Origin: Prorocentrum cordatum
Lineage: Eukaryota
NCBI GenBank assembly: GCA_963575745.1
Contig: CAUYUJ010000239.1
Span: 62,001 to 116,464 of the forward strand
DNA: 54,464 nucleotides
Direction: 5' to 3'
Shown here: one piece after another, positions 1 to 54,464 of the stretch
How the letters are laid out: each line of letters starts with the position of its first letter
Position numbering within the stretch: the first letter of the stretch is position 1
Made by a program: the position numbers and the translations under genes
The notes under the pieces: generated by a model
What the model saw: only the letters and a program-made list of their open reading frames with translations
What the model was told of the DNA's origin: nothing
Databases searched by the model: none

Positions 1-33
1 AGTAGTAGTAGTAGTAGGTAGTAGTAGTAGTAG

Positions 34-82
<49 letters not shown>

Positions 83-93
83 CAGTAGTAGTG

Positions 94-145
<52 letters not shown>

Positions 146-341
146 TAGTAGTAGTAGTCGTAGTAGTAGTAGTAGTACTACTACTACTACTAGTTGTTGT
201 TGTTGTCGTTTAGTAGGCGTAGTAGTAGTAGTAGTAGTAGTAGTAGCAGCAGCATCACGAGTAGTAGTAGTAGTAGTAGTTGTTGTTGTTGTCGTTCAGT
301 AGGCGTAGTAGTAGTAGCAGTAGTAGTAGCAGTAGCAGCAG
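1..341. repeat. (AGT)n / (TAG)n microsatellite with AGC and GTT variants
   Basis: Directly visible trinucleotide tandem run. Confidence 0.95.
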
Positions 342-410
342 TTCACAAAAATAGCACGCCCAGTTCGAGCACAGCGGAGATAAGCCAATCAGCCGAGAGA
401 GTACGCGACC

Positions 411-1251
411 ATGTTTTTTGTCCTGTCGGAGCTTTACAGCAAAACGGGGATGCCGAAACAATGCAAACTCACAAAAGCAATGGCCAACAGCACTTGGTGC
501 ATTTCTTCAATGATGGGTTTATTTCAGATACACGATCCCGGTGTTCAGTGGGACCCTGTTCCTGAATATTTGCGCAACTGCGTGGGTGAATTTAAGTTGC
601 CCAGCGGCAAATTTCCAGGTGGGTTAACAATTCTGCTTTGTATGATAGCCAGCGCGGGCGATCGTCATCCCTGTCAAGCTTACTGCGGGATCAAAGGGTC
701 ATGCAGGTTTTTGACGACGAGTGGAGCAATCAGACAATCGACAAACTGCGCTACACAATTGTATCTCCCGAAACTGACTCCAAAGGCGTTCGTTTGGCGG
801 AAAGATCAACCAGCGAAGTAAAACGTTCCCCTAGGCTGTGCCATGTTAATTCCGGTTACCACACGGACTGGGTGCGGGATTTCATGGTTCATTGCGACGC
901 ACCGGGGAAAATATTTGAGTCTTTCTCAGAGTCATTCAAAATCCTTTCGAATATTGCAGGCACTGGTGCTTTCCAGGGCCGTGCATATCTTTCTATGGCT
1001 TTTTATCGCGTATAAGATGGATTTTTCCTGTGCCAGATGATATGCTATACGATTTGGCTGGACCAAACGTCAGAGAAATGGAAAAGATGTGCAAATATGC
1101 GGGCTTCATTTATGGCGGGTTATACAAAATGATCAAGGAAGAACTGCCCCATATTGAGCCAATGGAGTATGAGGTTTGGACGTGCAAGGTAGTGAATGTC
1201 CTCTTCCTTTTGAAAATGGAAAAAAATCCAAAGCTGTGCGGCGGCGGTTGA
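411..1251 (+). pseudogene. Frameshifted coding remnant with a helix-hairpin-helix-like motif, possibly of the aGPT-Pplase / 5-hmdU DNA kinase helical-domain type
   Basis: Overlapping ORFs 411-821, 638-1015, 843-1040 and 1030-1251. Removing single extra bases near 974 and 1025 gives ...SFKILSNIAGTGAFRAVHIFLWLF...DDMLYDLAGPNV...YEVWTCKV. Family assignment is by motif resemblance only. Confidence 0.3.
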
Positions 1252-1442
1252 CAAAGAAGCAGAACATGATGTAGTTTATGTAGTGCGCTTTTATTTGTTG
1301 TGTGTTGGAGGTGCCTGTGTGAAAGAAAATGGTACACCATATGATACGATCCTATTGTCTTCAACTCGTACCGCGGCCACGCTGAGGTAACCATTCGAGG
1401 TGTTATTGATGTAGGCTTCGCGGGAATCTCGAAAAAATGTCC

Positions 1443-2068
1443 TTGGTTTGTCTGTATCTAGAGTGTTGTTCGTTATCGCACTTTTTCTTGATTATGCCAC
1501 AGCCTAATGTTTTCGTGAGTTTCAAATGCCCGGCATCCAACAAAGCGAAAACAAAAAAATGTGCTATGACTGCTTCGATTCAAGCGCGACAATATTCAAA
1601 TCGGTAGCTTTTGCGTCGTTCGCTACGTGCCTCTTCAGCAAGCAATACCAGAAACGCACGTTTGCTTGAGGGCGGCGGATCTCATATCAAGGAAAGCGCA
1701 AAACAAAAAAATAATGTTGCGACTTATTGACGCAACACACATTAGACAATGTATTTGGTCTGTTTGCTTCTAAGGTGTTGTTCGTTATCGCACTTGTTTC
1801 TTTGATTATGCCACAGTCTAATGTTTTCGTGAATTTCAACGATCTGACATTCAACAAAGCTGAAAACAACAATGTTGTGCTATGGCCGCTTCGATTCAAG
1901 CGCGACAAGAGTCAATTCGGTAGCTTTTGCGTCGTTCGCTACGTGCCTCTTCAGCAAGCAATGCCAGAAACGCACGTGTGCTTGGGGGCGGCGGATCCCG
2001 TATCAAGGAAAGCGCAAAACGAAAATGTCATGCTACGACCTCTTGACGCAACGCACATTAGACAATGT
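1443..2068. repeat. Diverged tandem duplication, two copies of ~315 bp
   Basis: gtgttgttcgttatcgcac at 1463 and 1775; attagacaatgt at 1741 and 2057. Confidence 0.9.
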
Positions 2069-2157
2069 CCGTCTCAATTCGCGTGCGAGAGAGTGGAATA
2101 TGTAAGCGTCCAAGTCGCATGAGCCAAACAGGGGGGCCCATAGGGGCTGGGCCACCC

Positions 2158-2208
2158 ATATATGTATATATATATATATATATACATACATATATATGTA
2201 TATGTATG
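2158..2208. repeat. (TA)n-type microsatellite
   Basis: Directly visible. Confidence 0.9.
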
Positions 2209-2520
2209 CAGAAGAAGCGATCCCGGTGACATCAGTGCGAAGTAAGGAAGCACCACACCTGAGATATCACTTGGATGGTTGGGACTTCTTGTATGAGAAT
2301 CGCAGAAACCCTGTATGATTAGGGCCTCAGAGCTCCCAAGGGCTGCAGCGTGTACTTTCTCTGAAGGTCGTGCAACCCCAAAATCACAATGAAATTACAT
2401 GGTTCCTGGGATTCTTACACAGGAAATCCATATGAACCCGGTGAATACACAGGGTTTGGCGCCCCCTTGCTTCGCAAATGTTGCAATGTTACAGAGATCG
2501 CTGCTCCCTCTAGTACGCTC

Positions 2521-2532
2521 TGTCTCTCTCTG

Positions 2533-2627
<95 letters not shown>

Positions 2628-2630
2628 TAT
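2521..2630. repeat. (TC)n(TA)n compound microsatellite
   Basis: Directly visible. A short (GA)n run follows near 2717-2737. Confidence 0.95.
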
Positions 2631-5189
2631 GTGTGTGTATCCCTGCCCCTCTGCTGCATCGGAAGAGGACGAAGAGGAGTATGAGAAGGACGACGACGAA
2701 GAGGAAGAGGAGAAGGGAGAGAGAGAGAGAGAGAGAGATTCGCAGGAGCTGCGACCCTGTGAAATCACACGGCTTGCGAAGGCAGGACCCCAAACCCTAA
2801 AAGTTCACATGGATGTTTCGGATGTCTGGTCGGAGAAATCCAGAAGACCGCGAGGACACGTCTTGTGACCGAGAGGAAACCCCAAAGAAGCATGTACAGG
2901 GTAGCTCAGAAAAAGAAGCGAGATTGCGGCAGATCTGGGCTTTGAACAATGACAAGAACGAGGGAAGCAGCGGAAATCTAAACAACCTTCACAGCCAGTG
3001 CCAGTAGCGCCCACAACGTGTAGCGCACAGCGATGAATCAGAATCGGATACTAAGGAAGATGAAAAGGTGAACGATGGAACACAAAAAGACAAGCTCACA
3101 CCGCGCCTGGCCGTAGCTCCGATTACTGCCACTGCCGCCAAAGCCAGTGCCAGTGCTGCCGAAACCAGCGCCACCAAAGCCTCCGCTTGGACTCCCGCCC
3201 TGCACGGGGTACATCAGAGTGTACGCGGGACGGCGGTCGGCATCGCAATTCCTGCCACTTGGTCTCTCACGGTAGTGCTCCCCCCCATGCATGAACTCTC
3301 CCCGTGCTTGTGGCGCGCACTCGTGGACATGTCGCCGCCACAAGAACGATCCACGCGCGAACGGGCAAGTGTCAAGCCCCCAGGCGGTTCGGGGTACCCA
3401 AATGCTGTGCCTGCTACATCGCGGTGATCATTGGGCACTGGGAAAAAAAAAAGAAGTCGGAGGAGCAAAACAAGCGCCTCCTTCGAGACATCGCCACACT
3501 CTTGGCGCGAACGGGCACACGTAAAACCCACGGGCGGCTCCTCCCTAGGGTGCCGACTGCTATGCTTGTTACATCGCCGCGGTCACGGGCGACGCCAAGT
3601 ATGAGGGGCAAGTATGTGTGGGTCTGAATGTGAGTGACAGAGAATGAGTAACTCACGTTCAAGCTGAGCATGAGTGCTTCTGAGTGTGAATGCCATGAGT
3701 GCGTGAGTCTGAGTGTGAATGAGTCTGGCTGCGAGCGCGTCTAGGTATTAGTGCGAATGAGTGAAGGAGCATGATTTAAGCTAACCACCATGAAAAGGTA
3801 GTGTCCAAGGATATCCAGTAAGATGGCGCAGATGAACAGATCAAGGATAGCAAAGGCCACAAAAATATGTGTACGTCCTTGTGGAGGTCCCCTACACGCA
3901 ATGCGGTTGCACCTCCAAGCGGCAACAAAGAAATAATATACTGGCACGACGTGGTGGCACGGAAACTGTTGGCGACAGGACCGCTCACATAAAAAGAAGC
4001 TGCAAATCCTGAAGGACGAGTTCGCACCATGTGGCCCCAGTCCCTCAACCGCGGGGTGTCCTGCTTGAACGTACGTCTCTTAGCGCTCAGAAGAGCCAAC
4101 GTGTCCCGGGCACACAAGATTTCTGTCCAGGAGCGCAATGGTCTGCCTTACATTCAAAATACTTCGAACTCACCTCCCAAAGCGATGGGTCGTCGGTCCT
4201 GCGATATCGTAACGCCTACCGCCTCACGCCGCGAAAGCAAACATTCTTGAGCAAGAGGCAGGCCACAGTGCAAATCCAACAATTGAAACAATATCGAGCG
4301 AGCGAGGCATTCAATGTTGATGCAAATCGATGTGTACATAAGGTCCGCCACTGGCATGACCCGTACGATCACCCGATTACGTTCTCTGAATGTATGTCAC
4401 GCGTCCTCTACATGCCTTTGCCTCAAGAGACAGGTGTTTTCGAAACGGTATCACAATACTGAACTATACGCACAAGCTTCGCTCTTGTAGTGAATGTATA
4501 GGCCCCTAATACTTAGGGATGCGATGGATTGTTGGCTTTTCAAGCGAAGACTGTCAGACAAGATCAGCCGCGGTCCTGACATACGGGATACCGTCCACCG
4601 CAACCTGCTGCGGGTGGTCCCCCAAGACGCCCCCGAAAGACCCACGGAAAAACAGACAAAAAAACGTCAAGGAAGCCCCCAAACGACAAAGCAACAACCA
4701 TGCAAAGGTGCGGTCACGCCACGACGAAGCATCGCAGGGTTGTTTGCCAACACGCCGCGCAATTCTTCCCATCGTGCTACTGGCTACACCGATACGTACA
4801 CCAAGTGACCAGGAACACCGATTCCTAGTTAAGTAATGCGTTTGCTATCACGTATCAGTATCATCCTGGTAAACGTTTCACTATTCCTCACCCCGCGCCA
4901 TCTCCTCCTCATCCTCCTCCTCCTCCCGCTCCCCCGCATCATCCTTCGACCCTGTTCCCCGCTCATCATGGAAGTACCGTCATGATCCCTCCTTGGTTTC
5001 CACCTGCACGATCCTCCTCCATCATTTCCCCCTCCACCTCCTCCTCCTCCTCGTCCTCCTCCTCCTCCTCCTCCTCATTCTCGCTATGTTCCCACAGCCC
5101 GTGAGAATCCTGACGGCCGCGTGCCGTGAGAAATTGTCTGTGCTCGCGTTTGACCAAACTCGTCCACAGCGATGGCATCAGCTTCGAAG

Positions 5190-8100
5190 CCTTTCCGGAC
5201 AAGAACGGGAAGCGCCGCTTCTCTGAGCTTGGGTGCGCACGCGCGCATGAAGCTGCACCCAACACGCATACGTGCGAATGGGGTGCAATCGCTGGGATCC
5301 CCTGCATGCCCAGATGGTTGCCATCGGTAGTTTATGTTTAATGGTTGCCTGCGTTTGCTTTAGTCTGGTGTTGCGCGTGGCCTGTGCGCGTGTGTATGTG
5401 TGTGCGTGTGTGCGTGTGCCTGTATGTCTATGTGTGCCTGTGTGCGGCCGTGTGCGCGCGTGCGGCTGCACGCAGGGTGCGTTCTGGGCGCGCGGGACAA
5501 GGGGTGTACGGCGCATGCGGGGTGTGTTCTGGGGGGGCGGGCAGAGGGATGTACAGTGGGCGTACGGGGTACATGATAGGGGCGACGGGCAGGGGGGCGC
5601 ACGGCGGGCGTGCGGGATGTGTTATGGGTGGAAAGGCCCGGTGGGGTGTACGGCATGAGTATGGTTTGTGCGTGATGTACGTCTCTAGATGGCAATTTGC
5701 GTGTTGGGGATGCATCACGTGTTTTGCGCGTTGCATGCGTCGTGCACTGCATCGCGTGGCAGTCAACGATGACAATGACACTGACGATGATAACGACGAT
5801 GGTGATGACGCTGATAATGTCCATGATGGTGACGACGAGGATGATGCTGATGATGTTGGTGATGATGGTGATGGTGACTATGATGATGACTATGATGCGG
5901 ATGACGATGATGATGATCATCAGAATCCTCGTGATCACGATTATGCTTGGAATGGCGTGAAGATGATGAAGGGTTTCTCGGGGCGCGCCCGGGCGTTATC
6001 GAGGTCCTTTGGGGCGCCAATTGGAGCCGCACTCCCCCAATTAAGCCCTCCAGGAGCGTTCCAAGACGACGCGCAAATAGAGCGTACCCAACATTTCGAT
6101 GTTCAGGATGTCTTGAGCGAACTCGCTACGTTCGATACACGACGTCTCAAAACAAGCTCTTCGAACTGTTGTTGTCGAGGATGGCTCGAACGAAACGGCC
6201 AATGCGAGGGGAACCTTTCCGGACAAGAAAGGGAAGCGCCACTTCTCTGAGCTTGCGTGCGCACGCGCGCATGGAATTGCACCCAACACGCAGGCGTGCG
6301 CACGGGGCGCAATCGCTGGGATCCTCTGCGAACCCAGATGCTTGCCATTGGTAGCGTATGTTTAGTGGTTGCCTGCGCTGTCTCTGGCCAGGTGTTGTGC
6401 GTGGGCTGCTCGCGCAAGCGTGTGCGTGCGTGTGCGCGTGCGCCTGCATGTCTGTGCGCGCCTGCGCGCGGCTGCGTGCGCGCGCGCGGCTGCGCGCGCA
6501 AGGTGCGTGCTGGGCGCGCGGGACAAGGGGCGCACGGCACGCGCGCGGGGCGTGCTCTGGGGGGGGCGGGCGGGCGAAGCGAAGCGAGGCCAAGCGAACG
6601 CCGGAGTCGCGCGCGCTCCACTTGGGAGCCCGCCCGTGCCCATCAGGGCACGGCGAAGGGGCCGTGTCCTCGAAGATGTGAGCTTCGCGCCTGCCCGTCG
6701 CTTCGGCGAGGCGCGCCTGCCGAGAAACGACTCACGTGATCTGGCGCATACTCTTGTGAAGCGCATCCATATTGGCCATCGTGCGGCTCTCGAAATGCCG
6801 GAACCAGTGGGATGCCTCCTCGTTCGTCTGCCCCCTCCCGTTCTCCGTGACATTGCTCTCCTTCTCGCCCTCCGCGTCGTTCATCGCCGGCGCCCCCAGG
6901 TGCCATCTGGCTCTCGTCCTCCACAGATTTGACGCTCGTCTCCTCTGTGTCATCCCTGTCGGCGACAGTGTACGTCTGGTCGGCTTCACTCGGGCCCGAC
7001 CCCACTCACCTGTCCTCAATGGCGTCGATATCGATGTAATCGTCGGCTTCGGGAAAGGCGGTCACATCTGAGAAAACCGTCATCGGTTGCAAGTCTGCAC
7101 GCGCGTTGTCCACGCCATTGATGCCTTGCGTCGCTTGCTGAGGCCACAGAGCAAAGGCGCAGTCCAGGGAGCCCCTGGCGTAGAAATCCTCGTCAGCAGC
7201 GGCATTGCTATCGCGGTCGCCCAACAATGTGCTGGACGATCTTGTCGCGCCGAGGCAGCGCAGGCCAGGCGGCGGAGTGCCGCTAAGAAGAATGGCTTCC
7301 AATTGATCCAATCGCTCAAGCATCGCATCTACCTTGGCTTCGATCGAGTCGGCGACGATGATCATGCATTCGCTCCTGCGCGATCCGCTGCCGCTCTCTG
7401 CGCACAGGCCACGGGCTGGGGCTGACCATCGCCAACCCATGCCAAGAGGCTACGCGGGCCTTGCCCCCTCGATACATTGCCCCCTCGCTCCATTGCTACG
7501 CGGGGGGGGGCGGGCGGGGGGGGGCACAGTGGGCATGCGGGGTGCATTATGGGGGCGACGGGCGGGGGGGCTCACGGCGGGCGCGCGGGATGTGTCATGG
7601 GTCGGACGGGCGGGGAGATGTACGGCATGCGTATGGTCTGTGCGTGGTGTACGTCGCTAGATGGCCATTTGCGTGCTGGGGGTGCGTCACGTTTTCTGAG
7701 CGTTGCACGCGTCGTGCATTGCATCGCGTGGCAGTCAACGCTGAGAATGGCACTGACGATAATGATGACGATGGCGATGACGCTGAGAATGTCAGTGATG
7801 GTGACGACGATGATAATGATGCGACGAATGATGATGGCGATGATGATGATGCGGGTGTCGGTGGTGAGGATAATGACGTTGATGATCAGCATCGTCCACG
7901 TGATCTCGATCATGCTTGGAATGATGGTGAAGATGATGAAGGGCTTCCTGGGGTGTACTTGGGCGTTCTTGGGGCCCTTTGGGGCGCCAGTTGGAGCTGC
8001 ATTCGGCCAGTTAGAAGCCCTCCATGAGACGTTCCAAGACGAGGCAGCAAGTAGAGCGCACTTGACGTTCAATGTTCTGAGGATGTATTGAGCGAAATCG

Positions 8101-8842
8101 CTACGATCGACACTCGACGTGTCAAAACAAGCCCTTCGAACTGCTGTGTTCGAGGATGTCTCGAACGAAACGACCAGTTCGAAAGGCATCTGCAGGGCAA
8201 GAACGGGAAGCGCCGCTTATCTGTGCTCGCGTGAGCACGCGCGCACGGAGTTGCCTCCAACACGCATGCGCGCGCATGGACTACAATCGCTGGGACCCCC
8301 TGCATGCCGAGATGGTCGCCATTGGCAGGGAATGATTAGCGGTTGCCTGCGCTTGCTTTGGCCAGGTGTTGCGCGTGGCCTGTGCATGCGCGTATGTGTG
8401 CGTGTGTGCGTGTGCCTGCGCGCCTGTGTGCCTGTGCGCGGCTGCTGGCGCGAATGCGGCTGCGCTCGCAGGGCGCGCGCTGGGCGCGCGGGACGGGGAG
8501 GGCGCGGCGCGACCCGTGAGTGCTCGGGGGGGGCGGGCGGGGGGATGCACTGCGGGCGCGCGGGGCGCCATCTGGGGGCGACGGGCGGGGGGGCGCACGG
8601 GGCGCACGGGGCGCGTTCTGGGGGGGGGGGGGGGGGCGGGGGGGCGGAGGGATGTACGGCATGAGTATGGTCTCTGCGTGGCGTACGTCTCTATATGGCC
8701 ACTTGCGCGCTGGAATTGCGTCACGCGTTCTGCGCGTTGCATGCGTCGTGCATTGCGTCGTGTGGCAGCCAACGATGACAATAGCACTGACGGTGACAAT
8801 GATGGCAAGGGCGATTGCGCTGGTAATGTCCATAATGGTGAC

Positions 8843-8877
<35 letters not shown>

Positions 8878-9030
8878 CGATGATGATGATGATGATGATG
8901 ATGACGGTGGTGAGGATGATGCTGATGGTGGTGATGATGACGATGAGGCTGATGGTCATCAGCACCAGCACCAACATCATCATCTGCATCCTCTTCATCA
9001 ACCCCCTGATCCTGCTCATGCTTGGAATGA
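5190..9030. repeat. Diverged ~1.03-kb tandem repeat, about 3 units, with (GT/GC)n and (GAT)n tracts
   Basis: Anchor aatcgctggga at 5287, 6311 and 8285. Spacing is 1024, then 1030 after removing the 6575-7518 insertion plus its duplication. Shared blocks include tgtacggcatg.gtatgg and atgcttggaatg. Confidence 0.85.
6575..7502 (-). mobile_element. ~930-bp insertion flanked by a 16-bp duplication, probably a non-autonomous or truncated non-LTR retroelement
   Basis: Interrupts unit 2 of the 1-kb repeat. ggggggggcgggcggg occurs at 6559-6574 and 7503-7518. The minus-strand end is (CTTCG)-like repeats. Minus ORF piece IEAKVDAMLERLDQLEAILL is coiled-coil-like. Confidence 0.55.
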
Positions 9031-10089
9031 TGGTGGACATGATGCAGGCTTCATTGGGCGGCATACCTGCAACATCGATTCTGGCATTGTAAGGACAACC
9101 TCCTTCTCAACAATCGCCACAATATTCGTCGCGAGTCGGGTAGCCTGTTTATATGAGAACCTCGCGTTTGCTCGGGCGACGACCAAGTGTTCACCCACCC
9201 GTAGCGTTCAACGGCTGTGGACTTGAAAGGGTCCGACGAGGATGGACCTGGAGGAGTAGTAGGAGCAGGCGCTGCGGAGGACCGGGGACCACGCTCATCG
9301 AAACGCCACTCCAGCACCGTGTTCCTGTCTCTGTCCTGCTTCCCTTTGCCCTGAAACCCTGGACGCACGAATCGGCGTGATCAGCTTTCTCACGAAGCGT
9401 GTCAAGGATAACCTCAATCTTCTGTCGGCCCTCACTCTGAGCACTGGTCCCGAAGGACCACTGCGTAAGGCCTTGACGCCAGGGCCCGATGTCTGATTAA
9501 AGAACACGCTGCGCCGCTCTAGCTCCTTGGCCTGTGCGGCCATTTCCTCGGCCTCGAACTTCCGCCCCTGGGCCTGCATCTCGACAGATTCCCCCTCCAT
9601 CGCGTGGACGTGCTGACGACCGCGCTTGAGGTCCAGGCGCGCAATCAAAATCTTCGAAGATGTTTACAGCCTGTTTGGGGAGTCCAAAACAAGACCGACA
9701 ATGACGGACCAGTGCTCCACGTCGCACGGCGAAAGATAAGACCAAGCAAGTAAGACCATCACGTCAAAACATCGACCAACAATGCACAAGATACAGACAG
9801 CGCGCAGGTACACCATGCGGGGCAAGGAGGGAGGAGTACAGGAAGAGATCCCACATGGGATGTTGCGTGGCCTCGGCGGCAGCCTCGAGTGGGCCCCCAG
9901 GCGGCAACCAGGTGGTCGGGCCCCAAGATCGCCCGACCAAGCCGAGCTCCCCCGAGACCCGAGCCAACCCTCCACCCGGCAACAGGGGAGGGTCGGGGCC
10001 TGGCAGGAAAACCGCGCACGGGAACCCGCTGGGCCACACCTGGTTTGTGCGTCTGCGTAGAGAACTGGCAGGCGCGAACCGCCCAGACT

Positions 10090-10390
10090 CAGTCTGCCGC
10101 AGCCGCGCAGACGCAGACGCGCAGCCGCAGCCGCGCAGCCGCGCAGCCGCAGCCGCAGTCGCTGCAGCTGCAGCCGCGGCCGCTGCAGCCGCAGCCGCAG
10201 CTGCAGCAAGCCAGAATCTCATTAAGCCGCAGCCGCAGCCGCAGTCGGAACCGCAGCCGCAGCCGCAGCCGAAGCCGCAGCCACCGCCGCAGCAAGTCGA
10301 GCTGCAGCCGCAGCCACAGCAGGAGCCGCAGCCATAGCGGCAGCCGCAGCCGCAGCCGCAGCTGGAAGCCGCAGCCGCAGCCGCAGCCAC
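10090..10390. repeat. (GCAGCC)n hexamer minisatellite
   Basis: Directly visible. It explains the low-complexity ORFs here. Confidence 0.95.
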
Positions 10391-11356
10391 AGGCACGGTT
10401 TCTGACCCTGCCCGTCCGGTTGCGCCCGAGGTCCTCGCCCCCGGACTGGTCGCACACAGACTTGAGCGGGCCAATTGGTGCCTAAAGCATGCGTTTTGAA
10501 ATTCTTCTGTTTCGAATGTTGCCAGGAGCCTGAAACCAAAATTTTGGCAAGCTATTCCGGCGGAGGGTCTGCGTTTACCGTTTCGTCCATCTCTGGGCGA
10601 CGAACCCCCTGGCACACGGCGCGCGTGCGTGAGATCTCTGTAGCTCGTGACGGGGTCCCAGTTGTTTCAAAAAGAACCAGCGCATGACTGCTGGAACAAT
10701 CGCACCCGCGCGTGGATGCTGGAAAGCGCGCGCGTCTATGATTCCAACACAGGAGAACGCGCTCGAGCAAAAGTACTTGCGCTGATGCGTGGTCACGCCC
10801 TCCGAACTTCAATTACAAATCGAAGAGATCTGCACGCCAGGCCGCGAGCACAGCATGCGCCCATAAATGATACCACATACACAGGAGTAGATATCTCAGA
10901 CCCGGTGGAAGGATCGGGAGGGGAGAACGACGACAATGAAAAGGGGAGCGGTGTCCTCCGCTGCAGAGCTGCGGTAGGCCAGAGTCGACCTCTAGGCGGC
11001 CCCCCTGCGCGCGGCCAGGGCCGCGCCGCCGCGGGAGAGGTAGCAACCCCCTGGCCGCGGCTTCTCGAGCGCGCGCGCGCCGCAAGAGCAAAGAGGGAGG
11101 AGCGTGGGAGGGAGGAGAGAAAGGAATCGAAAAGACGGTTTCCTGAAAGCTCGTGCGGAGAAACCGCCTGTAGTCAGGAGCACAGGCGAGCCTACTCGCA
11201 GCGCCGAAAACTGCACGAGACCAGGCTTGTCGCCAATAGCCCTGCCGCTCCGCGGAAGCGTTCCGCGGAACGGCAGCGATCAAGAAAGGCCGTGCATTAA
11301 CGGGCGCGCTGCCGAAGGCTTCTCGCCAGCCGTCTTGCGTGGCCTAGGCGCTCATC

Positions 11357-12060
11357 TCAGCGACCAGACCCTGACGCCTGCCCTTTGCCCACCTTGGCGG
11401 CGAGGCGCCTGCGCAGTGCCTCGCCCACCCCCGCCCCTGAAGGCGGCGAAGGGGAGGGCCGCTTGAAGCCCCTGCGGCCCTTCCCCTTGATGGCCTCTGG
11501 TGGGCTCTTCGGGGCGGCTGGCTCCTTCTTCCTCGCGAAGGCGGCGCCCGTCCACATCGGGGCCCCAGGCGGGGCGCGGACGCCCTTCTCGGCGAACTCC
11601 CCCAGGAGGTCGTCTACCTTGTACTGGCGGCCGTTCTTCTTCAGCGTCGCGACCGTGTTGTAGTTGAACGCGTCGTCGAATTCCAGCTCGTCTGCTTCGA
11701 ACGTGGCGAACACTTTCGGTTGGTGGTGGTCGAGGCACGTGGACACCGACCACACGCTCTCGCCCTCGCCCTTCTCCGCGGCGTAGAAGCCCCTTCTTGA
11801 GCTCGTCGTCGGTGTGCTCGTCGCTCAGGGGGCGCCCGTTCTCGTTGTAGCGCTGGCTTAGCGCCGTGCTGAAAGTCCCCCAAGTCTCCAGGCCGTCGCA
11901 CAAGACGGTCGGGAGGGGCGTCTCCGGCGAGACCCTGAACGCCAAGAGGACGAGGCCCAACATGCAGTCGTTGCACCAGCAGCTCGCGTCTGGAACTTCC
12001 CGGAAGCGCTCGGGCTTAAGCTTGTGGAGCAGGAAGTCCAGGAGTCCGTTCTGCCTTGCC
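11357..12060 (-). pseudogene. Possible exon remnant of an unknown protein, frameshifted near 11770
   Basis: Coding-like, GC3-rich minus frames (KQNGLLDFLLHKLKPERF...; FEADELEFDDAFNYNTVATLKKNG...). A pyrimidine tract plus CAG precedes it on the minus strand near 12060. No family recognised. Confidence 0.3.
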
Positions 12061-13569
12061 TGCTGCGCGGAAAACAGGAACGACGAGCGAGAATGGGTAC
12101 CGGACTGAAGGAAACAAAAAAACTCCCTCTCAATATCTGTTTGGCCTCGCCACGTGGCTCGATTATCTCAATTGCGGATCACTTCAGACATTCCGAGGTC
12201 GTTATCGCGGACCCCTCAAAGCGACAGCACGGCAAAAAGCATGCGGGTGAAGAAACATTGGGCCCCTGGGCGCATAGTTTCAATCAAGATGCTCGTTTTT
12301 ACTCCATTCGTATCCCTGCCAACATGGACGGGCGGAAAGCTCCAACATGATAGAAAACTCATGAGTGGACGTGGTGCACAACGGGCACTTCAAAGCTTGA
12401 AGTCCCCTCCGCCCTCCGCCTGTTCAGGTGCGCGAACTTCGTCGCGTTCGCCCGAAGCTAACTGCCCAGCGGCTGCTCGCTCTCCAGCTTCTCGCTGCGC
12501 TCGCTGTCCCCCGCAGCACGGCTTTCCACTCCTCGTTGTGGAGGAGCGCGTTCAAGTGGCACAACCGGGCTGGGTCTGCACGCAGGACGCGCAGGTGTCC
12601 GCTAACGTCTGCTCGACCGCCGCCTCGCCCGCGCGGCCCAGGCTGGAGAGAATGGACGAGGCCTCCTGGTCGGCAGCCTTCTCGGCGCCGCTGGTGGATG
12701 CCATGGCTGCGCGGGAGCGGGCGGCCCGGGCGGGCTCCGCGGGAGACGAGCTGGCCGGGCGCCGAAAAGCGTTGCAGTCACACTGCGCTGGAGCAGAACA
12801 GCTGCAGAGGACGAGATGAAGAGACCGCGCGGGACAAGGGCGGCGGGGAGAGACAGGGAAGATGGACGCAGTGAGAAGGGGCGAGACTGCTCACACTGAT
12901 GGATGGATGAGCGGGCCCCTGCACCACAGAGCGGACAGCAGGGGGGGGCAGAGCAGAAGGACAGAGGGTCATCTGCTTTGGTTTCGAAAGCGGGAAGAAG
13001 ACAAGAGCGAAAGGCAGACGAAACGGCAAGACGACAGAGGAACGACGAAAAGTGCACGGGGCGAAAGTCACGAGGAGGCGAAGGTGCCTCGGCACCTGCG
13101 AGAACCCACTCTCCCCTCCCTGCCCTCCTGTGCTGTTTCTGTTGTCCGTGCCGGCGCTCTCAGTGGGCATCTCTGTGAGTCACTCGTCTTCGGAACGCAG
13201 CAGGCCTCATATATGCGCGGGCGCTGTCAACGAACCTACCCTGGGGCACTGCCGTGCCTCGCGTAGCCCTGACGCCATCCGCGCGCGCGGTTCGCGACGA
13301 GCGAACCGCGGGCGGAGAACATCAGAAGGCAGCACCGCAGGCTGACGGCGGAAAAAAGTTAGCCTGCGTCGGCGGCAGCGCAGGCGTGCCGCCGAACAAC
13401 GGAACTCAGGCTTGTCGCCGACCACGCCGCAGGCGTGTCGCAGCAGGCGCGTCGGCGCGTAGAGCCGAGGTGCGCCGCGCAAGAGCTCCGCCTCGCGGAA
13501 GCGGGGGGCTGAGGCGCTGGGCGAGCCAGCAGCGGGGTGCCGAGCGGCACGCACGCGCCCATGCTTTTT

Positions 13570-14330
13570 GATAGAAATATCCACCCGATCGACCTGATAT
13601 CAAGATGGCGAGCGGCAATAAGATCGAAGACGGGGAAAAGATTGGAGCTCTAACGAACTTTTGGATTTCGAGACCGTCGAGATTTCTCGAGCCAACTAGC
13701 CCGCCAGCGCGCCGGAATTGCTCTCAAACTTCGTCGTTTCGCTGTGGGGAAGCTCTACGAGACAATTTAGGACCTGTCCTGCAGCTACAGCCCTGAGGAC
13801 TGGAAGCCGGCGGTAAGCCATCAACCTGCGGTATACACAAATGGCATGCGAGCGCGGCAATCTCTCATTCCGCGCGCACGCGAGGGTGCTGTTTCGTACA
13901 GATGTGCTTTACAGCTCCTTGCTTGTCCACAGCTCGAAATCGTGATACTAGAGTAGCGTTCGTGATCATTCTCGTGCTTCCCAGCTCTGTAGTTTGCCTA
14001 CAGCTCGAATGGAGTAGAGACAACCAACACCGCCGATCTAAAATTCGAAGAGAGCGCAAAAAGTTTGTTAGCCGCAGCTTCGGTAGCAGACAGATCGAAA
14101 CCCTAAATGCTTGCAACTTGCGCTTCTCAGCATTGCCTGTCGATTGGTATATCTGAGCTTCGTATCTAGCCTGCAGCTCAAATTGACTACAACAAACATC
14201 ATCTCTCTCCAAAAAATGCAGAGTGCCAACAGCTGTTCAGTTGTAGCTCTGGTAGCAAACAAATCTCAGACGTCTCGATACTGTAGGCGACTGTGTATGA
14301 TGATTTCCTGTTGAGCGGTGTGCTTCTCCG
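13570..14330 (-). mobile_element. Old, degenerate family-A Helitron2-like fragments
   Basis: A-type block (cccgatcga..tcaagatggcgagcgg..ggaagctctacgag) at 13570-13763. A terminus a|ctggaagccggcggtaagccatcaacc at 13800 is followed by decayed internal repeats. Confidence 0.75.
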
Positions 14331-14379
14331 GCTTCTATATTATCTAAAACCCTGTAGCTCTCAGAGAGCTCTCCGGGAA

Positions 14380-15856
14380 CTTGGCAGCGTCCAAAACCCG
14401 GATAGCGCTGCCAGGCACGCGTCCACGCGTTTTCTTTTGGACGGGTTTTTCCCTTCCTTCCGTCCGCGGTTTTCTTTTGGGCGGGGTTTTTTCCGGGGGA
14501 AGGGGTGGGGCGCGCCCCGGCTTCTCTTGCCGAGGTCGCGAATCCGGAGGGCCGAAGCCCCCGGACCCCCCCCCCGGCGTTCGCCCCGGGCTTTTCCCTG
14601 AGGGGAAAGGTTCCCCGCGGATTCGGAAGCCTCTGCCCTACCCCCCGCCCGGGGAAGGGGCTCCCAGCCGCGCCGGAAGCCCCTTCTCCACCTGGAGCAG
14701 TTTAACGACCTGCTCAGGTCCGAGCCTTTTAACGCCTTACTTAGAGCCGCGAATCAGTCGGAGCCTTTCAACGCCATGCTCAGGGCCGCGAACCGCGCGC
14801 CCGGGGTCCTGCCCCGGGCCGCGCGAGCGGCAACCCCCGGCCCTCGCCCCGGGGCCGCGCGCGCCCGGGGTCTCGCCCCCCGGGCCGCTCACGCACACGG
14901 TTTACGCGTGTGGGGGCAGCCCCACGCGCGCGGTTTAGCGTGCGTGGGGGCGCCAGACACATCGTGTGGCGGAGCTCTTGAGACGTTGGAAAGCTTCCCT
15001 GGCAAGCGCTGAATACTCTGGAAAGCCTTCCTGAAGAGCTCTGGGGGGCCCCCCTGAAGCGCTTCTGAAGCGCTGCCAGCGACGCTTCCACGCGTGCCTC
15101 CACGCGTGCAGGCACGCGTGGACGCGTGCCTGAAGCGCTCCCGGACGGGCTGCCGGTTCCGGCAACTTTCTGCGGGGATCGTGGAGCGGCGGAGGTGGGC
15201 GCGTGCCCCTTACCATCCACCTCCGGCTTCTAATCTGAAACCCTCAGGTCGCAGCACACGCACGCGGCTTAGAGTGCGTGGAGACGCTGGGAACGTCGCG
15301 TGACGGAGCTCTGGAGACGCTGGAAAGCTTCCCTGCGAAGCTCTGAATACTCTGGAAAGCTTTCCTGAGGAGCTCTGGGAGCTCTCCTGAAGCGCTTCCG
15401 AAGCGCTGCCAGCGACGCTCCCACGCGTGCCTGCACGCGTGCAGGCACGCGTGGACGCGTGCCAGAAGCGCTCCCGGACACGCTGCGACCTTTTACAAGC
15501 CCCTCCGGGGATCGTGGACCCGCGAAGATGGGCTGCTGGCAGGCACCACCACCGTCCGGCTTCTAATCTAAAACCCCATAGTACTCAGAGAGCTCCCCGG
15601 GAAAAGAGGCACTCACTAGAAAGCTCTCCTGAAGAGCTCTGGGGGGCTCCCCTGAAGCGCTTCTGAAGCGCTGCCAGGTACGCTTCCACAGGCACGCGTG
15701 GACGCGTGAGGGAAGCGCTCCCGGACACGCTGCGAACTCAAAAAACCTCTGCGACGATTCTGGACCGCCGTGGAGGAGCTGCTGGCAGGCACCACCACCG
15801 TCCAGCTTCTAATCTAAAACCGTATCGCTGTCATGAAACTTTCCGGGAACTTGGTT
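14380..15856 (-). mobile_element. Cluster of family-D non-autonomous Helitron2-like elements
   Basis: Terminus a|cttggcagcgtccaaaacccggatagcgctgcc (hairpin) at 14380. Opposite ends of type ccc.atag.ctcagagagctc.ccggg.a occur at 14379, ~15601 and (diverged) 15849. Internal cacgcgtg-rich blocks repeat. Confidence 0.75.
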
Positions 15857-15908
15857 GGGCGTTGGGGTCGGCTACACAGGGCGCGTGCGCCCTAGCCGTG
15901 CAGAGTCC

Positions 15909-18900
15909 CTAGGGTCCCTCACGCCCTCTCAACCTCTTTGGGGTTGGAGGCCCGAGGATCTCAGAGATAATCTGCCGAACACCTTGGAGCAGGCGTTCAC
16001 AAGCTGTGAGCTCGCTATCTGTAACAGTGGCCCCCAGAGGGAGTAAAGAAGCCTCCTGGAAAACTCGTCGCCAGTGGTTGTCCCCAAATGAGACCTCCAC
16101 ATAGCAACCTAGAGCAGAGCCTTCAACACTCACGCCACCGTCCCATCCTCCACGGATACGTTTGATACAATGTCTCTGTTGTCGCAAATATCTGAAGTCA
16201 ATCCATCTTCCCGCCCTTCCCCTCCTCGCCTCCCAAGTCAGCTCATCCGCAACACACTTGAACTCTCTGTAGATATGCTTCCACGGATCCGTCCCTACGG
16301 TGGCACACCTGATGTCATAATCCTCAGCAAGTTGATTCATATCATTTTGTAGACCATGCACTCTCCTGCGGTACGAACGATCACGGCATTCCCAGATCCC
16401 CCGGGCCCAGTTCACCACACACATACTATCTCCTGTCATTTCAACCGATAATGAGCCCTCCGAGCCTTCCTGCCAGACAGTTTCGTTGTTATACCCGTGG
16501 GCAATCCTACGAGCGAGCCTGTCGGAGTCCTCAGGGGAGTCCCACGTATCCACAGGGCAAGGAGCACAGGGCGGTTTCCTGAAGATGGGTTCCCATCGAG
16601 GCTGTATTTTCGTCATGCACGCAACTACATTCCACCAGTCCGTCGCATTCCACTTGATGCTGAACCAGCGTAAATTACCACTCGCCGCCAGCATAAGACA
16701 ATGCCAGCTGTCAGTGCTTGCATGCGCTCTCCCTCCCACTCTCCTCGTACCTTCCCTCCTCCTGGCTCCCGTGAACATGGATACAAGTGTGTCCCTCCGT
16801 AGTGACCATTCCCCCGCACAGTGTAACATAGCCTGAAGCGTCTGGCGCCAGGCTCGTGCTCCACGCATGTCAGTGAAGGCGAAGGCCCGCTCATGAAACT
16901 GGGCCAGCTCCAACGCAAACTCGAAATTGGCTCGGACCACCTTCTCTAAGAGACTGCAGTGGACAGCCTGCAAGAATAGCTCGTATGATTTCGGCGTCGT
17001 CCTGTCCCTGAACTCCTCCCACGTCTCCTCATCCCTCTTGTGTAATCCTCGCATACCGTTGAGACACCTCCCCTCCCAGACCATAATCCTCTCCAGCAGT
17101 CGTAGGTTGCACGGCCAGCCTATACATCCGCGGTACACCACAGACTGCACACGAGCGGCGTACCTGCGAAACTTCTCCTTGAGTGAGACCGATCTGGAGC
17201 GATAAAACTGAATGTCAGCAAAATAGGCCTTCCTCCCTTTCTCGAGTCGATGAGACAAACCGTGGTAACCTTTGATTTCCGAACTGAGCTTCACTCCTAG
17301 TACCTCCACCTCCTCCTTCCTCGGCATTACAACAGTCGAGCGCAAGTGCACTGGGAGATCCTCATCTCCAGAAATCGCACAGATGGCTGGCGAGAGCGGG
17401 CAGAGCAGCGGCGGATCGCCACAGGTGTACGTCTGGCCAAAAAGTACATATGTCAAAGAATCCTCCTTCCAGTCCATCCCTGCCCGTCTGAGTGTTACCG
17501 TCATCATACCGATCATCTGTTGTAGCTGGAGTTGCGATGCAGCACAGAGCGTAACATTGTCCGCCCACAAGAAGTGGTGTACAAGAGCACCGTCCGTCCC
17601 CTCCCCTTCCAGTCGGACACCGTATCCTAAGGTATCCCAAGTCTGAATCACAGATCCCCAGATGGCCTCCAAGACAATATTGAAAAGTATAGGTCCCTCC
17701 TTACCTCCCGTTCGGACCGATTTATTGTATCTCACCTCATCGCCGCACACGTTCTGAAACTCAAAGGTAGCAATGTTATCCAGCATGGGCTCCACAATGG
17801 CTCTGATGAGGCACACAGGGTACTTAAGGTACAGCATGGCCTTGATGATAGTGCGCAGTGTGACATTATCGAACGCCTTGCGTATGTCCAAGACTCCCAC
17901 GTGCATAGACTCCGCCTTCCCCCACACATTTGCGTGTCTAGTAAGATGTGATAGTGGTGCCGCGACGTTAGTGACCTTCTGATCCTTCTCAAACCCGTAT
18001 GTGCACAACCGTCGGTTCACAGGAAATGCATCAATGAACTGCAACACACATGCCATGTACCATTTACTCATCACACTGATCAGGCAAATCCCTCTGGTGT
18101 TGGAGAGTCGTGTAGCATCCCGCATCTTTGGCACAAGTTGGATACTGAGCTGCCTCCACGTCTCAGGGCTAGAGGCACCCTGCTCGAAAATCCTCTGAAA
18201 AGCACGCCGAACAAACAAGAGGCTCCTCCACGGCAACTCACGGATGACCTCAGCAACGATTCCATCGCTACCGGGTGCCGTGCCAGGCTTCAAAGACGCA
18301 CGAGCCTGCATGAGCATGCCCATCGTGATGACTCTTCCCTCCACCCCACGGTCGTTGTGTCTGAGCTCCTGAAAGGCCTCCAAAGTCCGTTTTTCCTCCT
18401 CCGAGTTCGTGTAAGACGCCGTCGCATACCTAGTGATCTCCGTACTCCACCTAGTCCTGTCCATTGTCAGCACACCCTCACACTCCAGCTCCTTGAGGAT
18501 ACACCGTGAGGTCTTACTGGATCCCTTGTGGTCCTGCAGGAGTTGGTTCCTCCTATGCTGTCTCCTAAGGGTCTTCCTCCTACGCAGCAGTTGTTTACGA
18601 GTATTCCCAAGGGCCCCACGCCTGATGGCAGACTCCACCTCTATGAGCTCCCTGGGCCTCTGAATAGGTTTGCAGTTGGGGCGCCCCTTAGTGTGGTCAA
18701 CATGCTTTGCCGTCTCCAAGAGTACCCGTCCGACCTGCTGTAGGTCCGTCCCTACCGCGTCAGACGCAAGCCCCTCAATCGACACATCCGCAAGCACACG
18801 AAACATGTTCCTCGCCGTGTCATCCGTCGGCTGCCAGCCAACCATGGACACAGGGCGGGGTGGCAAAGCTGGGCGCCTGATCTCCGTAGTCTTGAGATTT

Positions 18901-19691
18901 ACCCAGACCAGAGCGTGATCACTATAGGCACTGGCTTTTGCACGTATACCTGGCGTAGCTTTGATGGGTTCCACAAACTGGACCTGGCATCTCATTTCCT
19001 GGTGAGCTCTTGCCTCATCCGCGCACCAACGTGTAGGGATGAGTATATAGTCAAGCACACGCTGCACATGTGTGGAACAGTACGGTATATGTGTGATACG
19101 TCGAGCTCCATATGTGTTCGCCGCACAGATCCCCCAAGTACTCATGAACCTCATAAGCATGTCCCTCCTCTCTGCATGGTAGTTCGCCTCCTCCCTCCTC
19201 CCGTCCACCTGCATAAGACCTCCTCCCGTCATTCCCAGCATATCTGGTTCAAGTTCCGTCTGAGCATCCATCCCCACCCATGGTATGACTCCAGCCTGTG
19301 TAGTTTGAAACATAGTAACACTGCACTTTGTAAGTACATCTAAGTATTCCCCCAAGTGGTCCACCTCACGCATCACGCATGGTAGATACACTGATGTAAC
19401 TAGAGCACCCCTGAATTCGACACACGCAAATCGTACCCCACTCCGTCGTGCAATCACATGTGGTGCCCAATCCCTGCACCATGCAACCGCCGCCTTGGAG
19501 CAGGAGCTATAGTGAATCTCCCATCCACATCTATTAAAAGTATTTGCACTGGTATGCTCACACTCTTGCAGGCACACCATTTGAATTGACCTGGCTTCAC
19601 ATGCAGCGACCAGGTTGGGCACTTGACCGTCGGATATTTTCTGCACATTCCAGGTTGCAACAACGGTCTCTGTCGCAGCCCTACCGCCCCG
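15909..19691 (-). CDS. LINE ORF2: APE endonuclease, reverse transcriptase, circularly permuted RNase H
   Basis: APE motifs TWNV, CLQE, SVYLP, LDYIL, SDH. RT motifs PGSDGI, LVPK, TRGICL, LDIRKAFD, WADN. RNase H motifs GDS, HIYRE..ADEL, WDGG, SELTA. The frame is open back to the ORF1 stop at 19692-19694. Confidence 0.93.
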   Translation of the reverse strand, partial: RGGRAATETVVATWNVQKISDGQVPNLVAACEARSIQMVCLQECEHTSANTFNRCGWEIHYSSCSKAAVAWCRDWAPHVIARRSGVRFACVEFRGALVTSVYLPCVMREVDHLGEYLDVLTKCSVTMFQTTQAGVIPWVGMDAQTELEPDMLGMTGGGLMQVDGRREEANYHAERRDMLMRFMSTWGICAANTYGARRITHIPYCSTHVQRVLDYILIPTRWCADEARAHQEMRCQVQFVEPIKATPGIRAKASAYSDHALVWVNLKTTEIRRPALPPRPVSMVGWQPTDDTARNMFRVLADVSIEGLASDAVGTDLQQVGRVLLETAKHVDHTKGRPNCKPIQRPRELIEVESAIRRGALGNTRKQLLRRRKTLRRQHRRNQLLQDHKGSSKTSRCILKELECEGVLTMDRTRWSTEITRYATASYTNSEEEKRTLEAFQELRHNDRGVEGRVITMGMLMQARASLKPGTAPGSDGIVAEVIRELPWRSLLFVRRAFQRIFEQGASSPETWRQLSIQLVPKMRDATRLSNTRGICLISVMSKWYMACVLQFIDAFPVNRRLCTYGFEKDQKVTNVAAPLSHLTRHANVWGKAESMHVGVLDIRKAFDNVTLRTIIKAMLYLKYPVCLIRAIVEPMLDNIATFEFQNVCGDEVRYNKSVRTGGKEGPILFNIVLEAIWGSVIQTWDTLGYGVRLEGEGTDGALVHHFLWADNVTLCAASQLQLQQMIGMMTVTLRRAGMDWKEDSLTYVLFGQTYTCGDPPLLCPLSPAICAISGDEDLPVHLRSTVVMPRKEEVEVLGVKLSSEIKGYHGLSHRLEKGRKAYFADIQFYRSRSVSLKEKFRRYAARVQSVVYRGCIGWPCNLRLLERIMVWEGRCLNGMRGLHKRDEETWEEFRDRTTPKSYELFLQAVHCSLLEKVVRANFEFALELAQFHERAFAFTDMRGARAWRQTLQAMLHCAGEWSLRRDTLVSMFTGARRREGTRRVGGRAHASTDSWHCLMLAASGNLRWFSIKWNATDWWNVVACMTKIQPRWEPIFRKPPCAPCPVDTWDSPEDSDRLARRIAHGYNNETVWQEGSEGSLSVEMTGDSMCVVNWARGIWECRDRSYRRRVHGLQNDMNQLAEDYDIRCATVGTDPWKHIYREFKCVADELTWEARRGRAGRWIDFRYLRQQRHCIKRIRGGWDGGVSVEGSALGCYVEVSFGDNHWRRVFQEASLLPLGATVTDSELTACERLLQGVRQIISEILGPPTPKRLRGREGP

Positions 19692-20625
19692 TCAATGATT
19701 AGGGCACCGTAGTGTCTGAAGAAACTGCACCTGGTTAGTGTCAGGCTCAACGTGTGTCAAATTGGCGCCATAGAGGTTCCATCCTTTTGTCGGTCCCCAT
19801 TCTGCAATCAACGTCTTTTGTGTAGTATCCTCAGCATTCGGCATATACCACATATATGTCATTGGCGGACCCGTCTCACCTCGAAGAATAGCCGTCGCAT
19901 TGCCCTTGATATCAGAAAATAGTGCTTGAAATCTTCCTACCGCCCGAACATGTTCTATCTTCCATGGCTGGCATTCAACTTGCAATCGCACATTGGGAGG
20001 CAATGAAGCGAGTCCCCGCCTGTAGTCATTCTCCCACACACGTTTCGCTTCCCATAGGATCTCAGAGGATGTACCTGGTTTGAAATAGATCCTACCCCTC
20101 GTGTACGGCCAATATATGCCAGTATTCTCCTAAACCGTCCGATCCAAGTCCAGTGCCACCCTCTGTGTAGCACCAATTTGTTTAGAGTCAATAAGACCAT
20201 TCATCGCCGTCGTCAGTGCCTCCTGTGAAAGAGCCTCCGGCTGACGTATCTCACGGTTCCTCCATCCCTCCCTTGAAACCCATCCCTTGAACTCAACATA
20301 ACGTGGATTCCAAGCAGGATCGTGCCTGTCCGTACCCGCCTTCGTGGATCCACTTGCTACCGACAGCCCGTCCCCCTGCTTGAGCTTCTGAACTTCATTG
20401 GTGAGGTCCTGGATCGCCGACTCTGTTTTCGAGACCCTGGAGTCCAGAGATGTTTTTCCCTCCTCCTTTGACATTACGAGCACGGACAGCTCTAGCAAAC
20501 GCCCCACCCCCATCATCAATTGTCATGTCCTGGCCCGTCGCATGCAAGCCTGGAGCACCTGCAACTGAAGAACCTGCTGGCATCGCTGGTGCAGCACCTG
20601 AAACTGAAGAACCTGCTGCAGCCAT
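19692..20625 (-). pseudogene. LINE ORF1 (coiled-coil, gag-like) with an internal TAG at 20130-20132 and a probable frameshift near 20480-20520
   Basis: ORF pieces 20130-20519 and 19692-20039 share one frame. Heptad-like LDSRVSKTESAIQDLTNEVQKLKQ. Candidate ATG at 20625 (MAAAGSS) lies in another frame. Confidence 0.65.
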
Positions 20626-21085
20626 CTTCCTTTTGTGGCTGCGTAAGATATTGAAATCGTAACCTTCACCCTGCACGAAGTGGTTACGCAAGATATTGAA
20701 ATCGTAACCTTCACCCTGCACAAACGGTACTGTTGGTGTGAGCGATGCCACACAAATAACAGCTCTCCTGTCACTTCGAGGTGTCCCGACCTGTCTGGCT
20801 AGATAGTCCCAGTCAGCGTGACTGAAGTCAGATCCCCAGCACTCCGTCTTTCCAAGAGAGAGGAAAAGAGACAATTACAGCAGTAACAATAACAATAGCA
20901 AGTGCAGGCGGCCTAGCACACACAATAACAATAACAAGTGCAGCGGCCTAGCTGACCTCGATCTTGCTGAACCCGAAGAAGACGATGAAGGCAGCGATGG
21001 CTGCCGCGCCGCCGCCCGCGGCGACGCGCCCCCCCCCGCACGCTAGACGCCTGTGGGATCCAGACGCCTTGATCCAGACGCCTTG

Positions 21086-23128
21086 AGCCAAAACCCGGAT
21101 AGCGCTGCACGCGTGCAGGCACGCGTGCACGCGTGCCTGAAGCGTTCCCAGAATACTCTAGAAAGCTTGCCTGAAGAGCTCTGGGGAGCTCTCCCCAAGC
21201 TCTTCTGAAACGCTGCCAGCGACGCTTCCGCGCGTGCCTGCACGCGTGCAGGCACGCGTGGACGCGTGCCGGATGCGCTCCCGGGCGCGCTGCGAAGTTT
21301 TAAAAGCCCCTCCGGGGATCGTGGACCGGCGAAGATGGGCGCGTCCGCCTCGCCACCTACCTCTGGCTTCTTCTTTGAAAATCCTCAGCTCTCCAAGGAG
21401 TTATCGGGGAACTTGGTAGCGTCCAAAACCCGGATAGCGCTGCCAGGCACGCGCCCACGCGTGCCTGCACGCGTGCAGGCACGCGTGCACGCGTGCCTGA
21501 AGCGCCCCCGGGATACTCTAGATAGCTTTCCTGAAGAGCTCTGGGGAGCTCTCCTCAAGCGCTGTTGAAGCGCTGCCAGCGACTCTTCCGCGCGTGCCTG
21601 CACGCTTGCAGGAACGCGTGGACGCGTGCCAGAAGCGCTCCCGGATACGCTGCGAAGTTTTACAAGCCCCTTCCAGGGATCGTGGACCAGCAAAGATGGG
21701 CGCGCCCCCCTCGCCACCCACCTCCGGCTTCTTCTCTGAAACCCTCAGCTCTCCAAGGAGCTATCCGGGAAAAACCCGGATAGCAAAGAGGCATACTCTG
21801 GAACGCTTTCCTGAAGAGCTCTGGGGAGCTCTCCTGAAGTGCTTCTGAAGCGCTGCCAGGCACGCTTCCACGCGTGCCTGCACGCGTGCAGGCACGCGTG
21901 GACGCGTGCCAGAAAGCGCTCCCGGACACGCTGCGACCTCCGACAACTCGCTGCGACGACTCTGGACCGGCGAAGATGGGGGCTGCTGGCAGGCACACCC
22001 ACCGTCCGGCTTCTGATCTAAAACCTTATAGCTCTCAGAGAGCTCTCCGGGAAACTAGCTGCACCCCGCGCCGGAATTCCTCTAGCTCGTCGTTGCCGAA
22101 GAGCTCTACGAGGTAAGAGGCACTCACACTGGAAGGCTTTCCTGAAGAGCTCTGGGGAGCTCCCCCGAAGCGCTACTGAAGCGCTGCCAGGCTCGCTTCC
22201 ACGCGAGCCCGCACGCGTGGACGCGTGCCGGAAGCGCTCCCGGACACGCTGCGAACTTTTACAAGTGTCTGCGGGGATCGTGGACCGGCGAAGATGGGCT
22301 GCTGGCAGGCACCACCACCGTCCGGCTTCTAATCTAAAACCCTATAGCTCTCAGAGAGCTCTCCGGGAACATAGTGTTTTTAGAAGAGAAGCCAGCGGGT
22401 GCGCGTGCATCGCCGCACCCCCACGCTCCCCGCTCCACGATCCCCGCAGCGCCTCGCCGGGGCCTGCAGCGTGTCCGGGAGCGCTCCAGGTACGCTGCGC
22501 AGCGTGCCCCCACGCGTGCAGGCACGCGTGGAAGCGTCGCTGTCAGCGCTTCAGGAGCGCTTCAGGAGAGCTTTCCAGCGACCCTCGAGCTCCGCCGCGC
22601 GAGGTCTCCAGCGCCACCACGCACGTTTAAAGCGTGCGTCAGGCCGCCCTATGTTCTCTTGCTTGGCTATCCGGGTTTTGGACAACAACAGGTCGATGCC
22701 GAAGAGCTCTACGAGGTATTACTCTTTTAGCTTCGCCGCTAACGCTCTAACGGAAGCTCCACGAGTCATAACCTGTTGCTGTCCAAAACCCGGATAGCCA
22801 AGCAAGAGAACATAGGGCGGCCTGACGCACGCGTTAATCGCGCGTGGTGTCGCAGGAAACATCGCGCGGCGGAGCTCGAGGGTCGCTGGAAAGCTTTCCT
22901 GAAGCGCTCCTGAAGCGCTCCTGAAGCGCTGACAGCGACGCTTCCACGCGTGCCTGCACGCGTGGGGGCTCGCTGCGCAGCGTACCTGGAGCGCTCCCGG
23001 ACACGCTGCAGGCCCCGGCGAGGCGCTGCGGGGATCGTGGAGCGGGGAGCGTGGGAGTGCGGCGACGCACGCGCACCCGCCAGCTTCTCTTGTAACAACC
23101 CCATGTAGCCCAAGAGGCTATCCGGGAA
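21086..23128. mobile_element. Nested cluster of family-D and family-C elements plus family-B/A end fragments
   Basis: D copy 21412-21771 (cttggtagcgtccaaaacccggatagc...gctatccgggaa). Two C-type copies in opposite orientation at ~22370-22691 and ~22772-23128. B ends gaagagctctacgaggta at ~22115 and ~22718. Confidence 0.75.
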
Positions 23129-24680
23129 TTTTCAACCGAGCAAATGTCACCAAAAGGTCCGTCGTGGTTTTTCGAGCCAAACAGCCTTCCAGCGCTGTGG
23201 AATTACTCTTAAGCTTCCAGCAACAAGCTAAGGGAAGCTCTACGAGTTACTAGCTGCACCCCGCGCCAGGATTCCTCTGGCTAATCGATGCCGAAGAGCT
23301 CTATCTAGCTCATAAATGCCGAGGAGCTCTACGAGGCATTTCAACCGAGCAAAAGTCACCAAAAGGTCCGTCGAGATTGTTCGCCAACTAGCCCTCCAGC
23401 GCTGTGGAATTATTCTAAGAGCTTTGAGCAACTAGCTACGGGAAGCCCTACGAGTTACACTTCGATTCAGCAATGATTGAAAATATCGATCTGCATTGCC
23501 AGGGGCCCGTGATTCGAGTCCTATGAAGGGATATTATGTACAGTTGTGTGCATGATACCGCCGGGAACTTCAGAGCTTCCTTGAGCAATGCGGGCGCCGC
23601 AATCTCGCATTGCGCGCGCGAGGGCGCGGTCTCATGGAGGAGGACGTAGAGGAGAAGGCGAGGGAAAAAGCACCTCTGGGAGGAAATAATACACATACCA
23701 GACCGAGTTCAGGCGTCTGGACACTTTATCACCAGTACGAATAGTTGCTCGGCCCCAGCGCTGATAGTAGACTGATTTCAGGCGTCTAGATACTTTCAAC
23801 TAGCGCGCCTGACCATTTCCTTCCCATTGCTGTGCCGAACAGCTATGTAGCTCATCTGCAGCTGGAGTTAAGTCCAGAAAAGCATCACCATCTCGAAAAA
23901 TTATCAGAGTACGAATAGTTGTTCAGTCTCAGCGCTGATAGCAAACCGAGATCAGGCGTCTGGATACTGCAGACTATCGCGTCTGATGGTTCCCTCCCGA
24001 TTTCTGTGCTCGGGTTAACTCATCTGCAGCTCGGGTTAACTCAAGAAAACCATCACGATCTCCAAAAAAAAGCAGCGCACGAATAGTTCTTCAGCCCCTA
24101 GCGCTGATAGCAGACCGAGATCAGGCGTCTAGACACTGCAGTATATCGGGCATGATGATTCCCTTCCGATTGTGCCAAAGAGCTCTGTAGCTCATCTGCA
24201 GCTCGAGTAAAGTCAAGAAACTCGTCATCACCTCCAAAAAAATAGTAGAGCACGAATAGATTCGCGGACCTAGCTCGAGTAGCAGACCGAGTTCAGACCT
24301 CTAGATGCTCGAGACGAAAGCGCCTGATCATCCAGGATCGATGAAGTGCGCATACCAGCTCTGTAGCGCTCCTGAAGCTCGAGTTAAGTACAGAAAACCG
24401 ATAGCACCTGTCACGATGACACGAACAGCCGATCCCGCCTGCTGTTTGGCAGTAATAAGTACCCGATCGATCTGAGATCGAGACGGCGAGCGGGAATAAG
24501 ATCGACTATGGGGAAAAATACTAGAGCTCTAACGACCTGTTGAATTTTGAGAAATCGAATTTAAACAAATAAATCATTCACAAAACTTCCGTCGATAATT
24601 TTTGGCCAACTAGCCCCCTAGTGCGCCGGAATTACTCTTCTAGCTTCGCCGCTAACGCTCTTAGGGAAGCTCTACGAGTC
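23129..24680 (-). mobile_element. Older family-A fragments with degenerate ~177-bp repeats and stacked 5' ends
   Basis: ggaagc.ctacgagt ends at ~23248, ~23457 and ~24679. Diverged accgag.tcag units lie between. Confidence 0.75.
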
Positions 24681-24959
24681 ACACCAGCACTTCGTTGCAT
24701 CTGTACCAGGTCTCGCGGCGTCCACTGGTACAAGTCGCAGGTCTCTAGCTGTAACCTTACCGGAAAACAAAAAAAAAAAACAACAAAAAAAAAAAAAAAC
24801 ATGGAAACAAACTTGAAAGACTTGAAACATACCCTGCACAGCTTTCGAATAAGATGAGCCCCGAGGAATTCGGGCACAGGGTGAAGCTAGTACCTCGCAG
24901 AGCTCTTCGGCAGCGATGAGCTAGAACTGGGAGCCAGCGGTAAACCGTTAACCTTGGTT

Positions 24960-25509
24960 TTTTGCGGTTTGCGGTCAGACCAGGCAGCGGCCGTCAGGGC
25001 CGCAGGTCAAGTTACCACAACAGGCAGAGACATGCCAAAAGCACGAGCTCTTTCAGTCCAGGGTGCTGGGCAGGCGGAGGACATGCCAAACGCACGAACT
25101 CGTGTAGGCTAGCAGAGACATGCCAAACGCACGAACTCTTGCAAGCCAGAGAGTAGGCGACTGGCAGCTCCTATTTCGGCTTGTGTGACAGTGCAGCTGG
25201 GAGGGAGAAGAAAGGCGTCAGCCATCATGTTATTGATCCAGATCGGTGCGTGGTCATAACCAATCAGCTCGGGAGAAGAAGTGAGGGAGGGGGAGAAATA
25301 ATAAGAATGCACGTCAAGAAGCCAAACACATCCAACGCCCATTTCGGACCGCCCTCCATCGAAAGCACCACGGAGAGCATTGATTTTGATGTTGTGATTA
25401 CGGATCTCCTGAATGATGTCATGTTTGTATATTCTTCCTGTGTTGCCCCTTCGTGCTTCCCAGGTCAACTCGCCCGCCCTTTCATTGCCTTCACGGCACA
25501 CCCGGGAAG
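24960..25509 (-). mobile_element. 5'-truncated LINE 3' fragment (permuted RNase H C-terminus plus 3' UTR) with a 5-bp TSD
   Basis: ORF 25109-25540 contains REGNERAGELTWEARRG...AFDGG...TVTQAE, homologous to the end of the 15909 ORF2. Short A tail. tggtt at 24955-24959 and 25510-25514 splits a family-A 3' hairpin (24927-25530). Confidence 0.8.
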
Positions 25510-25530
25510 TGGTTACCGCCCGGAAACTCG

Positions 25531-28500
25531 GTAGCAACATCTAATTCAGGATGAGTCGTTGGTCGACTCACCATTCCGTGCAATTCTCTCGGCTGAAGGC
25601 GAAGACTTTCAGAACCTCAATGGGGAGACCGTGCGGAGCCCGAGTGGACATGCTGGTATTCTTTTCCGCTCGGACCTCGCCAAACAGTTCCTAGACCAGC
25701 GTATTGGGGTAAGATATGCTGTGGTTGCGTTTCAACCCTTCATTTTTGCATCAATTTATTTGCCCCACAAGGGCACGATGGGGAAGACGGAAGTGGCAGA
25801 ATAGGGCATTGTTCAACTTTACCAGGACATACTCAGGAAGTGCGCTGTAGATTGCAAGCAGTTGCAACCACTTCACCATATCAAACATCTCGTCATCAGC
25901 ATCGATGCTAATGTTGAGGTCCATCAAAACTCCTTATCGGGGCACCTGCAGGTTTCGGGAGATGGGGTTCTACCTGATCAACGTGGAGGGCGTGGCGGGC
26001 ATGAAAAACGTGCGAGAATCATCAGAAGAGCCATGAGCGAGGCTCTAGTGGCCACCATGGGTATCTTGGGACTCCAGCTGGCTAACACCTTTGGGGCTCC
26101 GAGGCACAGCAAGGAGGAGGGGGGCACTACGTGGAGGAGTACGAGGGGCTATGAGCATCTATACGACTATCTAGCGGTACCCAAATCTTGGAAGCTCCCA
26201 CCAACAACTTCGACTTGGCTTCTTCCTGAGGCAGCTGGAAGAAAGAGATCTTTGGAAGGCGATCTATCATTAGACACGTTCTGGAGTGACCATAGGCTTC
26301 TATCACTCACGGCTCCGAGCATCGAGGACATACAGTTGGACCGTGCGAGCTGTCTTCCCAGGAAGATGGCACACTGGCATGTGGACCCTGGTGTGCCCTC
26401 ACGTGAGGCCGCTGCGCTTTTCGACCGTGCCCTTCTCCCCAGCTCACACATCTTCGGCAGTGCATCCGACACAGTAGTTAGGGAGGTGGTGGGTACCAAA
26501 CATTATTACGAGGAGGTGGGTTTGGAGGTGGAGGAGAACGGCAAGGATAAGAAGGAGCAGGCCAGAAGGACGAGGAGCAGGATGGTGGAGAACAGCGTGA
26601 TGGGCAACCCCCTGGAGTCCATGAGTGAGGGCCTCCTGAAGGCCGCGGAGTTAGCCCCGACTGGAACCCTGAGGAGGAGCTCAGGGACACCCAGATGGTC
26701 GGAGGAGCACGTACAGATCAGGCAGGCGCACTATGCTTTGCATAAGTTGTGGAAGAGAGGGGAAGTGGATGAGGAGACGTTCAAGTCAAGTAGGAGGAGG
26801 TGGAACAAAGTGAGAGGGGCCAGGAAGAGAGAGTGCATCGAACATGCCTATCGAGATGGAAGGAAACGTACAACGATTGTTCGGAGTCTGATTATTGATG
26901 GGGTACCATGTACTGATCGAAGTAAATGGACTGAGGCCCTCCGTCGACACGGCCTCACTAGATACTCCAGTGAAGATGAGAAGTCACGTACTGCGCACTG
27001 CCTGAGGGAGCTGAGGAAGAGGGCGGAGGAGGAGATGAGGAAGGAAGGTTGTACCAAGTGCCCACTAGACATGGGGGTGCTGCTCCAGACTCGTGCAAAG
27101 TCGAAAGTGGGGAAGGCTGTGGGGTCAGACGGCGTTTCGGCCGCTATGCTCAAGACACTCTCTTGGGAAACACTCCGTCTTGTACTGCAGGCCTTCCAGT
27201 CCCTTTATCAGCGCCAGATTGTCACACCAGAATCGTGGAGAAAGATCCTTGTCACAGTCATCCTGAAAAACAAGTTGAAGTGTTCCCTGGGCGAATCCAG
27301 GGGGTTAGTGTTACTCGGTGTCTTTGGTAAATGGTACAGCGGGTGCCTCACCCACCTAATTCAGCGGCACATCAGAGCGAGGGGATCGGGAGAATTTGCC
27401 CGATGCTATGGCTTTGTGCCGGAGCGTAGATGTCATGAAGTAACGGCGGGTCTTAAAAACGCCTGCCGCCATGCTGCACAGTGGGGGATGTCACATGTGC
27501 TCCACCTCGCCAGCCTTGACGTGGCCTGTGCTTTTGATTCCTTTACGGTACCTGTGGCGGCACAGGCTCTGGAATATATTGGCGTTAAACATCAGCTTGC
27601 ATACGCACTACTTGAGTGCTATCTCGACAACGAGGCGGAGTTCCGCTTCCAAGAGGTATCGACAGCTGGTGCACCTTGGAACCGATGCGTCCGCACGGGC
27701 TCGCTCGAGGCACCGACCTTGTGGATCGCCCTCTCCATTGCTGCCTTTGATGAGATTGCAAAGGGATGGCATGAGAAGGGGTGGGGGTGGTCTGTCTAGG
27801 ACGCGGGTGCATGTGTACGCAGCTGCGAACATCGGGACTGGAAAGTCACTAACATGTTGTGGGCCGATAATGTGATTTTGCTCGCGGCCAGCTCATTTCA
27901 ATTGACAACCATGATTGCCGACATGACGTATGCCCTCCGTCGCTTTGGGTTTGAACGGAAAGAGAGTAGTATTGAATATATGAAGCTAGGATGTGACCAT
28001 GACTTGGAGGTGCCTTTGGTTGTCCCGACAGCTGGCCCAAGGGAGGGCCAAGGGTGTCTGAGCTGCGCAAGCCATCTCCAGCTGTTTGAGCAGGAGAGGC
28101 GCACAAATGAGCATAAAGTATTGCCACATGTCATCAAACTCAAACAGGTTACGAAAATGGAGATCTTGGGTACTATGCTGGATAGAGAGTTCAAAATGCA
28201 TGCTGATATTGTTCACAGAATGAAAGAAATGGAGAAAGCATTTTGCAATGCCCGCCCCTTTTTCATGAATAGGCAGATTGCGATGAAGAAGAAAATCAGA
28301 AGATCTGTCACGATGGTGCAAACACGCTTTTTGTATGGCATTCAGGGCATCACCATAGATACGAGCACGTTGAAGTATATTCATTCACGTGAGGGCGAGC
28401 TCCTGTCAAAACTGGTTTGGCGAAGAAAAAAGTCCGAGGTGGGTTGGTCCATCTTTGGCCGACGCATGTTCGACATGGGGAAGAAAATATTGCAGAAGAT

Positions 28501-29179
28501 GGGCAAACCCAGCCTGGCCCAACTCACGCTCTACAAGCAGTGGATGTGGGGCCAAAGATATGGCGCTATCTTGTTTTCCAGTTGAGTTGGATACCTCACC
28601 TGACTTTGTGCAGAATGAGCCCTCGGTGACGGGGGGTTCTCAAGAGCTCGGAGAGTCCGTTGGGAGCAGACCATCTGGGGAGGAGCCATCACAAACACAT
28701 ACCTAGAATCGCCGCAAACGTATCACACACTGGCGCCGGCGGTGAACCGTCAACCTGGTCACCGGCGGTGAACCGTTTTTCTTAAAATCTGCATTTTCAA
28801 TTTTCGATGTTAATACGAGGTCGGTTCCCGGAAGTGAACCCATAGTATAAATCCCTTATTAGAGCTGAGCTGCTCTGGGGACGAAGTTTATATACGTATG
28901 CTTAGCGCAAAAATCTGCTTTCCCAAAGAAAACAAATAATTGAATATCTTTCAAATTCTAGCAAAACTGACCAAAAGTCACCACTTTGTCCGCCCCGGCC
29001 AGGTGGGCGAACTAGCTCCAACCCGCGCCAGAATTCCTCTAGCTCATCGATGACGAAGAGCTCTACGAGGTAATATGCGAAACAGTGTCAAGATGGCCAA
29101 AAGAACAGACGGGTATCCCTGGGGACCACCTCACCCACTCGCCCTGCCTGTGAGTTGCCAGAGGGACCGCGGACATCAA
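25531..29179 (+). pseudogene. Decayed LINE ORF2 (APE + RT), same clade as the 15909 element
   Basis: One frame with stops at 25802, 27797 and 28583. Motifs SIYLP, IDAN, YDYL, SDH, GSDGV, LDVACAFD, VRTG, WADN. Interrupted by a B element at 28730-29072. Confidence 0.88.
28730..29072 (-). mobile_element. Family-B non-autonomous Helitron2-like element with a rearranged 3' hairpin
   Basis: a|ctggcgccggcggtgaaccgtcaacc ... gaagagctctacgaggta. The LINE sequence continues on both sides without a TSD. Confidence 0.8.
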
Positions 29180-31382
29180 CTGGGCGCAGGCGGTAAACCG
29201 TCAACCGTTCTTACCGCCGGGGACTCGTAGAGCTTCCTGACCACATATTGCGTCCAAAGAATCAGCAGAGGATGAATAGTTTTCAGCCCATCGCTGATAG
29301 CCTGAGTCGCAAACCAAGTTCAGACCTCTGGATGTTACAGACGAGCGCGCCTAATAACTCTGAATCAACTTCTGTGCGTATGAGCTCTCTGGCTCTCCTA
29401 CAGCCCGAGTTACGTGCGGAAACCGAGAGCACCACTCAAGGCGACCCGACGATACGAATAGTTTCGCGGACCTACCTCCGGCAGCAGACTCAGTTCAGAA
29501 CTCTGGATGCAACAGACGAACGCGTCTGATTATTCGGAATCCGTTTCTGCAAGTATCAGCTCTGCAGCTCTTCTACAGCTCGAGTTAAGTACAGAAAACG
29601 GACGACGCGTCTCAAGATCACCCAAAATAGCCGATCCCGCCGGTGTGCTTTTTGGCAGTAATATCTACCCGATCGAGCTGAGATTGAGAAGCATCGGGGG
29701 CGTTCGGCTGTTGCATCCGAGATGTTTGAAATTGCTTGGGCTGAAAAACAGTTTTTTCTGAGTATTTTTCTCGACACTATATGTTGTCAGGAAGCTCTAA
29801 GAGTCCCCCGGCTGTAACAAAGGTTGACGCGTTACCGCCGGCGCCCAGTCTTCTTTTCTGACCGGGTCGACCAACTAGCTCTGCCCCGCGCCGGAATTCC
29901 TCTAGCTCGTCGATGCCGAAGAGCTTTACGAGGTATGTGTTCCGAGAAGCGCTGTGCAAGGAAAGAGTGATCTGGTTGACGCTTTACTGCTGGTTCCCAG
30001 TACTGGGCGCCGGCGGTAAACCGTCAACCTTGGTTACCGCCGGGGAACTCGTAGAGCTTCCTAGCTCGACTTAAGTTGAGAAAACCGACAGCACCTACCA
30101 ACATTCTGACTTATAGTGAATAGTATTTGACCTCTGAATGCGACAGGCGGACGCGTCTCATGTCTGCGAATCGACTCCTGTCATTACCAGCCCTGCAGCC
30201 CCCCTACAGCCCGAGTTAAGTGCAGAAAACCGACAGCATCTCTCAGGATGACTCGAACAATACAATAGTTTCGCAGACCTAATTCGGGCAGCAGACCGAG
30301 TTTCGAGCTCTGGATTCGACAGACGGACGCGCATGATCTCTTCGAATCGATTCATGTGAGAACCAGCACTGTAGCCTGCTCTCAGCGCAAGTTGTGAAGA
30401 AAACCGAGAGCATCTCTCAAGATCACTCGACCAATACGAATAATTTCGCGAGTCTGGATCGGGCAGCTGACCGAGTTCAGGGCTCTGGATTCGAAAGACA
30501 CGCAACTGACGATTCTAAATCAGTTTCTCTAAATATCAACTTTGTAGCTGTCATACAGCTCGAGTTAAGTACAGAAAATCGAGAGTTCCTGTTAAAATGA
30601 CTCGAATACTACGGATAGATTTGCGAACCTAGCTCGGCTCACAGACCGAGTTCAGACCTCTAAATTGGATAGACGAACGCGCCTAATCATTATACATCGA
30701 TTAGCTGTGTTCACCAGCTCTGTAGCTGCTCTAAAGCTCGAGTTATGTTCATAAACCGTCAGCGCGTATCAAGATGACTCTAAACAGCCGATCCCGCCAC
30801 AGTGCTTTTCGATAGTAATATTCACCCGATCGAGCTGAGATCGAGATGGCGAGCGGGAATAAGATCGAATATCACGGGAATACTAGAGCCCAAACGAATC
30901 ATTGAATTTCGAGAACAAAATTTTCTTACCGACAAAAAGTCACCAAAAGTTCCGTCGAGATTTTTCTTGCCAACTAGCTCTCCAGTGCGTCGGAACTGGG
31001 CGCCGGCGGTTTACTGCTGGTTCCCAATACTGGACGCCGGCGGTAAACCGTCAACATTGGTTACTGCCGGGGGACTTGTAGAGCTTCCTGACAATATATA
31101 ATATCGAAAAAAATGTAGAGAACGAATAGTTTTTCAGCCCAAGCGATTTCAGACATTTCGGATCCCCGATGCTGCTAGATTGTCTTCTGTACGAGCTCTG
31201 TAGCTCTCCTACAGCCCGAGTTACGTGCGTAAATCGACAGCACCTCTCAAGATGACTCGAACAATACGAATAGTTTGGCAAACCTGGCTCGAGTATTAGA
31301 CCGAGTTCAGACCTCTGCATGCGACAGGCGGACGCGTCTGATTTCTTTGAATCGATTCCTATGATTACCAGCCCTCCCCGTA

Positions 31383-32502
31383 CTGGGCGCCGGCGGTAAA
31401 CCGTCAACCTTTCTTACCGCCGGGGGACTCGTAGAGCTTCCTGACAATATATAATGTAGAAAAGAATTTCAGAGAACGACTAGTTTTTCAGCACAAGCGA
31501 TTATAGACCTCTCAAGATGACTCTAACAAAACAAACGAACAGTTTTCCAATCGAGCTCGAGTATGAAACCGAGTTCAGACCTCTGAATGCGACAGGCGGA
31601 CGCGTCTGATGTCTGCGGATCGATTCCTGTGATTACCAGCTCTGCAGCCCCCCATACAGCCTGAGTTAAGTGCAGAAAACCGAGAGTACCTCTCAGGATG
31701 ACTCGAATAATACAACAGTTTCGCGGATCTCGTTCGAGCAGCAGACCGAGTTCCGAGCTCTCGGTTCGACGAACGGACGCGCCTGATGTCTCGAAATCGA
31801 TTCCTGTGACCAGCAGCACTGTAGCCCTCCCCAGCACGATTTAAGTACAGAAAACCGAGAGCACTTCTCAAGATGACTCGAACAATACCAATAGGTTCGC
31901 GAACCTAGCTCGGGGAGCAGGCCGAGTTCAGAGCTCTTGATTCAACAGACGAACGCGCCTGATAATTCTGAATCGATTTCTGTGATTATCAGCTCTGTGG
32001 CTGCCCTACAGATCGAGTTAAGTACGAAAAACCGAGAGCGTCTGCTACAATAACTCGAATAATACGAATAGGTTTGCGACCCTAGCTCGGCTAGCAGACC
32101 GAGTTCAGACCTCTAGATTCAACAGGCGAACGCGCCTGATCATTCTGAATGCATTAGCTGTGCTTACCAGCTCTGTAGCTGTCCTAAAGCTCAAGTTATG
32201 TTCAGATAACCGACAGCGCGTATCAAGATGACTCGAAACGGCCGTTCCCGCCTGCCTGCTTTTTGGCCTTCAAAGTTACCCGATCGAGCTGAGATCAAGA
32301 TGGCGAGCGGGAAAAAGATCGAATATCATGGGAAAAAAAACTAGAGCTCTAACGAATTGTCAAATTTCGAGAACCAAATTTTCAACCGACCAAAAGTCAG
32401 CAAAAGGTCCGTCGAGATTTTTCTTGTCAACTAGCTCTCCAGCTCCCCGGAATTACTCTTAAGCTTCCAGCAATAACTTGCTAAGGGAAGCTCTACGAGT
32501 TA
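31383..32502 (-). mobile_element. Intact family-A element (1120 bp)
   Basis: Both ends present (ctgggcgccggcggtaa... and ...ggaagctctacgagtta). Internal ccgagtt anchors at 31568, 31745, 31921 and 32098 give a 176-177-bp period. Confidence 0.88.
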
Positions 32503-33781
32503 CGATCTCGCCTGATACGCGGGCGCGCCAACACTGGCGCCGGCGGTAAACCGTCAACCTTTCTTACCGCCGGGGGACTCGTAGAGCTTCCTGACAATAT
32601 ATAATGTAGAAAAGAATTTCAGAGAACGACTAGTTTTTCAGCCCAAGCGATTATAGACCTCTCAAGATGACTCTAACAAAACAAACGAACAGTTTTCCAA
32701 TCGAGCTCGAGTATGAAACCGAGTTCAGACCTCTGAATGCGACAGGCGGACGCGTCTGATGTCTGCGGATCGATTCCTGTGATTACCAGCTCTGCAGCCC
32801 CCCATACAGCCTGAGTTAAGTGCAGAAAACCGAGAGTACCTCTCAGGATGACTCGAATAATACAACAGTTTCGCGGATCTCGTTCGAGCAGCAGACCGAG
32901 TTCCGAGCTCTCGGTTCGACGAACGGACGCGCCTGATGTCTCGAAATCGATTCCTGTGACCAGCAGCACTGTAGCCCTCCCCCAGCACGATTTAAGTACA
33001 GAAAACCGAGAGCACTTCTCAAGATGACTCGAACAATACCAATAGGTTCGCGAACCTAGCTCGGGGAGCAGGCCGAGTTCAGAGCTCTTGATTCAACAGA
33101 CGAACGCGCCTGATAATTCTGAATCGATTTCTGTGATTATCAGCTCTGTGGCTGCCCTACAGATCGATTTAGTACGAAAAACCGAGAGCGTCTGCTACAA
33201 TAACTCGAATAATACGAATAGGTTTGCGACCCTAGCTCGGCTAGCAGACCGAGTTCAGACCTCTAGATTCAACAGGCGAACGCGCCTGATCATTCTGAAT
33301 GCATTAGCTGTGCTTACCAGCTCTGTAGCTGTCCTAAAGCTCAGTTATGTTCAGATAACCGACAGCGCGTATCAAGATGACTCGAAACGGCCGTTCCCGC
33401 CTGCCTGCTTTTTGGCCTTCAAAGTTACCCGATCGAGCTGAGATCAAGATGGCGAGCGGGAATAAGATCGAATATCATGGGAAAAAATACTAGAGCTTTA
33501 ACGAATTGTCAAATTTCGAGAACCAAATTTTCAACCGACCAAAAGTCAGCAAAAGGTCCGTCGAGATTTTTCTTGTCAACTAGCTCTCCAGCTCCCCGGA
33601 ACTGGGCGCCGGCGGTACACCGTCAACCTTTCTACCGCCGGGGGACTCGTAGAGCTTCCTGACAATATATAATGTGGAAAAGGATTTCAGAGAACGACTA
33701 GTTTTTCAGCCCAAGCGATTATAGACCTCTCAAGATGACTCTAACAAAACAAACGAACAGTTTTCCAATCGAGCTCGAGTA

Positions 33782-34907
33782 CTGGGCGCCGGCGGTAAAC
33801 CGTCAACCTTTCTTACCGCCGGGGGACTCGTAGAGCTTCCTGACAGTATATAATGTGGTGAGAAATGCCAGAGAAATATTTTTTCATCCCAAGCGATTTC
33901 AGACCTCTCAAGATGACGCTAACAAAAAAAACAAACAGTTTGGTAACCCTGCTCGAGTATCAAACCGAGTTGAGACCTCTGAATGCGACAGGCGGACGCG
34001 TCTGATGTCTGCGAATCGACTCCAGTAATTACCAGCTCTGCAGCCCCCCTACAGCCCGAGTTAAGTGCAGACAACCGACAGCACCTCTCAGCATGACTCG
34101 AATAATACAATAGTTTCGCGGAGCTAGTTCGAGCAGCAGACCGAGTTCCGAGCTTTGGGTTCGACAGACGGACGCGCCTGATGTTCCCGAATCGATTTCT
34201 GTGACCAGCAGCACTGTAGCACCCCCCCCCCCCCCCCAGCAAGAGTTAAGTGCAGAAAACTGAGAGCATTTATCAAGATGACTCAAATAATGCTACTAGT
34301 TTCGCGAAACTAGCTCGGGCAGCAGGCCGAGTTCAGAGCTCGTGATTCAACAGACCGGCGCGCCTGATGATTCTCAATCGATTCATGTGACTATGAGCTC
34401 TGTCGCTGCCCTACAGCTCGAGTTGAGTACAAAAAACCAAGAGGGTCTGCTCAGATGACTCGAATAATACAAATAGGTTTGCGGACCTGGCTCGGCTAGC
34501 AGACCGAGTTCAGACCTCTTGATTGAACAGGCGAACGCGCCTCATCATTCTGAATCGATTAGCTGTGCTTACCAGCCCTGTAGCTGTCCTAATGCTCGAG
34601 TTATGTTCAGCAAACCGCGATCGCGTAGCAAAATGACTTAAAACGGCCGATCCCGCCTGCCCGCTTTTTGGCAGTGAAAGGTACCCGATCGAGCTGAGAT
34701 CAAGATGGCGAGCGGAAATAAGATCACATATCATGGGAAAAAATACTAGAGCTCAAACGAATTGTTGAATTTCGAGAACAAAATTTTCAACCGACCAAAA
34801 GTCACCAAAAGGTCCGTCGAGATTTTTCTTGCCAACTAGCTCTCCAGCGCGCCGGAATTACTCTTAAGCTTCCAGCAATAACTTGCTAAGGGAAGCTCTA
34901 CGAGTTT
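33782..34907 (-). mobile_element. Intact family-A element nested in the copy starting at 33602
   Basis: Host gagctcgagta|tgaaaccgag is split with no TSD and resumes at 34908. Confidence 0.88.
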
Positions 34908-37866
34908 TGAAACCGAGTTCAGACCTCTCAATGCGACAGGCGGGCGCGTCTGATGTCTGCGGATCGATTCCTGTGATTACCAGCTCTGCAGCCCCCCCAT
35001 ACAGCCTGAGTTAAGTGCAAAAAACCGAGAGCACCTCTCAGGATGACTCGAATAATACAACAGTTTCGCCGATCTCGCTCGAGCAGCAGACCGAGTTCCG
35101 AGCTCTCGGTTCGACGAACGGACGCGCCTGATGTCTCGAAATCGATTCCTGTGACCAGCAGCACTGTAGCCCTCCCCCAGCACGATTTAAGTACAGAAAA
35201 CCGAGAGCACTTCTCAAGATGACTCGAACAATACCAATAGGTTCGCGAACCTAGCTCGGGGAGCAGGCCGAGTTCAGAGCTCTTGATTCAACAGACGAAC
35301 GCGCCTGATAATTCTCAATCGATTTCTGTGATTATCAGCTCTGTGGCTGCCCTACAGATCGAGTTAAGTACGAAAAACCGAGAGCGTCTGCTACAATGAC
35401 TCGAATAATACGAATAGGTTTGCGACCCTAGCTCGGCTAGCAGACCGAGTTCAGACCTCTGGATTCAACAGGCGAACGCGCCTGATCATTCTGAATGCAT
35501 TAGCTGTGCTGACCAGCTCTGTAGTTGTCCTGAAGCTCGAGTTATCTTGAGAAAACCGACAGCGCGTATCAAGATGACTCGAAACGGCCGTTCCCGCCTG
35601 CCTGCTTTTTGGCCTTCAAAGTTACCCGATCGAGCTGAGATCAAGATGGCGAGCGGGAATAAGATCGAATATCATGGGAAAAAATACTAGAGCTCTAACG
35701 AATGGTCAAATTTCGAGAACAAAATTTTCAACCGACCAAAAGTCACAAAAGGTCCGTCGAGATTTTTCTTGCCAACTAGCTCTCCAGCTCCCCGGAACTG
35801 GGCGCCAGCGGTAAAACCGTCAACCTTTCTTACCGCCGGGGGACTCGTAGAGCTTCCTGACAATATATAATGTGGAAAAGAATTTCAGAGAACGACTAGT
35901 TTTTCAGCCCAAGCGATTATAGACCTCTCAAGATGACTCTAACAAAACAAACGAACAGTTTTCCAATCGAGCTCGAGTATGAAACCGAGTTCAGACCTCT
36001 GAATGCGACAGGCGGACGCGTCTGATGTCTGCGGATCGATTCCTGTGATTACCAGCTCTGCAGCCCCCCATACAGCCTGAGTTAAGTGCAGAAAACCGAG
36101 AGTACCTCTCAGGATGACTCGAATAATACAACAGTTTCGCGGATCTCGTTCGAACAGCAGACCGAGTTCCGAGCTCTCGGTTCGACGAACGACGCGCCTG
36201 ATGTCTCGAAATCGATTCCTGTGACCAGCAGCACTGTAGCCCTCCCCCAGCACGATTTAAGTACAGAAAACCGAGAGCACTTCTCAAGATGACTCGAACA
36301 ATACCAAAAGGTTCGCGAACCTAGCTCGGGGAGCAGGCCGAGTTCAGAGCTATTGATTCAACAGACGAACGCGCCTGATAATTCTCAATCGATTTCTGTG
36401 ATTATCAGCTCTGTGGCTGCCCTACAGATCGAGTTAAGTACGAAAAACCGAGAGCGTCTGCTACAATGACTCGAATAATACGAATAGATTTGCGACCCTA
36501 GCTCGGCTAGCAGACCGAGTTCAGACCTCTGGATTCAACAGGCGAACGCGCCTGATCATTCTGAATGCATTAGCTGTGCTGACCAGCTCTGTAGTTGTCC
36601 TGAAGCTCGAGTTATCTTGAGAAAACCGACAGCGCGTATCAAGATGACTCGAAACGGCCGTTCCCGCCTGCCTGCTTTTTGGCCTTCAAAGTTACCCGAT
36701 CGAGCTGAGATCAAGATGGCGAGCGGGAATAAGATCGAATATCATGGGAAAAAATACTAGAGCTCTAACGAATGGTCAAATTTCGAGAACAAAATTTTCA
36801 ACCGACCAAAAGTCACCAAAAGGTCCGTCGAGATTTTTCTTGCCAACTAGCTCTCCAGCTCCCGGAACTGGGCGCCGGCGGTAAACCGTCAACCTTTCTT
36901 ACCGCCGGGGGACTCGTAGAGCTTCCTGACAATATATAATGCGAAAAAGAATTTCAGAGAACGACTAGTTTTTCAGCCCAAGCGATTATAGACCTCTCAA
37001 GATGACTCTAACAAAACAAACGAACAGTTTCCCAATCGAGCTCGAGTATAAAAACCGAGTTCAGACCTCTGAATGCGACAGGCGGACGCGTAGGATGTCT
37101 GCGGATCGATTCCTGTAATTACCAGCTCTGCAGCCCCCCATACAGCCTGAGTGAAGTGCAGAAAACCGAGAGTACCTCTCAGGATAACTCGAATAATACA
37201 ACAGTTTCGCGGATCTCGTTCGAGCAGCAGACCAAGTTCCGAGCTTTCGGTTCGACGAACGGACGCGCCTGATGTCTCGAAATCGATTCCTGTGACCAGC
37301 AGCACTGTAGCCCTCCCCCAGCACGATTTAAGTATTGGAAACCGAGAGCACTTCTCAAGATGAATCGAACAATACCAATAGGTTCGCGAACCTAGCTCGG
37401 GGAGCAGGCCGAGTTCAGAGCTCTCGATTCAACAGACGAACGCGTCTGATGATTCCCAAATCGATTTCTGTGATTATCAGCTCTGTGGCTGCCCTACAGA
37501 TCGAGTTCAGTACGAAAAACCGAGAGCGTCTGCTATAATAACTCGAATAATACGAATAGGTTTGGGACCCTAGCTCTGCTAGCAGACTGAGTTCGGACCT
37601 CTAGATTCGACAGCCGAACGCGCCTGATCATTCTGCATCGATTAGCTGTGCTCACCAGCTCTGTAGCTGTCCTGAAGCTCGAGTTATCTTGAGAAAACCA
37701 AGAGCGCGTATCAAGATGACTCGAAACGGCCGTTCCCGCCTGCCTGCTTTTTGGCCTTCAAAGTTACTCGATCGAGCTGAGATCAAGATGGCGAGCGGGA
37801 ATAAGATCGAATATCATGGGAAAAAATACTAGAGCTCTAACGAATTGTCAAATTTTAAGAACAAAA

Positions 37867-38264
37867 CTGGCGCCGGCGGTGAACCGTCAACCTGGTCACC
37901 GCCGGGAACCTCGTAGAGCTCCTTTCACGTAAGAGTGCTCAGAGTCGAAAGAAAAGAGCTTCTGGAAGCATTTCTCGAAAAAGAGAAAAATTGATTTTTT
38001 TCGTGTCGAGAGGAAGATGGTTCCGCCAAGTGTTTTGCTAGTAAAAGTGCGCCTACAGAGCTCATACTCAGACAGAGAGGCCCTCATAGTCGTTTACAGG
38101 TGCGAAGAATCTGCTTTCTCAAAATGAATTGTCAAATATCTTTCAAAAAATTGCAAAACCACCCGAAAGTTATCACTTTGTCCTTTTTGGCCGGGTCGAC
38201 CAACTAGCTCCGCCCCGCGCCGGAATTCCTCTAGCTCATCGATGCCGAAGAGCTCTACGAGGTA
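37867..38264 (-). mobile_element. Intact family-B element (398 bp)
   Basis: ctggcgccggcggtgaacc...tcaccgccgggaacctcgtagagctc ... gagctctacgaggta. Confidence 0.88.
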
Positions 38265-39367
38265 CTGGGCGCCGGCGGTAAACCGTCAACCTTTCTTACC
38301 GCCGGGGGACTCGTAGAGCTTCCTGACAGTATATAGCGTGGAAAAAACTTAAATAACGAATAGGTTTTCAACCCAAGCGATTTCAGATCTCAAGATGACT
38401 CTAACAAAAAAACAAACAGTTTCGCAACCCATTTCGAGTATCAAACCGAGTTCAGACCTCTCAATGCGACGGGCGGGCGCGTCTGATGTCTGCAAACACT
38501 CATAAGATTCCAAGCCCTGCAGCCCCCCTACAGCCCGAGTCTCTGTGCAGAAAACCGACAGTATCGACTCAAATACTAGAATAGTGTCGCGAACCTAGTT
38601 CGAGCAGCAGACCGAGTTCGGAGCTCTGGAATCGACCGACAGACGCGCCTGAGGTGTGGAAATCGATATCTGTGAACCGCAGCACTGTAGCCCTTCCCCA
38701 GCACGAGTTGAGTGCAGAAAATTGAGAGCACTTCTCAAGATAATACGAGATATACGAATAGTTTCGCGAACCTAGCTCGGACAGCAGGCCGAGTTCAGAG
38801 CTCTCGGTTCAATGGACGAACGCAACTGATGATTTCCCATCGATCTCTGTGACAATGAGTCCTGTAGCTGCCCTACAGCTCGAGTTAAGTACAGAAAACC
38901 GAGAGCGTTTGTCAAGACGACTCGAATAATACGGATAGGTTTGCGGGCCTAGCTCGGCTAGCAGACCGAGTTCAGACCTCTGGATTTGACAGGCGAACGC
39001 GCCTGATAATTCTGAATGCGATAGGCGTGCTTACGAGCTCTGTGGTTGCCCTACAGCTCGAGTTAAGTAGAAAATACCGACAACGCGTATCAAGATGACT
39101 CGAAACGACCGATCCCGCCGGGACGCTTTTTGGCAGTAAAAGGTACCCGATCGAGCTGAGATCAAGATGGCGAGCGGGAATAAGATCGAATATCACGGGA
39201 AAAAATACTAGAGCTCTAACGAATGGTCAAATTTCGAGAACAAAGTTTTCAACCGACCAAAAGTCAGCAAAAGGTCCGTCGAGATTTTTCTTGCCAACTA
39301 GCTCTCCAGCGCTCCGGAATTACTCAAGCTTCCAGCAATAACTTGCTAAGGGAAGCTCTACGAGTTA
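38265..39367 (-). mobile_element. Intact family-A element abutting the B element
   Basis: B+A together split host agaacaaaa|ttttcaacc (37866/39368). Confidence 0.88.
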
Positions 39368-39444
39368 TTTTCAACCGACCAAAAGTCACCAAAAGGTCCG
39401 TCGAGATTTTTCTTGTCAACTAGCTCTCCAGCTCCCCGGAATTA

Positions 39445-40493
39445 CTGGGCGCCAGCGGTAAACCGTCAACCTTGGTTACCGCCGGGAGACTCGTAGAGCT
39501 TCCTAACTCGACTTAAGTTGAGAAACCAGACAGCACTTACCAACAATCTGACTTATAGTGAATAGTTTTTGACTTCTGAATACGACAGACGGACGCGTCT
39601 GATGTCTACGAATCGACTCCTGTCATTACCAACCCTGCAGCCACCCTACAGCCCGAGTTAAGTACAGAAATCCAACAGCTCCTCTCAGGATGACTCGAAC
39701 AATAAAATAGTTTCGTGGACCTAGTTCGGGCAGCAGACAGAGTTCGGAGCTCTGTATTCGACAGGCAAGCGCGCCTGATGTCTTGAAATCGATTCCAGTG
39801 ATTACCAGCCATGCAGCCCCCCCTATAGCCCGATTAAGTTCAGATAACCGACAGCATCTCGCAAGCGACTCGAACGATACGAATAGTTTCGCGATTCTAG
39901 ATCGGGCAGCAGACCGAGTTCGGAGCTCTGCATTCGACAGACAAACGCAATTGATGATTCTGAATTGGCACCTGTAAATATCAGCTCTGACGCTGTCCTA
40001 CAGCTCGAGTTAAGTGCAGAAATCAAGAGCTTTTGTCAAGATGACTCGAATAATACGAACAGGTTCGCGGACCTAGCTCGGCTAGCAGACCGAGTTCAGA
40101 CCTCTGGGTTGAACAGGCGAACGCGCCTAATCATTGTGAATGCATTAGCTGTGCTTACCAGCTCTGTAGCTGCCCTAGAGCTCGAGTTATGTTCAGAAAA
40201 CCGTCAGCGCATATCAAGATGACTCGAAACGGTCGTTCCCGCCACAGTGCTTTTCGATAGTAGTATTCACCCGATCGAGCTGAGATCAAGATGGCGAGCG
40301 GGAATGAGATCTAATATCACGGGAAAAAATACTAGAGCTCTAACGAATGGTCAAATTTTGAGAACAAAATTTTCAGCCGAGCAAAAGTCAGCAAAAGGTC
40401 CGTCGAGATTTTTCTTGCCAACTAGCTCTCCAGCGCTCCGGAATTACTCTAAAGCTTCCAGCAATAACTTGCTAAGGGAAGCTCTACGAGTTA
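39445..40493 (-). mobile_element. Intact family-A element
   Basis: Both termini present. The next copy starts directly at 40494. Confidence 0.88.
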
Positions 40494-43371
40494 CTGGGCG
40501 CCGGCGGTAAACCGTCAACCTTGGTTACCGCCGGGAGACTCGTAGAGCTTCCTAACTCGACTTAAATTGAGAAAACCGAGAGCACTTACCAACAATCTGA
40601 CTTATAGTGAATAGTTTTTTACCTCTGAATACGACAGACGGACGCGTCTGATGTCTGCGAATCGACTTCTGTCATGACTAGCCCTGCAGCCCTTCTACAG
40701 CCCGAGTTAAACGCAGAAAACCGACAGCACTTCTCAGGATGACTCGAACAATAAAATAGTTTCGCGCACCTAGTTCGGGCAGCAGACAGAGTTCGGAGCT
40801 CTCTATTCGACAGGCGCACGCGCCTGATGTCTTCAAATCGATTCCAGCGATTACCAGCCATGCAGCCCCCCTACAGCAGCATCTCGCAAGCAACTCGAAC
40901 GATACGAATAGTTTCGCGCTTCTAGATCGGGCAGCAGACCGAGTTCAGAGCTCTAGATTCGGCAGACAAACGCAACTGATGATTCTGAATCGGTGCCTGT
41001 AAATATCAGCTCTGACGCTGTCCTACAGCTCGAGTTAAGTGCAGAAAACCAAGAGTTTTTGTCAAGACGACTCGAATAATACGAACAGGTTTGCGGACCT
41101 AGCTCGGCCAGTAGACCGAGTTCAGACCTCTGGGTTCAACAGGCGAACGCGCCTGATCATTCTGCATGCATTAGCTGTGCTCACCAGCTCTGTAGCTGCC
41201 CTAGAGCTCGAGTTATGTTCAGAAAACCGTCAGCGCATATCAAGATGACTCGAAACGGCCGTTCCCGCCACAGTGCTTTTCGATAGTAATATTCACCCGA
41301 TCGAGCTGAGATCAAGATGGCGAGCGGGAATAAGATCGAATATCACGGCAAAAAAATACTAGAGCTCAAACGAATGGTCAAATTTTGAGAACGAAATTTT
41401 CAACCGAGCAAAAGTCACCAAATGGACGCCGGCGGTAAACCGTCAACCTTGGTTACCGCCGGGAGACTCGTAGAGCTTCTCGACTGAAGTTGAGAACGCC
41501 GAGCACCTACCAACATTCCGACTCATAGTGAATATTTTGTGACCTCTCAATGCGACAGGCGAACGCGTCTGATGTCTGCGAGTCGACTGCTGTCATCACC
41601 AGCCCTGCAGCCCCCCTACAGCCCGAGTTGAGTACAGCACCTCTCAGGATGACTCCAACAATACAGTAGTTTCGCAGACCTCATTCGGGCAGCAGACCGA
41701 GTTCCGAGCTCTGGATTCGACAGGCGGACGCGTCTGATGTCTTCAACTGGATTCCTGTGACCACAAGCACTGTAGCTCCCCTCAGCGCGAGTTAAATGGA
41801 GGCAACCGAGAGCACTTCTCAAGATGGTTCGACCAATACGAATAGTTTCGCGATTCTAGATCGGGTAGCAGACCGAGTTCAGAGCTCTGAATTCGACACA
41901 CAAACGCAACTGATGATTCTGAATCGTTTCCTGTAAATATCAGCTCCGTAGCTGTCCTACAGCTCGAGCTAAGTAGAAAAAACCGAGAGTTCCTGTCAAG
42001 ATGCCTTCAATAATACAAATAGGTTTCCAGACCTAGCTCGGCTAGCAGACCGAGTTCAGACCTCTGGGTTCAACAGGCGAACGCGCCTCATCATTCTGAA
42101 TGCGATAGCTGTGCTTACCAGCTCTGTAGCTGCCCTGAAGCTCGAGTTATGTTCAGATAACCGTCAGCGCGTATCAAGATGACTCCAAACGGACGATCCC
42201 GCCACAGTGCTTTTTGACAGTAATATTCACCCGATCGAGCTGAGATCAAGATGGCGAGCGGGAATAAGGTCGAATATCACGGGAAAAAATACTAGAGCTC
42301 TAACGAATGGTCAAATTTCGAGAACAAAATTTTCAACCGAGGAAAAATCACCAAAAGTTCCGTCGAGATTTTTCTTGCCAACTAGCTCTCCAGCGCTCCG
42401 GAATTACTGGGCGCCGGCGGTAAACCGTCAACCTTTGTTACCGCCGGGGGACTCGTAGAGCTTCCTGAGAACATATAATGTAGAAAAAAAATTCAGAGAA
42501 CGAATAGTTTTTCAGTCCAACTCGAGTATCAGAGCGAGTTCAGACCTCTGAATGCGACAGACGGACGCGTCTGATGTCTTCGAATCGATTCATGTGATTA
42601 CCCGCCCTGCAGCCTCCCTACAGCCCGAGTTAAGTGCAGAACGCCGACAGTAGCGCTCAAGATGACTGGAAGAATACGAACAGTTTCGTGATTCTGAATC
42701 GCTCAGCAGACCGAGTTCAGAGCTCTGGAATCGACAGACAAACGCAACTGATCATTCTGGATTGGTTTCTGTAACTATCAGCCCTGTAGCTGTCCTATAG
42801 CTCGAGTTAAGTACAAGAAACCGAGAGCGCCTATCAGGATGATTCGAATAATACGAATAGGTTTGCGGACCTGGCTCGGCTAGCAGACCGAGTTCAGACC
42901 TCTGGTTCGAACAGCCGAACGCGCCTGATGATTCTGAGTGCGATAGGTGTGCTTACCAGCACTATAGCTGCCCTACAGCTCGAGTTAAGTAGAAAATACC
43001 GACAACGCGTATCAAGTTGACTCGAATAATAAGAATAGGTTTGCGAACCTAGCTCGGCTAGCAGACCGAGTTCAGACCTATGGATTCAACAGGCGAACGC
43101 GCCTGATCATTCTGCATGCATTAGCTGTGCTGACCAGCACTAAAGCTGCCCTACAGCTCGAGTTAAGTACAAAATACCGACAACGCGTATCAAGATGACT
43201 CGAAACGGCTGATCCCGCCACCGTGCTTTTCGATAGTAATATTCACCCGATCGATCTGAGATCAAGATGGCGAACGAAAAAAAGATCGAATATCACGGGA
43301 AAAAATACTAGACCTCTAACGAATCGTCAAATTTCGAGAACAAAATTTTCAACCGACCAAAAGTCACCAAA

Positions 43372-44333
43372 CTGGGTGCCGGCGGTAAACCGTCAACCTT
43401 GGTTACCGCCGGGAGACTCGTAGAGCTTCCTAACTCGACTTAAGTTGAGAAAACCGAGAGCACTTACCAACAATCTGACTTATAGTGAATAGCCCGAGTG
43501 AAGTGCAGAAAACCGACAGCACCTCTCAGGATGACTCGAACAATAGGAATAGTTTCGCGAACCTAGTTCGGGCAGCAGACAGAGTTCAGAGCTTTGCATT
43601 CGACAGGCGGACGCCTGATGTCTTCAAATCGATTCCAGTGATTACCAGCCATGCAGCCCCCCTACAGCCCGACTTAAGTCCAGATAACCGACAGCATCTT
43701 CCAAGCGACTTGAACGATACGAATAGTTTAACGATTCTAGATCGGGCAGCAGACCGAGTTCAGAGCTCTGGCTTCGAGAGACAAACGCAACTGATGATTC
43801 TGAATTGGTGCCTGTGAATATGAGCTCTGTAGCTGTCCTACAGCTCGAGTTAAGTCGAGAAAACCGAGAGTTTATGTCAAGATGACTCGAATAATACGAA
43901 TAGGTTTGCGGACCTAGCTCGGCTAGCAGGCCGAGTTCAGACCTCTGGGTTCAACAGGCGAACGTGCCTGATCATTCTGCATGTATTAGCTGTGCTTACC
44001 AGCTCTGTAGCTACCCTGGAGCTCGAGTTATGTTGAGAAAACCGTCAGCGCGTATCAAGATGACTCGAAACGGCCGTTCCCGCCACAGTGCTTTTCGATA
44101 GTAATATTCACCCGATCGAGCTGAGATCAAGATGGCGAGCGGGAATAAGATCGAATATCACGGGAAAAAATACTAGAGCTCTAACGAATAGTCAAATTTC
44201 GAGAACCAAATTTTCAACCGAGGAAAAGTCACCAAAAGTTCCGTCGAGATTTTTCTTGCCAACTAGCTTTCCAGCGCGCCGGAATTACTCTTAGCTTCCA
44301 GCATTTACTTGCTAAGGGAAGCTCTACGAGTTA
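43372..44333 (-). mobile_element. Intact family-A element
   Basis: Splits host gtcaccaaa|agttccgtcg with no TSD. Confidence 0.88.
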
Positions 44334-45676
44334 AGTTCCGTCGAGATTTTTCTTGCCAACTAGCTCTCCAGCGCTCCGGAACTTGCTATGTCCAAAACCC
44401 GGATAGCATTAGGCGCTCGAAACTGGGCGCCGGCGGTAAACCGTCAATCTTGGTTACCGCCGGGGAACTCGTAGAGCTTCCAAGCTCGACTTAAGTTGAG
44501 AAAACCGAGAGCACCTACCAACATTCTGACTTATAGTGAATATGGTTTGACCTCTGAATGCGACAAGCAGACGCGTCTAATCAGACCGAGTTCAGATCTC
44601 TCAATGTGACAGACGGACGCGTCTGATGTATGCGAATCGACTCGTGTGATTACCAGCCCTGCAGCCCCCCTACAGCCCGAGTTAAGTCCGACAGCATCTC
44701 TCAGGATAACTCGAATAATAAAATAGTTTCGCAGACCTGTTTCGAGCAGCAGACCAAGTTCTCAGCTCTCGAATCGACCAACGAACGCGCCTCATGTGTG
44801 CAAATCGATTTCTATGACCCGCAGCACTGTAGCCCTCCCCAGCACGAGTTGAGTGCAGAAAATTGAGAGCACTTTTCACGATGATTCGAACAATACGAAT
44901 TATTTCGCGATTCTACATCGGGCAGCAGGCCGAGTTCAGAGCTCTCGATACAACAGACAAACGCGCCCGATAATTCTCAATCGATTTCTGTGGCTGTGGG
45001 CTCTGTAGCTGCCTACAGCTCGAGTTAAGTACAGAAAATAGCGAGAGCGTTTGTCAAGATGGACAACGCGTATCAAGTTGACTCGAATAATACGAATAGG
45101 TTTGCGGACCTAGCTCGGCTAGCAGACCGAGTTCAGACCTATGGATTCAACAGACGAACGCGCCTGATGATTCTGAGTGCGATAGGTGTGCTTACCCGCA
45201 CTGTAGCTGCCCTACAGCTCGAGTTGAGAAGAAAATACCGACAACGCGTATCAAGTTGACTCGAATAATACGAATAGGTTTGCGGACTTAGCTCGGCTAG
45301 CAGACCGAGTTCAGACCTATGGATTCAACAGGCGAACGCGCCTGATGATTTTGATTGCGATAGCTGTGGTTACCAGCTCTGTAGCTGTCCTAGAGCTCGA
45401 GTTAAGTACAAAATACCGACAACGTGCATCAAGATGACTCGAAACGGCCGATCCCGCCAGTGCTTTTTGGCAGTAAAAGGTACCCGATCGAGCTGAGATG
45501 AAGATGGCGAGCGGAATTAAGATCGAATATCACGGGAAAAAATACTAGAGCTCTAACGAATGGTCAAATTTCGAGAACATAATTTTCAACCGACCAAAAG
45601 TTGTGAAAAGTTCGGTTCTTTTTTTTCGAGCCAACTAGCTCTCCAGCGCGCCGGAATTACTCTTAGCTTCCAGCTA

Positions 45677-46019
45677 CTTGCTATGTCCAAAAAACCCGGA
45701 TAGCATTAGGCGCTCGAAACGTCGTCGGAGACGCCTGGAACGGCGCCTTGGACGATGCCTGGGGCGCTGCGCGAGGACCGCGCAAGCGCTGCGTAGGAGC
45801 TTGCGAGCGCCGTGGCGATGACTGCCTGGGAGCTTCGGCAACGCCGCCGCCACGCGTATTGGGAAACGCTAGGAACAGCGCTCCCGGACACGCTGCAAGC
45901 CCCGGCGAGTCGCTGCGGGGGTCGTGGAGCGGGGAGCGTGGGAGTGCAGCGATGCACGCGCACCCGCCGGCTTCTCCTCTAACAACCCTATGTAGCCCAA
46001 CAAAAGGGCTATCCGGGAA
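45677..46019 (-). mobile_element. Intact family-C element (343 bp)
   Basis: cttgctatgtccaaaaaacccggatagc ... tagcccaacaaaagggctatccgggaa. A second copy is split into 44382-44422 and 46449-46748. Confidence 0.85.
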
Positions 46020-46022
46020 TAA

Positions 46023-46422
46023 CTGGCGCCGGCGGTGAACCGTCAACCTGGACACCGCCGGGAACCTCGTAGAGCTCCTGGCACGCGTAAGAGTGCTCAG
46101 CATCAAAAGAGAAAGCTTCTCGAAGCATTTCTCGGAAAACAGGAAACATGATTTTTTTTGATGTCGACATAAAGATGGTTCCGCCAAGTGTTTTGATAGT
46201 AAAAGCGCATCTACAGAGCTCATATTAAGACGCAGAGGCCCTCATAGTCGTTTACAGGTGCGAAAAATCTGCTTTCTCAAAATAAATGGTCAAATATCTG
46301 TTAAATTCTTGCAAAACCGACCAAAAGTTACCACATTGTCCGTTCTGGTCGGGTCGACCAACTAGCTCCACCCCGCGCCGGAATTCCTCTAGCTCATCGA
46401 TGCCGAAGAGCTCTACGAGGTA
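46023..46422 (-). mobile_element. Intact family-B element
   Basis: Both ends present. Removing C and B restores host cagcta|taa|ctagctaaggg, as seen uninterrupted at 53441-53460. Confidence 0.88.
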
Positions 46423-47133
46423 CTAGCTAAGGGAAGCTCTACGAGTTACGTCGTCGGAGACGCCTGGAACGGCGCCTTGGACGATGCCTGGGGCGCTGCG
46501 CGAGGACCGCGCAAGCGCTGCGTAGGAGCTTGCGAGCGCCGTGGCGATGACTGCCTGGGAGCTTCGGCAACGCCGCCGCCACGCGTATTGGGAAACGCTA
46601 GGAACAGCGCTCCCGGACACGCTGCAAGCCCCGGCGAGTCGCTGCGGGGATCGTGGAGCGCGGAGCGTGGGAGTGCGGCGATGCACGCGCACCCGCCGGC
46701 TTCTCCTCTAACAACCCTATGTAGCCCAACACAAGGGCTATCCGGGAATTACTCTTAAGCTTCCAGCAATACCGTGCTAAGGGAAGCTCTACGAGTTACT
46801 CTCAAGCTTCCAGCAACAACTTGCTTAGGGGAGCTCTACGAGTTAGTTCCGTCGAGATTTTTCTTGCCAACTAGCTCTCCAGCGCTCCGGAATTACTCTA
46901 AAGCTTCCAGCAATAACTTGCTAAGGGAAGCTCTACGAGTTACTCGTAAGCTTCCAGCAATAACTTGCTAAGGGAAGCTCTACGAGTTATTACTCTTAAG
47001 CTTCCAGCAATAACTTGCTCAGGGAAGCTCTACGAGTTATTACTCTTAAGCTTCCAGCAACTGGGCGCCGGCGGTAAACCGTCAACCTTGGTTACCGCCG
47101 GGAGACTCGTAGAGCTTCCTAACTCGACTTAAA

Positions 47134-48192
47134 TAACACGTAGAGCTTCCCTCAGCAAGTTATTGCTGGAAGCTTTAGAGTAATTCCGGAGCGCTGGAGA
47201 GCTAGAAGGCAAGAAAAATCTCGACGGAACTTTTGGTGACTTTTGGTCGGTTGAAAATTTTGTTCTCGTGATTTGACCATTCGTTAGAGCTCTAGTATTT
47301 TTTCCCGTGATATTCGATCTTATTCCCGCTCGCCATCTTGATCTCAGATCGATCGGGTGAATATTACTATCGAAAAGCACGGTGGCGGGATCGGCCGTTT
47401 CGAGTCATCTTGATACGCGTTGTCGGTATTTTGTTCTTAACTCGAGCTGTAGGCAGCTACAGTGCTGATAAGCACACCTATCGCACTCAGAATCATCAGG
47501 CGCGTTCGCCTGTTGAATCCATAGGTCGGAACTCGGTCTGCTAGCCGAGCTAGGTTCGCAAACCTAGTCGTATTATTCGAGTCAACTTGATACGCGTTAT
47601 CGGTATTTTCTACTGAACTCGAGCTGTAGGGCAGCTACAGTGCTGGTAAGCACACTTATCGCTCTCAGAATGATCAGGCGCGTTCGACTGTTCGAACCAG
47701 AGGTCTGAACTCGGCCTGCTAGCCGAGCCAGGTCCGCAAACTTATTCGTATTATTCGAATTATCTCGATAGGCGCTCTCGATTCCCTGTACCTAACTCGA
47801 GCTATAGGACAGCTACAGGGCTGATAGTTACAGAAACCGATTCAGAATCATCAGTCGCGCTTGTCTGTCGAATCCAGAGCTCTGAACTCGGTCTGCTGCG
47901 CGATCCAGAATCACGAAACTGTGTATTCTTCCAGTCATCTTGAGAGCTACTGTCGGCGTTCTGCACTTAACTCGGGCTGTAGGGAGCTGCAGGGCGGGTA
48001 ATCACATGAATCGATTCGGAGACATCAGACGCGTCCGTCTGTCGCATACAGAGGTCTGAACTCGGTCTGATACTCGAGTTGGACTGAAAAACTATTCGTT
48101 CTCTGCAATTTTTTCCGACATTATATGTTGTCAGGAAGCTCTACGAGTCCCCCGGCGGTAACAAAGGTTGACGGTTTACCGCCGGCGCCCAG
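47134..48192 (+). mobile_element. Intact family-A element in the opposite orientation
   Basis: TAACACGTAGAGCTTCC...TTACCGCCGGCGCCCAG splits host cgacttaaa|tcgagaaaacc with no TSD. Confidence 0.9.
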
Positions 48193-51100
48193 TCGAGAAA
48201 ACCGAGAGCACTTACCAACAATCTGACTTATAGTGAATAGTTTTTTACCTCTGAATACGACAGACGGACGCGTCTGATGTCTGCGAACCGACTTCTGTCA
48301 TCACTAGCCCTGCAGCCCTTCTACAGCCCGAGTTAAACGCAGAAAACCGACAGCACTTCTCAGGATGACTCGAACAATAAAATAGTTTCGCGCACCTAGT
48401 TCGGGCAGCAGACAGAGTTCGGAGCTCTCTATTCGACAGGCGGACGCGCCTGATGTCTTCAAATCGATTCCAGCGATTACCAGCCATGCAGCCCCCCTAC
48501 AGCAGCATCTCGCAAGCAACTCGAACGATACGAATAGTTTCGCGATTCTAGATCGGGCAGCAGACCGAGTTCAGAGCTCTAGATTCGGCAGACAAACGCA
48601 ACTGATGATTCTGAATCGGCGCCTGTAAATATCAGCTTTGACGCTGTCCTACAGCTCGAGTTAAGTGCAGAAAACCAAGAGTTTTTGTCAAGACGACTCG
48701 AATAATACGAACAGGTTTGCGGACCCAGCTCGGCCAGTAGACCGAGTTCAGACCTCTGGGTTCAACAGGCGAACGCGCCTGATCATTCTGCATGCATTAG
48801 CTGTGCTCACCAGCTCTGTAGCTGCCCTAGAGCTCGAGTTATGTTCAGAAAACCGTCAGCGCATATCAAGATGACTCGAAACGGCCGTTCCCGCCACAGT
48901 GCTTTTCGATAGTAATATTCACCCGATCGAGCTGAGATCAAGATGGCGAGCGGGAATAAGATCGAATATCACCGGAAAAAATACTAGAGCTCTAACGAAT
49001 GGTCAAATTTCGAGAACGAAATTTTCAACCGAGCAAAAGTCACCAAAAGTTCCGTCGAGATTTTTCTTGCCAACTAGCTCTCCAGCGCTCCGGAACTGGC
49101 GCCGGCGGTGAACCGTCAACCTGGTGACCGCCGGGAACCTCGCAGAGCTCCTCTCACTGCTAAGTGTGCAGAGAATCGACACAAAGTGGAAAACAAGAAA
49201 TTTTTCGAAAATCTTGATTTTCGATTTTTTCGATGTTCATGTTCGCTCAGTTCCCGGAAGTGAACTCATGCAAAAATGCATCGGGAGAGCTGAGCTGCTG
49301 TCAGAGAGGAGTTTACATGCCAATGCGACGCGCATAAATCTGCTTTCTCAAAGTAAATGGTCAAATATCTTTCAAACTGGGCGCCGGCGGTAAACCGTCA
49401 ACCTTGGTTACCGCCGGGGAACTCGTAGAGCTTCCTGACTCGACTTAAGTTGAGAAAACAGACAGCACTTACGAACAATCTGACTTATAGGAAAATAGTT
49501 TTTGACCTCTAAATGCGACAGACAGGCGCGTCTGATGTCTGCAAATCGACGCCTGTCATTACAAGCCCTGCAGCTCCCCTACAGCCCGAGTTAAGTGCAG
49601 AAACCCGACAGCACCTCTCAGGATGACTCGAACAATAGGAATAGTTTCGCGGACCTAGTTCGGGCAGCAGACGAAGTTCAGAGCTCTATATTCGACATGC
49701 GGACGCGCCTGATGTCTTCAAATCGATCCCAGTGATAACCAGCCATGCAGCCCCCCTACAGCCCGAGTTAAGTCCAGATAATCGACATTATCTTGCAAGC
49801 GACTCGAACGATACGAATAGTTTCGCGATTCTAGATCGGGCAGCAGGCCGAGTTCAGAGCTTTCGAGTCGACAGACAAACGCAACTGATGATTATGAATT
49901 GGTGCCTCTGAATATCAGCTCTGTAGCTGTCCTACAGCTCGAGTTAAGTGTAGAAAACCGAGCGTTTCTGTCAAAATGACTCGAATAATACGAACAGGTT
50001 TGTGACCCTAGCTCGGCTAGCAGACCGATTTCAGACCCCTGGATTCGACAGGCGAACGCGCCTGATCATTCTGCATTCTCAAAGTAAATGGCCAAATATC
50101 TTTCAAATTTTCGCAAAACCGACCAAAAGTCACCAATTTGTCCTTTCTGGCCGGGCGGTCCAACTAGCTCCACCCCGCGCCGGAATTCCTGTAGCTCATC
50201 GATGCCGAAGAGCTCTACGAGGTATTACACTAAAGCTTCCAGCAATAACTTGCTAAGGGAAGCTCTACGAGTTACTTGTAAGCGTCCAAAACCCGGATAG
50301 CAACTGGGCGCCGGCGGTAAACCGTCAACCTTGGTTACCGCCGGGGGACTCGTAGAGCTTCCTAACTCGACTTAAGTTGAGAAAAGAGACAGCACTTACC
50401 AACAATCTGACTTATAGTGAATAGTTTTTTACTCTGAATGCGACAGACGGACGCGTCTGATGTCTGCGAATCGACTCCTGTCATTATCAGCCCTGCCGCC
50501 CCCCTACAGCCCGAGTTAAGTGCAGAAACCCGACAGCACCTCTCAGGATGACTCGAATAATAGGAATAGTTTCGCGGACCTAGTCCAGCAGACAGAGTTC
50601 AGAGCTCTGTATTCGACATGCGGACGCGCCTCATGTCTTCAAATCGATCCCAGTGATTACCAGCCATGCAGCCCCCCCTACAGCCCGAGTTAAGTCCAGA
50701 TAACCGACATTATCTCGCAAGCGACTCGAACGATACGAATAGTTTCGCGATTCTAGATCGCGCAGCAGGCCGAGTTCAGAGCTCTGGAGTCGACAGACAA
50801 ACGCAACCGATGATTCTGAATTGGTGCCTCTGAATATCAGCTCTGTAGCTGTCCTACAGCTCGAGTTAAGTCCAGAAAATCGAGCGTTTCTGTAAAAATG
50901 ACTCGAATAATACGAACAGGTTTGTGATCCTAGCTCGGCTAGCAGACCGAGTTCAGACCTCTGGATTCAACAGGCGAACGCGCCTGATCATTCTGCATGC
51001 ATTAGCTGTGCTTACCAGCTCTGTAGCTGCCCTAGAGCTCGAGTTATCTTCAGAAAACCGTCAGCGCATATCAAGATGACTCAAAACGGCCGATCCCGCC

Positions 51101-52415
51101 ACAGTGCTTTTCGATAGTAATATTCACCCGATCGAGCTGAGATCAAGATGGCGAGCGGGAATAAGATCGAATATCACGGGAAAAAATACTAGAGCTCTAA
51201 CGAATGTTCAAATTTTGAGAACAAAATTTTCAACCGACCAAAAGTTGTCAAAAGTTCAGTCGAGATTTTTCGAGCCAACTGGACGCCGGCGGTAAACCGT
51301 CAACCTTGGTTACCGCCGGGAGACTCGTAGAGCTTCCAGCTCGACTGAATTTGAGAACACCGAGAACCTACCAACATTCCGACTCATAGTAAATATTTTG
51401 TGTCTCTCAATGCGACAGGCGGACGCGTCTGATGTCTGCAAGTCGACTTCTATCATTACCAGCCCTGCAGCCACCCTACAGCCCGAGTTGAGTGCAGAAA
51501 ACTGACTGCACCTCTCAGGATGACTCCAACAATACAATAGTTTCGCAGACCTAATTCGGGCAGCAGACGAGTTCAGAGCTCTGGTCCGCAGGCGGATGCG
51601 CCTGATGTCTCTGAATCGATTGCTGTCCCCAGCCGCACTGTAGCCTCCCCCCAGCACGAAATACCGACAGCACTTCTCAGGATGACTCGAACAATTCGAA
51701 TAGTCTTGCGAACCTAGCTCGGGCAGCAGGCCAAGTTCAGTGCTCTCGAGTCAACGAACAAAGGCGCCTGGTCATTTCCAATAGATTTCTGTGACTACGA
51801 GCTCTGTAGCTGCCCTACGGCGCGAGTTAAGTACAGAAAACCGAGGGCGCCTATCAAGATGACCCAAATAATACGAATAGGTTTGCGGACCTAGCTCGGC
51901 TAGCAGACCGAGTTCAGACCTCTAGATTTAACAGGCGAACGCGCCTAATCATTCTGACTGCGATAGATGTGCTTGCCAGCTCTGTAGCTGCCTTACAGCT
52001 CGAGTTAAGACCAGAAAACCGAGAGTTTCTGTAAAGATAACTCGAATAATACGAACAGGTTTCCGCACCTAGCCCGGCTCACAGACCGAGTTCAGACCTC
52101 TGGGTCCAACAGGCGAACGCGCCTGATCATTCTGCATGCATTAGCTGTCTTACCAGCTCTGTAGCTGCCCTAGAGCTCGAGTTATGTTCAGAAAACCGAC
52201 AGCGCGTATCAAGATGACTCGAAACGGGCGTTCCCGCCACAGTGCTTTTTGGCCTTCGAAGTTACCGGATCGAGCTGAGATCAAGATGGCGAGCGGGAAT
52301 AAGATCGAATATCACGGGAAAGAACACTAGAGCTCTAACGAATGGTCAAATTTCGAGACCAAAATTTTCAACTGAGCAAAAGTCAGCAAAAGTTCCGTCG
52401 AGATTTTTCTTGCCA

Positions 52416-53476
52416 CTGGGCGCCGGCGGTAATCCGTCAACCTTTCGAACCGCCGGGGGACTCGTAGAGCTTCCTGACAACATATAATGTCGAAAAAAAT
52501 TGCAGAGAACGAATAGTTTTTCAGTCCAACTCGAGTATCAGACCGAGTTCAGACCTCTGAATGCGACAGACGGACGCGTCTGATGTCTCCGAATCGATTC
52601 ATGTGATTACCCGCCCTGCAGCCTCCCTACAGCCCGAGTTAAGTGCAGAACGCCGACAGTAGCTCTCAAGATGACTGGAAGAATACAAACAGTTTCGTGA
52701 TTCTGGATCGCGCAGCAGACCGAGTTCAGAGCTCTGGAGTCGACAGACAAACGCGACTGATGATTCTGAATCGTTTTCTGTAACTATCAGAGTAGCTCGA
52801 GTAGCTCGAGCTCGAGTTAAGTACAGGAAACCGGGAGCGCCTATCAAGATCATTTGAATAATACGAATAGGTTTGCGGACCTGCCTCGGCTAGCAGACCG
52901 AGTTCAGACCTCTGGTTCGAACAGCCGAACGCGCCTGATCATTCTCAGTGCGATAAGTGTGCTTACCAGCACTGTGGATGCCCTACAGCTCGAGTTAAGT
53001 AGAAAATACCGACAACGCGTATCAAGTTGACTCCAATAATACGAATAGGTTTGCGGACCTATGGTTCAGCTCGGCTAGCAGACCGAGTTGAGACCTATCG
53101 ATTCAACAGGCGAACGCGCCTGATGATTCTGAGTGCGATAGGTGCTTACCAGCACAATAGCTGCCCTACAGCGCAAGTTAAGTACAAAATACCGACAACG
53201 CGTATCAAGATGACTCGAAACCGCCGTTCCTGCCTGCCTGCTTTTGGCCTTCAAAGTTACCCGATCGAGCTGAGATCAAGACGGCGAGCGGGAATAAGAT
53301 CGAATATCACGGGAAAGAATACTAGAGCTCTAACGAATGGTCAAATTTCGAGAATTTCAACTGAGCAAAAGTCAGCAAAAGTTACGTCGAGATTTTTCTT
53401 GCCAACTATCTCTCCAGCGCGCCGGAATTACTCTTCGCTTCCAGCTATAACTAGCTAAGGGGAGCTCTACGAGTTA
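52416..53476 (-). mobile_element. Intact family-A element
   Basis: Both termini present. Confidence 0.82.
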
Positions 53477-54464
53477 CTAGCTGTGGAGCGTCCAAAACCC
53501 GGATAGCGAAGCCACTGGGCGCCGGCGGAAACCGTCAACTTTGATTACCGCCGGGGAACTCCTAGAGCTTCCTAACTCGACTTAAGTTGAGAAAACAGAC
53601 AGCACTTGACAACAATCTGATTTATAGTGAATAGTTTTTGACTTCTAAATACGACAGACGCGTCTGATGTCTGCAAATCGACTTCTGTCATTACGAACCC
53701 TGCAGCCCCCCTACAGCCCGAATTAAGTGCAGAAACCCGACAGCACCTCTCAGGATGACTCGAACAATAGGAATAGTTTCGCGAACCTAGTTCGGGCAGC
53801 AGACAGATTTCAGAGCTCTAGATTCGACATCCGGACGCGCCTGATGTCTTCAAATCGATCCCAGTCATTACCAGCCATGCAGCCCCCTAGAGCCCGAGTT
53901 AAGTCCAGGTAACCGACATTATTTCGCAGGCGACGCGAGCAATACGAATAGTTTCGCGATTCTAGATCACGCAGCAGGCCGAGTTTAGAGCTCTGGAGTC
54001 GACAAACAAACGCAACTAATGATTCTGAATTGGTCCTCTGAATCAGCTCTGTAGCTGTCCTACAGCTCGAGTTAAGTGCAGAATACCGAGCGTTTCTGTC
54101 AAAATGACTCGAATAATACAAACAGGTTTATGACTCTGAGTTCAGACTTCGGGATTGAACAGGCGAACGCACCTGATAATTCTGCATGCTGCCTGCGCTT
54201 ACCAGCTCTGTAGCTGCCCTAGAGCTCGATTTATCTTCAGAAAACCGTCAGCGCACATCAAGATGCCTCAAACCGATCAATCCGGTCACAGTGCTTTTCG
54301 ATAGTAATATTCACCCAATGAAATCAAATATCACGGGAAAAATACTAGAGCTCTAACGAATGGTCAAATTTTCAGAACAAAATTTTCAACCGAGCAAAAG
54401 TTGTTAAAAGTTCAGTCCAGATTTTTCGAGACAACTAGCTGTTGGGCGCGCCCGAATTACTCTT

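Follow-up and report, generated by a model that had tools for sequence, protein, structure and literature searches.

The locus studied here raises the question of whether the C-terminal tail of a LINE ORF2, in which the motifs of a type-1 RNase H follow one another in rotated order, is a circularly permuted RNase H domain, or whether the order has another explanation, e.g., an unrelated module, a second copy of the domain or an error of assembly. RNase H is among the best-studied folds and serves as a model of protein folding; retroelements and retroviruses have it as a core module. Its canonical elements run β1 β2 β3 αA β4 αB αD β5 αE. The window (the whole stretch of DNA that was analysed) comprises 54,464 nucleotides of contig CAUYUJ010000239.1 from Prorocentrum cordatum. 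An earlier note on its sequence had proposed that the C-terminal half of the RNase H precedes the N-terminal half, that all four catalytic acids are kept, and that this order is a trait of the lineage.

The LINE ORF2 and its domains

The element is read from the minus strand, and its ORF2 contains the following features:

15909..19691, minus strand: LINE ORF2, a single open frame of 1260 aa from stop to stop, with its TAG at 15909-15911
18897..19664, minus strand: EEP/APE-type endonuclease domain, aa ~10-265 (limits approximate), with a weak match to Pfam Exo_endo_phos
17289..18107, minus strand: reverse transcriptase (RT) domain, aa 529-801, Pfam RVT_1 (E 1.9e-13)

The product of 15909-19691 was assigned to an APE-type LINE ORF2 because of its RVT_1 domain, the weak EEP match and an RT of the L1/R2 kind, the closest solved chains of the RT region being human L1 ORF2p (2.7e-10) and Bombyx R2 (R2Bm, 1.6e-9). 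An EEP/APE endonuclease (by this weak match) thus precedes a LINE-type RT in one ORF2, as in a LINE. The Pfam match to Exo_endo_phos has an E of 0.014 (aa 12-61; 0.001 in the relative P0144), and the endonuclease region contains TWNVQ at aa 13 and SDH at aa 257, motifs which we take to be typical of APE endonucleases. The first Met of the frame is at aa 38, within the endonuclease domain, and no ATG lies ahead of the endonuclease. Motif C of the RT reads WADN (17556-17570), not YADD, and the alignment to R2Bm sets WADN on YADD. The C-terminal tail holds a domain of ~190 aa, the last sixth of the frame; its 230 aa, searched alone, gave no Pfam match. A word-index homologue search, the index of which is too insensitive for this family, found no homologue of the C-terminal region and a single weak match (P0285) for aa 1-1030. 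No poly-A is visible past the ORF2 stop. The element sits inside a satellite-like array.

Layout of the C-terminal domain

The motifs of the last ~190 aa follow one another in the order VEMTGDSMCVVNWARGIW, HIYREFKCVADEL, RGGWDGG, ATVTDSELTA, stop. Together with the predicted secondary structure (see below), they divide the domain as follows:

15960..16538, minus strand: whole putatively permuted RNase H domain (family HMM positions 3-197; six-frame HMM scan, iE 2.2e-66)
16218..16448, minus strand: first part, corresponding to the canonical C-terminal half (aligned to 4e19 chain 134-197; RVT_3 profile positions 56-123 only)
16431-16448, minus strand: β4, first part
16428-16430, minus strand: Asp codon of GDS (GAT, D58), first part
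16401-16424, minus strand: αB, first part
16317-16379, minus strand: long helix (αD in the rotated order), first part
16275-16283, minus strand: β5, first part
16257-16259, minus strand: Lys codon at position 115 (Asn in the family), first part
16224-16256, minus strand: αE, first part, with the Asp codon of AD (GAT, D119) at 16245-16247
16167..16217, minus strand: linker between αE (old C-terminus) and β1 (old N-terminus), ~25 aa by the account of the family fold
15960..16166, minus strand: last part, corresponding to the canonical N-terminal half (β1-β2-β3-αA)
16128-16160, minus strand: β1, with the Asp codon of DGG (GAC, D154) at 16140-16142
16089-16121, minus strand: β2, last part
16044-16070, minus strand: β3, last part
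15954-16025, minus strand: αA, with the Glu codon of SEL (GAG, E197) at 16011-16013

The codons of the three Asp and the Glu lie exactly where the earlier note had placed them, at 16428-16430, 16245-16247, 16140-16142 and 16011-16013.

Homology of the two halves to type-1 RNase H

When a profile of 126 sequences (relatives of the domain; profile A2) was compared with the sequences of the PDB, the RNase H1 of Halobacterium (4e19) was matched with an E of 5.8e-10, and both halves were aligned to it in swapped order, as had been claimed from the motifs. The C-terminal half (C-half; profile 73-147) falls on chain 134-197 (27.8 bits, iE 1.4e-5), and the N-terminal half (N-half; profile 162-230) on chain 66-128 (14.0 bits, conditional E 1.4e-6, independent E 0.24). 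A profile of 38 sequences gave the same picture (4e19, E 3.6e-8), profile 141-211 being placed on chain 63-126 and profile 54-129 on chain 134-198. The next matches were LC11-RNase H1 (3u3g, 7.2e-9), the mutant 4h8k, Rv2228c (3hst) and Sulfolobus tokodaii RNase HI; the swapped register recurs more weakly in 3u3g, 4h8k and 3hst, and 3h08 was aligned by the N-half alone. In every printed alignment, FDGG is set on the Asp of DG, AEL on the Glu of AE, GDS on GDS, and N..AD on NERAD. The four carboxylates (D154, E197, D58, D119) are present, and in the alignments they coincide with the catalytic residues of both 4e19 and E. coli RnhA. These matches of one profile to solved RNase HI in two stretches stand in for a sequence search with the halves swapped.

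The similarity of the C-half to type-1 RNase H is significant (domain iE 1.4e-5 to 5.2e-6 in the PDB comparison). Pfam RVT_3 matches 25 of the 38 members (best E 5.8e-8), and when 16 members were run singly it was found in 13, always with profile positions 56-123 of 123 and always on the first part, the curated cut-off being passed by two of the 16. The similarity of the N-half is weak. None of the eight pieces consisting of the N-half only had a Pfam match, and an N-half profile built from eight natural fragments found no RNase H in the PDB. The N-half was also compared by hhalign (125 rows of the family with an alignment of 85 enterobacterial RNase HI, for which E. coli rnhA had served as seed), which aligned family positions 3-70 to RnhA 3-61 with a P of 0.0011 (score 23.0), FDGG on TDGS and AEL on MEL; the maximum of 30 column shuffles was 14.1, and the reversed alignment scored 14.4. 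The same comparison was marginal for the C-half (P 0.0055, score 19.6, RnhA 64-141; shuffle maximum 18.8). The relatives of RnhA that were retrieved are all at least 79% identical and therefore make a poor canonical profile. When the family alignment A1 was compared by hhalign with the single sequence of E. coli RnhA, only the C-half was aligned (probability 0.45%, E 0.13). At the level of sequence comparison, both halves are homologous to type-1 RNase H, and their order is rotated.

Predicted structure

The AF2 model of the window domain (from the 126-sequence alignment) has a mean pLDDT of 90.8 and a pTM of 0.86, and its helices and strands are H23-38, E52-57, H60-67, H75-95, E107-109, H116-126, E131-134, H136-142, E148-158, E161-171, E178-186 and H193-216. 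They are predicted in the order β4-αB-αD-β5-αE-linker-β1-β2-β3-αA, and not in the canonical linear order. A second AF2 model, of the distant member P0104 (21% identical; 87-sequence alignment; pLDDT 87.5, pTM 0.81), shows the same order of elements. In the linker, an additional short strand and a short helix are predicted (E131-134 and H136-142; 16176-16211), which recur in the second model as E137-140 and H142-145; the N-terminal helix of the first model is absent from the second. The structure prediction that the earlier note had called for agrees with its reading in both models, each of which is one compact domain with the elements of RNase H in rotated order.

The acids lie on their canonical elements in the model (D58 after β4, D119 in αE, D154 in β1 and E197 in the first turns of αA). 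From the order of the elements alone, D58, D119, D154 and E197 would be expected to meet in one site.

Structural comparison by VIA-align with 48,161 chains matched RNase H half by half only, with low Z and 17-30% identity, as is to be expected when a sequential aligner meets a permutant. When the first model was run against the PDB by Foldseek, the matches listed contained no RNase H (TM at most 0.30; best E 5.2e-4, PelC); a permuted fold is expected to fail such a sequential search, and this result therefore argues neither for nor against the permutation. Clusters of phage “hypothetical” proteins, which came up in a feature search of the ESM Atlas, were dropped because their score was below the recognition threshold.

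Relatives and lineage

An exhaustive phmmer search, with the 230-aa tail as query and 1.84 billion representative proteins as target, yielded 140 proteins at E ≤ 0.001 (44 of them ≤ 1e-10), many of which are collinear with the entire tail at 25-40% identity. Only four fragments (47-90% identical) have a named source, the protein set of Pyramimonas sp. CCMP1952, a green alga; the remaining relatives come from plankton, in ENA, JGI and Logan assemblies. None of the Pfam models that were matched, and no member of the archaeal-type RNase HI, spans the domain collinearly. In the long relatives P0016, P0037, P0144, P0150, P0015 and P0073, RVT_1 lies upstream of the domain, which therefore belongs to a LINE lineage.

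The alignment of 38 sequences, the members of which are 19-37% identical to the window domain, has the consensus E..GDS..V..WLNG.W, RH.YRE.N..AD.LA, LR..FDGG...G...GW and T.T.AEL.AA, in that order. D154, G155 and E197 (domain numbering) are invariant, and G57, D58, R112, E113, N115, A118 and D119 are conserved in at least 90% of the sequences. The claim that all four catalytic acids are kept extends from the window copy to the family: D-D-D-E is found in 77 of the 82 family rows that span the four positions, and each of the five deviating rows is without one acid.

The order of the halves was determined in 164 collected proteins, a set that holds near-duplicate cluster members, so that not all are independent. 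The C-half is followed by the N-half in 120, and the reverse was found in none; the other 44 have the C-half only (33, all of which stop within 60 aa past it), the N-half only (8) or neither (3). With 120 proteins in one order, none in the other and the rest fragments, the order is a trait of the lineage rather than a local scramble, as the earlier note had supposed, and it is fixed across one LINE lineage characterised by an EEP endonuclease, an RT and the permuted RNase H.

The second copy and the state of the window copy

A six-frame HMM scan found only two copies of the domain within the window, the complete one at 15960-16538 and the following:

25121..25546, minus strand: second copy of the domain, 5'-truncated (domain HMM iE 2.6e-31; starts at HMM position 76 of 198)

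The second copy is 36% identical to the main domain (tblastn E 9.6e-9). It had been described as a very divergent relative with the same order, and this part of the description holds: the copy is real, and its C-half precedes its N-half. However, it starts at HMM position 76 and therefore lacks the strand of GDS, and AD is replaced by AG (REGNERAGEL), so that DGG and AE are kept but not all four acids.

A contig from an independent run (X7) spans the whole of 15900-16620 ungapped, differing by 18 substitutions, and two fragments of the Pyramimonas set, P0002 (82% identical) and P0003 (90%), cross the junction of αE, linker and β1. Runs X1 and X3 gave many short, fragmented contigs of high depth, as is expected for a multi-copy repeat; with the copy at 25121-25546, they characterise the element as a multi-copy LINE with 5'-truncated copies.

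At position 115, the window copy has Lys, and Asn is found in 144 of the 147 family rows. All contigs over 16257 in X1, X3 and X7 carry the base that gives Asn115, and Lys115 is therefore a private change of the window copy at a conserved site. Because of N115K and the lack of an ATG ahead of the endonuclease, the window copy may be dead, i.e., inactive even if the family is not. RNA coverage, from one RNA run (X20), is confined to 15900-15968.

Interpretation and alternatives

We consider it likely that the C-terminal ~190 aa are a circularly permuted type-1 RNase H that lacks the basic protrusion and belongs to the archaeal/RVT_3 kind. The chain would enter at β4 and run β4-αB-αD-β5-αE, a linker of ~25 aa would then connect the former C- and N-termini, and the chain would end with β1-β2-β3-αA, the new termini being placed in the old αA-β4 loop. 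Both halves would assemble within one chain into the usual RNase H sheet and bring D58, D119, D154 and E197 around a two-metal site. By analogy with the presumed role of canonical LINE RNase H domains, the permuted domain may remove the RNA template from the RNA:DNA hybrid after target-primed reverse transcription. It would probably have arisen by tandem duplication, after which the two outer halves were lost; no intermediate of such a duplication was found among the collected proteins.

The domain could be permuted as described and yet be non-enzymatic, in this copy or in the family, with a structural or nucleic-acid-binding role like that of the connection domain of retroviral RTs, which is derived from RNase H. 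The Lys at position 115 and the ORF2 without ATG agree with this as far as the window copy is concerned, as does the loss of one acid in five of the 82 rows. The other copies in the three runs, however, have Asn at 115, and the retention of D-D-D-E in the remaining 77 rows at 19-37% identity, together with G57, S59, R112, E113 and N115, is typical of selection on catalysis, which makes a non-enzymatic domain unlikely.

A further alternative accepts only the first part (GDS ... RExNxxAD) as RNase H and regards the β-β-β-α module as an unrelated domain that has DGG and AEL by chance. Against a chance resemblance, the register that pairs D with D and E with E was seen in five different RNase H sequences, the hhalign alignment to positions 3-61 of bacterial RNase HI is nowhere near approached by the 30 shuffles, VIA superposes 65 aa on 4e19 with an rmsd of 2.8 Å, and D154, G155 and E197 are invariant; moreover, half a sheet could not fold alone, yet AF2 shows one compact domain. 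We regard this alternative as quite improbable.

A tandem or partly duplicated RNase H would have a canonical DG/AE half upstream, the downstream half being the leftover of a second copy, and the helix ahead of β4 in the first model (23-38, “LARRIAH”) could be the relic of a first αA. This helix is missing from the second model, however, and no protein was found in which an N-half precedes a C-half or in which halves are multiplied. The expectation of the earlier note that no canonical half lies upstream was confirmed when half-domain HMMs were run at maximum sensitivity, with all filters off, on the 15 proteins that are at least 600 aa long: 14 of them have a single C-half with a single N-half after it, and other stretches scored below zero. 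The N-half HMM (hmmsearch --max) likewise scored negatively elsewhere in these 14 domain-bearing proteins; the 15th (P0122) has neither half and is an unrelated repeat protein. A tandem arrangement is thus very unlikely. That a local rearrangement or an assembly error made the order is scarcely credible, since the same order is found in 120 proteins from other sources, in the spanning independent contig and in the second copy of the window, and no evidence for such an artefact was found.

Comparison with known systems

A circularly permuted RNase H as proposed here would resemble the archaeal-type RNase HI without basic protrusion (Halobacterium 4e19/4nyn, LC11 3u3g, Sulfolobus tokodaii 2ehg/3aly, Rv2228c 3hst) and Pfam RVT_3 (PF13456) in the motifs DG, AE, GDS and H..RE.N..AD.LA. 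It has in common with the archaeal-type enzymes the four carboxylates and the set of secondary-structure elements, and they are its best matches in the PDB (E 5.8e-10 to 3.7e-5); it differs from them in that β4...αE stand ahead of β1...αA and in the ~25-aa linker with its extra strand and helix. As in the RNase H-bearing LINEs (the I, Tad1, ingi and LOA clades), the domain closes an APE-RT ORF2 at its C-terminus and would presumably remove the RNA template. To our knowledge, the RNase H domains of I, Tad1, ingi, LOA and plant L1 are all in canonical order. Plant L1 elements reportedly carry an archaeal-like RNase H (Smyshlyaev et al. are said to have described it in 2013). An RNase H domain in LINEs is thus known as such, and what would be new here is a LINE RNase H domain with a rotated chain order.

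In the full-text literature that was searched, no permuted RNase H was found in any retroelement. In the available parts of PMC13524379 and PMC10830420, “permuted” refers to label shuffling and the RT thumb, not to RNase H, and the main text of a survey of the RNase H-like superfamily (Majorek et al. 2014, PMC3985635) has neither “permut” nor “circular”. A natural circular permutation in the RNase H-like fold class was reported as new in 2025-26 by the CIRPIN structure screen (PMC13552848; preprint 10.1101/2025.11.18.689110; Fig. 5D, to judge from the passages available). These passages name no proteins, retroelements, catalytic residues or lineage, and the CATH class “RNase H-like” comprises the whole superfamily; the CIRPIN permutation may be this LINE family. 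With regard to priority, we see about an even chance that this domain is a competent enzyme and that no other naturally occurring circular permutant of RNase H1 has been reported from a retroelement before; it would then be a fixed trait of one LINE lineage, found in plankton of marine and fresh waters, in whose RT the YxDD has changed to xADN.

Since the chain enters at β4, which adjoins the active site, and not at β1, the attachment of the nuclease to the RT would differ from that in every RT-RNase H enzyme known so far. If the permutation is real, this altered placement could shift the distance behind the polymerase site at which RNA is cut during target-primed reverse transcription. As far as we know, the evolution of RNase H in retroelements, as reconstructed so far, is a series of gains, losses and replacements, always of a collinear domain; a natural permutant with a selected catalytic tetrad would add a further route of domain evolution in these elements. 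It would explain why standard searches report these LINEs without RNase H or with a partial RVT_3, so that surveys would miscount them. It would further provide a natural test case for the relation of chain connectivity to RNase H folding and to RT-RNase H coupling, and a diagnostic marker for a poorly known lineage of algal LINEs.

RT motif C

The reverse transcriptase (RT) of ORF2, the minus-strand frame of the LINE with the permuted RNase H, and that of a second LINE in the window both end motif C in Asn:

17556-17570 (-), RT motif C, WADN, in ORF2 of the LINE with the permuted RNase H
~27800-27900 (+), RT motif C, LWADN, in the second LINE
25607-28585 (+), second LINE, 26% identity across ORF2 aa 52-897, belonging to the same lineage in the broad sense

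In the alignment, WADN of ORF2 stands on YADD of the Bombyx R2 RT (R2Bm), the usual form of motif C being [FY]ADD. All family proteins that cover the motif (10 of 10) have [WY]ADN, and the motif of the outgroup P0285, a protein weakly matching ORF2 aa 1-1030, is YADD. It is unusual for an RT to have a conserved Asn where the second catalytic Asp would stand, and a motif C of the WADN type is similar to the GDN box in the polymerases of negative-strand RNA viruses. The frame of the second LINE is broken by a stop (27797-27799), its 5' end adjoins a truncated minus-strand copy of the permuted RNase H domain (25121-25546), and a six-frame scan of the window with the domain HMM detected no permuted RNase H downstream of it.

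State of the window copy

Three features bear on the copy of the LINE in the window and its surroundings:

16257-16259 (-), Lys codon at the family Asn position of RExNxxAD, in the permuted RNase H of ORF2
19692-20525 (-), ORF1-like region with a coiled-coil-like start, in frame with ORF2 and upstream of it
14923-15850 and 21151-23130, satellite-like repeat of ~333 bp, on both flanks of the LINE in the same orientation

The substitution to Lys is private to the window copy, because the family has Asn and an Asn codon is present at the site in all contigs that cover it (three runs). The 1260-aa frame starts where ORF2 starts in relatives; in-frame stops separate it from the ORF1-like region and interrupt the latter (TGA 19692-19694, TAG 20130-20132, TGA 20523-20525), which could reflect read-through or reinitiation, or else decay of the window copy. 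Copies of the flanking repeat are 71-90% identical to one another; either the LINE lies within a tandem array or the repeats belong to its untranslated regions.

Occurrence of the domain

P0122, a 942-aa protein from the homology searches, showed five evenly spaced weak matches (~96 aa apart) to positions 1-50 of the C-half HMM of the permuted domain and no match to the N-half with the half-domain HMMs. It may be a repeat protein made of the GDS-helix piece, or else the matches may be due to chance.

Near-identical 31-letter words of window 15900-16620 were present in 20 public runs, which belong to 16 studies. Marine, estuary and freshwater metagenomes are among these runs, and four of them contain at least half of the words. 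The LINE or its host seems to be widespread in plankton.

Follow-up and report, generated by a model that had tools for sequence, protein, structure and literature searches.

The window analysed in this study is a stretch of 54,464 nucleotides from Prorocentrum cordatum (contig CAUYUJ010000239.1, positions 62,001 to 116,464 of the forward strand), and the coordinates given below are those of the window. Positions 32534–47060, which have the look of a satellite, can be read as a set of balanced brackets. TSD-less elements open from left to right in ten layers, and their leftover ends, at 46423–47060, close in the exact reverse order of opening. The layers belong to three families, referred to as A (about 1.0–1.13 kb), B (about 0.4 kb) and C (about 0.34 kb). 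In pairwise comparisons the layers are 82–99% identical overall; the four outer layers are 95–99% alike, and the A subfamilies of the stack are 82–94% alike. Given this divergence among the A subfamilies and the presence of three families, it is apparent that most of the inserts are not copies of their own host. The elements of the stack and their neighbours are as follows.

31383..32502, minus strand: intact A reference copy (A31383), 1119–1120 nt; in Helitron orientation it runs from 32502 (5′) to 31384 (3′)
32534..33601, minus strand: A32534, body of layer 1, stopping at a site 50 nt from its own 5′ end; equals A positions 4–1070 at 99.3%, and is 99.5% identical to A31383
33602–33781 and 34908–35797, minus strand: A33602, layer 2, its end resuming at 47040–47060; both junctions clean against A31383, 97.3% overall
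33782–34907: A33782, complete, nested in A33602
35798..36867, minus strand: A35798, body of layer 3, with a 50-nt end at 46990–47039; junction clean, 97.5% to A31383
36868–37866 and 39368–39444, minus strand: A36868, layer 4, with a 47-nt end at 46943–46989; both junctions clean
37867–38264 and 38265–39367: B37867 and A38265, together at one site inside A36868
39445..40493, minus strand: A39445, complete, adjacent to A40494 in tandem, both at one site of A36868
40494..41422, minus strand: A40494, body of layer 5, with a 97-nt end at 46846–46942; 2-nt loss across the junction
41423..42406, minus strand: A41423, body of layer 6, with a 47-nt end at 46799–46845; junction clean
42407–43371 and 44334–44381, minus strand: A42407, layer 7, with a 50-nt end at 46749–46798; both junctions clean against the reverse complement of A47134, 93.7%
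43372–44333: A43372, complete, inside A42407
44382..44422, minus strand: C44382, layer 8, first 41 nt; the other 300 nt are at 46449–46748
44423..45676, minus strand: A44423, body of layer 9, resuming with TAA at 46020–46022 and with its last 26 nt at 46423–46448
45677..46019, minus strand: C45677, layer 10, complete, 343 nt, GC-rich, bearing asymmetric inverted repeats of its own, CCCGGATAGC / GCTATCCGGG
46023..46422, minus strand: B46023, layer 10, complete, 400 nt; shares the A-type hairpin terminus and is 88.5% identical to B37867
46423..47060, minus strand: closing side, with the end of A44423, the remainder of C44382 and then the pile of leftover 5′ ends in the order A42407, A41423, A40494, A36868, A35798, A33602 (partial)
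47061..50274, minus strand (pieces 47061–47133, 48193–49095 and 50225–50274): A47061, in the hairpin loop of the end of A33602
47134–48192, plus in Helitron orientation: A47134, inside A47061 in reverse orientation
Carried by A47061: B49096 with A49377, junction irregular

The structure is a tree and not a pure chain; A33602, A36868, A42407, A44423 and A47061 carry two or three inserts each. The leftover end of A32534 is absent from the window, so that this layer has no closure inside it, and the closure of A33602 is partial (21 nt) before A47061 breaks in. The stack must therefore extend past 47060 and past the end of the window. On the left-hand side, the 31-nt spacer at 32503–32533 was compared with A31030 as its possible continuation, which would mean extra outer layers; the alignment was weak.

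Bracket order and junctions

The bracket order was obtained by BLAST searches of the window, using as queries the intact copy at 31383–32502 together with its head and its tail. Heads of A elements, on the plus strand of the window, were found at 32534, 33602, 35798, 36868, 40494, 41423, 42407 and 44423, those of C elements at 44382 and 45677, and that of a B element at 46023. Tail ends were located at 46448, 46798, 46845, 46942, 46989 and 47039. The segment 46749–47060 was scored by TRF as a 47-bp 'tandem repeat'. That repeat is the pile of leftover element ends.

The points at which the elements are broken were compared on one common reference scale. Six bodies stop at positions 1069, 1069, 1072, 1021, 1072 and 1069, and six ends start at 1070, 1073, 1023, 1073, 1070 and 1070. 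When bodies and ends are paired last-in-first-out, the gaps between them are 0, 0, 0, 1, 0 and 0, as against 0, 3, –50, 51, –3 and 0 for first-in-first-out pairing. Clean pairings of the six bodies with the six ends are given by 12 of 720 permutations; the last-in-first-out order is among these and the first-in-first-out order is not.

A test set by an initial annotation, made from the sequence alone, was also carried out here: elements were cut out in silico and the rejoined hosts aligned to intact copies. At 13 of the 15 junctions the rejoined hosts were collinear with the intact copies and showed neither additional nor duplicated bases. In the first rejoining set, 10 of 11 junctions were clean, having neither an indel nor a duplicated target. 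C44382, once its two pieces (41+300 nt) are put together, agrees with C45677 in 337 of 343 positions (98.25%) across a clean junction, and both of the junctions of A47061, an element outside the stack finding, are likewise clean. The two exceptions among the 15 consist of a 2-nt deletion and an irregular junction. The deletion lies at 41422/46846, where rejoined A40494 matches A47061 at 1013 of 1026 positions (98.7% identical) and the two missing nucleotides are one A of the host and the first C of the insert. At the irregular junction (B49096/A49377) there is a 31-nt duplication of the host, and the insert is truncated. The loop sequence of rejoined A44423 was found uninterrupted in a metagenome locus (L004), which has the reconstructed empty site, and it recurs in run X20, where 20 contigs show it as a loose end.

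The initial annotation had described a TSD-less stack of at least ten layers closing last-in-first-out, and this description is borne out by the BLAST heads and tails, the rejoined hosts and the pairing of the break points. The opening order that it listed was reproduced, its run of ~48-bp 'repeats' coincides with the TRF array, and the indels or TSDs at most junctions that would have spoken against it were not seen. It had also noted that, within the listed stack, only the 41422/46846 junction is off by one base; the missing A is confirmed, and in comparison with A47061 the loss becomes 2 nt. These results show that every layer arose as a distinct insertion, lacking a TSD, into the layer before it.

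It is unlikely that there were fewer events than layers, part of the stack having arrived as a composite or chimeric element already provided with several 5′ ends or with inserts inside it. In the available text of PMC5148889, Fusarium elements with more than one 5′ end are explained by a model in which mobilisation runs from the outermost 5′ end to the first 3′ end, and at 23129–23457 of the window there is another pile, of four leftover ends, that lacks matching bodies, as would be consistent with such an arrival. In the main stack, however, the leftover ends all have a body in the right place, as insertion in situ predicts. Mobilisation of a host together with its insert would, moreover, have to bypass the 3′ end of the insert every time, and no second copy of any composite was found within the window.

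Terminal structure and classification

Read on the minus strand, the A elements have the architecture of non-autonomous Helitron2/Helentron (HINE) elements. They begin with TAACTCG and finish with CGCCCAG. In A31383 there is a perfect 15-nt inverted repeat (31427–31441 pairing with 32486–32500), which starts 2 nt from the 5′ end and finishes 44 nt from the 3′ end, where it is followed by a 10-bp hairpin with arms at 31390–31399 and 31414–31423. The 5′ terminus is 5′-TAACTCGTAGAGC, in which the inverted-repeat arm ACTCGTAGAGCTTCC begins at nt 3. At the other end, the arm GGAAGCTCTACGAGT is followed by 5 nt, by the 10-bp stem CCGGCGGTAA/TTACCGCCGG and by 7 nt to the end. The first 48 nt of A fold as a single hairpin (–12.6 kcal/mol, z –3.4, with none of 200 shuffles as good); the 5′ end of B also folds as a hairpin (z –2.1), that of C is weak (z –1.5), and the fold of the 3′ hairpin of A is by itself unexceptional when compared with shuffles (z –1.7). 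A 177-bp internal repeat detected by TRF is central in the A copies, with 1.9–3.8 copies per array and 73–92% matches; A31383 has 3.8 copies.

In families A and B the terminal arms differ in pairs, ACTCG.../...CGAGT in A corresponding to ACCTCG.../...CGAGGT in B (as read from the sequences of these two families). The 3′ stem likewise changes from GGTAA/TTACC in A to GGTGA/TCACC in B, an A-T to G-C change.

According to the portion of Bao and Jurka (2013; PMC3627910) available here, the 5′ inverted repeat of Helitron2 lies 0–2 nt from the 5′ end and pairs downstream to form a 5′ hairpin, and the 3′ inverted repeat is subterminal, roughly 20–30 nt from the end and directly upstream of the 3′ hairpin. 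Together with the excerpted text of Thomas et al. (2014; PMC4067079), that source describes in Helitron2, HINE and DINE-1-like elements the features held in common with the present ones, namely an asymmetric 5′-terminal inverted repeat that also forms a hairpin, a partner repeat just 5′ of the 3′ hairpin, central tandem repeats, absence of coding sequence and of TSDs, an initial T, T-rich target flanks, and paired arm changes between related families. The 44 nt between the 3′ inverted repeat of A and its end exceeds the published range in the portion of PMC3627910 cited above. The A elements differ from Helitron2/HINE elements in this distance and in a target that is not strictly TT, and also in strongly favouring, as sites of insertion, the 5′ hairpin region of copies already resident, a preference that leads to the ten-layer nest.

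The target was considered in the same context, with an uncertainty of one base in the position of the element ends. The insert is followed on its 3′ side by T in all 19 cases (TT 13, TA 4, TC 1, TG 1, with the reversed insert corrected). Read in Helentron style, insertion occurred between T and T at 13 of the 19 sites, between T and A at 4, and between T and C and between T and G at 1 each; a Helitron1-style reading of the same ends places it between A and T in only 8 of 14. Neither rule fits all of the sites. In the accessible text of PMC13085455, Helentrons are said to insert within 5′-TT-3′ and Helitron2 elements within 5′-T(T/C)-3′.

The reading preferred here, with a probability of roughly 80%, is that the region represents nested rolling-circle transposons of non-autonomous Helitron2/Helentron type (HLE2, HINE-like), drawn from three related families, with insertion strongly directed to the 5′ end of the host. 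Some other, possibly undescribed, TSD-less class, resembling Helitron2 at its ends and moved by an enzyme other than Rep/Hel, is improbable. It would accommodate termini (TAACTCG.../...CGCCCAG) that depart from the canonical TC...CTRR and target dinucleotides that fit neither published rule fully, and no Rep/Hel gene was seen among the ORFs scanned. Specifically, no Rep/Hel match (Helitron_like_N or PIF1) was obtained with Pfam in 100 of the 124 window ORFs of at least 110 aa, nor in the 41 ORFs scanned out of 51 in eight metagenome loci, a result of little weight given that window and loci amount to only about 66 kb. The transposase is therefore inferred from architecture only. Against such a class, the structural hallmarks of Helitron2/HINE elements are all present together, SINE-like retroposition would give TSDs, and Rfam and tRNA scans revealed no Rfam family, ribozyme or tRNA-like head.

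The sole Pfam match among the window ORFs scanned was RVT_1, in a 1260-aa ORF likened to APE-type LINEs; a 664-aa ORF has a weak likeness to LINE reverse transcriptases. Both of these reverse-transcriptase ORFs are LINE-like and unconnected to the termini of A, B or C, and the idea that C might be a deletion derivative of an element bearing a reverse transcriptase was dropped for this reason. Two other candidates were rejected. Canonical Helitrons (Helitron1), in which one 3′ hairpin lies about 11 nt from the end and insertion is strictly between A and T, do not correspond to elements with two hairpins plus inverted repeats, no 5′-TC/CTRR-3′ ends and the A-T target frequency given above, and a SINE or other retroposed element does not correspond to elements with no tRNA-like sequence, no Rfam family and no TSD.

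Target choice and proposed mechanism

Within A hosts, 15 of the 17 inserts fall within the first 124 nt of the 1119-nt element (binomial, 5e–13). Ten insertions are in the 5′ hairpin of the host, either in its loop (26–29 nt from the end) or at its base (47–50 nt), and the orientation of the insert is that of the host in 18 of 19 cases (3.8e–5). The other two inserts in A hosts are far from the 5′ end, and the three inserts in C hosts are 29–41 nt from the 3′ end. Hairpin targeting is thus a tendency and not a law. A depth of 10 among 16–20 elements has P 0.0007–0.003 under uniform choice of host and P 0.07–0.14 if the main site is usable only once, a statistic that is biased because the region was picked for its depth by the initial annotation.

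Similar insertions were observed outside the window. In metagenome contig L003 the host has been entered at 98 nt from its 5′ end by a C-like element and at 50 nt by an A element. At contig joints in four public runs, taken from 22 listed, ends were again joined to sites 50, 26 and about 72, with short sides of 18–26 nt; among the joints listed, sides measure 18–34 nt, and these joints probably come from copies other than those of this locus. No other deep stack was found in the eight metagenome contigs (1.1–3.3 kb) retrieved with the hairpin terminus.

These data bear on the highly improbable case of an assembly artefact, in which reads from dispersed, abundant copies were stitched into a false stack or the layers were miscounted. 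The family is indeed extremely abundant (summed word depth of 10^3–10^4 in the four runs), the outer four layers are closely similar, and, the public-run contigs being about 100 bp in length, the long-range order rests on one assembly. False joins between repeats, however, fall at homologous positions and give collinear chimeras, not junctions of a head into a site and of an end into a site. Openings and closings agree, moreover, in number and class, and the same types of junction occur in independent metagenome contigs and in contigs of the four runs.

Under the nested-insertion reading, the following mechanism may be proposed. A Rep/Hel transposase encoded elsewhere in the genome would mobilise A, B and C as single strands or circles, which would integrate strand-specifically beside or inside the 5′ hairpin of a resident copy. 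The hairpin may be chosen either because it is bound by the transposase or because it is exposed as single-stranded DNA. Insertion would split the preferred site of the host, and the newcomer would supply a fresh, intact one. With that site spent in the host and fresh in the newcomer, the next insertion would tend to be into the newest copy, and the outcome would be a deep chain with short 5′ ends piled on one side and 5′-truncated bodies on the other. Target choice that is hairpin-centred and strand-specific would in this way account for the regularity of the stack. That this Helitron2-like group integrates by recognising a resident 5′ hairpin, by structure and by strand, in its loop or at its foot, and so builds satellite-like arrays recursively, is put forward tentatively.

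The initial annotation had further concluded that the array grows from within by repeated self-insertion and records its own insertion chronology. Growth from within is supported, since it alone accounts for the matching of the break points, the reverse closure and the mixture of subfamilies and families among the layers, with the qualification that 'self' applies at the level of the family only. A relative order of insertion is indeed recorded, and it holds only along a single path of the tree. The initial annotation named neither the type of element nor the choice of target described above.

Comparison with other arrays and nests

Arrays derived from Helitrons are common in centromeres, subtelomeres and heterochromatin, and their origin is usually ascribed to rolling-circle amplification. 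Tandem arrays of truncated Helitrons with multiple 5′ ends (Xiong et al. 2016) are so explained for plants in the available text of PMC12628747. Those arrays resemble the present stack in being satellite-like, with partial units and an excess of 5′ ends (PMC12628747 and PMC5148889, as excerpted), and they are ascribed to rolling-circle amplification of one template, whereas the units here are diverged and bracket-balanced, from which it follows that this stack arose by insertion.

A closer precedent is provided by the Helitron2-like FoHeli elements of Fusarium oxysporum. The portion of Chellapan et al. (2016; PMC5148889) available here proposes insertion near the 5′ end of another element as the source of duplicated short 5′ ends (73–85 nt, under 200 bp generally), and notes a three-copy tandem that may be nested. 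The depth in FoHeli is two or three, with nesting and rolling-circle replication left undecided in that text, in contrast to the ten layers found here, and at the present locus the sites coincide with the loop and base of the 5′ hairpin. The notion that the stack consists of rolling-circle concatemers, its truncated units and 5′-end array being products of repeated or aborted replication, scarcely survives: it matches in appearance the arrays in the excerpted PMC12628747 (many 5′ ends, then truncated bodies each with a 3′ end) and is one of the two options left for the Fusarium tandem in the available PMC5148889, but a single template predicts near-identity and not 82–99% similarity among three families, the break points 1069/1072/1021 are mirrored in exact reverse order, and a C element of 341 nt has been split in turn, with its closure in the correct position. 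Ten layers, reverse closure and matched break points decide here in favour of nesting over rolling-circle replication.

Inner elements are younger than outer ones both in this stack and in the nested retrotransposon clusters of grass genomes, which SanMiguel and colleagues reportedly used to order insertions in time, and a relative chronology is recorded in each. The grass nests have TSDs, scattered sites and elements in either orientation, and are datable by LTR divergence. Here, in contrast, one narrow class of site is reused, in a fixed orientation and with no TSD. Strand-specific, TSD-less insertion beside a short specific sequence or hairpin is characteristic of the bacterial HUH single-strand transposons (IS200/IS605, IS91), and small hairpin elements moved by HUH-related enzymes can insert into each other. 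The bacterial systems are prokaryotic and much smaller, with a different enzyme architecture, and they offer an analogy for mechanism, not membership.

The locus is best regarded as an extreme and unusually clean case of a known process, self-insertion with multiple 5′ ends having already been proposed for Fusarium Helitrons, and it reveals no new class of element. It provides a clean natural example of array-like sequence produced by repeated, oriented insertion at one narrow class of site, adjacent to the elements' own 5′ hairpin. It accounts for the origin of elements with several 5′ ends, and it gives a testable rule of target choice for Helitron2-type transposases, about whose integration step little is known. 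If recognition of the hairpin were general, many arrays of truncated Helitrons now ascribed to rolling-circle amplification would be nests, and their bracket structure would be a readable, ordered history of transposition bursts. Such an ordered record can be read at this locus. The outermost layer differs by only 0.5% from the neighbouring A31383, which suggests that the entire stack arose in a recent burst, probably from many source copies that had already diverged.

Composition of the region and architecture of the elements

From ~29.2 kb to the end of the window, BLAST within the window shows the sequence to consist almost wholly of copies of element A (individual copies are named by family letter and start coordinate). 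Element A is non-coding, 1.0–1.13 kb in length, with three to four 177-bp tandem repeats in its interior (TRF). Two shorter families are B (about 400 nt) and the GC-rich C (about 343 nt). On the + strand, all A copies begin CTGGGCGCCGGCGGTAAACCGTCAACC and finish GGAAGCTCTACGAGTTA; the 5′ and 3′ ends referred to here are those of the minus strand, a reading that puts the hairpin-bearing end of A at the 3′ side. A 15-nt perfect inverted repeat is present in A, with one arm starting from nt 3 and the other 44 nt from the 3′ end. The first 48 nt, including the 5′ arm, form one hairpin (–12.6 kcal/mol, z –3.4); none of 200 shuffled sequences folded equally well. The 3′ arm is followed by 5 nt, a 10-bp stem with a 14-nt loop, and a final 7 nt. 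In B the layout is the same, with changes relative to A on both arms of the inverted repeat and an A-T to G-C change in the 3′ stem. C differs from A in sequence but shares the asymmetric arrangement.

Such features define Helitron2 and the Helentron-associated HINE/DINE-1 elements in the cited portions of PMC3627910 and PMC4067079, which A resembles in its inverted repeats, hairpins, central tandem repeats and lack of TSDs. A is not a canonical Helitron in structure, as it has two hairpins and no TC...CTRR ends. A SINE-like element was ruled out, as no tRNA-like head, matching Rfam family or TSD was found in the element. The window has 124 ORFs of ≥110 aa, and eight metagenome loci sharing the hairpin terminus have 51 ORFs; among the 100 and 41 of these that were scanned, respectively, no Rep/Hel gene was identified. 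The transposase is therefore putative, and a non-Helitron enzyme might move the elements.

In five of these metagenome contigs (L001, L002, L005, L007 and L008), only the ~55-nt hairpin terminus and inverted-repeat arm are common with A and B. Their internal sequence beyond the terminus is unrelated to either, and in all five a T precedes the terminus on the A-orientation strand. Judged from sequence, several families in environmental samples seem to share the A/B hairpin terminus. Summed contig word depth over the A copies (32400–48300) was 10^3–10^4 in four public runs (X20, X1, X2 and X3), comprising two organism-labelled runs and marine metagenomes, and was about tenfold less over the body of C. 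Much of the source genome seems to consist of the A family, and the source organism seems to be present in marine, estuarine and freshwater samples.

GC-rich, C-like units of ~330 bp lie end-to-head, in both orientations and with B ends interspersed, at 14368–15600 and 21000–23128; the motif CCCGGATAGC gave 17 matches against 2.9 expected. The C-type heads at 44382, 45677, 50275 and 53477 open with 6–9 nt (CTTGCTA, CTTGTAAG, CTAGCT) like the stretch of the A hairpin immediately right of the loop, and those at 50275 and 53477 directly adjoin an A end. This likeness may preserve a trace of the place at which the C terminus arose. Two further loci appear to be ordinary retrotransposons adjoining the array.

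LINE-like ORFs adjoining the array
15912–19691, minus strand: 1260-aa ORF with an RVT_1 reverse transcriptase domain (E 1.9e-13); resembles APE-type LINEs in the atlas
25805–28582, plus strand: 664-aa ORF, then 261-aa ORF, with weak LINE-RT likeness

Structure and chronology of the nested stack

The initial annotation had described 32534–47060 as a stack of at least ten layers closing last-in-first-out, and the order of heads and tails that it listed was borne out by BLAST. The pieces of each interrupted element were joined by coordinates, and each rejoined element was aligned to intact copies. Rejoined A33602, A35798, A36868, A40494, A41423, A42407 and A44423 were all collinear with the intact copies, and neither a gap nor a duplicated target was seen at 10 of the 11 junctions. 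Rejoined A40494 matched A47061, a copy just outside the stack with both junctions clean, at 1013 of 1026 positions; rejoined C44382 matched C45677 at 337 of 343, again with a clean junction. The exception is junction 41422/46846, which is one base off, as had been claimed, with one A missing; alignment with A47061 shows two nucleotides lost across the junction.

Placed on a common reference scale, the six interrupted bodies break off at 1069, 1069, 1072, 1021, 1072 and 1069, and the leftover ends, also six, begin at 1070, 1073, 1023, 1073, 1070 and 1070. Last-in-first-out pairing leaves gaps of 0, 0, 0, 1, 0 and 0; first-in-first-out pairing leaves 0, 3, –50, 51, –3 and 0. Only 12 of the 720 possible pairings are clean. 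It is apparent from these pairings that the 47-bp tandem repeat reported by TRF at 46749–47060 is, as proposed, a pile of leftover ends. Head and tail order, rejoined hosts and matched break points together confirm the nested stack. Growth by separate nested insertions was thus upheld, but a pure chain was not: five hosts hold two or three inserts, so the structure is a tree. No closure of A32534 lies inside the window, that of A33602 comprises only 21 nt before A47061 interrupts, and at least seven elements, judged from sequence, are still open at the window end.

Nesting gives the order of events along a path. The outermost layer, A32534, shares 99.5 % identity with its intact neighbour A31383; layers 2 and 3, counted inward, are 98.8 % alike, and the inner layers belong to other subfamilies (82–94 % alike). 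If 0.5 % is an upper bound on change since the insertion of A32534, the entire stack is of recent origin and its many sources had diverged beforehand, an interpretation that gene conversion between neighbouring copies would weaken.

Insertion sites and origin of the stack

Nineteen insertion events were tabulated; the element ends carry a one-base ambiguity. Read in its own orientation, each of the 19 inserts is followed 3′ by a T, and the first two flank bases are TT (13), TA (4), TC (1) or TG (1), one reversed insert having been corrected to its own orientation. A Helitron1-style reading gives an A|T target in 8 of the 14 events with both flanks known. Host orientation was kept by 18 of 19 inserts (binomial 3.8e-5). 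In A hosts, 15 of 17 events lie no more than 124 nt from the 5′ end of the 1119-nt element (5e-13), the two exceptions being at about 940 and 1047 nt. The three inserts in C hosts sit immediately upstream of the 3′ repeat arm, at 29–41 nt from the 3′ end.

Insertion sites near the 5′ end of A hosts
26, 29 and 29 nt from the 5′ end: 3 events, in the loop or at the loop edge of the 5′ hairpin
47 and 47 nt: 2 events, base of the 5′ hairpin
50 nt: 5 events, base of the 5′ hairpin
72 and 73 nt: 2 events, beyond the 5′ hairpin
97 and 98 nt: 2 events, beyond the 5′ hairpin
124 nt: 1 event, beyond the 5′ hairpin

In metagenome contig L003, a C-like element is inserted at 98 and an A element at 50, and contig L004 has the uninterrupted loop sequence reconstructed for A44423. 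Sites 50, 26 and about 72, together with the empty loop, recur in contig joints and a loose end from the four public runs; with sides of just 18–34 nt, these probably derive from other copies of the family.

The layers are shown by these data to be separate, oriented, TSD-less insertions in a narrow zone at the host 5′ hairpin. In the most likely mechanism, a Rep/Hel enzyme encoded elsewhere would integrate single-stranded or circular copies beside or inside the host 5′ hairpin. Each insertion would split the host's preferred site and the newcomer would supply an intact one, so that later insertions would favour the newest copy. In a simple simulation, depth 10 among 16–20 elements had P 0.0007–0.003 with uniform host choice and 0.07–0.14 with the main site usable once only. 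This supports a newest-copy preference; selection of the region for its depth biases the test.

Some layers may have arrived as ready-made composites, for which the Fusarium model in the cited part of PMC5148889 is a precedent; in the main stack, each end is matched by a body in the right position, a point in favour of in-situ growth. An assembly artefact would give collinear chimeras rather than the head-into-site junctions seen, but the assembly may have miscounted the near-identical outer layers. Rolling-circle concatemers, the explanation given in the relevant section of PMC12628747 for plant arrays with multiple 5′ ends, cannot account for the diverged layers, the three families in the stack or the mirrored break points.

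Self-insertion of Helitron2-like elements near the 5′ end has, in the accounts consulted, already been proposed. For fungi, the portion of PMC5148889 cited describes duplicated 5′ ends of 73–85 nt and a three-copy tandem, a case in which nesting and rolling-circle replication were indistinguishable. Nested insertions were likewise invoked for Paramecium Helitrons (PMC13085455, part cited). In the main texts of the literature searched, neither a deep stack with balanced brackets nor a preference for the 5′ hairpin as target was found described. As an instance of Helitron2-type self-insertion the stack is both extreme and decisive, and the target rule (the 5′ hairpin zone) is newly visible in it.

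Irregular loci

Four leftover ends form a second pile at 23129–23457, immediately to the right of a C-like end at 23128. The pile comprises an A end of ~121 nt from an 'AAAA|TTTTCAACC' site, B ends of ~55 and ~34 nt and an A end of ~119 nt. No matching bodies were found within the window, and the pile may be a mobilised composite with multiple 5′ ends or the remnant of a stack after deletion.

The junction B49096/A49377 is irregular, unlike all others. A49377 (49377–50073) retains its hairpin end, has about 355 nt missing at the other, and is flanked by a 31-nt direct repeat of its host, B49096, with one mismatch (49346–49376 and 50074–50104). This has the look of a one-ended insertion accompanied by a long duplication of the target and recalls the variable TSDs reported, in the portion of PMC3627910 cited, for some Chlamydomonas Helitron2 elements.

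A30003 is interrupted at the common 50-nt site by only the first 14 nt of a head, to which a 20-nt near copy of the left flank of A30003 (29983–30002) is joined (30988–31029); the head of A31030 comes next. The flank itself is similar to a degenerate hairpin end in reverse, and flank transduction or foldback is a possible origin of the structure.

Follow-up and report, generated by a model that had tools for sequence, protein, structure and literature searches.

Reused, same-orientation insertion points at the 5' ends of resident elements in a nest of Helentron/Helitron2-type transposons

The window, that is, the whole stretch of 54,464 nucleotides that was analysed, contains a region of about 25 kb, starting at about 28.7 kb, in which rolling-circle transposons of the non-autonomous Helentron/Helitron2 (HLE2, HINE/DINE-1-like) type are stacked inside one another like matryoshka dolls. 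The nest is built from non-coding S elements of roughly 1.0-1.13 kb, which belong to several subfamilies, and from two kinds of shorter relatives, C (about 400 bp) and D (about 345 bp), and up to about nine levels of nesting are preserved. The features are given below; reference positions are those of the complete copy S7, and tails are the sense 5' heads of broken hosts.

28730..54464 (to window end), minus strand (sense by Helentron convention): the complete nest (S, C and D elements), from a landmark map and reference-element cover
30003..30995, minus: S1, host, break at ccggaa^ (reference 1076; ^ marks the joint); left junction only
31383..32503, minus: S4, complete, A1 subfamily
32533..33601, minus: S5, host, broken by S6 at 1076
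33602..35797 (33602-33781 and 34908-35797), minus: S6 body, break at 1076, tail 47040-47060
33782..34907, minus: S7, complete, 1126 nt, coordinate reference; sits in S6 at reference ~180
35798..36867, minus: S8 body, break at 1076, tail 46990-47039
36868..39444 (36868-37866 and 39368-39444), minus: S9 body, breaks at 1002 and ggaatta^, tail 46943-46989
37867..38264, minus: C1, roughly 400 bp, without 177-bp repeats, in host S9 at 1002
38265..39367, minus: S11, complete, joined flush to the end of C1
39445..40493, minus: S12, complete, in S9 at ggaatta^; reference for the contig comparison
40494..41421, minus: S13 body, joined flush to the end of S12, break at 1028, tail 46846-46942
41422..42406, minus: S14 body, break at ggaatta^, tail 46799-46845
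42407..44381 (42407-43371 and 44334-44381), minus: S15 body, breaks at 1028 and 1076, tail 46749-46798
43372..44333, minus: S16, complete, in S15 at 1028
44382..44422, resuming at 46449-46748, minus: D1, in S15 at 1076
44423..45683, minus: S18 body, in D1, break in its own hairpin loop, tail 46423-46448
45684..46021, minus: D2, start somewhere in 45677-45684
46022..46422, minus: C2, adjoining the D2 end
46749..47060, minus: stack of six host tails (sense 5' heads) in the order S15, S14, S13, S9, S8, S6
47061..50273 (47061-47130, 48193-49095, tail 50225-50273), minus: S21, in the loop of the S6 tail, breaks at ~70 and 1076
47131..48192, plus: S22, the only complete inverted copy, outside its host's hot zone
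49096..50223 (49096-49376 and 50077-50223), minus: C3, enclosing the truncated S24 (49377-50076)
50274..50303, minus: D3 fragment, joined flush to the end of S21
50304..51278, minus: S25, break at ~1056
51279..52415, minus: S26, break at ~1053
52416..53475, minus: S27, complete
53476..53514, minus: D4 fragment, joined flush to the end of S27
53515..54464, minus: S28, continuing past the window end

Between 28.7 and 33.6 kb, where the nest begins on the left, there are also rearranged pieces (30996-31029 and 32504-32532) and an inverted partial copy (29690-29848), and two breaks in this part were scored as lying outside the hot zone defined below. Tails without bodies occur at 23127-23456.

In the sense direction (minus strand) S elements start with TAA-CTCGTAGAGCTTCC. 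The 14-nt inverted repeat CTCGTAGAGCTTCC is set back from the sense 5' end by 3 nt; at the sense 3' end the distance is 44 nt, and there the complementary subTIR is followed by a G+C-rich hairpin and then by CGCCCAG. The 5'-terminal 50 nt fold into one hairpin, with nucleotides 3-48 paired in two folded copies, and a folding energy of -23.1 kcal/mol was calculated for a 140-nt stretch (z = -2.96; z = -2.05 for the second copy). A 3' hairpin of about 12 bp, whose stem ends 7 nt from the terminus, was found in 28 copies, and its 76-nt stretch is no more stable than shuffled sequences (z = -0.22). Internal repeats of 177 bp are spaced by 176-178 bp throughout, with TRF reporting a period of 186 and 1.9 copies for S7. 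The available portion of PMC4067079, from which the HINE criteria were taken, gives for HINE/DINE-1 elements subTIRs of 12-15 bp, with 2-4 nt outside the 5' copy and 38-60 nt outside the 3' copy, and S elements agree in the placement of both subTIRs, the 3' stem-loop, the 5' hairpin and the central tandem repeats. HINE elements insert between T and T and do not duplicate the target. In the nest, no target-site duplication was found in the 12 rejoined S hosts, and the sense 3' flank is T (equivalent to an A before the L end) in 31/31 cases, with A, G or T at the 5' flank, depending on the site.

Three other assignments were considered and rejected. Canonical Helitrons (HLE1) have 5'-TC and CTRR-3' and insert at A/T, while the elements described here have the termini TAAC... 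and ...CCCAG and possess ATIRs. A Replitron is rejected because the termini of S are inverted and lack direct terminal repeats, the criterion given in the accessible text of PMC10288648. An IS200/IS605-like identity, suggested by the string TTAC, does not fit either, as nothing but a single T is constant and the elements are built like HLE2. No coding capacity was found in S elements. Neither Helitron_like_N nor PIF1 was matched by any of the 99 ORFs of the window and a separate set of five ORFs, nor by 48 of the 101 ORFs listed for the 12 fetched metagenome loci (those of the eight loci without an S body). The sole Pfam match was RVT_1, in an ORF of 1245 amino acids, with Rep and helicase domains absent, and nothing in the window matched Rfam. 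Since neither the window nor the fetched loci, to the extent given, yielded a transposase gene, the enzyme that serves these elements is assumed.

In order to examine whether hosts were genuinely interrupted, 40 nt from each side of an insert were joined and aligned to the S reference. In the 12 S-host cases tested, a contiguous host was regained across the insert in reference coordinates, with scores of 47-75 of 80 in 11 cases, while in the inverted case only the left flank aligned (score 28); for the D1 host there was, as expected, no alignment to the S reference. The six tails at 46749-47060 follow an exact last-in-first-out order, which shows that the elements were truly inserted into one another and did not arise by tandem duplication; the tail lengths fit the break points of their bodies, and for 5/8 tails the best-matching subfamily is that of their own body.

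The initial annotation had listed the junctions from which a hot spot at the 5' hairpin was proposed, and with one correction all of them are present. New elements start directly after ccggaa^ at 30995, 33601, 35797, 36867, 44381 and 49095 and after ggaatta^ at 39444 and 42406, and starts flush with a complete end occur at 38264, 40493 and 50273/4. From the sites assigned to the interior of the terminal hairpin, the loop breaks at 45676-45683 and 47060 were confirmed, but at 46022 a C element adjoins the end of a D element. The asserted clustering also holds: 18 of the 22 insertions into S hosts are either flush with the 5' end of the host or at most 125 nt away from it (P about 3.6e-13 against a null of 0.128, all insertion events of the window representing one locus). 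This null is the largest share of plus-strand A^ sites found in the last-125-nt zone among six intact copies; if only events validated on both flanks are counted, the proportion is 10/12 (P = 6e-8). The bond ccggaa^ttac at reference 1076 was used six times (P about 2e-4, corrected for 36 candidate sites), ggaatta^ and 1028 were each used twice, and flush joints occur three times in S hosts and twice at C or D ends. Exact insertions at a resident 5' terminus number five in the window and one in the metagenome contig L006, and for eight window insertions the joint falls at 47^48 or 50^51, in nt counted from the end, where the 50-nt 5' hairpin has its 3' foot. That families target each other was borne out as well, with S, C and D inserts at identical points.

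All 18 hot-zone inserts have the same orientation as their host (18/18; P about 4e-6). A candidate explanation for the hairpin-foot sites, an antisense pseudo-5'-terminus (ccggaa^TTACTCTTAAGCTTCC) that resembles the true terminus, predicts inverted inserts and was discarded, since 0/8 inserts at the two sites are inverted. Two observations cut against a simple rule confined to 5' ends: in D hosts, S inserts are found at the other end, 29-41 nt from the 3' terminus (3/3 cases), and 0/5 C copies carry an insert at the equivalent ccggaa^tt site.

A metagenome scan with the L-end motif yielded 12 loci, eight of them informative. Two loci (L005 and L007) were chance motif matches without hairpin or subTIR, L007 bearing an ORF with a GAF domain, L002 was left out for being a tandem unit of about 95-105 bp, and L010 for a contig that begins at the motif. 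Only two, perhaps three, of the eight informative L ends are at hot sites, and three have unrelated flanks. The hot sites are reused in two independent contigs: in L006 one D is flush, a D insert stops at 1028, an L end coincides with 1076 and a tail is stacked, and L004 has an L end at ggaatt^a. The flank of L001 looks 1076-like by eye but gave no BLAST alignment and is a tentative third case. Contigs from four sequencing runs, those listed being about 90-340 nt long, were compared with S12; among the joints listed, the R end is joined to 1077 in three contigs in X1 and one in X7, and two joints have TTA or CTCTT between the ends.

Landings in the same orientation at a few fixed points at resident ends suggest that the transposase is drawn to these ends. 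We give a probability of roughly one half to the reading that it is recruited to the 5'-terminal hairpins of residents and that joining takes place at the hairpin, because the insertions are at the 5' terminus or the hairpin foot, are co-oriented and are common to three families. The 3' end of new copies was joined next to a T, in the great majority of cases in the sense strand of a resident, the preferred points being the resident 5' terminus, the 3' foot of the hairpin and a few further T sites up to ~125 nt in. According to the available parts of PMC4778049 and PMC5876387, the Helraiser transposase binds and nicks its LTS on single-stranded DNA and unwinding proceeds 5' to 3'. In the reading proposed here, an HUH-helicase transposase would bind the 5'-terminal hairpin of residents, as it would have to do for starting rolling-circle replication; the sense strand would be nicked, or met in single-stranded form, at or just past the hairpin, and the incoming copy would be ligated there instead of, or besides, replication of the resident. 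Every insertion would add a fresh intact 5' hairpin that could attract further copies, and the nest would grow. More specifically, and only tentatively, the 50-nt 5' hairpin may be the landing pad of the family transposase, with 0^1 and 50^51 as joining points and the strand rule, so that elements home into residents. Four L ends located 19-106 nt outside a resident 5' end (29180 and 30003 in the window; contigs L008 and L012) indicate that downstream unwinding alone is insufficient as an explanation.

DNA structure might suffice without any recruitment, if extrusion or breathing of the long 5' palindrome makes T sites at its feet single-stranded and open to any HUH transposase. The two most-used points are indeed the two feet of the 50-nt hairpin, two insertions (45683 and 47060) are in its loop, and HUH enzymes work on single-stranded DNA (PMC4778049 and PMC10288648, in their available parts). 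However, a cruciform would expose both strands, yet the 18 inserts are uniformly co-oriented; of the 22 insertions into S hosts, none went to the 3' hairpin, which is just as strong, and sites 69-123 nt from the end fall outside the 5' hairpin. We consider structure alone unlikely.

It is improbable that site reuse was inflated by copied junctions, with composite units, either multi-headed or formed by 3' end bypass, moving or duplicating as blocks. Movement as units has been proposed for Fusarium composites with several 5' termini (available portion of PMC5148889), and the tails that lack bodies at 23127-23456 would fit, but each broken body of the main nest has its own tail in the correct order and of the correct length, the tail sequences differ, and identical sites are occupied by different insert families and also in hosts of only about 65% identity (L006).

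The initial annotation had offered two routes, recruitment of the transposase to existing ends or extruded hairpins, or re-integration of the product next to its donor. The former accommodates sites, orientation and the involvement of three families, whereas the latter, in which a freshly copied strand goes back into its donor at the unwound 5' region and inner and outer copies are daughter and parent, is not general and has a low probability. Host-insert identities of 96-99% were found for S5 and S6, S6 and S8, and S8 and S9 (3/11 pairs), and the flush pair S12 and S13 is 94% identical. With identities of just 79-89% in 8/11 pairs, however, re-insertion beside the donor is not the general route; C and D inserts occur in S hosts, S13 shares 99% identity with S21 although it does not sit in S21, and Helraiser, from a different Helitron group, showed no clustering of insertions around donor sites in the part of PMC4778049 available.

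The absence of any preference, with a tandem array produced by unequal crossing-over or rolling-circle concatemers, or an assembly artefact, would agree with the even steps of ~1070 bp between 33602, 35798 and 36868 and with a highly repeated family, but tandem duplication and concatemers give no separate tails like the six in last-in-first-out order, and similar structures in independent contigs make this explanation very improbable.

Recruitment to resident hairpins would matter for a process, the target choice of Helitron-type elements, that is poorly understood beyond a dinucleotide, above all in the Helentron/Helitron2 branch, for which no active system was found in the available parts of the literature. 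In the preserved nest, base-by-base pairing of hosts and inserts provides exact, reused joining points relative to the terminal hairpin together with a strand rule, and this turns the vague notion of 'self-insertion' into testable predictions on cleavage and integration. It also suggests a route by which very abundant arrays could arise with genes spared, and a self-made safe harbour, as put forward in the initial annotation, is a reasonable putative consequence. If the hairpin is a landing pad, HLE2 nests would be self-seeding safe harbours and would offer a route from dispersed HINEs to satellite-like arrays and to the stacked 5' termini of fungi, molluscs and insects.

A subterminal hairpin is reportedly also read by the HUH enzyme of IS608 (IS200/IS605), which is said to cleave at a fixed offset and whose target is tied to its own end. 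Unlike the bacterial IS200/IS605 elements, with their Y1 enzyme and defined tetranucleotide target, the nest has a T 3' of the joint as its sole invariant. With HLE1 Helitrons, as portrayed in the accessible sections of PMC5876387 and PMC4778049, the elements share single-strand copy-in of the HUH type, the lack of target duplication, a 3' end followed by T and flush head-to-tail junctions, but they have no 5'-TC or CTRR-3', they possess ATIRs, and their junctions are mostly nested and not concatemeric. Helentron/satellite loci of Crassostrea gigas (PMC12628747) likewise combine central satellite-like repeats with elements within elements, and their description there is, in the portion available, qualitative (insertion, deletion, recombination), with no fixed points or orientation rule. 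HINE/DINE-1 elements (Thomas et al., 2014; PMC4067079) share, in the accessible text, the 3' palindrome, the 5' inverted repeat, tandem repeats, the non-coding nature and the T-rich target; in contrast, no partner Helentron was found here, bases other than T also occur at the 5' flank of the target, and that text describes no nucleotide-level hot spots inside residents. In the literature searched, we did not find a nucleotide-level hot spot stated. Stacked 5' termini, however, are already known from Fusarium Helitron2: FoHeli1/2 of Fusarium oxysporum carry two to five of them, shorter than 200 bp and ascribed to self-insertion near the 5' end, and the elements of the nest resemble them in their asymmetric TIRs, in having a hairpin at either end and in the short duplicated 5' termini (PMC5148889 and PMC13342296, available portions). 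FoHeli1/2 are autonomous elements of 5-6 kb for which, within the same portions of PMC5148889 and PMC13342296, host bodies and exact sites were not mapped as a recurrent target, whereas here several families insert into each other and whole nests are kept.

From about 28.7 kb to its end the window is non-coding and made up of a single kind of unit with internal repeats of 176-178 bp. The unit was defined by mapping nine landmark motifs and the intact copy S7 (33782-34907; 1126 nt; termed ref, with insertion points numbered on it) onto the window, and its phase was fixed by isolated copies with unrelated flanks (24601-24680 and 23386-23456). One 177-bp repeat of S7 contains a run of about 17 C (34221-34238); other copies have 5-8 C at that spot.

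Plan of the S elements (about 1.0-1.13 kb) and of their shorter relatives C and D
S unit start, plus strand: CTGGGCGCCGGCGG, within a G+C-rich hairpin
S unit, second part, plus strand: ACTCGTAGAGCTTCC, after the hairpin start
S unit, third part, plus strand: 177-bp repeats, after ACTCGTAGAGCTTCC
S unit end, plus strand: ...AACTAGCTCTCCAGC-GCGCCGGAA-TTA-CTCTTAAGCTTCC...GGGAAGCTCTACGAG-TTA
C, about 400 bp: same plan without the 177-bp repeats, end ...GAGCTCTACGAGGTA
D, about 345 bp: same plan, G+C-rich, inverted repeat CCCGGATAGC/GCTATCCGGG

Close to its start, the S unit has 14 nt, CTCGTAGAGCTTCC, that are reverse-complementary to its end. Read on the minus (sense) strand, the distance of this inverted repeat from the terminus is 3 nt at the 5' end and 44 nt at the 3' end; upon folding, the first 50 nt of the sense 5' end give one hairpin (nt 3-48 paired), and a second hairpin at the sense 3' end stops 7 nt short of the terminus. 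The S anatomy is that published, in the available portions of the sources, for non-autonomous Helentron/Helitron2 elements (HINE/DINE-1) (PMC4067079, PMC5148889, PMC11417382). Domain searches found no Rep-helicase gene in the ORFs of the window or in the 48 of 101 listed metagenome-locus ORFs scanned, which represent eight loci without an S body, and membership in this class is therefore assigned from structure.

All junctions listed in the initial annotation are present in the window, with that at 46022 needing a new label: the junction exists, but instead of lying inside an S hairpin it is a C copy adjoining the end of a D copy. For each putative insert, the 40 nt before and the 40 nt after it were joined and aligned to ref. 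This restored a continuous host in ref coordinates in 12 S-host cases, 11 of which scored 47-75 of 80; in the case of the inverted S22 the left flank alone aligned (score 28), and the flanks of the D1 host, as expected, did not match the S reference. No target duplication was found at the rejoined hosts. Host remainders beyond the inserts (tails) are stacked in the exact reverse order of the broken host bodies.

Host tails and matching bodies
46749-47060: six tails in a row, starting at ref 1077, 1080, 1029, 1080, 1077 and 1077
Matching bodies, with breaks: S15 (1076), S14 (1079), S13 (1028), S9 (1079), S8 (1076), S6 (1076)

Five of eight tails match best an intact end of their own body's subfamily, with margins of 1-2 nt. 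Because flank joins restore the hosts and tails reverse the body order, the structure is a Russian doll from successive insertions, about nine levels deep. A second stack at 23127-23456, with a D end ahead of it, consists of an S tail (ref 1001 on), a C tail and an S tail (ref 1004 on), with the matching bodies absent from the window; site 1002 has therefore been used three times in the window. The truncated S24 (49377-50076), which lacks its right 350 nt, sits between two direct copies of a 31-bp stretch of its host C3 (49346-49376 and 50077-50107), with the join at a short 'tctgc' similarity; this has the look of microhomology repair or template switching rather than of a clean insertion. 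No place in the nest was found for a small duplicated fragment at 30996-31029, in which the initial 14 nt of an element lead into a 20-nt string also found before the start at 30003 (29984-30002).

Insertion points in S hosts (ref numbering)
Both flanks validated (n = 12): 70 (inverted), 180, 1002, 1028 (twice), 1076 (four times), 1079 (twice), ~1100
Left junction only (n = 5): 1076 (twice), 1097, 1056, 1053
Flush with an S host end (n = 3)

The proposed clustering at the 5' end is borne out, as 18 of 22 S-host insertions are either flush with the right end on the plus strand (sense 5' end) or no more than 125 nt from it, two unresolved interior breaks being scored against the hot zone. The base before the element start is A in 31 of 31 cases and A| sites therefore served as the null; in six intact copies, 11.1-12.8% of these sites fall in the terminal zone, and with a share of 0.128 the clustering has P = 3.6e-13, or P = 6e-8 for the doubly validated events only (10/12 in the hot zone). 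Use of one bond six times among 36 candidate sites has a corrected P of ~2e-4. The 18 hot-zone inserts all share the orientation of their host, and the two inverted pieces are located elsewhere.

Joining is strand-specific, the 3' end of the insert adjoins T, and the favoured points on the resident are its 5' terminus and the foot of the 5' hairpin on the 3' side. These points are common to several families, which agrees with the earlier statement that families target each other. We infer that resident 5' hairpins attract the transposase: it would be drawn to the hairpin as its usual nick site for starting rolling-circle copying, and the sense strand exposed there would receive the incoming copy by ligation. 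The Helraiser model, in the portions available, backs such recruitment by analogy (PMC4778049, PMC5876387). Against a simple rule, S copies in D hosts sit 29-41 nt from the D 3' end (3/3), C copies are hit at the equivalent site in 0/5 cases, and some L ends (sense 3' ends) are found a little way beyond a resident end.

Re-integration of a new copy beside its donor, also put forward in the initial annotation, fits the run of subfamily A1 (96-99% identity), but not the other 8 of 11 host-insert pairs (79-89%). S13 (40494-41421) and S21 (47061-49095) are 99% identical, yet occupy separate branches of the nest, which suggests a burst of one subfamily. Hairpin extrusion alone, which we also weighed as setting the target, leaves both the strand rule and the sparing of the 3' hairpin unexplained. 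If the opposite strand offered a pseudo-terminus, inverted inserts would be expected, and none of the 8 at the two hairpin-foot sites is inverted.

A metagenome search with the L-end motif returned 12 contigs, 8 of them informative. The S-type body of L006 is only ~65% identical to ref, yet this locus has a stacked tail, an L end at 1076 and two D copies, one of them flush with an end and the other an insert ending where the host picks up at 1029. In L004 the L end is at ggaatt|a, the flank of L001 resembles the equivalent site by eye only, L ends of L008 and L012 lie 19 and 22 nt past a complete end, and flanks of L003, L009 and L011 are unrelated. A tandem unit of ~95-105 bp in L002 (1-150) begins with the same hairpin-start motif, perhaps as a mini-derivative of the 3' end. 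With 18,193 contigs in X1 and 62,144 in X20, two of four coded runs, the family is very abundant. Among the joints listed, an element end is joined back to ref 1077 in at least three contigs of X1 and at least one of X7; in further joints the ends are separated by TTA or CTCTT.

Elsewhere, the window has few long ORFs and a eukaryotic appearance, and an Rfam search of it gave zero matches. A 1245-aa ORF (15909-19646, minus strand) carries a reverse-transcriptase domain and is flanked on both sides (14000-16000 and 20900-23130) by G+C-rich (58-65%) D-related repeats and short GCGCTCCTGAA-type repeats, probably an older nest split by a LINE-like element. Two successive plus-strand ORFs (25862-28585; 645 and 243 aa), without Pfam match, stop ~145 nt short of the nest's first C element.

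In the available portions of earlier reports, stacked 5' termini (<200 bp) of Fusarium Helitron2 are ascribed to self-insertion (PMC5148889, PMC13342296), and nested Helentron/satellite loci in oyster (PMC12628747) and head-to-tail Helitron arrays in plants and bats (PMC5876387) are on record. Added here are a fully resolvable nest with recurrent, nucleotide-exact joining points at 5' hairpin boundaries, the orientation rule, and the use of joining points across families, for which we found no published statement in the main-text literature searched. The nest yields hypotheses on target choice in HLE2 elements.

Follow-up and report, generated by a model that had tools for sequence, protein, structure and literature searches.

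Element families with Helitron2-type ends in a nested array of Prorocentrum cordatum, probable non-autonomous transposons of the Helentron type

Results

The family A reference copy

The window analysed here, a stretch of 54,464 nucleotides from a Prorocentrum cordatum contig, holds non-coding and very abundant elements, among which we distinguish families A, B, C and D. The reference copy of family A (47134–48192, plus strand) is 1,059 bp long and interrupts an A copy of the minus strand in its 3′ region. Its joined flanks match six uninterrupted paralogs with one to three mismatches and without any target-site duplication (TSD). The copy opens with a terminal T, a 5′ inverted repeat (47135–47150) and a 5′ hairpin, which together span 47134–47181 (plus strand). 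Its start, TAACACGTAGAGCTTCC, differs by one letter from the TAACTCG that is usual in family A, and a T>A change in this copy gives a weaker outer stem of the 5′ hairpin. In a consensus A copy (32502, minus strand), the hairpin occupies element positions 3–48 and folds with -12.6 kcal/mol (z -4.2).

At the other end of the reference copy, the 3′ subterminal inverted repeat GGAAGCTCTACGAGT (48134–48148, plus strand) is complementary to the 5′ repeat and is followed by CCC and then by a 3′ hairpin (48152–48185, plus strand). This hairpin has a 10-bp stem and a 14-nt loop containing GGTTGACGG, its arms being CCGGCGGTAA and TTACCGCCGG on either side of the 14 nt. The tail CGCCCAG (48186–48192, plus strand) closes the element, and the flanking T is base 48193. 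End signals are more frequent in the window than expected: GGAAGCTCTACGAGT with at most two mismatches occurs 43 times (0.07 expected), the hairpin arm 61 times (5.4 expected) and CCCGGATAGC 17 times (2.9 expected). The family A ends described in the earlier note, namely a 5′ hairpin and a 3′ repeat, hairpin and CGCCCAG|T, are thus confirmed in the reference copy and by motif counts above chance. The interior of this copy carries a satellite of period 178 in 3.8 copies (47399–48069, plus strand). Such central tandem repeats, with units of 176–186 bp in two to four copies per element, are found in family A only, families B, C and D being without repeats of that kind.

Other copies and families in the window

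Another complete A copy of 962 bp lies at 43372–44333 (minus strand), and its flanks, once joined, agree with 15 uninterrupted paralogs (0 mismatches in the best case). Family B is represented by a 398-bp copy (37867–38264, minus strand) placed head-to-tail behind the A copy 38265–39367, this A+B pair occupying one site that matches 12 paralogs, by a 400-bp copy (46023–46422, minus strand) and by a copy with nested A sequence inside (49096–50224, minus strand), whose joined flanks match four uninterrupted paralogs. In family B both repeat partners are changed (ACCTCGTAGAGCTC / GAGCTCTACGAGGT), and so are both hairpin arms (..GTGA / TCAC..), and the tail is CGCCAG, then T. The concerted changes that had been claimed for this family are therefore real, as both were seen in B copies.

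Family C includes a 343-bp copy (45677–46019, minus strand), and a C-like copy has a different 3′ tail (..CAGG, then T; 22772–23128, minus strand). Family D includes a 1,224-bp copy (14380–15603, minus strand), and a D-like copy of 360 bp (21412–21771, minus strand) has a perfect 10-bp repeat pair. Both families have the 5′ end TTCCCGGA(T/G)AGC, GCTATCCGGG near the 3′ end, and a tail ..CAAG, then T. The description of C and D in the earlier note holds for these motifs, for their own 5′ hairpins and for CAAG|T. It has to be amended on two points, since the D 5′ repeat is imperfect (one or two mismatches with its 3′ partner, and no run longer than 5 in D1) and since the 3′ repeat partner of C and D sits within the 3′ hairpin, 16–18 nt from the end. 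The families had also been described as four with unrelated interiors. This is correct between A/B and C/D, where no BLAST match was found, but C and D have common interior stretches that are 76–84% identical, and A and B have in common the 3′ 57 nt and one identical stretch of 20 nt. There are at least two end-sets, A/B (with the metagenome relatives F and G) and C/D.

Pairing and covariation at the ends

Each element starts with a T and a 10–16-nt repeat that is complementary both to a downstream stretch, with which it forms the 5′ hairpin, and to a subterminal 3′ repeat beside the 3′ hairpin. We compared the first 24 with the last 80 nt and recorded the longest run of exact complementarity. 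Within elements it reaches 12–16 nt in A, 14 in B (two of three copies), 10–11 in C, 10 in D2, 14–16 in F and 10 in G, and pairs drawn from different families have a mean run of 7.3 (n=308). The 5′ repeat begins at position 2–3 in most of 20 elements, and later in A1 (position 6), B2 and G1 (both position 9) because a mismatch splits the run. It is 10–16 nt long in A, B, C, D2, F and G, with A1 (12), A8 (12), B2 (7), D1 (5) and the L014 copy (6) as exceptions that are due to point changes.

The 5′ hairpins fold in all seven families tested, and those of A, B, C, D, F and G use the 5′ repeat (z -1.3 to -4.2). Compensation is visible at single positions: where position 3 is A, the hairpin partner is GAGT and the 3′ repeat CGAGT, and where it is C, these are GAGG and CGAGG. 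Among distinct 5′ ends that are intact and of the TAACTCG, TACCTCG or TGACTCG type, most have GAGT or GAGG as the pairing partner of positions 3–6. In A, B, F and G the 3′ repeat lies 2–4 nt upstream of the hairpin and 41–44 nt from the 3′ end, because the hairpin is 34 nt long, with a 14-nt conserved loop; in the reference copy of family A, the repeat ends 44–47 nt before the 3′ end.

The covariation analysis of aligned ends that had been suggested as a check was carried out on 57 sequences of the 3′ hairpin, 44 of them distinct. In the register of the stem 89.1% of cells are paired, compared with 21–56% when the registers are slid. Both sides are changed in 20 cells, versus 4.6 ± 1.8 in shuffles (none of 500 reaches 20), and the covariation score is 0.176 versus 0.086 in shuffles (0/500). 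As judged from the aligned sequences, the stem is kept as a structure and the loop as a sequence, the conservation of the loop being partly a product of how the copies were found, because the loop motif was the search anchor.

Insertion sites and absence of target duplication

The first base is T in 35 of the 36 curated 5′ ends, and the base before it varies (G15, A13, T7, C1). The base after the 3′ end is T in 36/36 curated ends, a set from which we left out a D-like tail at ~21083 (minus strand) with G as its next base, two C-like ends with ..CAGG before T (22772, minus strand, and ~22692, plus strand), and an unclear C/D tail at ~53481. The short tails (..CCAG, ..CAAG, ..ACA) therefore always adjoin T, as had been claimed together with the variability of the other side. 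Since many copies are nested in each other, these ends are not independent samples of target choice.

About 13 insertion events could be rejoined, all without TSD, in agreement with the earlier note; 12 are base-exact and one (3′ end 41422) is ~2 nt short. The rejoined flanks of the A insertion 46448–44423 show 0 mismatches with an intact C copy, and those of the A insertion 34907–33782 also show 0 mismatches. Uninterrupted paralogs also match the rejoined flanks of the B copy 50224–49096 and of a C insertion (46748–44382). Insertion is thus in one orientation, exact and without target duplication. The boundary T itself may be read in three ways, all of which fit the sequence: T...G inserted before T, A...GT inserted after T, or a 1-bp T duplication. 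With the reading A...GT, about half of the insertions would have T|T as their target. We did not uphold a strict T|T target, the preceding base being T in only 7/36 and the second base after the 3′ end being T in 19/36.

Public contigs carry further joints of this kind, in which alleles and paralogs, or circles and tandem pairs, are indistinguishable. Contigs of three runs skip exactly the pair formed by the 400-bp B copy and the neighbouring C copy (745–746 bases), and one contig, from run X2, skips exactly the 343 bases of C alone. In other public contigs, a single T links the 3′ end of B to a 5′ end of B or A.

A nest of insertions

Insertion often took place within the first 125 nt of resident copies, which gives nests and head-to-tail pairs that resemble a satellite. 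One case is a stack of five 5′ stubs of A copies, each of 47–98 nt (46749–47060, minus strand), which Tandem Repeats Finder lists with a period of 47 or 97. The bodies matching these stubs close in reverse order, at 42407, 41422, 40494, 36868 and 35798. We resolved the nest over about 32.5–50.3 kb of the window; two bodies starting at position 51 (33601–32534 and 30995–30003) are without an assignable stub, and the host of the copy ending at 47061 is without a simple closure.

In the first 125 nt of resident A/B-type copies, insertions fall on a small number of fixed N|T sites, namely 29|30 (within the loop of the hairpin), 47|48, 50|51 (GAGTAA|TTCCGG), GCTAG|TTGG, 98|99 and 124|125. These are used by unrelated end-sets (A, B and C or D). 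The box that begins at 50|51 (TTCCGG..GGAGAGCT) looks like the 5′ start of family D (TTCCCGGAGAGCT). One may speculate, as a rather doubtful idea, that the elements home to each other, the resident copy offering a mimic of an element start or a single-stranded hairpin as a preferred target. If true, such self-targeting would explain the satellite-like growth of arrays by nesting, and would suggest that A and B arose when a C/D-like start gained a new 5′ module ahead of it.

Coding content and relatives in other contigs

Among the 196 stop-to-stop frames of at least 90 aa in the window, no Pfam match lies inside the elements, which agrees with their earlier description as non-autonomous. The Pfam result for the window consists of RVT_1 in a LINE-like frame and otherwise of weak low-complexity matches below the cut-off; at gathering scores, Rfam gave 0 matches in the window. 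A 12-nt match to the dinoflagellate spliced leader, within its 3′ part (21083–21094, minus strand), is by itself not significant, a 15-nt search with up to three mismatches giving 2 matches for 1.7 expected.

The same ends occur with different flanks in 15 other contigs, 13 from metagenomes and two binned in a bacterial MAG, and the further families that they carry strengthen the covariation. A scan of metagenomes with the 3′ repeat and the left hairpin arm gave 61 loci, of which 13 are true, each on only 1.0–2.2 kb, the other 48 being GC-rich stretches without a hairpin that we took as chance. With the loop and the right arm, a scan of genome contigs gave seven loci, two of them true and five of them bacterial chance matches. 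The viral contigs scanned for element ends yielded 0 loci. In the 132 frames of the 15 related contigs, the only Pfam match, in L020, was a Lamin tail domain lying outside the element. Hence Pfam reveals neither a Rep-helicase nor any other transposase, be it in the window or in the related contigs. A PF14214 search of the MAG holding L064 was without a match, but so were its control searches, which makes this negative uninformative.

Discussion

A Helitron2/Helentron-type origin

Altogether, these elements are likely non-autonomous DNA transposons of the Helitron2/Helentron type, similar to HINEs. The end layout proposed in the earlier note is upheld, as the features published for Helitron2 and HINEs are found here. 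In the mechanism that we propose, a Rep-helicase encoded elsewhere (an HUH protein with two tyrosines and a Pif1-like helicase) would nick 5′ of the first T and unwind the element 5′ to 3′. It would recognise the 3′ hairpin, with its structural stem and its loop kept in sequence, and base pairing between the two repeats, 5′ and 3′, could help to mark the element end. A nick between the tail and the flanking T would then allow the ends to be joined into a single-stranded circle, which would be pasted 5′ of a T in single-stranded target DNA. Since the window and the 15 related contigs yielded no Rep-helicase, we infer the rolling-circle enzyme, and the very term "rolling-circle", from the ends of the elements. 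Several points weigh against the Helitron2 reading: the missing Rep-helicase, the position of the 3′ repeat and a target that departs from strict TT; a duplex-binding protein acting at both ends would also give covarying repeats.

Another single-strand HUH transposase than a Helitron-type Rep-helicase, be it a Y1 enzyme of the IS200/IS605 kind, the Rep of a Replitron or one not yet described, seems improbable to us. IS200/IS605 elements insert after a fixed short sequence at their left flank. Here, the left flank is variable (the bases before the 36 curated 5′ ends include all four letters) and the right-hand T is the only constant neighbour, so that an IS200/IS605-like origin was rejected. 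Hairpins at both ends, oriented insertion and the lack of TSD are, according to the description of Replitrons (Craig 2023, PMC10288648), common to HUH transposons generally, and the missing Rep-helicase would also suit such an enzyme. Replitrons, too, are copy-and-paste elements of the HUH type, known from eukaryotes (algae and protists), and they have a palindrome at the right end, but they are described there with short direct terminal repeats and without asymmetric inverted repeats. The opposite is seen here, no direct terminal repeat being present at the element ends, and a Replitron was discarded. Furthermore, the combination of asymmetric repeat and 5′ hairpin clusters with Helitron2 RepHel proteins in the account of Bao and Jurka (2013, PMC3627910).

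The covarying inverted repeats near both ends also recall two binding sites of one transposase, as in DDE-type MITEs or Crypton-like tyrosine-recombinase elements. Such cut-and-paste or recombinase elements are nevertheless very unlikely, given that the rejoined sites lack a TSD, that the 3′ repeat lies 16–47 nt inside the element and is not terminal, that insertion is strictly oriented to T in all 36 cases and that head-to-tail pairs have a single common T. Barely plausible, too, is an immobile complex satellite or segmental duplication, which would account for units about every 1 kb in the 29–54 kb part of the window, for three 1,070-bp bodies at 32534–36867 that are 97.4–98.2% identical and for the arrays in the Tandem Repeats Finder output. 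It is contradicted by copies that lie on either strand and in settings as unrelated as the inside of C, a satellite unit and the 3′ region of another copy, by the base-exact junctions, by the same ends with different flanks in the other contigs and by stubs and bodies that close last-in-first-out. We give equally little credit to SINE-like elements copied by adjoining LINEs. Two LINE-like reverse-transcriptase regions (15912–19691, minus strand; 25805–28582, plus strand) do abut element 3′ hairpins, but the elements lack a poly-A or simple-repeat tail, TSDs and any pattern of 5′ truncation, and their 5′ ends are exact in 35/36.

If the elements are indeed of the Helitron2/Helentron type, well-resolved families of this kind are added from the genome of a marine protist, with relatives in marine metagenomes. 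Comparison of at least five families would then support the three-way pairing proposed by Bao and Jurka (5′ repeat, hairpin partner and 3′ repeat) as an end signal, and the long 3′ hairpin would be a concrete candidate substrate for nicking by a Rep-helicase. What repeat finders present as a 1-kb "satellite" would be a transposon nest, which matters for the annotation of such genomes, and mis-binning of such repeats into bacterial MAGs is possible.

Comparison with known systems

Canonical Helitrons (Helitron1), as outlined in PMC4067079 and PMC3627910, have in common with our elements the 3′ hairpin, the lack of TSD and the T after the 3′ end, and the tails of A, B, C and D follow a form, C-N-purine-purine, that is also that of canonical Helitrons. 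These are however described with a 5′ TC and a CTRR end, strictly between A and T, and without a 5′ hairpin or an asymmetric repeat. Membership in Helitron1 was rejected because the elements start with TA, TT or TG, end with CCAG, CAAG, CAGG or ACA, are preceded by A in only 13/36 cases and possess a 5′ hairpin.

The definition of Helitron2 given by Bao and Jurka (2013, PMC3627910) comprises ATIRs of 8–15 bp, the 5′ one being 0–2 bp from the end and within a 5′ hairpin and the 3′ one subterminal, ~20–30 bp from the end and just upstream of a 3′ hairpin. It also includes a 5′ T, the lack of TSD in most families and compensatory changes between related non-autonomous families. The elements studied here have the same placement of the 5′ ATIR, the two hairpins, the 5′ T, no TSD and compensatory changes. 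They differ by their 3′ repeat, which is farther from the end in A, B, F and G and inside the hairpin in C and D.

Thomas et al. (2014, PMC4067079) describe HINE/DINE-1 elements, the non-autonomous partners of Helentrons, as carrying subterminal repeats, an inverted repeat nested at the 5′ side, tandem repeats in the centre and a stem-loop at the 3′ side, with the target left unmodified, and Cg_HINE of the Pacific oyster carries a satellite (PMC7492417). The subterminal and nested repeats, the 3′ stem-loop, the central tandem repeats (178 bp in A), the boundary T and the unmodified target are all common to our elements. HINEs are reported with a strict TT target and runs of 2–5 T, whereas here TT is not strict and there is one T only; their hosts are arthropods and molluscs, and here the host is a protist. 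Finally, Heringer and Kuhn (2021, PMC8788227) reported a Helitron2-like element with a RepHel gene from the dinoflagellate Symbiodinium microadriaticum. According to that report it is autonomous, belongs to this branch and is without an AP endonuclease, and we liken it to our elements by its published description.

Element families and their ends

The interval 47134-48192 (+) is one complete family A element of 1,059 bp. It starts with TAACACGTAGAGCTTCC, in which one letter is changed, because other copies usually read TAACTCG, and it carries an internal satellite of 3.8 units of 178 bp (47399-48069, +). Its 3′ repeat GGAAGCTCTACGAGT (48134-48148, +) is followed by CCC, by a hairpin with two 10-nt arms and a 14-nt loop (48152-48185, +) and, directly after 48185, by the tail CGCCCAG, with T as the flanking base at 48193. 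The end layout described for family A in the earlier note is borne out by this copy, and the observation is real. A motif search of the window returned 43 matches to the A 3′ repeat against 0.07 expected, 61 to the hairpin arm against 5.4 and 17 to the C/D repeat against 2.9.

By listing all end motifs and reading two minus-strand stretches (44.3-46.8 kb and 20.9-23.5 kb), we curated 36 5′ ends and 36 3′ ends, from which the original description of the family ends proved right, with three corrections needed. Family A starts with T followed by AACTCGTAGAGCTTCC and ends with GGAAGCTCTACGAGT, the hairpin and CGCCCAG. In family B, of which 38264 to 37867 (-, 398 bp) is an example, T and ACCTCGTAGAGCTC form the start, GAGCTCTACGAGGT lies near the end, the arms are in ..GGTGA / TCACC.. 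and CGCCAG is the tail. Families C (copy 46019 to 45677, -, 343 bp) and D (copies 15603 to 14380 and 21771 to 21412, -) start with TT followed by CCCGGA(T/G)AGC and end with GCTATCCGGG followed by TTTT(TT)GGAC, 5-8 nt and AAG. The repeat pair attributed to both C and D was found, but the 5′ repeat of D differs from its 3′ partner by 1-2 letters. Moreover, the 3′ repeat of C/D sits within the 3′ hairpin and not in front of it. This hairpin has an inner TCC/GGA stem common to both families and an outer stem that differs, TGCTA/TAGCA for C and GGCAGCG/CGCTGCC for D.

BLAST of representative copies found no similarity between A/B and C/D, in line with the claim of unrelated interiors, but that claim does not stand within each group: C and D have common interior stretches (76-84% over 100-230 bp), while A and B have in common the 3′ 57 nt and one identical stretch of 20 nt. 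The interiors are really two unrelated groups rather than four.

At 22375-23128, two C-like copies are inverted about 22730, each adjoining a B or A 5′ end. At 32534-36867 (-) lie three A bodies (elements less their 5′ fragments) of 1,070 bp that start at element position 51; they are mutually 97.4-98.2% identical, and most other copies have about 82-85% identity with them. They are either a subfamily of recent origin or in part the product of tandem duplication.

Relatives outside the window

Metagenomes scanned for the 3′ repeat together with the left arm yielded 61 loci, 13 with the same hairpin and 48 without it. Among the relatives on metagenome contigs, family F (L008, L010, L030) has the repeats GAGCATTT / AAATGCTC and the tail C(T/C)TAACA, then T; family G (L031, L046, L047) has GAGCAAGCT / AGCTTGCTC and TTGCAAG, then T. 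Complete elements are present in L008, L030, L047 and L014. The scan of genome contigs gave two (L064 and L067, 41-43% GC), filed in a bacterial (Nitrospinota) MAG, with many diverged copies (arms CGAGCGGAAA / TTACCGCTCG, tail TTGCCA, mostly then T). The filing of these repeat-full eukaryotic contigs in a bacterial MAG is most likely binning contamination. Element boundaries at the metagenome and MAG-contig loci are putative, having been placed by analogy. On L020, a marine contig of 35% GC, an element 3′ end adjoins an open frame (1114-1752, +) in which Pfam finds a Lamin tail domain (E 3.9e-12).

In contigs assembled from three public DNA sequencing runs (X1, X2, X3), the summed word depth was 10^4-10^5 for A parts versus about 250-1,000 for the C interior. 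Joints omitting B+C (745-746 bases) occur in 11 contigs of X1, 5 of X2 and 1 of X3, and a joint omitting C alone (343 bases) in one contig of X2; in other joints a single T stands between a B 3′ end and the 5′ end of a B or an A. All these joints place identical, base-exact boundaries in further genomic contexts; alleles or paralogs, and circles or tandem pairs, are alike possible as their source.

Pairing and covariation of the ends

The ends of 20 elements were matched by position only, and pairing of the terminal 24 nt on the 5′ side with the terminal 80 nt on the 3′ side was measured as the longest mismatch-free complementary run. This run is 12-16 nt in A, 14 nt in two of three B copies, 10-11 nt in C, 10 nt in the D element D2 and in G, and 14-16 nt in F; ends paired across different families gave a mean of 7.3 (n=308). 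Weak runs were seen in the single elements B2 (7), D1 (5) and the L014 copy (6), with point changes in each.

Every family forms a 5′ hairpin that begins at position 3 and involves the 5′ repeat. In families A and F, an A at this position goes together with GAGT in the hairpin partner and CGAGT in the 3′ repeat; in families B and G, a C goes together with GAGG and CGAGG. The 5′ repeat therefore has two alternative partners that change along with it. The compensatory change noted earlier for both B partners (ACCTCGTAGAGCTC / GAGCTCTACGAGGT), and for both hairpin arms, was confirmed.

The covariation analysis suggested in the earlier note was run on the 3′ hairpin, with all 57 sequences (44 distinct), decayed ones among them, in which the loop anchor had no more than one mismatch and the right arm could be recognised. 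In this alignment 89.1% of cells pair, and slid registers give 21-56%. Double-sided changes were found in 20 cells, in 4 of 10 pairs, against 4.6 ± 1.8 in shuffles (0/500 reach), and the covariation score was 0.176 against 0.086 (0/500), while the number of pairs with a change on both sides was not beyond shuffles (75/500); these shuffle counts are not probabilities, because the sequences are related. The window-plus-metagenome subset (47 sequences) has 91.8% pairing and 8 such cells. The loop GGTTGACGG is nearly invariant, a conservation that is partly ascertainment since the loop served as anchor.

Flanks and insertion history

T is the first base in 35 of the 36 curated 5′ ends, the exception being AAACTCG at 34907, and the preceding base varies as had been proposed (G15, A13, T7, C1). 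The T said always to follow the 3′ end is present in 36/36, with T19, A10, G4 and C3 as the second base. Kept out of the 36 were one D-like tail near 21083 (-), with G as its next base, two C-like ends in ..CAGG that each have T as the next base (22772, -; about 22692, +) and an unclear tail near 53481.

We joined the flanks of paired ends and searched the joined sites for uninterrupted copies. The joined site corresponds to six paralogs for A 47134-48192, four for B 50224-49096, 15 for A 44333-43372, 12 for the A+B pair 39367-37867, four for A 34907-33782 (0 mismatches) and six for C 46748-44382; for A 46448-44423 it is an intact C copy at 45707 (0 mismatches). These seven reconstructions are exact and TSD-free, in agreement with the reported lack of a TSD.

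Traced from about 47060 to 33602, the order of 5′ fragments and bodies gives about 13 insertion events, 12 of them exact. Five 5′ fragments are stacked at 46749-47060 and are closed in reverse order at 42407, 41422, 40494, 36868 and 35798. The sole imprecise junction, 41422, is about 2 nt short: at 41416-41430 (-), the A 3′ end reads CGTCCAT instead of ..CCAG and one T is missing from the host site. At the boundaries one T cannot be assigned to element or target, since T...G inserted before T, A...GT inserted after T and a 1-bp T duplication give the same sequence.

Coding content and other repeats

The window is repeat DNA of a eukaryote-like kind. Among its 196 stop-to-stop frames of at least 90 aa, the sole Pfam family above cut-off was reverse transcriptase; the frame that matched it is LINE-like (15912-19691, -). 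Pfam found no Rep-helicase in these frames or in 15 related contigs. At 21055-21096 (-), upstream of the LINE-like frame on the same strand, a D-like 3′ end stops within its own hairpin loop. The next 12 letters agree exactly with the 3′ portion of the dinoflagellate spliced leader (PMC6050394), a match that is not significant by itself, and a 14-nt unit follows, twice in tandem. Possibly a LINE 5′ end carrying a relic leader has been inserted here into the hairpin loop.

Two long frames at 25805-28582 (+), of 664 and 261 residues, have no Pfam match and by eye look like a diverged reverse transcriptase. They end beside a B-type 3′ end (28730-28773, -) that is without its 3′ repeat and in which 14 nt of the right hairpin arm are repeated in place of the left arm. 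The left part of the window, at 60-65% GC, holds an (AGT)n microsatellite of 110 units (within 1-335), G-rich repeats of 46-48 bp (within 7503-8636) and a (GCCGCA)n array (within 10096-10392).

Proposed mechanism and target choice

We infer a rolling-circle mechanism from the ends, because the enzyme was not seen in the sequences searched. In this model a Rep-helicase supplied from another locus would make a first nick on the 5′ side of the element's first T, unwind in the 3′ direction and recognise the hairpin there. The 5′ repeat would exchange its hairpin partner for the 3′ repeat and in this way mark the end, a signal proposed by Bao and Jurka (PMC3627910). A second nick would fall between the tail and the next T, the strand would be circularised and insertion would take place 5′ of a T. 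All three nicks would thus lie 5′ of a T and the element's own first T would recreate the target, which would explain the head-to-tail pairs with one common T (40494|40493 and 38265|38264).

In resident A/B-type copies, insertions are concentrated at a small set of N|T sites within the 5′-most 125 nt (29|30, 47|48, 50|51, GCTAG|TTGG, 98|99 and 124|125). Unrelated end-sets use the same sites: 50|51 and 124|125 are used by A, B and C, and GCTAG|TTGG by A, B and D. Next to the 5′ hairpin of A/B, on its inner side, the conserved box TTCCGG..GGAGAGCT (47184-47205, +) starts at the favourite site 50|51 and resembles the family D 5′ terminus (22357-22369, -). That elements home to resident copies as targets is a rather doubtful reading; the copies in the window nest in one another and do not sample target choice independently.

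Comparison with known elements

The interpretation as Helitron2-type rolling-circle elements is supported. The Helitron2/HLE2 end layout recognised in the earlier note agrees feature by feature with the published Helitron2 definition (PMC3627910). Two other identities were considered and rejected. The ends of canonical Helitrons (TC...CTRR, A|T) do not fit these elements, and nor do those of Replitrons, because the latter carry direct terminal repeats (PMC10288648).

The likeness to HINE/DINE-1 elements (PMC4067079) includes central tandem repeats and the absence of target modification. Compared with Helitron2 and HINE, the present families deviate in three ways: the 3′ repeat of A/B/F/G stands 41-44 nt before the end and that of C/D is within the hairpin, each boundary has a single T, and the target appears to be N|T, not strictly T|T. 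In a dinoflagellate, a Helitron2-like element with a Rep-helicase has already been published (PMC8788227).
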